A stretch of 45,502 nt of DNA, taken from contig RHPI01000008.1 in the NCBI GenBank assembly GCA_009103225.1, positions 190,911 through 236,412 of the forward strand. The letters run 5' to 3'. This DNA comes from Chlorokybus atmophyticus (lineage: Eukaryota; Plantae; Mesostigma and Chlorokybus algae). This document shows positions 1-45,502 of the stretch, in pieces (the first letter of the stretch is position 1; every line of letters begins with the position of its first letter). Position numbers and translations under genes: made by a program. The notes below the pieces were generated by a model. The model was not told where the DNA came from and searched no databases. It worked only from the letters and a program-made list of their open reading frames with translations.

Positions 1-132
1 CACACCCACCCCACACCCAAACCCACACTCACACACATTTGTGCATGCAAATACACATGCGAGCGCACAGGCACACGCAAGCATACCATGCGCACAGGCA
101 CACACCCAGACACATCACACACGCCACCACAG

Positions 133-1282
133 GCCCCCAACGCTCAACTTGTGGCGTCCAGCAGCAGCTCGTACCTTCGCCCAGCGCGTACTACTAGCCC
201 TCGCAACCGAGTTACTCATCCTCTCCAACCCAACCCCCTTAGCTTTCATCTTGTTCTCTGGAGCCCCCAAGGCCTTCTACTACCAGCTGCTGAGACTGCT
301 TCAAGAGGAGGGGACGGAGGAGGCGAGGCTGGTGAGAGCGTGCGCCGCGATAGAAGTGTACGATTCAGCGCCAATTGACTTTAGAAGTAATCTTGGAGTG
401 AAGTTTCTCACGCATGATGTGGATGCGCGCACGCTCAAGGGCAGAGCTCTCGCCTCGGCAGCACGCACGGTAAAAATAGCAGTGTCAACTTTCTGTTTGT
501 GGGTGGTTGTGTGCTTAGAGCGGACTCGTACTGTTGCATGCGTGCTGATCTGTGCGTGCATGTACGCTTGTGTGTGCAGATGCGTGTGCGCACGTGCAGG
601 TGTTTACGCGTGCGTGCGTATGTGCGTGCGTGCGTGCGTGCAAACCTGAACCCAATGTCACCTCAGGCAGCGTGGATGATGGACGCGGTGGCTTTATCCA
701 CATGGGAGCAGCAGAGAGCAGACTTTTGGGACGCACTTGAGAACTCGCCTGTGAGTGGGGTCCTCTGACTCACGTATGCTGCTCGTCATCATGGCCTAGC
801 CTGACTGACAATCACAGCGCGTGCGCCACATAGGTGTGCGGCCCCGTGCTGCTTCTCTACTCGCAAGACGACAAGCTGGCCGCAGCCACGCGCATTGACA
901 AGTTCGCCAGGGACCTTAGGAGAAAGGGCCGGCGCGTCACGGCCGTGCGCTGGAAAGAAGGATCCCATGTTGGTGCGCATGTGTTGGTTCACCGTCACAT
1001 CAATATTGTATCAATGTTGTGTACAAGGTCAAGTTAAGAAGTCAGCAATGCGCGTGACATGTTGTGTCCAACATGTCTAGCGCATTGCTGAATGCTTGAC
1101 CTTGTACAGGGCTGTTGAGAAAGCATCCTACGGAGTACAGGCTTGCGCTGTCCTCTGCGTTGGCGGGTGCGGCTGAGAGCTGGCATCGCAATCGACCGCG
1201 AGGGGAGAATGATGCGGGGGTCAGTGCATCCACCCAGCAGGCAGCAGCACCAGCTGCACCGATTGTGAGCTCACGGTTGTGA
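133..1282 (+). CDS. DUF829/TMEM53-family alpha/beta-hydrolase-like protein, 3' four exons (5' end lies upstream of the window); ends in PTS1-like SRL
   Basis: GT-AG exons 133-502, 667-750, 834-972 and 1110-1282 splice in frame. The product reads PTLNLW...LFSGAPKAFYYQLL...YDSAPIDFRSNLG...WEQQRADFWDAL...PVLLLYSQDDKLA...WKEGSHVGLLRKHPTEY...SSRL*, matching the plant DUF829 pattern as I recall it (FSGGPK, DSSPVDF, LILCSEDDDLA, SPHVGH). Confidence 0.85.
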
Positions 1283-3019
1283 CAAATCATGTAGCGCACA
1301 ATTGCACTATGCATGCGATGTGCATAATGGCAGAGCCCACGTACAGGCTTTGCTTCATTGATTGGTAGTTTGAAGTTTGAGCTGATAAACCATTGTATGT
1401 AATTGTAGCTAACTATTGTACGATTATGTATCGCACATCATGCCAAAGTGCTTGACGAGCATTAAAGTTGGCAGCAAGGGACAGCTTGCAGTTCCAATCT
1501 TATCGTGTTGTTTTCTTATCGTGTTGTTTTGGTGATCTATGTGGCATATCAGTGACCGATAAGCTTCAGGTATGCATAGATTTGTGCTGTATTGGTTGAG
1601 TTCATTTTTGCAGGACGTCGGTAACTCAATGATGGCCTCTTGCCAAATCGCAGCCTACTACCGCATCAATTGATCATACCTTTGAGATTGCATGAGTAGG
1701 AAGTGCATGGTAAGTGCGAATGCACAAATGAAGTGACTGTGCGCAGCATTCCGCGGTGATAGTAGTAATTATGTGCACGTCATGACAGTGTTTACAAAAA
1801 AACGTCATGATTGACTTGGTTAGTAACCGGTGGTTACGCCAAGCAGCTGAAAATCGTGATGTCTTCAATTTGGGCTTATCAGCGCACAGCCTTTCGTACG
1901 ATATTGCTTAAGGTATATGGCTACTTAATATAAATGTATGCCCTCAGTAGTCATCCTAGTTACTTTCGTGGAGCACATGTGCGATTAATCACGTTTTACA
2001 TGTCCATGTGATGAAGATCTATGGCTGCCCATGATAAGCATACTCCCACAGCCACTTTGTGTATTGGAAAACAAAGTGCGCAACACATGCGCGATTGATC
2101 ACGGGTTACAATGAAAAAGGCAAAGTTGCTTAACTTAGCAACCGTTGTGCATATATTTTCGATAAGCACATGTACTACGGTTGCTAAGCTTACACATGTG
2201 AATACTTGCCGGTTATAAGTGTCGAATTCAATGATGTATTATCCCAAGCAAGATGCATATTAATATGTAGGCTATGATCATTAGTAATAATATTAGTCGT
2301 AATTGATCAAATGCGGTGGCATTGAATGATCCTCGAGCTTTACCCTTGTCTTGCTTGTCATTGCAATTGCTTGTCTTTCCTCATTTGCTCTCTGTAATGG
2401 TCAAGCGGTACAACGTGCGACATGTGACGCTGAGGTAATTGGGCCCCTCACCTATTGTTCTTGCTTTGGTTTCATTATTGACTTGCGTGAGCTTCAATTC
2501 TAGCAGCCTTGTTGCACTAGATGGCCCCTACTGTGCATCTTAGCCATCTGTCCAATATCATTGGTTTGAAGCATGAAAGCGATAAATTGCTTGATGTTTA
2601 TGCTACAATCATACCGCATAGAGCAAACAATCACTTGAACATGGTGACTATTATCGTTATTAATAAAAGTTACAAGTTACAAGCGAGAAGATTGCTATGG
2701 GTATGGGTACAGGTAGAATGACGCATAACGCAAGCAATTATTACATATATGAGTAATGTTCGTAACGTTGTGAGTTGTTGTCATCATTTCAGTTGTGGTA
2801 AGGAGAGGTCTGACCTGTGACACATGAACCTCACAGCTCGACCAGGGTCGAACTGAATCGGTTCTTGATCTCTCGTTGCCGCCGGGCGAGTTCCAAAAGA
2901 CCGCTGGAAAACGCGCGAAAGCTCAAATATTCAAACATTTAAACTTGGCTCAACGATACATTTACGAATTACAACCGGCACTCTGCTCAGTTCGCATAGC
3001 CATTGCTTCACTTTCTTCA

Positions 3020-3020
3020 G

Positions 3021-3052
<32 letters not shown>

Positions 3053-3064
3053 GCGACGGCGGCG
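3020..3064 (+). repeat. (GCGACG/GCG)n low-complexity tract upstream of the ATG at 3232
   Basis: gcgacggcgacggcgacggcgacggcggcgacggcgacggcggcg read directly. Confidence 0.9.
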
Positions 3065-3231
3065 AAACAGGCGTAGGAGGAGAAGAAGGAGGTGAAGAAA
3101 TCAGGGAGGTGTAGGAGTCTTGTCTTGCGTGGTCGTAGTTGTTGTGGTCGGTGTAGTCATCGTGCTTGTGTTCTGGTCAAGTCCATTCCTTGTCCTTCGC
3201 GGTCCTCGTCCTTGTCCGTGTCCCTGCCAAC

Positions 3232-6150
<2,919 letters not shown>

Positions 6151-8087
6151 CGAAGGGAGTGAGGGGAGGCCAGTCAACGATACCTGATGAATACCCGCCA
6201 TCATCAACAACAACAACAACAATTAGAGTGTGCGGTGTAGCTCGCCCAAGTGTACATAAAGCAGGTTCAGCTGGCATAAGGAGGGCGTGCTGATGCACTG
6301 TCTAGTGGCGTAAGGGGTGATAGCAGTGGTAAGGTAAGGGCTTTTCCCTTCAGGCTAGACAAGGAGTTTCCGCACAAGTTTCAGACTTTGTCAGTGTATG
6401 TTTATGTGTCAAGTTGAGTTGATGACAGTGCACGGAATGAGTGTGCTTGAGATGATGACAGTGCACCAAGAGGAGTGAAGATGTCTGGTGTTGGCACGCT
6501 GTCTGTCGTTGCGGTTATGGTATAGTTTGTTGTGTCAGGAATAACTGGCACATCAGTTCTGGAATGTGAACACTTGCATGTGCGAGGTGTTTGTGTTGGA
6601 TACAGTTGTGTGAGCAACCTGACCTGACACTACACTTGCTGCTGTTCAAACTTTGCTGTGCGTAGCTTAGATGCGCTCGTTGCCACATCCACGTCTTAAA
6701 GTTTTCTTGCTGATATCGCTCCTATTGTCGCTACCATGCTAGCACGCACGCGCGCTTGCGCATATACACATACACATGCAAGTAGGGCATCTTGGCTAGG
6801 GGCTGCCCTTGCATTGAATGTATTGTGCACGCCTTGGTTGCAATGCGTGGAGATACAAGATATGGTATGTACACACGCACCTGCGCGCGAGAGAACACAA
6901 GCATGGGTGCAGGCGCGGGCGCCTGTGTACATACACAAGCGCGCCCTTTCCCTGGTGGCTGGACAACAAGACATGTCACTCAATGTGACACAGCTTAGAG
7001 TTGGTCAAGGGTGTTGAATGCAAGCTTAGCTCTTCACCTAAGTGATGCACATCAAATGCATACATGATACAAAAAGCAAAAAGCATTATTCACTCATAAA
7101 CATCACATGTTGATACACCAAGCTCATGAGTTGGATTCATACGCATGCTCGCGATGCATTATGGAATGCCAATCAATGATATCAAAGTGGCACATACATT
7201 ACAACCCACACTTGTTTGTGTGATTTTTTTCAATTGAACCTTCAACTGTTATATTCGTAAGAGTCATTGGACTGCATTGATGATGTTGATGTTAAGGCCT
7301 AAAATACCTTATTGGAACTACAACCAAGGCCATCAGAGTTATTCTATATTGTATGCGCCACTACGGTATACTTGCAGCAATAACAAGTGAAATCGTACTG
7401 CAAATTGGCTTTGTGTATGAAATGAGGCTGTTCCACTAAATCACATCAGCAAAAGGCGCTGATGATTGAGGATTTCGAATCCTTTACATTGAATATAATT
7501 TTATGCTACCGTTGTAACACGTAGCAAATCATATCCTTACCATGTCTTTAAAACATCATTCCTACAATTGATGGGTACGTTTACATCACACACGACAAAA
7601 CGCAATAAAACTATAACCCATGTGCGACGATGCATTTACATTTTATACTTCAACATACACCGCGATTCATGAGCACATGTACAGTGTGTTGTACATGTTG
7701 ATTGAATGCTGCCATTACAGTACCCCTTGTACAAACACTACAATGGCTTTTGTATATATAGCAGCATTTGCTTAAGGGGTACTGTAACACGTGCTCGTGT
7801 TGAGTATAGGTGTTCGTCAAGAGTATTACTATTAGCCCCATAGGAAGGTTATCTCCATGCGTTGACTTGTATGCCATCGCTGCAATTAAGATGCATTGTG
7901 GATCAATCAACGTACGGCACCATGATGCATTACAAACAACTCCAATGCGTGTTTCAGGTTTCAAGCATGTATTGCTATAACCGCAATTTCATGCACAGTC
8001 TTTACCACCTGCACACTGTCATCACCAGTTGTATTCGGTAGCGTGTTTGATTTTGAGTTAATTATCACCGCATTTTTGCTTAGGATA

Positions 8088-8237
8088 CCGTATTTGCCCG
8101 AATACCAACACCCCCACCCCCGCAACAAACAAAGCACCCCCCGCATATTCCAAGAGGGAGGGTGTATTAGGGTATTGTTTTGCCCGTAAAAGGGGCGTGC
8201 CAAATAAAGCCCGGCGGGGGTAATTCGGGCAATACGG
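8088..8237. mobile_element. 150-bp MITE, Tc1/mariner-type (TA flanks)
   Basis: TA|CCGTATTTGCCCGAATACC ... GGTAATTCGGGCAATACGG|TA: ~19-bp imperfect TIRs with TA on both sides. Confidence 0.75.
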
Positions 8238-8515
8238 TACACCAGTGCCATAGACTATGGCACTGTATGGGCCATTCTGCCACTACAGATTGTGTTCAGT
8301 GATCCGCACACTCCATAGCAGTTGCTCACACAAGTTGTGGCTCACAACCGTCTGAGCCGTTGTGTGTCCCTGAACCCGGCTCACTGCCCCGTCAACTCCC
8401 GTGTCACGTGACCCCGCAGCGCCACGCAACGGACCGACCGACGCAACGGACCAGACAGCAGCGACGGTGGTGAAGGAGAGGGAAGAGGAGGAGGAGGAGG
8501 GGGAGGAGGAGGAGG

Positions 8516-8738
8516 NNNNNNNNNNNNNNNNNNNNNNNNNNNNNNNNNNNNNNNNNNNNNNNNNNNNNNNNNNNNNNNNNNNNNNNNNNNNNNNNNNNNN
8601 NNNNNNNNNNNNNNNNNNNNNNNNNNNNNNNNNNNNNNNNNNNNNNNNNNNNNNNNNNNNNNNNNNNNNNNNNNNNNNNNNNNNNNNNNNNNNNNNNNNN
8701 NNNNNNNNNNNNNNNNNNNNNNNNNNNNNNNNNNNNNN
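8516..8738. other. Assembly gap (223 N) following a (GAG)n tract
   Basis: N run. Confidence 0.99.
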
Positions 8739-9202
8739 GATACTCTTTCTCAGCGGTCGGCACAGAGACGAAGGGCATTGTAAGGTGAGAGACGTCATAC
8801 CTGTCCGAAGGTTACGTAACGGTTGCCAAGGAGAAGGTGGAGGGACAGTTGGACAAGGAATCTCTTTGGTCTGCTCTTGGTCTGGTTGCCCTTGGCGTTT
8901 GACTTTGTGTCTTTCTATCGTTGTCGTCGAGCTTCGTCTACCCTCAAGGTTTGTTTGGGAGTCTCATGTTTAGCACAAGCGCTGCGTGCTGTGGACAGTA
9001 TGCTGCTGGAACCAGATTGTCAACAGAACCAGATACACACATGCATGTTCATGAATAACCCCTTCTGTGCTTCCACAGCAGCACATTCTCACTGTTGCGC
9101 TGGACAGGCAAAGGAGCTCCAGCAGATCAGAAGCAGTTAAAGGCTCGTGCGACACAACAACACTCACCCCAACCGCACAACACCTCTTGCTTCCTCGGAA
9201 CT

Positions 9203-11176
9203 ATGAACACCTTCTGCGCACTGGTACTGGCGGTGTTGTTACTCCTCACTCTCCTTACACAAGGTAGGGAGCAAGAGAATGACAGCGAACAGGCTATGCG
9301 TTGTCTTTTGGCTTCTCTCAATGCATGTGGTCTTGTCTGTGTTTACAGGAGCTGCACATGGCGGTCACCGTTGCGCCCACGACTCGCACGTGACACCTGC
9401 GCTGGCGGAACTGCAGCGCATACGCGAGGCAGCACGCGCAGCAGGGTAAGCTTGATGGCACCATGTGGGAGGGTGGGTGTGCGTGCGTGCGTGTGGGCGT
9501 GCCTGCGCACGCACGATCTTGGGTGAGTGCGTGCGCACGCGCCAGTGTGTGTGCGTGCGTGCGCATGTATGTGCATGAGCGCGTCATGGTGTGGGGGGAC
9601 ATGAGCCCACGAATATGTACGTATGCATGTGTTTGTGTTTGTGTTTGTTTCACATCTGCACAGCGTGCCAGCGTGTGTGCACGCGGGTGTCCATGCATGC
9701 GTATGTGCAATTGCATGAGGACCCCGCATCTGTTCAACCCTCCTGGCATTCGTGCATGGGCATGAGGTAGCATTCGCTTGTATCTATATGCATGTACATG
9801 GAGTGTCTTACACTCTTTATCATCTCATCACCAACTACAACTACGCCAACATGTATCTTCGCAGCGTGTGGCCAACAGCAGCACCCGCCACACATCACAG
9901 AAGCTTGCTGCAGGAGAGCGATGATGGAGCCGTTTCATGGCCGCTGCGCATACTGCCAGTAAACACACTCGCTCGTATCACCCAACGCGCACACAACGGC
10001 GGGCACATCAACAACCTGTGCAATGTGTGCTGCTTTAATTCAGGTATATCAGCTCGACGGCGCGAGCAACACTACGGCCGCTTTCATGCGCGACAAGCTA
10101 ATACCCGCGGCAATCGGGTGAGCAAGCAGCAGCAACAACAACAACAACAACACACGGTAGTTAACTAGTTAAGTAATGTGTGACCAGTCTTTTTGCAACA
10201 GGCATTTGACGCGGGTGCTTGATTTGCGTGGCGGCAATGGTGTCGATGGCGCCCTCACCACAACCCAACAACAGCAGCAACAACAACTACCTCCACTCGT
10301 CCTTCACCGCGTGTGCACTGCTTGGGCCCCTGTCGGGAACACCACCCTGTGCTTCGCCTACTCCGGCAACTCCTGCCTGGTAACTTATATCATCATCATG
10401 AGCAATAGAACACGAACACACACACACACACACACACACACACATCCACACAGCTGGGGAGTTTGGACTCGAGTCTCTTCGCTGAGACCGCCGTGTCCGG
10501 GGGTAGTGGAAGTATCGACGACGGCGTCGCTAAAGGCGTGGACGCGGACTTTATCCTTGTTGTCACGGCGGTGACGACACCCGCGTGCAGGATAAACACG
10601 CTTGCGCAGGCCGGCCACTGCGCTCAGGTGTGTGTGTGCTTGTGTGTTTGTGTGGGTTGTAGTTGTCGCGCGTGAAGTGTGTGGGATGAAGCGTGTCGGT
10701 GCGTCTGGCAGGATCCCGTGACGGATAGGCCTACGGCGGGCAACGCCAACTTCTGTCCCAATGCCATCTCGACCAATGAGAAGTATTGGAAGGACCAGGT
10801 AAGTTGCTGCTGTGGATGTGTGGATGTTGTTCTGGCGATGATGGGTGCTGGTGCTGACCGTGTACACGTATGACAGTTGAAGACGGCGGTGCATGAGATC
10901 ACGCATGCGCTTGGCTTCAGCAGCAGTCTCTTTCCCTACTATCGCCACCCTGATGGTATGCATGCGCGCGTTCATGCTCACACGCACGCACACACGTACA
11001 CCAACAAACATAGGCGCACGCAAATAGCGCACACACACGGGCAGGCAGGCGCAAGTGTTGGCACAGGTCTACACGCGTTGACACACGTGCACACGCTCAT
11101 GCACATACGCATGTGCACACGCATATCTACGCGCATGCACATGCGGGTACCCCCCCACCCCCCCCCACCCCCAACN

Positions 11177-11216
<40 letters not shown>

Positions 11217-11572
11217 CAGGTTCCCCCCGCATCCCTCGCGGCCCTGGCGGTTCCCTCCCCTCCTCCTCCTCCTCCCTCTCCTCCCCCGTGATCCTCCTCT
11301 CCCCCTCCGGCCGCCGTTTCCTCGCGACGGAGGGCGTCCGCGCCGCTGCCGGTCGCCAGTTCGGGTGCGATACCAATGAGATGGAGGGGGGACTGTTGGA
11401 GGATGACGGGGGGGACGCCATGGCGGGGAGTCACTGGGAGGGAGCGGTGATGAAAGGGGAGGTGATGGTCGGGGAGGCGGAGACGGGGCAGACCATGACC
11501 AACATGACACTGGCTGCGTTGTAAGCGTGGGATATGGGTGTACACCACCACACTGGGTCACATACACACGCG

Positions 11573-11623
<51 letters not shown>

Positions 11624-13301
11624 ACGATTCCGGTTGGTACCTCCCCCAGTGGTCCCTCTCCGGCTTCTCCTCTTTCGGCTTCGACTCCGGCTGCTCCTTC
11701 GCCACCGCATCAAACGCCACCACCTCCCCCTTCTATTGCGACGCGGACGCAAAGCGCACATCCACGCTGTTCAACGGCTCAACTGTACCTATGACAGACG
11801 CGTGCACGTACGACGGCACAGCCGCGGGAGCGTGCCAAACAATACCGACATACGACTCAGAAGCGATCGTCCAAGGGTGAGATTCTCATTACTGTGGTTG
11901 CTGTTGATGTTGTTGCTGATGTTGGTACCAACAGTATGGTTACTTCTACTGCAGGTATTCCAACTACCAGTGTACTGATGCTGGTGCGGGCGGTGTCACC
12001 AGCGACGTCTCTTCTCCTCGCTATTGGGGTCAGAGTTTTGGGTTGGATGCGCGTTGTTTTGGGGACGGCAGCGGCTACTGGCAAGCGCCCGGGTGGGTGC
12101 GGCCCGCGTATGGGGCCGGGTGCTACCGACGACGGTGCTTGGAGGTGAATGAAGAGGGGGATTGGACGCTGCAACTGTCACTAGGTGGGTGGACGTGTGT
12201 GTGGGTGGGTGCGTGTGTGGGTGCGTGCCCGTGCATACTCATGTGCGTGTGCGTGTATGCACGTGTGTGATGTTGCGTGCATGAGGGTAAGACTTCCTTT
12301 GACCTTTCTTCAGGTGAGGATGTGTGGTTTGACTGTGTGGACAACGAGGAGGTTGACATCAGCGGGAAAGGCGGAGGGAAGTTCTCGCACGGGACAGTTG
12401 GGCCGTGTCCCATTGCCAATGAGTACTGCAAGTTCAACAGCTGCCCCAATGACTGCTTCGCCAACGGTGGGAGTCAGTGGTGCATGTATGTGTGTGCATG
12501 AGATGGTTCAGTTGGGTTGACTATATGCGTATGTGCGTAGGCAACTGCTACCTTGGCAAGTGCTACTGCGTGCCGGGCTTCGTGGGCGAAGACTGCTCAA
12601 TTGTAAGTGGCCCAGCATCACGCACTCACACATGCACGCGTGCGTGCGCACGCACACATGCGCACACGCATATGTGCTCTTTGTGTGTTGCTCTGTGTGT
12701 TGCGTGCCTGCGCATTTGTGTGCATGCATATGTGTGTGTACGCATTTCACCGCCCCTTACAATTTGCTTCTTCTATCCTTCATGATGTCTCCATCCACTG
12801 GCAGGCTGCTTGCACCCCCGGCAGCTGCGGTTCGGCTGGCCCCTGCGACCTCGCCACCGGGTTGTGTCCAGGCCAGGCCGGCGAGGCCATATTGCCACCA
12901 CCGGCTAGCTTCGATACCACCACACCAGCACCGGCCCCCACGTCACCGCAACGGAGCTTCGTCACTAAACTCGGAGCTACCACGAGCGTGCTCGGGGTGC
13001 GATACCTTGGCGTGGCGTTCGCGGCGGGAGGGATCATTGTGTTGGCGGCTATCGTGGCTGTTTTTACTACTCGTGAGTACTACTTGTATGTTCTTATTGA
13101 TTGGGTTGCATGAAGTGAGTGCTCATGTTTGTACATGTGTGCGCAGGGTGGAGAAGGACGAAGCGGCGGAGAGGGAGAGCCATACGGATCAGTGAAAGTA
13201 GGGTGGACTTGATGGCGATGGGGATGGCGACGGAGGCCGAAGTTGGTGATGATGTTGAGGAAGCGGGCAGCACATGTAATGCACGCATACCATCCTCATG
13301 A
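9203..13301 (+). CDS. Leishmanolysin-like zinc metallopeptidase (peptidase M8/GP63/invadolysin family), multi-exon, with EGF-like domain and C-terminal TM
   Basis: Signal peptide MNTFCALVLAVLLLLTLL; pro-domain HRCAHD; WPLRI; DADFILVVT; RPTAGNANFCP; HEITHALGFS (HExxH); LLEDDGG..AGSHWE; MTLAALYDSGWY; EGF-like [51 protein letters not shown]. Introns are rich in CA/TG repeats. Confidence 0.93.
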
Positions 13302-13708
13302 TAACTCAATATACGGTTGATAACTTGTGATGCTTTGGGATACTCACACCGCGTAATGATATTTGTCACAATACCAAGCGACACACACATTGCAACGTTT
13401 GGTCAAAAAGTCCAGTGAAGATCGGATGGCGCGCGCGCTCTTACGCAAACAACAACATCAAACGGGTGGAGCTGTACTATATCCAGCTCGTAGCATTAAA
13501 TACAGTGTTGGAAAGGTAGCTTTTAGCATGTCTCGCGTGTGGATGGGTTATTGAAAACACGCAAAAAGAGAAACAAAATCTGTTTAACAGATTAACCGTC
13601 ATGCAAAGAGGTGAGTGTGTTCGATACATGCATATTGCGTTTAATACAAAAATGCTTGCAATATTTTTATTATGATAGTTAACGGTCAAAAAATTTGTAA
13701 AAATAGAA

Positions 13709-13808
13709 ACTAACTAACTTTTATTTTAAAAATTACCTGCACTAAAAATTACCTGCACTAAAAATTACCTGCACTAACTAACTTTTATTTTTAAAAATTA
13801 CCTGCACT
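13709..13808. repeat. Short tandem array of 16-mer AAAAATTACCTGCACT (4 copies) with a higher-order ~35-bp unit
   Basis: Copies at 13728, 13744, 13760 and 13793; ACTAACTAACTTTTATTTT precedes the first and last copies. Confidence 0.9.
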
Positions 13809-13863
13809 GGTATACAAGTGCATGCAACCAAGCTACGCGAGTAGCATGTTGCTACATGGCAAC

Positions 13864-14381
13864 TGTAACGAACCACTAAGCCACAAAAGCATGAAGTGTA
13901 TTTTGTGGTTATTGTGGCGTTATTATCGGGTCGTCCCGTTAACCCCCACCACCATCACTTAGGCATCAGATGTCCTCATTGGATGTGAGTTTCACAGGGC
14001 ACCTCGTCACGTAGCAGTGGAAGCACTTTGTATTCATCACTGAGCACCCGCAGCGCGCATTACCCCGCTGAGTACGATTGTCAATCGCCGTCAGGCAAGT
14101 TGCGCGGTACTACCCAGCGACGGCTCCAGGTGCGCGCGACGCGTTGGAATGACTGAATGCCTTCCGGCAAGTCGCGCGTTGCACTGAGCAAATGCGCGTG
14201 ACCCATCATTTTTGGATCCATAACGACGACCTGCAAAATCTTTCTTGGTCTGCCGTGAGGCGGTTTTTACCTCATGACCTTTAGGTCTCAAGCTCCGATG
14301 ACCAATGTAACGAACCACTGGGCCATATAAGCATGAAGTGTGTTTTGTGGTCATTGTGGCCTTATCATCGAGTCATCCCGT
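13864..14381. repeat. Pair of ~76-bp diverged direct repeats (13864-13939 and 14306-14381) starting TGTAACGAACCACT
   Basis: TGTAACGAACCACTaaGCCAcAaAAGCATGAAGTGTaTTTTGTGGTtATTGTGGC aligns by eye with the second copy. Confidence 0.85.
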
Positions 14382-16015
14382 AAGATTTATTGGGGTCACG
14401 ATTTAGGATAAATTGTAACAGACCTCACTCATGGTAGCGTCTTTTGCTACCATAGCCTTGTGGTCACAGCCCACTTGTTACAGCAACGTATGTAGACATA
14501 TAAATATTAATTTGTAATCACAAATGCTATAACATATAACTACAACGGCAAGCACTTATAACGGTGTAGTTGAGGACAAGTCGTTGTACGGGCGCTGTAT
14601 GCTACAAGTTGCGAATTTCACAAGTAGGCCGCTATGTATATGAAGTACATAATGACATCTTTGATATAAGAGGTTTTCGAGGTGAAGTTTGATTTCCTAT
14701 GTTACTTTTGTTGGGCATAACCAACTGTTAGGTATAGCAATGTATGGTATTGATTGCAATGTTTTATCATAATTGGTGTAGACCGGATGTGGCGCTGAGC
14801 TCTTACATACTTGTAGAGCTAAAATCATCCACTTTTAACAGGAAAGCTTTTGGTATATCTCGCCACGATTGACAGGGTAAATTGTAACAACGATCCTGTC
14901 ATAACTATCATTACCAGGAATAACTATCCGGAGTACTTTGCTGGAGAGCATGGTGTTGCTCAACCATCCTCGTCTTCAGCATAAAGCTGCCACTTCAATG
15001 GCTCCACATATGAAGGCTTTTATTGCCAATAGCAACCAGCGCAATAATGGTGGTACTTGCTGCAGCTGCTATGCAGCGCACATCACTGTCTGCATCACGG
15101 CCGAAGTTGGTCAGCCGCAATGCGTCAACAGCTGGCAACGGCAACGAGTAGGATGTAGCAGTGGGAGTTTGTGACAACGAAACCATTTCGCAACACACTC
15201 CCTGCCAGGCGGTTTTAGTGAAAACATGAAGAACGAGACATATATTAACCGTGTATATAAAGAGCTGAGTGTGTTTTATACATGCAGATTTAACTTTTTG
15301 TTCACAAATCGCGCGGTTGTGTTTCAAATGTCTTAAACTGCTATGATAAGGGTTATTTTTGATGAATAAAAACCATATGGTACATGGTCTTTCCAAAACA
15401 TAAAGTCTTAACAAAGTTTAATATCCACATATTAAATGTATGCGCTGGCTTGTTTCGGCAAGCAACTTGCTTTTAAATCACAATACGCGAGGTCCATAAT
15501 ACGTTATAATATGTTATAATGAATCTCTTTGGGATAGTATTGCAGTGAGTTGCGCATGTGCCCCACTCACTCACTTATTGCGATGTAGAAGGATATGGTT
15601 GAGGTAGAGCAAGCCGTTATTCCGCAGCAATGATTGTGATGGTTGAAGTTGCGCCGTGATGCACTCATGGTTTTTGCTGTTTTCAATCCTACAGACCGCA
15701 ATGCATACATACCATGCGCTATTGCATGTGCTTTACGTAATGAGGCATTACCAACAGCACATATGCATGACTCGATCACAATGCCAAGAAATGTGAGATG
15801 CCAATGTGCACGCGCACCACTCTGACATAAATGCAATAATTACACGCAATTGCAAGTTAATGCACTCACGCAACCATATTGGCTCAGTTTTCAAAAGCAA
15901 GACGCACATTGCATCACAGCTGTCTACTGCACCATGCTACAGTTACCGCTACAGCTATTGACCTTCCCATTTAAACGGCCTAAGTACTACCCTCGTTTAA
16001 CCCCGATTGATAATG

Positions 16016-16397
16016 CCCCCCCCCCCCCCCCCCCCCCCCCNNNNNNNNNNNNNNNNNNNNNNNNNNNNNNNNNNNNNNNNNNNNNNNNNNNNNNNNNNNN
16101 NNNNNNNNNNNNNNNNNNNNNNNNNNNNNNNNNNNNNNNNNNNNNNNNNNNNNNNNNNNNNNNNNNNNNNNNNNNNNNNNNNNNNNNNNNNNNNNNNNNN
16201 NNNNNNNNNNNNNNNNNNNNNNNNNNNNNNNNNNNNNNNNNNNNNNNNNNNNNNNNNNNNNNNNNNNNNNNNNNNNNNNNNNNNNNNNNNNNNNNNNNNN
16301 NNNNNNNNNNNNNNNNNNNNNNNNNNNNNNNNNNNNNNNNNNNNNNNNNNNNNNNNNNNNNNNNNNNNNNNNNNNNNNCCCCCCCCCCCCCCCCCCC
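16016..16397. other. Assembly gap (338 N, 16041-16378) flanked by poly(C) tracts
   Basis: N run between C homopolymers. Confidence 0.99.
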
Positions 16398-17303
16398 GTT
16401 TTTACCCAACCTTCCCACATAAAAACAACTTGTGAGGGGGGCTTTGTAAGCAGGTTGTTGCCGCGCCACGTCTCCTCGACTGCCATGCTACCTCGATGCG
16501 CCCACTAGCACATGTCCACCATGCTGCTACTTATACACAACACTGCAACTCCATGCAATGTCTCCTCCTACTCATACACTAGCACTTTCAACTATATGTA
16601 TAGTAAACAGGCTACACGAGGGTGATGATGATGATCTCCTTCTTGTAGATGTACTTGCTGAGCAGGGCACTATGGTATGCGCCAATGTCTCACGCTTACA
16701 CAACAACAATCTCAGCTAAGGCACCAATAGCATACAACACACGAAGCTGTATTGCACTAGTGTTATGGCACTTGTATGGCAACTTGCTGACCAGATAGCT
16801 AACATCTGTTCACTCACACTGTTTATACAATGAACAAGTCAATGCACGTGTCCAAATCTAGCACAACTGACTCGGAATGCAATAGATCATGGTCACAGCT
16901 ACTTGGACTTGCTCTCCTTCAGCTCTAGCTCCAATCCTTGCCTGCAATGATGAGTGAATCGTCTCCATGACCAGCTCGTGACTGCCACATGGATGCCCAC
17001 TCCTTCCACCAGTCCTTCTCCACTCACAACTCCCAAAATAGCCTCGTGTACACCCACCAGATCTGGGTTGCGCTGATGTCCGGTTACACTGACTGTAACT
17101 CGCCAAATGCACTTCCCCTCACTCAATAACTTCCTTATCTACCTTCCCACCACAAAACCCAACAGACATCATTGTCCAGCTATGCTTCTACAAGCAAATC
17201 CAACTACCTCATGCCTACAACCAGCCCATAGTCTGTTATTCCCCTGCATGTAGTCATATCCCGAGACACCCTAGCTCAAGTCCTTCGCCGGCATGACATT
17301 GTA

Positions 17304-17809
17304 CCGTATTTACCCCATGAAAGTTTCCCCCCTTATACAGTTTCCCTTCATTAAAACACGGGGGGAAACTGTATTTGCACGATAGGATTCCCCCTCTTTG
17401 GTGTTCCCCTTCGAGGATACAGTATGTATATATATATATACATATATATTTATATATAATATAGAGTATATAATAGTGCATGTATGGGTGTATACATAAT
17501 GTATAGTGTATGTATAATAGTTTGATGTACAATAGTGAATGTGTCATAGTGTAATGGATGTATTATGTAGCAGCATATATGTACATGATGCATTGGGCGG
17601 GAAGCCACAGTCTAACCCCCGGTATCTGCCGTAATCGGATACAACACAGTATTCCCGTTACTACCGACAGTATCGGCAGCCGCCTTCTGTCAGTTCCCCT
17701 ACTGAAATAATGCTCCCCCCGTATAGCGTTTCCCTCTGCTTAACGGGGGACCCTCATCAAAAGGAGGGAACTCTAAATTACATTAGAGTCTCTAATGGGG
17801 TAAATAAGG
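17304..17809. mobile_element. ~506-bp MITE related to the 8088 element, with an internal (TA)n-rich tract
   Basis: TA|CCGTATTTACCCCAT ... ATGGGGTAAATAAGG|TC: 15-bp TIR with one mismatch and a decayed right TSD. Internal mini-hairpin TACAGTTTCCC...GGGAAACTGTA at 17336-17373. Confidence 0.6.
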
Positions 17810-17968
17810 TCTCCGACGAAACAACCAACGTATTATCTAGCAGTCACGACTCATGACTGTGTCTCATGACTCATGAGACACCCACTTTAGTTTGAAAACG
17901 GCGCGCTGATCCGACGGCCAAGCCGCCGGCTATTGCCGGCGCAGCCGGTCACGTCGTCGGCCCGGCGG

Positions 17969-18499
17969 TCAAGCCTGTGGCTCGCCCTGTGATTCCAGTT
18001 TCCAAACGTTGGATTTGGATTCCCACCAAGCGTGGGCACTGGGCACACTGCCCGGCGCAGGCTGTAGTCTACGTAAACGGGCGGCTACGGGCCGCGTGCG
18101 CCGACGCGCTCGAGACCGCTGCCGTCGATGCAGCCCATGCATAAGGGCCCCGACTCTCCGGCAGGTTACACCGACACTCGCCACCATCGGTGTCGGTGCA
18201 GCGCTCAAAACCCCGCATGCCGCCACGCAAAAGATTGCAACAAAAACAATCAATGCAGTGTGCCAGCTGCTGAGGCGCACGTTGCTACTGCCGTGGCAAG
18301 CTTCCGAGACGGCGGCGGAGGGGCTGGTGGTGGTGGCGGCGGCGGTCAGGGTAGTGGTGGGGCGTTGGCGGGGTTGGCGGGAGGATGTGTTAGAGGGAGC
18401 GGCTGTGTCGGCTGGGTGCCTGCATTGGAGGGCGGGACGAGGTGAGGGGGGTGACTGACTGACCAGTGGTGACTGCCCGCGCTGCGGCGCCGCTGCCAT
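17969..18499 (-). CDS. Possible GC-rich ORF (176 aa) with one hydrophobic segment; function unknown
   Basis: ATG is preceded by AAAACCCTAG (telo-box) on the same strand; hydrophobic stretch HTALIVFVAIFCVAACGVL. No family recognised. Confidence 0.3.
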   Translation of the reverse strand: MAAAPQRGQSPLVSQSPPSPRPALQCRHPADTAAPSNTSSRQPRQRPTTTLTAAATTTSPSAAVSEACHGSSNVRLSSWHTALIVFVAIFCVAACGVLSAAPTPMVASVGVTCRRVGALMHGLHRRQRSRARRRTRPVAARLRRLQPAPGSVPSAHAWWESKSNVWKLESQGEPQA

Positions 18500-19163
18500 G
18501 CGGTGACGGTGGGACGCTAGGGTTTTGAGGGGCGGTGGAGGCGGAGGTGCGGCTGTGAGGTGTGAGTGTTGCTTGCTGTGCCTGCCTGTGTAGCGCGGGT
18601 GGATAGCTTGCTGCGGGGTCAGTGCGGGTATTTGACGTTGCGGAAGTGTGGCGAATGCAATACTAAGAATGCACCGCCAGCTACACCAGGCCTATCATGC
18701 AAGCTGTCTCGACGTGGGTTACGCTAGCATGCACTGAGTTGCGATTGACTGCGAGTTACCACACTCCCGCAGTTGACATGATAATTGCTTGTGCAAGAAG
18801 CGGTGAATGTCATGTTCAGTGCTGCTGGCCGAGTCAGCCGGTTTGCTACGGGTCAATGCTTCCATGGTTGACAACTCCGCTGGCGTCAACCGAGTCGGTC
18901 AAGTACTGCTATATACTGAAAGCAAAGTTTGTTTTCAGTATACAGCAGTACATAAATATAGAAGCATGTCCTCAATCTCGTAGTGTCTTGCATATCCATT
19001 TGTCAAAATTTGGTTTACTGGTGTGGTGTTGCATTGCTGTTGTCGGCACAATGGAACAGCAGAAGCTTTGAGCATATAGAGTGGTTACATGCTGGCTTTC
19101 TCTCAAACCCATTGCGCTTAACAGGTTGCTAACACATCTTGTCTTTAGAGCGTGATGACAGCA

Positions 19164-22100
19164 ATGGGGCTGTCGAATGGAGCATTCCGATTTTCAGTGG
19201 CGTTTTTTGTCGTTGCCTCCTGCCTGCCATTTGGCAATGCATGGCATGCTCGCCAGTTGCTTCAGGATTGTCCCAGCGACACATGCATTTCGCAATCTCA
19301 ACCCAACATTGCTACGGGAGTAGGCTTTTCGTACTCGGACCCCAGCTGCACTACAGACGGCGGTCTCGGGTGTGTTGGTGGCACAGGCTGCCGTGATTGC
19401 CATACTACGCCTGGTGAAGGGGCTCCTTCACCACTTTGCCCTCAGGTCTGTGCATGCCGTGCTCCAGCAACAACTTTGACATGCTAATGCACTGCTCATA
19501 GTGATATGAGAAGCTGCAGCATGCTTGCCAGTGTGCATAAGTGCGATGCTGTGGCATGCCATGGGCTTCCGGCACATATTGCAAGCTCTCTGATCGATTC
19601 TTCAACACTGTGGCATGCCATTCACAGCATGATTGTAACGTTTTGGCAGTGCGTCTGCACCTTTTTTGGGACCACTGGCTGCGACACAACCGTGCCAACA
19701 GTTGCGCCGCCTCCTGCGCCCGAGGTGCCTGTGCCGGCCCCAGTGCCCGAGGTGCCTGCTGCTTCACCACCTGAGTTGCCTGCTGTTCCACCCACACCTG
19801 ATGTCGCTCTCACTCCACCACCACCATTTGTGACTGCTCCTCCGTCTTTGATATTAACTCCCTCTGAAGCTCCTGTTGCTCTTTCTCCCCCTTTGTTGGC
19901 TAATTCACCATCACAGGTATCTCCTCCTGTTGAGGCCCCACCCCTAGGCACACCCGTGGCAGTCCCGGAGTCCCCAGCACTTGCACCGGAATCATTGTTT
20001 CCACCTCCCCCACCAGGTTTGTCTGCTGTGAAGTTGTTGGCATTAACACCCAAATGACAATGTGTGGGTTGCTGAAAAGTCAGCTACTCGGATGAATGAT
20101 GCTGTGTGACGCGTGAAGAATGCTTGCCATACAATGCGTCTGTGGCTGAGCCTTCTTGAAACTTGGCCAGTGATTAAACACAGGTTGTTGTTTGTGCAGG
20201 TCTGAGCACCATTGAAACCAGCATCCTGCTTTCAGGCCCAACAGGAAGCCTGTTGCCCTTTGATGGTACCAAACAAAGCGCCTTCTTGACATCCATTGCT
20301 GGCAACCTGAACATACCGTATGTGGCAAGTCTGCAGCTATTACTGTGTTGTCGTTAATTTTATTTGGGTTGTTACTGACCAGTATGTGCGCTGCTCAGGG
20401 TGGAGAATATCCAGCTGTTGAACATCACACAGATTGTGCCAACTGCAAGACGCCTTCGCAGACTGCAGCAGGACACAAGCGAGCAAATTGCCCTGGCGCT
20501 GCTCATCTCCACCACTACTGACCAAGTACAAAGCCTAGTCGACCGAATCAACTCTGCTTTTGCCAACGCCCAAGCCACCACAAGCAGTGGTAAGTTGGTA
20601 CCCTGCAAGCAATGGTTAATCAGCTTTACTGGCTTGAAGCCTCCTTATTCATAAACCAATGGTCAACAGGTGCAACAGTGACCTTGTCAGTACTGCAAGC
20701 CCCAGTTATCACCTCAGGTACTCTACAGTGATTGTAATAGCTTCTGGTCTGAAGGTGTTGCAACTGTTAAGAGTTGCAAACGCATTGGCTGGCAGGTTTC
20801 CCGGATTTTGCACCGGCACCGGCACCGGCTTCCGCTGCTGGGAGTGGTAACGGTGGCTTGTCCGGTGGTGCCATTGCTGGCATTGCAATTGGTTCAACAG
20901 TTGGTGTACTCCTACTGCTTGCACTGCTGGCGGTTCTCTTGCTACGGTGCTGCCGCAAGAGGCAGAGGACAGCTGTACCAGCGTACAAGTCTGCGCACGT
21001 GCAAAGGAGCAGTTCCACCAGCCTGACTCCCGGCACTAGATCGGTATGTCACGCAGTTTTGAATCATTGCCTGCCAGCACCAGTTCATTAGGAAGCTGAC
21101 GAATTTGCAATTCTTTGTGTTGGCAGAACTCCGGGATTGTAGCAGATAGAGTGTCCAAAATTCCAGACTCTTGGGCTGCTGACGATGTCTCACTGTCGTA
21201 CCCGCAGTCGCCCGTTGTGCAGCCTGTTGTAGCTCCCGCTGCAGGCAAAGTGTTCACACCAGCCCCTGTTGTGCCACCTGCAGCACCTGCTGTTATCATA
21301 CCAGCTCCTGCCGCAACTGCTGCTCCTGCCGCAGCTGCTGCTCCTGCAACACCAGCTCCTGTGACAGCTGCCCCGGTGGTTCTATCACCTCCACCACCAC
21401 CACCACCTGTTGTAAGCGCACCGAAACCTGCAATCATAGCTGCGCTGGAGGGCCCCAAAGCGCTGGAGCCTGCCGTCGCCACAGCAGTAGCGGTGGCGGC
21501 AGCAGCGCCAGTTGTGGCTACCGGAGTAGTGGCCGCACGCTCGCGAAGACAGGACTTGGCCACAAGAGCAGGAATTGTGAAGCCGATCCGCGTCACGGAT
21601 GAGGGGTGAGCATTGCCGAGAAAATGTGGTGGTGTAGCTTGAGACTGTGTTGTCTAAGGGCTTCTTGTGGCAGGGATGATGAGACGGATGTGCCGCTGTC
21701 AAAACCGTCCCCGGTGCCCGCTTCCATCCATGACACGTACAGCCCGGCAGCGGCTATGCTGACTCCAGACATAACTCCCAGTAAGCCCGCTCGGCCTGTA
21801 AATGTGGACGTGCAGGACATTGTCACGCCGGAGCATACTCCTCAACCCGCAGTGGACCCTCCGAAAGCAGTAGAGCGCATGCGGCCGAGCCCATTGATGG
21901 TATCTCCGCTGCCTCCAACACCACCCGTCATGCCCGCGGTAAGCACTCAGGTTTGCATAACACCCTTAGTCAGCACACAGCTCTCGATGTTTAACTGAAT
22001 CTGTGTCTGTACGCAGTCGAGCCCTTCCCTAGACAAGAGCTCCTCCTCCCGTAAATACTTCACCAAGACCCGGTTGCAGCAGCAATCCCCCGACCCCAAG

Positions 22101-22187
22101 CCGACCGCATCAGGAGGTGAGCCCAGCGACGCCAGCTACAAGATTCTGAAGTTCAAGGCTTCCCCGGGAGGCCCAAGCACAGAATAG
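19164..22187 (+). CDS. Type-I membrane protein: signal peptide, Cys-rich domain, Pro-rich linker, SEA-like repeat, TM helix, long Pro/Ala-rich tail (paralog 2)
   Basis: Exons approx. 19164(or 19155)-19445, 19650-20016, 20200 onward, 20399-20590, 20670 onward, through TAG at 22185-22187; the junctions I checked are in-frame GT-AG. TM segment is GLSGGAIAGIAIGSTVGVLLLLALLAVLLLRCC. Confidence 0.78.
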
Positions 22188-22789
22188 CAGATTAGTAGTA
22201 GACGCTAGCTTTGCCCATTACCACCCTGTTACACATCACTTGGTGATAGTTTTCCAATCAGATAGTTGTTCTTCCGCACGTGGAGTTGCTTGCAGGCTGT
22301 GCATGGGCGAAGAGTGCATGTCGTATCACCAATGTGGTCAGTACATAGACGAGCTTACTCAACCAGTGGCTTTCCACTATGCCCAGTGAGGTTCCATGCA
22401 CAGGCACCGTGTGCGTGTTGTGACGGCCGCAGACACGAATGAGCTGTATACAAACACTAACTGACTCGCATTCAAAGCGCTGAGAGCAGCTGGCTGTGTC
22501 ACCACCGTCATGGGTGTATCAACCTCCACCCGGAGAGAACATGTATGACCCATGTACAGTTTGATTACTCTTCAAAGCCTCCGCTCACATGGTTGACATT
22601 ACTCTACCGAGTTACTATGCTGCCTGATGGTGTGATTGCTTTTGTGGCGCTAAGAGTTGCAAACCATGCTGCAATGTAGTGTCACATGTGCACACGAGCA
22701 TAGCATGCATTGCACATTGAGGTAGTCTCTACTTCGTGTGGGAGAGATGGCGCTGCCATGGCTACTATTCGCATCAATGGCGCACCGGT

Positions 22790-23210
22790 GGAGAACATAT
22801 TACTTCGGCTGTCATGCCGCGAGGTTGGGTGCTGGTGCGTGGCTGGCGGGACTGCTGATGACACCAGCGAAGAGGCTGTCCAGGGACATGTTCGAGACGG
22901 CATTGCGCGTGCATCTGGGGTTACCACACCTTCTACTGGCTGATGCGGCGCATGGCGTGTGCAGGGCATTGCTGCAGCCGTAGGGCACTCACCTGCTCCG
23001 CTGCGGTGTAGGCGGAGCGCGTACAGCCACACTCGACGCGGTGCGCGACGAGGTGTTCGCTATGTTCATGGAGGCTGCCTTCGTCATTGGCCGCGAGCAG
23101 TCGGGTTGTATGCCCGTCCTCCTGGGGGAGGTGCAGGGCAGATGGCCGGACCTGATGGCGTTTGAGCCGGGCCGCGACAGGAAGCTGCTTCCAGACGTCA
23201 TCGTCATGAT
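22790..23210 (+). pseudogene. Fragment of an RLE-type (CRE/R2-like) non-LTR retrotransposon: zinc knuckle and restriction-like endonuclease region
   Basis: GAGAWL...FETALRVHLGLP...GTHLLRCGVGGART..LDAVRD...E...RWPDL.AFEPG...LLPDV, interrupted by an internal stop. Confidence 0.7.
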
Positions 23211-23386
23211 GTGTGTAGATCAACCGGTACAACAGTGGGGGGGGCGGCGGCGGCGGCGGTGTGGCTGTGCAAGCACACAACAGAGACAAGCATAGCATCA
23301 CAAACAAAGACTGCACATGTGGATGCTAAATAACCCTTACGAGAAGGCGCTGTACATAGTTTTGCAAGCAGAGGCGGGACCAAAGC

Positions 23387-23540
23387 TCAGCGGCTGCCGG
23401 CCAGCTCTGGTGCCTTCAGCTGAAAGCCAGACACCTCTGCTAGGGCAGACAATTGCTGTTCGCCGCTCAGGACCTGGCCATTGATAATCCAAGTTGGAAA
23501 TCCCTCCAACTTTGCATCAAGGCAAGCCTTGGCCATGTTC
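23387..23540 (-). CDS. LTO1: Orphan 3' end of an LTO1/VKOR-DsbA-like thioredoxin-fold protein, cut by an N at 23541
   Basis: MAKACLDAKLEGFPTWIINGQVLSGEQQLSALAEVSGF matches the plant LTO1 C-terminus as recalled; upstream exons were not found. Confidence 0.7.
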
Positions 23541-24329
23541 NTTAGGTAAGGACCTCCAGCATGCACTGCTTGTGCGTGCGCCACATCGCCACGGTGTGAG
23601 GAGCGGAGACGCGGCGTTGGGAGGGCTCTGTCCACATCTATCATCAGCGCATATTATGCGCCTTGCAGCGGACGCAGAGGATGGGGGTCCTGGAGCGGGG
23701 AACGGCGGCTGTACCAGTGGTGCCGGGATGGGGTCCAATGGCTCAAGGCCCTCCACCAATTGAAGCGCCCGCGATGCCCGCGCAGCCTAGTGACGTGTGG
23801 GTGTGCGTTGTGAATTGTGTGCGATGTGTGCGGACAGGCAAAGGGTGTGCATCGTAGTCATCCCAAATACACGCTGATTTGCACATAATCAGCACCCAAG
23901 AGCAAAGCACCGACATAAACACAATCATTACACCGGGGGCCTTCACTACCTATTCTACACCACACCAAGTGCCTTCTGTGCAATGAAAATTTCAAGCAGT
24001 ATGAGGCAGCAGCCAACCAACGATTTAACCAACCTGTGAAGCAAATGCAGTAGGCGAAGGTGAGAAGCGGTAATGGCGCGCAGCAAGGAAGGAACGCGAC
24101 ACGACAAGACAAGTGCGATAATGGCGTGGTGGCAGCACTGACAGCCAACACTTGCATGTTAATGATAGTGGAGGAGGGGATAATTTCGCTTATGCTGATA
24201 GCCCTCGATACATCTCCCTCATTACTAGAACGGCCAGAGTTCAAGTGAAGCTATAGACTTTGCGCCATGCCTACCACAACTGCATACTCAAACACACGCG
24301 CACGTGTGCAACTGCGACTACCCGGCAGC

Positions 24330-24790
24330 AGCCGCCAGTACAGCATCCGCCTCATATGTCGGTGCTGACGTCTGGACGCGTCCCCAGCCTGGCACGGCGG
24401 CCACGACCGCCGCTCCTCGCTTCACGATTGTGACGCCCTGCGCACGCTATAGCGCGCAGGCCATCCGCTGCCGGTAAAGCGCCATGAAGCCTGGCAGGCG
24501 GTGCAGCGGCAAGTCACGTGCAGCTATCGCACGGCGAGCGTAGGAGGCGATGACGTCGTGGAATGCCTTGCCGAGGGTACGATAGGCTCAGCCGCCAGGG
24601 GATGGAAGGTGTTAGTGGCGGGGTGATTGTGGTATTTGCGCCGTTTCGCCTACTCCACCACACGTGCTCCGCCATGTTGCTCACCGCACGCAGTAATGGT
24701 CACGTCCAGTAACATCTGTGTATCTTGACCCGGTTCGGAGGCCACCAGGTCCACCCTTCTGCCTGAAGTCTCGCCCAACAGGATGTAGCG
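24330..24790 (-). pseudogene. Second RLE-type non-LTR retrotransposon 3' fragment, same family, opposite orientation
   Basis: LLGETSGRRVDLVASEPGQD..MLLDVTI...E*AKRRKY...TFHPLAAE/TYRTLG...YRQRMACAL*RAQG, with stops and a frameshift. Confidence 0.7.
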
Positions 24791-25367
24791 GCGCAATGCT
24801 CAATATCAGTGTCCTTATCAGCGCCACATTATCAGCATGCTCTTAATGAGCCAGCGAGGCCACGCGCCTCAATATAATGCACAGTAGAAATTGCATTAGC
24901 CAATAGCATGCTTTGTTTCTCATAAGCTTATTAGCTACACGCCACACTTGTGCCCTACTTAAGCGGTCCCTTTCTATTCCATTAATTCAGTCTTGCTTAT
25001 TATTATTTGCTTAATGTGGCCTGCTATATGCATGTGAGATGCCGCCGGTATAGAGAGTGCTGACATTACATTAGTGGAGACGCGGATTGAGTGCCTTTTC
25101 ACCACTCACCTCTGTTTTTGACAATTCAGTCATAATTGTCACCGCTTTTTATATCTTTGTTTTTAATTATATTTAATATTTAATAATATTTTTATATTTA
25201 TATTATTATTGTTATAATTATATTGTATATTTATATTTTTTTTCTGTTATCGGCTCCGGCATTTTATCTTCTCTTAAGTCAACGTTGACCTTCATGGCGC
25301 ATAACACACGCGGCCGAGCCATCGAAGGAAATGTGACCCCTCACAAAGCAGACTCGGCGTACGCCAC

Positions 25368-28300
25368 CATGGTCACGATACGCGGTACACCCCCAATGAT
25401 GTTCCATTGTGACCAGGTACATTAGTGTAACAGTACTGTACCTTGGACGCCCAAAAGTGGTACAGTGGTACAATACCAGGATTAGGGTTTGTGAGTGCGC
25501 CGGCCCTGGGCCTGGTTGCCGGCGGGGGTTAGTGGTGTTGCTGGCGCCGGCAGTGGCGGCGCCGGCGGCTGTAAGCCTTATGCTGGCTTGGTGTGGTAGG
25601 TAGCATAGTGTAGGAGGTGACCAGCCTGTAGCCATGTCTCAAAGTCGTGTGGTTTCGCTGGAGGAGGATGTTGTCAATCATGTTGAGCATGCTGGTGAGA
25701 TTCCAGAGCATGCTGCCGCCGGTGGTGAGCGCAGGAGAGTTGGCCCGCCACGCAATGAGGTGTGGATACATTTTAACGTTAGGCCTAAGCAAAAGAGCGC
25801 CACAAACAGGAGGGATGCTGCAAAATGCAAGTACTGTGCAAAGGCGTGGGAGGATGCACGCATTCCAAAATTAGTCAGGCACATTACTTCAGAATGTACT
25901 CGTGTGAGCTCAGACATCAGGAAGTCATTAGTAGAGGGTGTAGCTTCAAGCAGGCCTGTAATGGAGACAGCAGGACAATCTGTTGACTCACGCAAACGTG
26001 TTAGAACAACACAAACCTCCCTTTCCAACATCTGCAAGTCTACTGCTATGCCATTAGCACAGCAGAAAGAGCTGGATTTGAAGTTGTTGTTGTTCTTTGT
26101 TTGTAATGCCATCTCGTTTCGTGTGGTGGACAATGTGGTTTCGAGCACTCTTATATGCTCTACATCCTGGCTACACACCGCCAAGTAAGCATTCGTTGAG
26201 TATGGGTTGGTATCTGTCAGTTTCTCTCTTGCATGCTAGCACTGTTACTCATGTACTGCTGCTGGTAGGTGCTACCATGTTGCGCACAACACATCTGACC
26301 AATGAGGCTGCGTTTGTGCACCAAACTTGTTGAGCGCATCAAGCATGAAAGCACCATCACGTTAACTATTGATGGGTGGAGCAACACCAACAATGAGAGC
26401 GTGTACGCGTGCAACATCATTTTATCAGATCGGTCAGTTCATTTGTTATCATTCTCAATCTTTCAGAAGACACGCACACCTGCGCTTACCTGGCTGGTGA
26501 GTGCAGTACTTGTTGCCAGCAATTGTCAAATGATATGTTGCACAAGTGGCTACATCGCACAAATGCACTGCATGTGTGTTCAAAAAGTGCATCGACCGCG
26601 TTGAACCCAAAAAGGTTGCAACTCTAGTCACGGACAACGCGGCCAACATGCGGTTGGCGCGCGGGTTGCTGGTGGGCTAAATCTGGCTACACGCACATCA
26701 TTGAGCTGAGGTATGCATGCTTTTCAATGCACAGTGCATTGTAAAGATGTGCAACAGCCAACATGTCTCATGCATGCATTGCTTGCAGGTGTTACGTGCA
26801 CAGCTTCTTCTTGGTGATGGGCTCTTGTATGTCACACCATTGGGCAAAACGCCTCATCACAAATGCACAAGAGGTTGTGACATACTTCAAGGCTGCGCAT
26901 AAGCCATTGGCGCTGCTCAAGATGGCAGCCAAGGCCGACGGCATCATCGGCACCCTATACTCCTCAAACAAGACTCGTTTTACATCAGTCCATCGTTGTA
27001 TTTAATCTGTTCTTCGCATGTATGATGCGCTTAGGCAGGTCTGTAGGGTACATGCGGGAGATATCAAGAACGGTGTTGTCATGGACATCGTGCGCGATGT
27101 TGATCGCGAGTTTTGGGATGGGTTGGGTGCTATTGACAAGCTTTTGCAACCCTTCACCAAGGTTATAATGGCTGCACAATGTGCGCGCACTACCCTTGCA
27201 GATGTGACGCGGTACTGGCTTTACCTGGCGCAACAGTTGAAAACGCTGGCGTCTCAGCTGCCACGTAAGTATTATCATGCCTCTTGTTAGACCTTGCTTC
27301 GTGCTATTGCATATGTAGACATGTGTGCTCATGCACATGCACAGGTGATTTTAAGGAGAATGTTATTTAAATTTTTACATGAGTCAGAGAAATGGACATC
27401 AAGTTGGCGCGACTTGCATTGTTTCTTGATCCGCGTTACAAGGGAGCAGCTACTCGTACTGAGGACATGAAGCCGCTTCATCGTGTGGTATGCAAAGTGG
27501 CAATGCATGCTTATGTGTCTGATTGCTGTAGCTCTACTCATTATGCTAGTGCATTGACATGTTGTATGATGCAGGCCATTGCAGTTATGAAAAAGCGAGG
27601 GCACAACTTGCAGGAGTGTGAGCGTTTGCTCACACAACTGGCAGAGTACAAGGCTGGCCTATCTCCTTTCAACCACCCATGTGGTGGTGACACATTCAAC
27701 TTGCGTGCTTGGTGGCTAGCTGCTGGTGCAACGCGTGCGGAGATTACCACTCTAGCCATTGTACTTCTCGATCTTGTGCCGCATGCAGCCGCACCGGAGC
27801 GCACGTTCTCCACCATGGGTTGGTTCCACAGCGACAAGCGCAATCGCATGAATGCTCTCACAACAGGAATGCTAGCTGCAGTCAAGGTGCATCACGACAA
27901 CCGCAAGCCCATGTAAGTGCAACATGTTTACCTACCACGATGCAATGCGCTTGTACTCACGTCATTGTTGATGTGTGGTAGGCTGAATGACTTTCCAGTT
28001 TGAGATGGCGTTGCATCATGCGATGAAGAAGCAATAATTGATGACGATGAAAATGAGGATGTTGTAAATGCTGAGCAGCTAGAGTCAGCATTAGATGAGA
28101 TGGTGAACGTTATTGGTGGGGCTGCTGCAAAGTTGGAGTTTGCACATGTCTCATGCACTGAGCTGGATCCCACGTTTCTTGAAGACTTTACTTTGGACCA
28201 CCCTACCATGCACCCTGCTTATCGGCCGAGTGCGCTGGAAGAGCTGCCACAAACTGTGCGCTTGGGAGAGCATATGGATAGCAACAATTTTGATGAGGAG

Positions 28301-28650
28301 GCACTCTTAGCCAAGTTTGATTGATAGTATTACTTGATGACAGTTCTGCATGCACGGCTGCCAGTTGCGCGCGTGTTTGCATGTGATTGCATTGCTCACT
28401 TATTATTGCTATTGTAACATAACATTGTCATATCATCATTGATAATGGTATTCGTCGTCTTTCTTCACTTGTCTTTTGTTGTTTACTATGCAAATACGAT
28501 GCACAGACTCTGCAACATTCAATGAGCATAAGAACTTGTGTGTACAGACAATGTACAAACGCGTATAAGAAGCAACAATCATAGTACCCAGTGTGACATT
28601 GGGTAGTGTACCTGTACCCACCCGTCAAGAGGGTGTACCGCGTGACCATG
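25368..28650 (+). mobile_element. hAT-superfamily DNA transposon, degenerate
   Basis: Inverted ends CATGGTCACG(ATAC)GCGGTACACCC and GGGTGTACCGCGTGACCATG; sub-terminal GGTAC/GTACC motif clusters; internal transposase. No clean 8-bp TSD. Confidence 0.8.
25634..28324 (+). pseudogene. Intron-containing hAT transposase (BED zinc finger, DUF659-like core, C-terminal dimerisation domain), disrupted
   Basis: VWIHF...CKYC...LVRHITSEC (BED); LTIDGWSN; VTDNAANM; CYVHSF; WW...LAIVLLDLVPHAAAPERTFSTMGWFHSDKRNRM. Frameshift near 26146 and in-frame stops. Confidence 0.88.
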
Positions 28651-31600
28651 GCGGGCGTCCTCGACCGCATTGTTGACAGGCTTGAGCACCTGTCGGCAAT
28701 AAACCACGTTACCGCCGCACAGTCTGCGGCTCAGCAGCAGGCGGGCCGTGGCCAACGCGCTCGGCCTGACAAGTTTTCAGGCGACCGCACCAAGGAAGTA
28801 CGACACTGGCTTGCCGAGCTCAGCCAGTACGCGGAGTACCATAGATGGGACGATGCCGACAAGTGCCCTGAGGTCTCCCTTTTATTAACTGGTACTGTCA
28901 GTGGTTGATTCAGTAATCAACCAATCGACATTGAAACCACCTGGTCCAAGCTCTGTGATGCATTACTTTTTGCCTTTTATGCAACACCAGCTACATCCGC
29001 CTTAGCATGGTCACATATTTTCGCCAAAAAGCAACGTGAACAGGAGACAATCACCGAGTATTTTGTGCGCTTTAATGAAGCCCTAGTGTTTGCGGATGAT
29101 AGTCTGATAGAAAAGACCGAAATTGGTTTGTTTTTAACCACCGTTAAACCACATTATAGCGACAGAGCAGCAACAGCTCAAGCTAACACAATCAAGGAAG
29201 CATTTGCATCAGCAAGGAGGGTGGAAGCAACAATGAATGATTTACAGATCAGTCAGTTGCCCAAAGTGACTTTAAATGCACAGCCAATTGCTCCGAGACC
29301 CCACAGTTAGTTTAACCGCTTACAGCCATGCCAATTTGTTGCCAACAATGGTGGCAACGTACGCCGCTTCACGTTTGTGGCAAGTCACGTCATGATGGCT
29401 ACCAGTCATGTCAGCATGCACAGCAGCGTCCCATGCTGAAATCTAATCAACAGGGGGAACCAGATGTTGTAACTGCAAACCGATATGGCCATTATGCCAA
29501 TAATTGTTGCTTGACAGGCCGCCGCAAGCAGCAGAACGCCATGCTTACTGCCGGCGAGGAGGACACGCCGCTCATCACTTAACTTTACGTTCAAGCAGTG
29601 ACAAACGCGGCAGCAGCAGCTAGAGGCGTATTCACCGTTTATAGCAGGTTTGAGGACAAGCCTGTGAACATTCTTTTGGACACTGGCTCGTCAATTTCGT
29701 CGGTATCCTCTGCCTTCGCCAAGCTTGGCTTGCCAGGCACATCTGCCTCACGTATTACAGTACAATTCAGTGACGGCAACAAAACGCTGATTCCTCTACT
29801 TCCTGCTCAGCAACTCTCCTCAGTGGGGAGGAGTACACACAACGTTGGCGATTCCGAATAGTGCCAACTCAATTGTTTGACGTGGTCCTCGGCACCAACT
29901 GGCTAAGGGCGACGGACTGCAGCGTATCTGCACATGCACTGTAGATCCCTGACGGGACAGTGGCAGAGCTGTCACCTCCGACCATCGTGTGTGCTGCTGT
30001 GTCGACTGCTCAGACACTGACAGCTTCTCAAGCTGCGGCCACAGCTCCATCCGTTCTGACAGCACTCATGCACGATTTTGCCGTGCTGTTTAAGGCGCTA
30101 GACCCAAACAATGACACTGACGCTGTACAACACGTCATTGACACGAGGGACAAAGGGCCGGTTACCGTCAGACAGTACAGGCGCTCAAGTCAAGAACATT
30201 TTGATTGAAGGTCTTGTCAAAGATCCACTTGAGGGGGCCTTTATAGTTCCATCCTCTTCGGAGTGGTGCAGCCAGGTTGTTCTTGTTGACAAGCCTAATG
30301 GCAGCAAACGTTTCTGCATCGACTACCGTGCTCTGAACGATGTGACAGTCAAAGCCAAGTATACTCTGCCTAGCATAGATGCTATGTTCAACAAGCTGCA
30401 AGGATACAACGTATTTTCCAAAGATGGATGCGGCCTCTGGCTTTTAGCAAGTACGCATGCATCCTGACAGCCGCACCAAGACAGCATTTCAGACGATCTC
30501 AGGTCTGTACGAGTGGATAGTAATGCCTTTCGGCCTATGCAACGCGCCAGCAACTTTTCAACGCCTTATGCACAGTGTCCTACATGACCTGCTTGTTGGT
30601 ACTTATCTTCCTTAACGACATCCTCGTCTGCTCACACAACGAAGAGGAGCACGCTGCTCACCTACGACAAGTGTTTGAGCGGCTAAAAGCAGCAGGCATC
30701 GTACTCAAGCCTACGAAGTGCCTATTCGTTGTGTCAATGTCAAAGTTCCTTGGCTTTATCAGGTCTTCAGAAGGCCTGCGCGCTGACCCTGACAAGACTG
30801 CTGCCAAAGTGAGTACCCTTAACCTTAAGGTGTCAAGGCAGTACGTCATTTCCTTTGCAAGTGTGCGTTCTACGCACGTTTCGTCCCTGGTTTTACTACC
30901 GTGTCGGCACCCTTGCGTGCCCTTATGTGCAAAGACGTTGCCTTTGACTGGACAAAGGAGTGTCAAGTTGCATTCGTTCAATTGAAGACGGCCTTGGCCT
31001 CTGCACCCCTGCTTCACTTCCATGACTTTACAACAAGCTTTGTGCTACGCACGGACCGAAGCAATTATGGGCTCGGACTTGTGTTGCTACTCTCGCACGC
31101 ATGATGCGTATGCGCTGTTGTTGTTCGCGTCACGCTCGTTGATCACGGCGGAGAAGAACACCACGTCAAAGCGCGAGTGTCTCGCGGTGGCGTGGGCATC
31201 CAACAAGCTTCATCCCTACCTACATGGTGCGGATGTGCAACTCGAGACCCACCATACCGCATTTGTGTAACTCTTGCGCACTAAGCAACCTAAGGGCCGC
31301 ATCGCGCGTTGGGTGTTGTCGTTGCAAGCTTGCAACTTCACTATCTCGCAACGGTCAGGAGCATTGTGTGGTGATGTTGACGCGCTCTCGCGCGCGCCGT
31401 TGATAATATTTAAGCATCACGCTTGGTGTTGGAAATGCCATCACGCAGGCCGCGCAGCAACATCGCACATTTCACAACAACTAGCAGTGACAGCAATGCA
31501 CATCGGCAACAGCCTGAGGGAACGTAGTGGGAGTACTGCACAGACTTCACAACCTGCAAGTTCTCCCCCTGGCTACTCATCCTTCATTGCTGACCTCTAC

Positions 31601-33228
31601 CAAGAACTCCATGCTGGCTCTTGCAACCCTACTGAGCCCTATGAAGACAACCACAGCACCGGCGCCCTCGCCGCTGCTCCTGAGGCGTTGCCGGCCTTGC
31701 TGTTCAAGACATCGCCAGCACCGCCCCTTCAGCGTATTCTGCTCCAAAATAAGCGGAATACGCCATCTCCGACGGTAGGGACAAGTCCGTCACCTTCCTT
31801 TCTTCCTGCTCTTCCGGACTTACTACCTAATTGGCCACCGCCGCCGCTGGCCTCGCCACAGACGCCACAAACCACGCCGCCGCCGACTTCCTAGCCCAGT
31901 CCAACCAGGCTAGCCCTGCCCAGCGTAACCGAGTTACGCGAGGCCCAGATATTGAACTCTGCGATATCTAAGGTCCGGAATATCTTGGAAGCTGACGTTG
32001 CAGGTAGCATCCCCAGCAAGTACAGTCTACCCCTTTTAAGAGCATACCCTTTTTTCTCCGCTATCTTGTGCTCTTGGCAGGGTAATTCTCTTGACGTCCA
32101 AGAGCACGTTATGCTCTTGGGTGTCAAGAGCATAAACATGCTTTAAGCGCGGTTTCATCATGCCCATCACGCCCGTTACGTCACGCGCATCACGTCACGT
32201 TCGTCGCGTCGTTACCTTAATTACGATGATTGCGCATCATACCTTGCCTATCACGCCCTAATCGTCACACTCATCACGCCTTATGCCACACCCGTCACGT
32301 CTCCTCCCTCGATGCCAGGAATATACACACTCAAACTTGCAAATTTAATGAAAAAAAATATGCTCTTCGCGGTTAGTCATATTCTCTGAAGCACCAACAT
32401 TTGTTTGTAAAACCATTGATGATCTCACATTCTATGCTGTTAGCGGGGTTAGTCTCTTGGAGCGAAGTCTCTTAGCGGGGCTAGATTGTACCTTGATTTC
32501 GTACTCGGTACACGGCGCGCCTGATATAGGCAAATCTGCCGTACTCGCGCGTGCAGGATTTAACGTGCGCCTCCTCATTCCGGCGCACTACAAGCAACTT
32601 GATCTGGCCGCCTGTCATAATGACCCATTAATAGGCCACCTAGGCTTTCACAAAACCTCGAAGCGCGTGCGCTCATCGTACTTTTGGCACGGCTTTCGCG
32701 CGAACGTGCACAACTTTGTCAAATCATGTGACACCTGTCAGCGCCACAATAATGCTCACAATCGCGGGCCTGCTTCAGCCAAGCACTGTTACCGAACCGT
32801 TCGATCTGCTGGGTTGGGACATTACCGGTCCTTTGCCAACGTCAGTAAACGGCAATCAGTACATCATTGTGTGTTCAAAGTACGTGACACGCTGAACAGA
32901 GACGGCACCCATCGCTGCTGTTAATGCTGACACTGTGGCATCTTTTCTCCTCGTCATCATCAAATGCCACGGCTGTCCCCAAAAGATTTTATCTTTATGG
33001 ATTATGGCTCTTATTTTACCGGTGATGTGATGGCGCGCATCGCCAATGCCCTTGGCATTGCACAAACTTTTCACCGCATCGTACCAACCTCAATAAGACG
33101 GCTTGATTGAGCGTATGAACAGAACGCTCAAGCGAAAAACTGCCAAGTTTATCAACGAGTTCCATAACAATTGGACCACATTTTCGGGGCTGTGACCTTT
33201 GCATACAACACCAAAGACTATTTGTGAA
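28648..33228 (+). mobile_element. Ty3/Gypsy element A, heavily decayed internal region (gag-CCHC-PR-RT-RH-INT)
   Basis: gag RPDKFSGD...VRHWL; CCHC remnant at ~29463-29510; LLDTGSS protease; KRFCIDYRALN; IARWVL...DVDALSR; CHNDPLIGHLG...CDTCQ; FAYNT. Many stops and frameshifts; no LTR identified. Confidence 0.88.
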
Positions 33229-33755
33229 TGTATCAGCACCACCATCGCCGGTGATGCCCCTTCAATCCTCTACCCCAACACCCACACCGCCCATGACAAG
33301 CCTTTCAACGGCGTGGCCGCCACGGAGCAGCGAACTGAAAGTGCCTAACATCAGTTTGATGTGACCTTTTATATCAAGAGTATATCAAACATATACCTCT
33401 CGATAACTAACTCACAGCTAGACATCGACCCTACAGATAAAGTGCTTAGGAAATCTAGCGTGAGCAAATCACAGCTTGGATAAAGTACCTATCAATTAGG
33501 TACCTATCGAGAGATACCTATCGTAAGGTACATAACGAGATAGTGACCACATTATATCAAATATGACACTAAATAGGCTTTCATAAGCGGTTCTACACCC
33601 ATTGAGACTTATTTAAGCTATGATAAAGCATCATAGCCTTTAATAAGCGAGGAACCGTAGAAAAGAGGTATAAATAAGCATATTTAGGTACTTATTTATA
33701 CAGAATGCGTTATTTAGGTAGCAATAGTACCCCTATTATTATTGCTCCCGTTACA
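33229..33755 (-). repeat. 3' LTR of element B (527 bp, TGTAAC...TACA), preceded by PPT AAGTGGGGGGGAA at 33756-33768
   Basis: TG...CA termini on the minus strand, adjacent purine tract, and homology to 39510-39840. Confidence 0.85.
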
Positions 33756-33901
33756 TTCCCCCCCACTTAGGTTTTCAACGTCCTCGTTGAACTCAAGTTG
33801 ATCAGGCTTGATTTCGAGTGATTGTAACCAGTGACATAGCGAGAAAAGACAGGGTGGTAATGAAACGCACTGCCAGTCTGTCATAAAACCAAGCCCACAG
33901 T

Positions 33902-34096
33902 TTATGGGACAGGACGTGAATCCCAATAGACTCGAAGCAACTCGCGGCAATGCGTAAGATGCCTGTCGGGCTCCCAACTACTATGTTCTGGGCCATACCC
34001 TTTCCATTTCACCAAATAGCGAGTTGCGCGTCCTCGACTATTTAACTTATGGTTCAATATAGCTTCCACCTCGTATTCAAGCTCGCTGTCCACCAA
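33902..34096 (-). CDS. Integrase-associated chromodomain of element B
   Basis: YEVEAILNHK...YLVKWKGYGPEHSSWEP with the aromatic cage residues Y/W/Y retained. Confidence 0.92.
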   Translation of the reverse strand: MVDSELEYEVEAILNHKLNSRGRATRYLVKWKGYGPEHSSWEPDRHLTHCRELLRVYWDSRPVP

Positions 34097-37000
34097 CTGG
34101 CGGTGGTGGAGGCTGTGTTCTACCGTTTAAGCGGTAAGGTTTTAACAAGTTTACATGGAACGTTTTGTATACGCACACTTGCGGGCAATTGCAGTCGATA
34201 AGCGTGCATACCAACTCTATCAGTGATAGAGAAAGGACCTAACCATCGGGGCAGCAACTTGCGAGCACCCGTACCTTTAATGGTTATGTTTTTTGCGTTA
34301 AGCAAAATTGTATCGCCGACATCGAAAGTGGCCATTCTTCGATGTGTATCAGCATAAGCTTTCTGCCTGTCCTGTGCTTCTGACAGACATAGCTTGGCTC
34401 GAGCCAAAGCAGCCGCAGCATTGCCTCTTGCATATCAGTAGCAAATTCCTTTGCCGCTGGTACAGTCAGGGCGTTGCGAGGTACACGCAATGACGCTGGT
34501 GTGTTCGGGCGAATCCCATAATTCAAAAAACGGGGTTTCCTTTACACTTCTTGCCACGCGTTGTTCACAGCGAACTTTTGCCATTGGCAAGTACCTGTCC
34601 CAATCAGCATGGTTTGGAGCCACATAGTGGCGAAGCATTTCTTCTTGTATTTGATTTGCTCGCTCAGTTTGTCCATCCGTTTGCGGGTGGAAAGCAATCG
34701 ACATTTATGTTTTACCCCCAACAATTCACAGACTTCTCTCCAAAACTTGGAGACAAAACGAGGATCACGAGCTGTGATAAGCTCACGCGGTACACCGTGA
34801 ACTCGAAAGACCGTTGACACAAACAAATGTGCCAAGTCCCGTGCACTCACAACTGTGCAACACGGGGCAAAATGCACCATTTTTGTCAAACGGTTGACAA
34901 AAAGCACAATAGCATTGTATTTGGCTGCTGTTCTAGGTAGGTCAGTAATCAAATCCATACTGACACTATCCCACTTTTGTTCTGGAAATACCGTGGTTTA
35001 AGCAATCCCGTTTGTTTTTGTCGTAGTGGCTTATTACGTTAACACACGTCAAATGTGCGAGTATATTGATCCACATCAGCTGACATTGACGGCCACCAGT
35101 ACATCTGTTGCGCAGCTTTGAGTGTTTTGTGTTTCCCCAAATGCCCAGCATATGGCGGGGTCATGCACTGAATGTAAGCATTGCGTACACAAGTCGCTCG
35201 AGTTGGGAATTGCCAACTGCTCCCCTTTACACCACAGATTGCTAACAGTAGTAAGCTGTTGTAAGTTGGTTTGACCGCTAAACCAATCATCTGAGTTATA
35301 ACCTGTGGACACTTCCTTTAGGAAAGGATCTCCAGGCTGTTGCACATTACGCGTACTTTGAGAGCGCGTAAGTGCCAAAAGAGCAGGGCTACGACTTAGT
35401 GGATCCGCCACATTGGTGCGACCTGGACGGTATTGCCAAGTGAAAGTAAAATGAGAAATGAATTCATTCCACCTAGCTTGCCGCCTCGGCAGGTTCTGTT
35501 GCGTATGAAAGAATGTGAGCGGGTTGTGATCAGTAATCACTGAAAACTGCACACACCTTCCAAATAGCAACGCCATGTGCGCAGCGCGCGCACCACCCCA
35601 AGCAATTCCTGCTTAGTGGTTGTGTAATTACGTTCAGCAGGACTGAACTTTTTGCTATTATATGCACATGGTCTGTCATCCTGTAGAAGGACTGCCCCGC
35701 ACCTAATGGTGGAAGCATCACTGATCACTACAAAAGGCTTGGTGTGGTCGGGGAAGGCTAACACAAGGGCTAGTGTTAATGCATCCTTGATGCGTGTAAA
35801 AGCAACCTCGTGTGCCTCCGTCCACACAAATTTAACATCTTTTCTCAGTAAAGAGTGTTAAAGGATTTGCCATGCTAGAATATGCTTGCATGAACTTGAA
35901 ATAATTGGCTAGCCCCAAGAAAGCACATAACTGATGTACATCCTTGGGTGGTGGCCAATCCTTCACCGCACACACATTTTGAGGATCTGGTTTCAATCCT
36001 TCCTTTGCCAATCACATGCCCTAAAAAGGGTAGTTCATCCTTTGCAAAACTGCAATTGGACAGGTTGGCATAGAATTTGTGTTCGCGTAACTTAGCTAGA
36101 ACCAATTCCACATGCCTGTGGTGGTCCTCCCAGGTTTTGCTGAACACAATACGAGGAATATGTCGTCAAGATTTACAAGTACAAACGTGTACAATTCATC
36201 AGCAAATACCGCGTTTATTGCTGTTTGAAATATAGCCGGTGCATTTGTTAACCCACATGGTAGCACTTTATACTTAAAGTGTCCTAGTGGGGTGCGAAAT
36301 GCAATTTCTTGTAAATCCGACGGGTGGATTTTGATCTGATGATAACCACTGGTTAAGTCCAGTGTGCTGAACACTGTTGCACCTGACAGCTTATTAAACA
36401 AATCATCCATCCGAGGCAAAGGGTATCTGTTTTTCACAGTTACCTAGTTCAACGCACGGTAATCAATACACATGCGTAGCTTGCCATTCTTTTTGGGCAC
36501 AAACAAGATTGGCGCACAAAAAGAAGATGTGCTCTTTGTTATTAAACCTTTGTCCAATAACTCTTTGAGCTGTTTTTCCATTTTCGTGTGTTCTAAGGGA
36601 CTTAGCCTATAGATAGGCCGCCAAGGTGGCTTTGCCCCCTCTTCCAACGGAATGGTATGATGTATGTTTCTATCAGGAGGCAATCCCGGGAGTTCATCTT
36701 GAAAAATTATCTGCATATTGTTCCGTAAGTGATTGCACTACAGGGTCAGTTACGGCCTGTTTAACAGGTGTCTCTACCTGTCGTAAGTGCATAAAATATA
36801 CTTCCTCACGGTTGCGCACGCAACGTTTCAGTTGCATAGCAGAGAGGAGCGGAACATTGTCGCGAGCAACACCTGCGAGTACAAATGCGATTAACGTCAC
36901 CTTACGTTTACCCTTACGAAGGGTGCACGTATTTGCTCAAGAGTCCAATTGCAAACCTGCTTCGGTGTGCCACTGTTCACCCAAAATAACATCCACCCCG

Positions 37001-37650
37001 GGGATACCTATATCCATTACGATCAAAGTTGGTCGAGTCTTGTGGCTATTAATAAAAAAACGCCCCTTCACCTCCCCAATTGCATTAAGGGTGGGACTAG
37101 CAGCACGTACATACGACGCGACTGGTGTGAAAGGTATGATAGTACGTTTCACCCAAGCATGTTCAACAAAGTTATGGTTTGCACCAGTATCAATCAATGC
37201 TGTACATGGTGTACCCATAAGTTTACTCTTAAATCTCCATTTGAGTGGCACTGAGTGACCATCGAATGTAGCTAATGTCGGAGTGCCGTGATTGGTAGCA
37301 GGCTTGATAAAGATCACTTGCAACGGTGAAGCTCCTGTATCCTTGCGTGAGAGTTGCATAATTACTTCTCCCCCTTTCAACAATCACGACCACGGGCCAT
37401 GATATTGAGGGATAACTACACATGCAGTGACAGCATGTTGTAATTGCAACTCGTGTAAGTGCTTAACAGCAGTTACTAATTCAGAGAATAAAACATTGAT
37501 TAAAACACAACCGTTTGCATTTGTCAACACAGGTGGCGTGCTCATATTAGTCCATACATCTAATACATCACAAAAAGAGGAAACTTTATCAAGAAGTACA
37601 GAGTTTTTAAAGTCGTTCTGCTCGACTAAGCTACCAACCACGGACAATTC

Positions 37651-38859
37651 CTATTTTTTGCCCCTCCGCTGCTTGGCCATCTGTGCATTCTGCTTTGCAT
37701 AGCACTTGGCCTTCCCATGACCTGTCTTCTTGCAGAAACTGCAACTGATGATGGATTTGGCCGCGTCGTAGGGGCCAGCAGAATGAGATGTTTTCGCCTT
37801 TTTCACAAAAGGTTTGTTATTAATGGCCGGGCGCTTTGCAGCTGAAACCGGGGCTGCCTCTTTTGCTGTGGTTTGCATGTTTGCGTAAGAGCGCTTCACA
37901 CTGTCCACAGCCGCAACCATCTGCATCAGCATTGGTAAATCCGTCGAGGCCCACTCTTGCAAACTCGCGGGGTTGACGGCCACATGCTGCACGAGGTCTG
38001 TGTCCAAGCCACGCCTGAACATGACCAGCTGATCAGCATCACTAATAGGTAGTTTGCCAGCATTGATCTTGCTGATAAACACCTGAAAATCTTGGATATA
38101 CTGCTGAACCAGATGCTCGTTCTGACGCAGATTGTGCAGCTGGTTGCGAGCAACCTTGGCAGGATCTGCGCCACCATAGCGCTGCTCCATGAAAGAGCAC
38201 AACTGATTCACTTCCCGCCCGAGGTTCGCATCCCGTTGCTTACGGCGGTACCATTCTGCCAGAGCATCGCTTGGGATCAGCAACTCAGATACACGCAACT
38301 TCCCCTCCTCAGAAATGTAAAGGGAGTTGACATAGTGTCTCAGCTTTACGAGCCAATCAAAAATTGCCGCTTGTTTGTTGGGAACAAACTCGGCAGATCG
38401 AGCAAGCGCCTGAACAGGTGGACCACTGACAGAGCGTTGAAGGCGCTCGATCATGTTCAGAACACGTTTGCCTTCACCCATCGATCCCTCCCAATCTCGC
38501 CCCATAGAGGTGGTGAGCTTTGAGATATGTTCCGCCACATGAAAGACGAAGCTGACGAGCGAGACAATCGCCTCACGAGGCTCCTCATCATAAGTGCCAA
38601 GAAAGTGGTCCATCAACTCCTGTTTTGTCAAGCAAATTGAGATTCCAGGCTGCACGAATGATGGTGGTAGTGGTGGCCCGTTTGGTTCCACCAAGCCATC
38701 CACATCCTTAGCAGCATGAGACTCATCAGGTGCATCATCCGGGTTGAAAATATCCTCCATAGATGAAAACTCCTCCTCACGGGATAATTGCTCGTTTTGC
38801 GAGCTTTCCCCTTTGAGGTGGGCACCGAGTTCTCTTCCATTCGTTTGCAAAATAGGCAA
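37651..38859 (-). CDS. gag: Gag of element B (402 aa, open, C-terminal CCHC knuckle)
   Basis: IFDWL...A.EWY...ARNQLHNLRQ...VQQYIQDF...FRRGL...CSFCKKTGHGKAKC. Confidence 0.88.
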   Translation of the reverse strand: MPILQTNGRELGAHLKGESSQNEQLSREEEFSSMEDIFNPDDAPDESHAAKDVDGLVEPNGPPLPPSFVQPGISICLTKQELMDHFLGTYDEEPREAIVSLVSFVFHVAEHISKLTTSMGRDWEGSMGEGKRVLNMIERLQRSVSGPPVQALARSAEFVPNKQAAIFDWLVKLRHYVNSLYISEEGKLRVSELLIPSDALAEWYRRKQRDANLGREVNQLCSFMEQRYGGADPAKVARNQLHNLRQNEHLVQQYIQDFQVFISKINAGKLPISDADQLVMFRRGLDTDLVQHVAVNPASLQEWASTDLPMLMQMVAAVDSVKRSYANMQTTAKEAAPVSAAKRPAINNKPFVKKAKTSHSAGPYDAAKSIISCSFCKKTGHGKAKCYAKQNAQMAKQRRGKK

Positions 38860-39349
38860 AATGGAATGGTGAGAACCTCATCAATGGATCAGGTTCAACG
38901 AGAGGATAGAAATGACCCCAAGTTGTGAAAGTCTCCCAAACAGAGTCCAAACCAGTCCTCAAAACAGGAAAGGTTGGATCTGGTGTGTCACCAAACACAA
39001 CAAGTCTGAATGGGACCAGAATGTCCTAACCCTGTGTTGTCCTTAGCCAAGTCCCAATCTCCAGGCTGAATCTAGAGGGGGAGGGTTTCAGACTAACAGT
39101 GTTTGGGAACAGAATGTCCTAGAACCTCCCCAAAACTGTTCTAACCAAGTCCCGATCTCCAGGCTGAAGCGAGAGGGGGAGGGTTTGGGAACAGCTTGGT
39201 TTGGAACTTACGGACCCGAGTCAAGCGACCCGGAAAAGCAGCTCACACGTGGAAAGGCCGCCTCTTTGATGGGTGGCTTCAACATGGAGGTAGCGCAGGG
39301 AAGCTAACTTGAAGCTTGGGCTGCGTGGACGAATAGGAAGCCGCCGCCT

Positions 39350-39512
39350 TCTGATTGGCCGAAAGCAGGTTGCCGCCCCCTATAAGTATCCACGTCACCC
39401 CCAAGCTCCTGGATACCAATGTACGACGGTGGTGCTGTTACATTGGTATCCAGGAGCTTGGGGGTGACGTGGATACTTATAGGGGGCGGCAACCCGCTTT
39501 CGGCCAATCAGA
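39350..39512. repeat. Near-perfect inverted repeat with 74-bp arms and a 15-nt loop
   Basis: 39350-39423 is the reverse complement of 39439-39512 with one mismatch. Confidence 0.95.
39405..39418 (-). promoter_or_regulatory. Primer-binding site of element B (TGGTATCCAGGAGC, iMet-tRNA-like core)
   Basis: Follows the LTR end ...TACA+T. The first 7 nt match the canonical TGGTATC(AGAGC) iMet PBS. Confidence 0.65.
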
Positions 39513-39840
39513 GCACCACCGTCGCCGGTGATGCTACTTCAATCCTCTACCCCAACACCCACACCGCCTATAACGAGCCTTTCAACGGCGTGGCCGCCAC
39601 GGAGCAGAGAACTGAAAGCGCCTCACATCACTTTGATGTGACCTTTTATATCAAGAGTATACTGAATATATACCTCTCGATAATTAACTCACAACTAGTC
39701 ATCGACCCTACAGATAGGGTAGTCAGGAAATCTACCGTGAGCCAATCACAGCTCAGATAAGGTACCTATCGATAAGGTACCTATCAAAAGATACCTATCG
39801 TAAGGTACCTGACGAGATAGTGATCACATTATATCAAATG

Positions 39841-40970
39841 TGTCGTGCCTGTCATGGTCGAGGGCAACCTTGTCTCGGACAGGCTGCAGAGGAGTGCTAG
39901 TGCTGCACGCATGCTAGTGCCGGGCACTGCATTGGAGTCATGCAAGCAAAAGACAACCCCCCACTCGTGGGCATAGGCTTGAAGATGAGCCTACGCGGTG
40001 TTTAGTGCAGTGGACGAGCCGATGTTGCTCGCCACCTTTGTGTACAGACTGTGTCGTAGTGCACACAGTCAACAAGCCACTACGATAGGTAGTGCTGTGG
40101 ACACAGTTCTTTGCATGAGTGGATAGAATGATACACTGTTAAGTGAGGTGAATGAGTGTGCAACACGTGGATACAACACCCTGACTACTGAAACAACACA
40201 CCACCGTCAAGCTCACAGCAATGGCAGGCACAGCGCACAAGAGCATGCACCGTGTCTCACGCAGTAAGGGAATTCTTGGCAACCGGGGCAGCGTGCTTCC
40301 AGTTCAAGTCGCTTCACAAGCTCTTTAGAAGCAGAGTCTTTACTTCTTAGTACTCCTAGTACTCACAGTACTCACTTACAGTGTCACCAGCCAGTCTGGT
40401 GACGTGACTTCCTACTTATACATGTCAAATCATGACTGTGCAGTGCCACGCGGGCACTAGGCCAACGGTCACATCGAGGCCTCATGCTATTTCGGAAATC
40501 TCCTAAGACTTGATATAGCACATGTGTTCTTAACAGACTTGCAACTGATCAGCTACGCGCGGTCCCTACAGACAGGTCTATAAAGTAGCCCTAGCTACAT
40601 GCTACATGAGTGATACAGTAGCTAGCAGTAGGCTGGGGCTCGCGCGGTCTTCATGCTGGTAGCCCGGGCGTGGGGCTGGGTGTAGGCATGCTTGAGAAGA
40701 ACTGGCATGCGAGGGTAGATGGCATGACAGCTGTCGTGCCTGTCATGGTCGAGGGCAACCTTGTCTCGGACAGGCTGCAGAGGAGTGCTAGTGCTGCACG
40801 CATGCTAGTGCCGTGCACTGCATTGGAGTCATGCAAGCAAAAGACAACCCCCCAATCGTGGGCATAGGCTTGAAGATGAGCCTACGCGGTGTTTAGTGCA
40901 GTGGACGAGCCGATGTTGCTCGCCACCTTTGTGTACAGACTGTGTCGTAGTGCACACAGTCAACAAGCCA
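39841..40970 (-). repeat. 3' LTR of element C (1130 bp) with 239-bp direct repeats at both ends (39841-40079, 40732-40970)
   Basis: On the minus strand it begins TGGCTTG right after the PPT and ends CGACA. The two 239-bp copies differ at only a few positions. Confidence 0.75.
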
Positions 40971-41016
40971 CCCCCCCTGAGATTCTGGGGTAGCCCTCTG
41001 CTCCAGAACTCAGTTC

Positions 41017-43953
41017 CTACCGACTGTGTGGGGGACCGTTGATGCGGCAGTCATCGCACCAGTACTCCCACAAGGGTACTGCGTCCAGTGGAGGGTCAAG
41101 GCAGTAGCAGTGCATGCCTTGATTACAGCCATCGCATAACATCATCAATGGGTCGTCGTCGGCGCTGCCACACTTCTCGCATCGGGTGCTGCGCAGCGGA
41201 CGCGGGTGCTGGATCTGGGTGAAGCCAGCAATGTAGGGGAGATGACAGGGCGCACAGTTGACCATGTTGTCCTTCATGCGCTCGCCTCGTTGTCCCAACA
41301 GGTCCAGTACCCCTGTGGGGTGCACCTTCAATACCTTGTAAACAGCACGCCCGACGGAGGTATCGAGGGTGTCGCGTGTGGACGCCATACGGTAGACGAA
41401 GTCTCCTGACTCGAAGCGGCGCTCCCGCTCCTTGTAGAAACCACTGCGCACACGCTCGTAACGCAGCGTGTCGCGGTGCTGCGCGATGCGCAGGTTGTTG
41501 AAGGCCATGGGGACTGTGTGTTCGAACAGCGCACTGCGCACTGTCAGATCATACAACATCTCGTCGGGGTTATCGAGATTGTCCACCACTCTGTCGACCT
41601 CCTGCTGTGCGCGGAAAGGGAGCAATGGCTGCCTTCCGAACAGTAGATAGTATGGGCTGTACTCTCGCAGGGCTGCCTGCTTGGACAGCCGGTAGCCCAT
41701 TGCTACCCATGGGAGGTGATCATCCCAGGTATTCTTCTCGTAGGCGAGGACGTACTTGCGCAGTGCCTTCTTGATGGTCTGCACGGTACGCTCGGCGAGG
41801 CCGTCGGCCTGCGGGTGGTCGCGTGAGGTGCGACGGTGGTCGATGAAGCATCTGTCGATAAGCTTGTCGAAGGCTCCTCTGAACTCCGTACCCTGGTCGG
41901 TGATGACTTCAGCGCAGCTGCCGAAGCGTCCGAGTACATGGGAGAGGAAAGCCTGGGCTACTCCCTCACTGCTCTTGTCGGGCAGGGGCACCAGCTCCAC
42001 CCACTTGGAGAAGTGCTCGATCATGACGAGGATGTAGCGGTTGCCTCGCGCTGAGGGCGCTAGGTCTCCGAGGATGTCCAGTCCCCAGCGGTAGAACAAC
42101 CCGGAAATGGGAAGGGGATGCAAGGTGGCATTGCGCGTGTTGAGGCTGGCGCGAACCATGTCACACTGCTGACAGTTGCTGACGAACTCCCGCACCTGTC
42201 TGTGCACCCCATACCACCAGTACTGGGTCCTGACCAGGCTGACCGTGCGCTTGACACCGAAGTGCCCGAGCTCGGTGTGAAGGGAGGAGATGATGCCTTC
42301 ACGTGCAGCTGGTGTGGGGACCTCCTGATCTGCATCTTGTATCCGTCGATACAGCCTGTCGTTGGCCCAGCGGTAACGCTGAGTGCGTTGCCGGACGCGG
42401 TCCTTCTCGCGTGCGCTCATGCCTGCTGGAAGTTGTCCAGTCTGAAGCAGTGCGAGCGATGGCTCGTCCAGCCAGATGTCTTGTCGTGTGTCGGTGGGTG
42501 CCAGCTCCTCGTCATCCACCTCAGGGTCGGCAGCGATTGCTTCTTCTGATAAAGGATCGGTGGTGGTGATGGCGGGCTCGAGAGCGGGCATGTCCCCGTC
42601 TGCTGCTGCCTCAGCGATCTGAGTCCTGCGTCCTGAGCGTAGCGCAGCGACAGCGAACATGGTGGCCACACCTGAAGGTGCAGCTGTAGGACCCAACTCA
42701 TGTCGGGCGCCTGTGGCGTCGTTGGTGCTGAGGTGGGGGTTACGGCTGAGGCCATCCGCATCCTGGTTGGCAAGGCCTGCGCGGTGTTCCACCTCGAAGT
42801 CGTACTCCTGGAGCAGCAGCGCCCATCGTGCTAACTTTCCTGTCAAGTGCTGGTTGTTCATTAGCCACTTGAGGGGTTGATGGTCAGTGACCAGTTGGAA
42901 CTGCCGTCCAAACAAAAAGGGTCGGAAGAAGGAGATGGCCCACACTGCGGCGAGGCACTCCCCTTCGTAGCTGCTGTAGTTGGCCTCAGCACTGTTGTTG
43001 CTGCGGCTGGCGTACGACACTACGCGCTCCTTCTTGTTGGTGTCATGCTGTACGAGCACGGCCCCCATGCCGAGCTTGCTCCAGTCTGTGTGCAGGATGA
43101 ACGACCTGGTGTAGTCAGGGCGTTGCAGAATGGGAGCTGTGGTGAGGCGGAGCTTCAGTTCCTGAAAGGCCTCCTGTTGTGCCTCCTTCCACACGAACTC
43201 GGTGTCCTTCTTCAGTAGTTCGTTGAGAGGCCTTGCGATCTTGGCAAAGTCTTTGACAAACCGTCGGTAATAGTTGGCAAGGCCGAGGAAGGCCCGCAGC
43301 CGCGTGAGGTCTGTGGGGGCAGGGATAGCCACCAGTGCTTCCACTTTGGCCTGCTGTACGTACACACCATGGGGCACAATCATATGTCCTAGGTAGGGTA
43401 CCTTGTGGGTGAAGAAGGTGCACTTGTCAGGGTGCACCGTCATCCCGACTTCCTTCAGCCTCTGTAGCACCTCTTCGATGTGCTGGAGATGCTCCTCATT
43501 GCTGTGACTGAAGATGAGGATGTCGTCGATGTAGCAGCGCGCGAAGTCCAACCCCTTGAGGGCTTTGTCCATGACGCGCTGGAACTTGGCCGGAGCGTTC
43601 TTCAGTCCGAAGGGCATGACCTTCCACTGGTACAGCTGCCTGTTTCCCCAGAAGGAAGTCTTGCGCTTGTCCTCCTCCTTAATGGCGATCTGGTTGTACC
43701 CTTGGCGCATATCCAGGATACTATAGACCGTGCAGTCTCCTACATCGTCAAAGATGCCTTCTGCGGTAGGCATCGGATACCTGTCCTGCTTGGTCTTGTT
43801 GTTGAGGGGGCGATAGTCGCCACACATGCGCCGGTCTGTCCAGTTGCCTGCTGAATCTTTCTTCAGGGGCATGACGGTCGCGGCCGCAAAGTCCGATGTG
43901 AACTCCTCGATCAGGCCTGCATCTAGCAGCGCCTTGCACCTCCGTTCCACCAA
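41017..43953 (-). CDS. pol: Pol of element C: RT, RNase H, integrase and C-terminal PHD finger (978 aa, open)
   Basis: RRMCGDYRPLN; YIDD; LHTDWS; LARWALLLQ; HTELGHFG...CQQC; WGLDILG, TDQGTEF and AERTVQ (DDE); PHD CEKC...LCDGC...HCYC...WCDDC. Confidence 0.95.
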   Translation of the reverse strand: MVERRCKALLDAGLIEEFTSDFAAATVMPLKKDSAGNWTDRRMCGDYRPLNNKTKQDRYPMPTAEGIFDDVGDCTVYSILDMRQGYNQIAIKEEDKRKTSFWGNRQLYQWKVMPFGLKNAPAKFQRVMDKALKGLDFARCYIDDILIFSHSNEEHLQHIEEVLQRLKEVGMTVHPDKCTFFTHKVPYLGHMIVPHGVYVQQAKVEALVAIPAPTDLTRLRAFLGLANYYRRFVKDFAKIARPLNELLKKDTEFVWKEAQQEAFQELKLRLTTAPILQRPDYTRSFILHTDWSKLGMGAVLVQHDTNKKERVVSYASRSNNSAEANYSSYEGECLAAVWAISFFRPFLFGRQFQLVTDHQPLKWLMNNQHLTGKLARWALLLQEYDFEVEHRAGLANQDADGLSRNPHLSTNDATGARHELGPTAAPSGVATMFAVAALRSGRRTQIAEAAADGDMPALEPAITTTDPLSEEAIAADPEVDDEELAPTDTRQDIWLDEPSLALLQTGQLPAGMSAREKDRVRQRTQRYRWANDRLYRRIQDADQEVPTPAAREGIISSLHTELGHFGVKRTVSLVRTQYWWYGVHRQVREFVSNCQQCDMVRASLNTRNATLHPLPISGLFYRWGLDILGDLAPSARGNRYILVMIEHFSKWVELVPLPDKSSEGVAQAFLSHVLGRFGSCAEVITDQGTEFRGAFDKLIDRCFIDHRRTSRDHPQADGLAERTVQTIKKALRKYVLAYEKNTWDDHLPWVAMGYRLSKQAALREYSPYYLLFGRQPLLPFRAQQEVDRVVDNLDNPDEMLYDLTVRSALFEHTVPMAFNNLRIAQHRDTLRYERVRSGFYKERERRFESGDFVYRMASTRDTLDTSVGRAVYKVLKVHPTGVLDLLGQRGERMKDNMVNCAPCHLPYIAGFTQIQHPRPLRSTRCEKCGSADDDPLMMLCDGCNQGMHCYCLDPPLDAVPLWEYWCDDCRINGPPHSR

Positions 43954-43961
43954 GTCTTCTT

Positions 43962-45502
43962 CTAGCTTGGAGAGGCGGTACTGTCTTCTGACACCGGTTC
44001 GGTGTCCACTAGTTCAATGTCCATCTGGTATGCTGAGCAGATGCCCAGCTCCTTCACACTGAAACTGAATTGGCTCCTCCACTTGTTGAGGAGAGCATCG
44101 AGTTGCTCTCGAGTCTGGCCTGTGGCCAGCGGTCCAATGGCGTGGGACCATGAGGTAGCGTTGGCGACCACTGGAATGTCTTCCACAGTAACTGCTGCCT
44201 GCTCCTCCATGTGGGCGGTCTCGAGGGCGGTGTGTGCTGCTTTGGTCTCTGAAAAGCGAGCAATCCACCCCCCAGCCAGGTGTTCGAGCTCCGAGAAGGA
44301 CACATGGCGATCCTGGAGAGCAAAGCACATTTCCAAGTACCAAACCATGCTGTTCTGATCCATGGCGCGCCCCAACAACTGACATTGTTGACTGGTTGTC
44401 AGCGTGGAGCCTGTGATGCTGCTTGGAAAGAATCCCATAGCACGCTCGCGCTCGCGGGCATTGGGTTCTTCCAGCTGTCCAGTGTTGGAGTCCAACACCA
44501 TGCCGTCGCCTGCATTGCGGAACGCGTAGGAGCCTGGATAGGATACTAGTGTGGGTAGCGCGCGGCGCGGCTGACCAGGCTGGTTGCACTGGTAGAAGTG
44601 GTGGTGGTCAAGGCGTGTGACTGGTTGCGCTGTGCGTCCAGGGTCTAGGATGTCATCGACGACGAGATTTCGTGGCCAATTGCTGTATAGGTACTCTGCC
44701 AGAAACAGGTCTTCCACAATGGCCAGGTTGGTCCATTTGGCGCGGACGCGGTGTGCACGAGATCCATGACGCGCGGCGTTGATTTTGAGAGGATGCCCCA
44801 GCAAGGAGCATACTTGCCGATAGGCCTTGGCGACGTGGTGCCGCTTGTCATCCTCGGAGTGCACATTCTCGATGATGTACCCCAAGGGCCTAGCGATCTG
44901 ACTGATCTGTAGGAGTTTGATGACTCGCATTAGCTCCCAGAACAGCTGTGAGCGAGGATCCGAGAGCCCTTGGCCTCTGCCTGCCCTGGAGTGCCCTTGA
45001 CACTCCCACCCTGCTATCAGCAGGTCAATGTTGCCGACTGCCTGCAGGTGATCCTTGGTAATCCAGCGGATGTCCTGCGGTAGAGCCTTCTGGCTCCCTT
45101 GCAGTGCCGACAGCGGTAGCTGCTGCGGGTAGCGCTGGTGCAGCTGTCGTAAATGATGGCTCAGAGCCTCCTGTGCATGAGGGTCAGGGTCACAGTAGAG
45201 GTACTTGGTGACTGTTGTTCCTGTGTTGAGGACAGCCGCAAGCCCACTGCCTATGCCTCCGAACAGCTCCAGCACGGTGATGCCTTGTTGTCGGCGGAAC
45301 ATGTGGAACTCCACAACTCCCGTAGCTATGTGGTACTGCTCCTGCACTGTAGCCTGGTCTTTGTAGGCAGGGAAGTGTGCAGTGAGCTGAGGCCTGGTCA
45401 GCAGCATGTGTGCTGCTACTTGTGCGCTCCAGCGACGCTCGGATGGCTCCTGAAAGGCCACTTCTTTGGTGACAGTCTCCTGAGACTCATCGTACGGTGT
45501 AG
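43962..45502 (-). CDS. C5-cytosine DNA methyltransferase domain in the element C polyprotein (reading frame stays open to the window end)
   Basis: Motif I VLELFGGIG; IV IAGWECQGHS; VI YIIENV; VIII AHRVR; TRD LPTLVS; IX ERERAMGF; X LLGRAMD. The upstream codons TPYDESQETVTKEV contain no stop. Confidence 0.92.
   Translation of the reverse strand, partial: TPYDESQETVTKEVAFQEPSERRWSAQVAAHMLLTRPQLTAHFPAYKDQATVQEQYHIATGVVEFHMFRRQQGITVLELFGGIGSGLAAVLNTGTTVTKYLYCDPDPHAQEALSHHLRQLHQRYPQQLPLSALQGSQKALPQDIRWITKDHLQAVGNIDLLIAGWECQGHSRAGRGQGLSDPRSQLFWELMRVIKLLQISQIARPLGYIIENVHSEDDKRHHVAKAYRQVCSLLGHPLKINAARHGSRAHRVRAKWTNLAIVEDLFLAEYLYSNWPRNLVVDDILDPGRTAQPVTRLDHHHFYQCNQPGQPRRALPTLVSYPGSYAFRNAGDGMVLDSNTGQLEEPNARERERAMGFFPSSITGSTLTTSQQCQLLGRAMDQNSMVWYLEMCFALQDRHVSFSELEHLAGGWIARFSETKAAHTALETAHMEEQAAVTVEDIPVVANATSWSHAIGPLATGQTREQLDALLNKWRSQFSFSVKELGICSAYQMDIELVDTEPVSEDSTASPS

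Follow-up and report, generated by a model that had tools for sequence, protein, structure and literature searches.

The window, which is the whole stretch of Chlorokybus atmophyticus DNA analysed here (45,502 nt of contig RHPI01000008.1), covers the 3′ portion of a young Gypsy-type retroelement that likely primes its own reverse transcription, circularizes its cDNA, and inserts after its integrase has cut at two integrase-type ends paired inside the element, with a DNA methyltransferase (DNMT) encoded before the reverse transcriptase (RT) and a PHD finger after the integrase. The probability of this reading is put at about 0.6. The 5′ end and the second flank lie outside the window, and gag and protease, judging from relatives, would also lie beyond its edge. 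An initial annotation had described a young Gypsy element carrying its own C5-cytosine methyltransferase upstream of RT, which is supported here; it overlooked the joint between repeats B and A, the split repeats, the self-primer, and the PHD finger, all of which are less known than the methyltransferase. With odds slightly better than even, the element represents a Gypsy clade spanning the green lineage (streptophyte algae, bryophytes, and chlorophytes), characterized by integrase sites inside the LTR, self-priming, and an obligatory end-joined circle that is opened at an internal palindrome. If true, this would be a third mode of LTR-element integration and would account for the DIRS-like repeats, for which the 2018 report had no explanation. 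It also gives a precise, testable model of a DDE-integrase element with split repeats, in which 2-LTR-type circles are required intermediates and not dead ends. Coordinates of the features are collected in Table 1.

Table 1. Features of the element and its insertion site, in window positions.
Feature	Position	Strand	Remarks
5′-truncated DNMT frame	43962..45502	-	512 aa; start codon not in view
DNMT3-like C5-methyltransferase domain (predicted, ~44300-45290) and linker to RT	inside 43962..45502	-	
FGGIG	45263-45249	-	C5-methyltransferase motif
GWECQG	45011-44994	-	C5-methyltransferase motif
ENV	44870-44862	-	C5-methyltransferase motif
RVRAKW	44750-44733	-	C5-methyltransferase motif; RxR of the initial annotation
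ERERAMGF	44453-44430	-	C5-methyltransferase motif
LLGRAMD	44378-44358	-	C5-methyltransferase motif
One-base frame break, DNMT versus RT frame	43985..43995	-	From frames; extra base in contigs of runs X1, X2, X4
Second Pol frame	41017..44013	-	998 aa; RT, RNase H, integrase zinc finger (HHCC) and core, PHD finger
YIDD of RT	43533-43522	-	From sequence
C-terminal PHD finger	~41181-41047	-	Profile match; in the chromodomain's place
Polypurine tract (PPT; A then seven G)	40971..40978	-	Abuts B1; predicted plus-strand primer
Repeat B1	40732..40970	-	239 nt; ends CACGACA; from repeat comparison
Internal joint CACGACA-GC-TGTCATG	40723..40738	-	Two integrase-type ends, right then left, abutting across a 2-nt spacer
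Repeat A, second copy (A2)	40080..40729	-	650 nt; begins TGTCATG; holds TATA-like box, hairpin, predicted self-primer
TATA-like box	40420-40414	-	From sequence; in repeat A
Hairpin	40403-40383	-	From sequence; in repeat A
Predicted self-primer	40374..40388	-	15 nt; complementary to sequence after A in the family's 5′ copy (loose ends)
Repeat B2, element 3′ terminus	39841..40079	-	Ends CACGACA; 238/240 identical to B1
Host-repeat target	39512..39842	.	Uninterrupted copy at 33235-33680 (empty form seen at 33540-33680)

All six C5-methyltransferase motifs named in the initial annotation were found 5′ of RT, in order and in one minus-strand frame (45500 to 43962) that is open at the window edge. 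A profile search against PF00145, proposed there as a check, gave a match of 43.7 bits over a cut-off of 22 (E 3.1e-11). Among solved structures, DNMT3C and DNMT3A were the top sequence matches to the domain (E 3.5e-7), and a profile built from 49 relatives ranked DNMT3A (5.5e-24) above DRM-type enzymes (2.5e-13 to 1e-9) and M.HaeIII (5.6e-9) in the PDB. The predicted model has a pLDDT of 93.7, and all 32 Foldseek matches listed are DNMT3A, DNMT3B, or DNMT3C, with a best E of 1.3e-19. The motif order is unrearranged and the catalytic residues are kept; across 79 aligned DNMT domains, the cysteine, ENV, and RxR are near-invariant. In sequence and in predicted structure, the enzyme is a DNMT3-like C5-methyltransferase. 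Its motif IV reads E-C instead of the usual P-C, and because the glutamate is common to 26 of the 79 aligned relatives (51 have proline), it is not decay private to the window copy. The idea that the methyltransferase came from phages or bacteria found no support, viral contigs giving only short matches (27-56%) that were placed as an outgroup in the DNMT tree. CG depletion does not set the element apart from its neighbours within the window, as the observed/expected ratio is 0.59-0.80 in the element and 0.50-1.03 in neighbouring sequence, and the depletion is not stronger in the element.

Downstream of the methyltransferase, the window carries the Gypsy order RT-RNase H (RH)-integrase (INT) with a DDE integrase, followed by a PHD finger closest to those of KMT2D/C, UHRF1/2, BAZ2A/B, and ATXR5. 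Several PHD fingers of these kinds read unmodified histone H3 tails. The two Pol frames overlap by about 50 nt and are offset by one base near 43990. The DNMT domain itself is intact, but the earlier claim of almost no decay passes over the reading frame, the methyltransferase and RT being separated by this break. Contigs of run X1 (depth 89 of 93.7), X2 (61.6 of 61.6), and X4 (5 of 5) have an extra base near 43990, run X3 having no coverage there; the window may itself derive from X1 or X2. As the extra base occurs in contigs of three runs, the break reflects a defect in this copy or an error in its assembly, and not a programmed shift. No slippery run was seen at 43990 and the break is absent from other contigs, so a programmed -1 frameshift was rejected. 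The window family has a single DNMT-RT frame, and the break is private to this copy or its assembly.

The insertion is young, because its two B repeats, identical at 238 of 240 positions, differ at only two. Run X1 yielded 562 contigs in identity bands from >99% down to <90%, which suggests many related copies of the window family, contig depth not being a copy number. Of the 18 listed differences across both frames that could be classed, 12 are silent, as are three of the four in the DNMT frame.

Relatives of the element are widespread, with 80 longer proteins matching the DNMT domain at identities of up to 50%, under names including Marchantia, Calypogeia, Closterium, and Mesostigma; the best Pol match, from Coleochaete scutata, reaches 53%. 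Long relatives of 2300-2811 aa read (CCHC)-PR-DNMT-RT-RH-INT-(PHD) in one frame, and the Klebsormidium nitens protein P0130 (GAQ92009) has the window's order DNMT-RT-RH-INT. A second group, type II, reads RT-RH-DNMT-INT-PHD and includes the chlorophytes Hariotina and Tetrabaena. In the RT tree, a quick midpoint-rooted tree of 44 hand-picked rows out of 103, types I and II split with an SH-aLRT of 100, and the window groups with bryophyte and Coleochaete sequences at 96. The window and the K. nitens element fall on the same side of that split from type II (SH-aLRT 100 in this quick midpoint-rooted tree), a side that also holds rows lacking a DNMT. The DNMT tree gives the same grouping with weaker support and places both in the type I group (0.89). 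The methyltransferase is part of the element and not a separate gene: it lies within single-frame Gag-PR-DNMT-RT-RH-INT(-PHD) proteins in relatives, and the RT and DNMT trees agree. Type II forms one side of a well-supported RT split and shares the joint motif, so either the DNMT changed place or it was acquired on two occasions. Tetrabaena retains a DNMT remnant only, and Hariotina members end in a weak Tudor-like match. Intact-looking relatives without a DNMT also occur inside type II; clusters lacking the domain are those of P0426, P0131, and P0122. None of this sort turned up when viral contigs were searched. An Atlas search added only PF00145 clusters, the first of which is eukaryotic and mostly streptophyte. 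The host range, including liverworts, Closterium, Coleochaete, and chlorophytes, is far wider than in the text of the 2018 report, and chlorophyte members have a second DNMT position.

Several minor observations accompany these groups. Members of type II are P0039, P0231 (Hariotina reticulata), P0168 (Tetrabaena socialis), and loci L071-L110, which share the joint motif. In 17 of 18 type I loci with a shared frame (including L056, L057, L059, L061, and L285), an in-frame TAG or TAA followed by CAA or CAG separates DNMT from RT; in the window this region is free of stops. Five of the 17 stop contexts fit CAR-YYA, the readthrough signal of tobacco mosaic virus (PMC2754532). In the bryophyte members such a stop is likely read through, which would yield abundant Gag-PR-DNMT and rare RT-IN. 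Two more distant Gypsy proteins, P0172 and P0184, have the PHD finger before the integrase, and P0172 also lists the adenine-methylase family PF05869.

The 3′ end of the element, read on its own strand, runs from the Pol stop through PPT, B1, GC, A, and B2 into the host repeat. Two identical terminal LTRs of the canonical kind are absent, the window's 3′ end being B-A-B and relatives beginning with A alone. Of the A-coding-B-A-B layout, the window shows the 3′ B-A-B and the 5′ A comes from loose ends only; the whole form is seen in locus L115. G-runs also precede B1 in L115, L283, and L086. Contigs of X1 and X2 continue as the empty site at 39842, and contigs leave the window at 40067, after A and 13 nt of B (four in X1, two in X2). 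These loose ends are read as a probable 5′ copy, A1, running into the internal region, and relatives also show A1. Because the A copies stand without a flanking target duplication, standard LTR finders likely mis-bound such elements.

The internal joint recurs beyond the window. Among the best 80 of 122 loci from one metagenome-contig scan, 40 include the integrase C-terminus, and 14 of these 40 carry the joint core CGACAGCTGTCA no further than 4 kb past the integrase (at 0.46-3.2 kb), a single mismatch being allowed, although loci in such counts partly belong to one family and are not all independent (e.g. L079 and L084). The phage DNA control gave one match to the core in 1.74 Mb. In the other 26 loci the core is not within 4 kb, most of them ending too early; in L094 it lies at 4.2 kb, a compensated palindrome, CGTCA-GC-TGACG, takes its place in L086/L087, and in L076 and L077 it was not found despite 3.5-3.8 kb of downstream sequence. 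All joints listed, including the variant palindrome, have a CG at the same position in the B end, the exception being the decayed B1 of L115. Three of the 26 loci without the core in that range (L069, L070, and L081) stop directly after B1, without A2-B2, which may reflect a double cut, a B1-B2 deletion, a mirror form, or assembly collapse. About 760 stretches in 596 Gb of prokaryotic genomes and 27 in viral contigs also fit the joint pattern; apart from L162, the one locus of 147 with RT or integrase, these are chance matches. The pairs L162/L285 and L283/L286 are plant-like retroelements of this clade on two contigs of a bacterial genome bin; they are likely contamination of the bin, and because such plant-like contigs sit in a bacterial bin, the database labels their RT cyanobacterial.

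Locus L115 is complete, reading AAGG, A1 from TGTCATG, coding region, PPT, B1, GC, A2, B2 to CACGACA, and AAGG, with A copies that are only 92% alike. In its bryophyte-like family, all eight distinct 5′ ends lie at TGTCATG, as does that of L073. Both insertions with two visible ends carry a 4-bp target duplication (AAGG in L115, CACA in the rearranged copy L109), and such duplications flanking TGTCA...CGACA insertions are of the kind that DDE integrases produce. The A2|B2 joint brings together the A end at the primer-site edge and the B start at the PPT edge in all four families examined (window, L115, L283, and L086/L087), bluntly or via 7-14 nt of shared sequence, the L086/L087 joint being read from an assembly loop. 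This joint varies within one family, between L115 and the rearranged L109, and L283 has a further B-GC-A-B block. Collapsed contigs read pol-PPT-B-GC-A-gag, and L089 closes on itself, a closure that follows from assembly and is no proof of circles.

These loci bear on the view that the element is an ordinary two-LTR Gypsy retrotransposon, its B-A-B block being a product of assembly or of one insertion beside or within another, and its methyltransferase a separate or passenger gene. Such a view would accommodate the frame break between methyltransferase and RT in the window, and short-read contigs do collapse these repeats; however, the identical joint is found in many distant loci, L115 has the whole form with diverged A copies and a target duplication, single-frame Gag-PR-DNMT-RT-RH-INT proteins exist, and the trees agree. 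It is largely refuted and is considered very improbable.

Within repeat A, the predicted self-primer is the 3′ arm of the hairpin and lies 32 nt past the TATA-like box, a layout matching a putative tRNA-free primer of the Tf1 type. In five of the 12 related loci tested, inverted matches of 12-17 nt with differing sequences were equalled in no more than 1 of 40 shuffles; matches in L073, L078, and L090 were not above chance. The self-primer is weak in L060, L087, and L095, and L094 was too short for the test. In Tf1/sushi elements and Tcn1, the RNA 5′ end is likewise predicted to pair with a primer site behind the 5′ repeat, without a tRNA (PMC7175516, PMC6317226). Those elements are described as having two ordinary LTRs, whereas the window has split repeats and a DNMT, and the comparison is one of layout, not of RT kinship. 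Tcn1 and most chromoviruses are also described as carrying a chromodomain, in contrast to the PHD finger that follows the integrase in the window.

Beyond the anatomy, the steps of the proposed route are inferred. In A1, transcription would start about 30 nt past the TATA box, and the RNA 5′ end would pair with the sequence just behind A and prime the minus strand, as in Tf1. Ordinary strand jumps would then produce a linear cDNA with the unit B-GC-A, the working LTR, at each end. Host end-joining of the right end (primer-site edge) with the left end (PPT edge) would close a circle containing the observed A|B joint, for which end-joined circles of a Drosophila LTR element offer a precedent (bioRxiv 2022.09.25.509424). 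A staggered integrase cut after CA on both strands, at the palindrome beside the primer site, would generate the termini, the 2-nt spacer, and the order A-coding-B-GC-A-B. The weakest steps concern the two chromatin domains: the DNMT, packaged in the particle, would most likely methylate CG sites, either in newly made cDNA or where the element inserts, as the 2018 authors proposed, and the PHD finger may tether the complex to histone H3 tails. Since the circle would hold two equal joints, a mirror product is expected, and none of the eight distinct 5′ ends in the bryophyte-like family is of the mirror form; this is the main gap in the route.

The absence of mirror ends among those eight would be explained if no circle formed, the B-A-B block instead being copied from a transcript running through B2 in the style of the DIRS model, with the integrase only trimming the left end at the internal joint. 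The 2018 paper itself compares the repeats to those of DIRS elements (PMC5890265). Copying of this kind requires priming at the RNA 3′ end, yet the primer site is directly behind A1, and it leaves unexplained both the position of the A2|B2 joint on the predicted cDNA ends in four of four families and the difference in that joint between L115 and the rearranged L109. This alternative is regarded as unlikely.

A still less probable role for the DNMT, and a doubtful one, is that it guards the internal joint, with one-strand CG methylation of CGACA blocking the integrase at the joint that must survive and thereby deciding which way the circle is opened. Some cause is required for the lack of mirror forms, the CG keeps a constant place in the B end of the joints listed (the decayed L115 B1 excepted), even in the variant palindrome, and DNMT and joint co-occur in both domain orders. 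That CG may be a mere integrase contact, however, and relatives without a DNMT exist; one of them, P0426 (2191 aa), whose cluster (P0129) lies inside the DNMT-bearing type II clade, counts against the DNMT's part in the main reading, as do the undetectable activity of the K. nitens domain in yeast and the unremarkable CG depletion of the element.

The class of methyltransferase-bearing Gypsy elements is already published, and the window element is a further Gypsy-DNMT3 member of a separate family. The initial annotation had pointed to a report by de Mendoza et al. in 2018, correctly: KnitGypsy-Dnmt3 of K. nitens is described as having a DNMT3 in the Gypsy Pol frame, DIRS-like repeats, and purifying selection (PMC5890265). 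It resembles the window element in its unrearranged DNMT3-type domain within the Pol frame and in its A-coding-B-A-B layout, of which the window shows the 3′ part, and it is separate in family, the window DNMT scoring 185 bits to K. nitens and 286 to Marchantia. No mention was found in the main text of the 2018 report of a PHD finger, the integrase-end joint, self-priming, members from land plants or chlorophytes, or a replication route. A literature search in which subscription journals were thinly covered likewise found no description of the joint inside the repeat unit or of a circle route, and none of self-priming Gypsy-DNMT3 elements or of their land-plant or chlorophyte members. De novo methylation by the K. 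nitens DNMT domain was undetectable in yeast, a result the authors call inconclusive (PMC5890265), and a young copy of a seemingly multi-copy family offers more promising material for that unsuccessful assay. REXdb Phygy and Selgy were considered as possible names for this clade and set aside as probably different, given their tRNA primers and the absence of any extra domain from their entries.

DIRS elements share more with the window than repeat layout, since SymbioDIRS-Dnmt3 also combines A-coding-B-A-B with a DNMT3 in Pol, and CG methylation by these Symbiodinium enzymes was demonstrated in yeast (PMC5890265). DIRS elements use a tyrosine recombinase, whereas the window has a DDE integrase and a PPT, and relatives have 4-bp duplications; no recombinase family was found in the eight long relatives scanned. 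Cutting of abutted ends in a circle by a DDE enzyme is familiar from circle junctions of the IS3/IS30 type. Foamy-virus integrase is also reported to cut the palindromic junction of abutted ends in 2-LTR circles (Delelis et al. 2005, PMC1180852). That junction consists of the joined outer ends, whereas the junction proposed here is part of the repeat unit's own sequence, and the outer ends, once joined, come to lie within the element. EpiLTRs resemble the window as LTR elements with a DNMT and a chromatin-reader domain, but they are described as combining DAM with a chromodomain and an enzyme sister to DNMT4, which in Cymbomonas sits at the 3′ end of pol; the window lacks this set (bioRxiv 10.64898/2026.05.21.726589). 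The authors of that 2026 preprint set EpiLTRs apart from streptophyte Gypsy-DNMT3, a term they keep; a 2025 paper also refers briefly to Gypsy-DNMT3.

The remainder of the window contains further repeats and genes. A near-perfect inverted repeat at 39350-39512 (74-nt arms, 99% identity, 15-nt loop) adjoins the host repeat entered by the element, and one X2 contig skips 39423-39512. A decayed ordinary Gypsy element occupies 34500-38877 on the minus strand, with gag, protease, and RT pieces and many stops, and plus-strand regions at 30500-33200 and 25600-27916 hold RT/RNase H/integrase fragments and the remains of a disrupted hAT transposase. The window also has N gaps and long microsatellites of CA and TC, as expected of a draft eukaryotic assembly. 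Two genes lie on the plus strand, a membrane-protein gene at 3157-5867 and an intron-rich gene at 9000-13200 for a leishmanolysin-like (M8) peptidase (PF01457).
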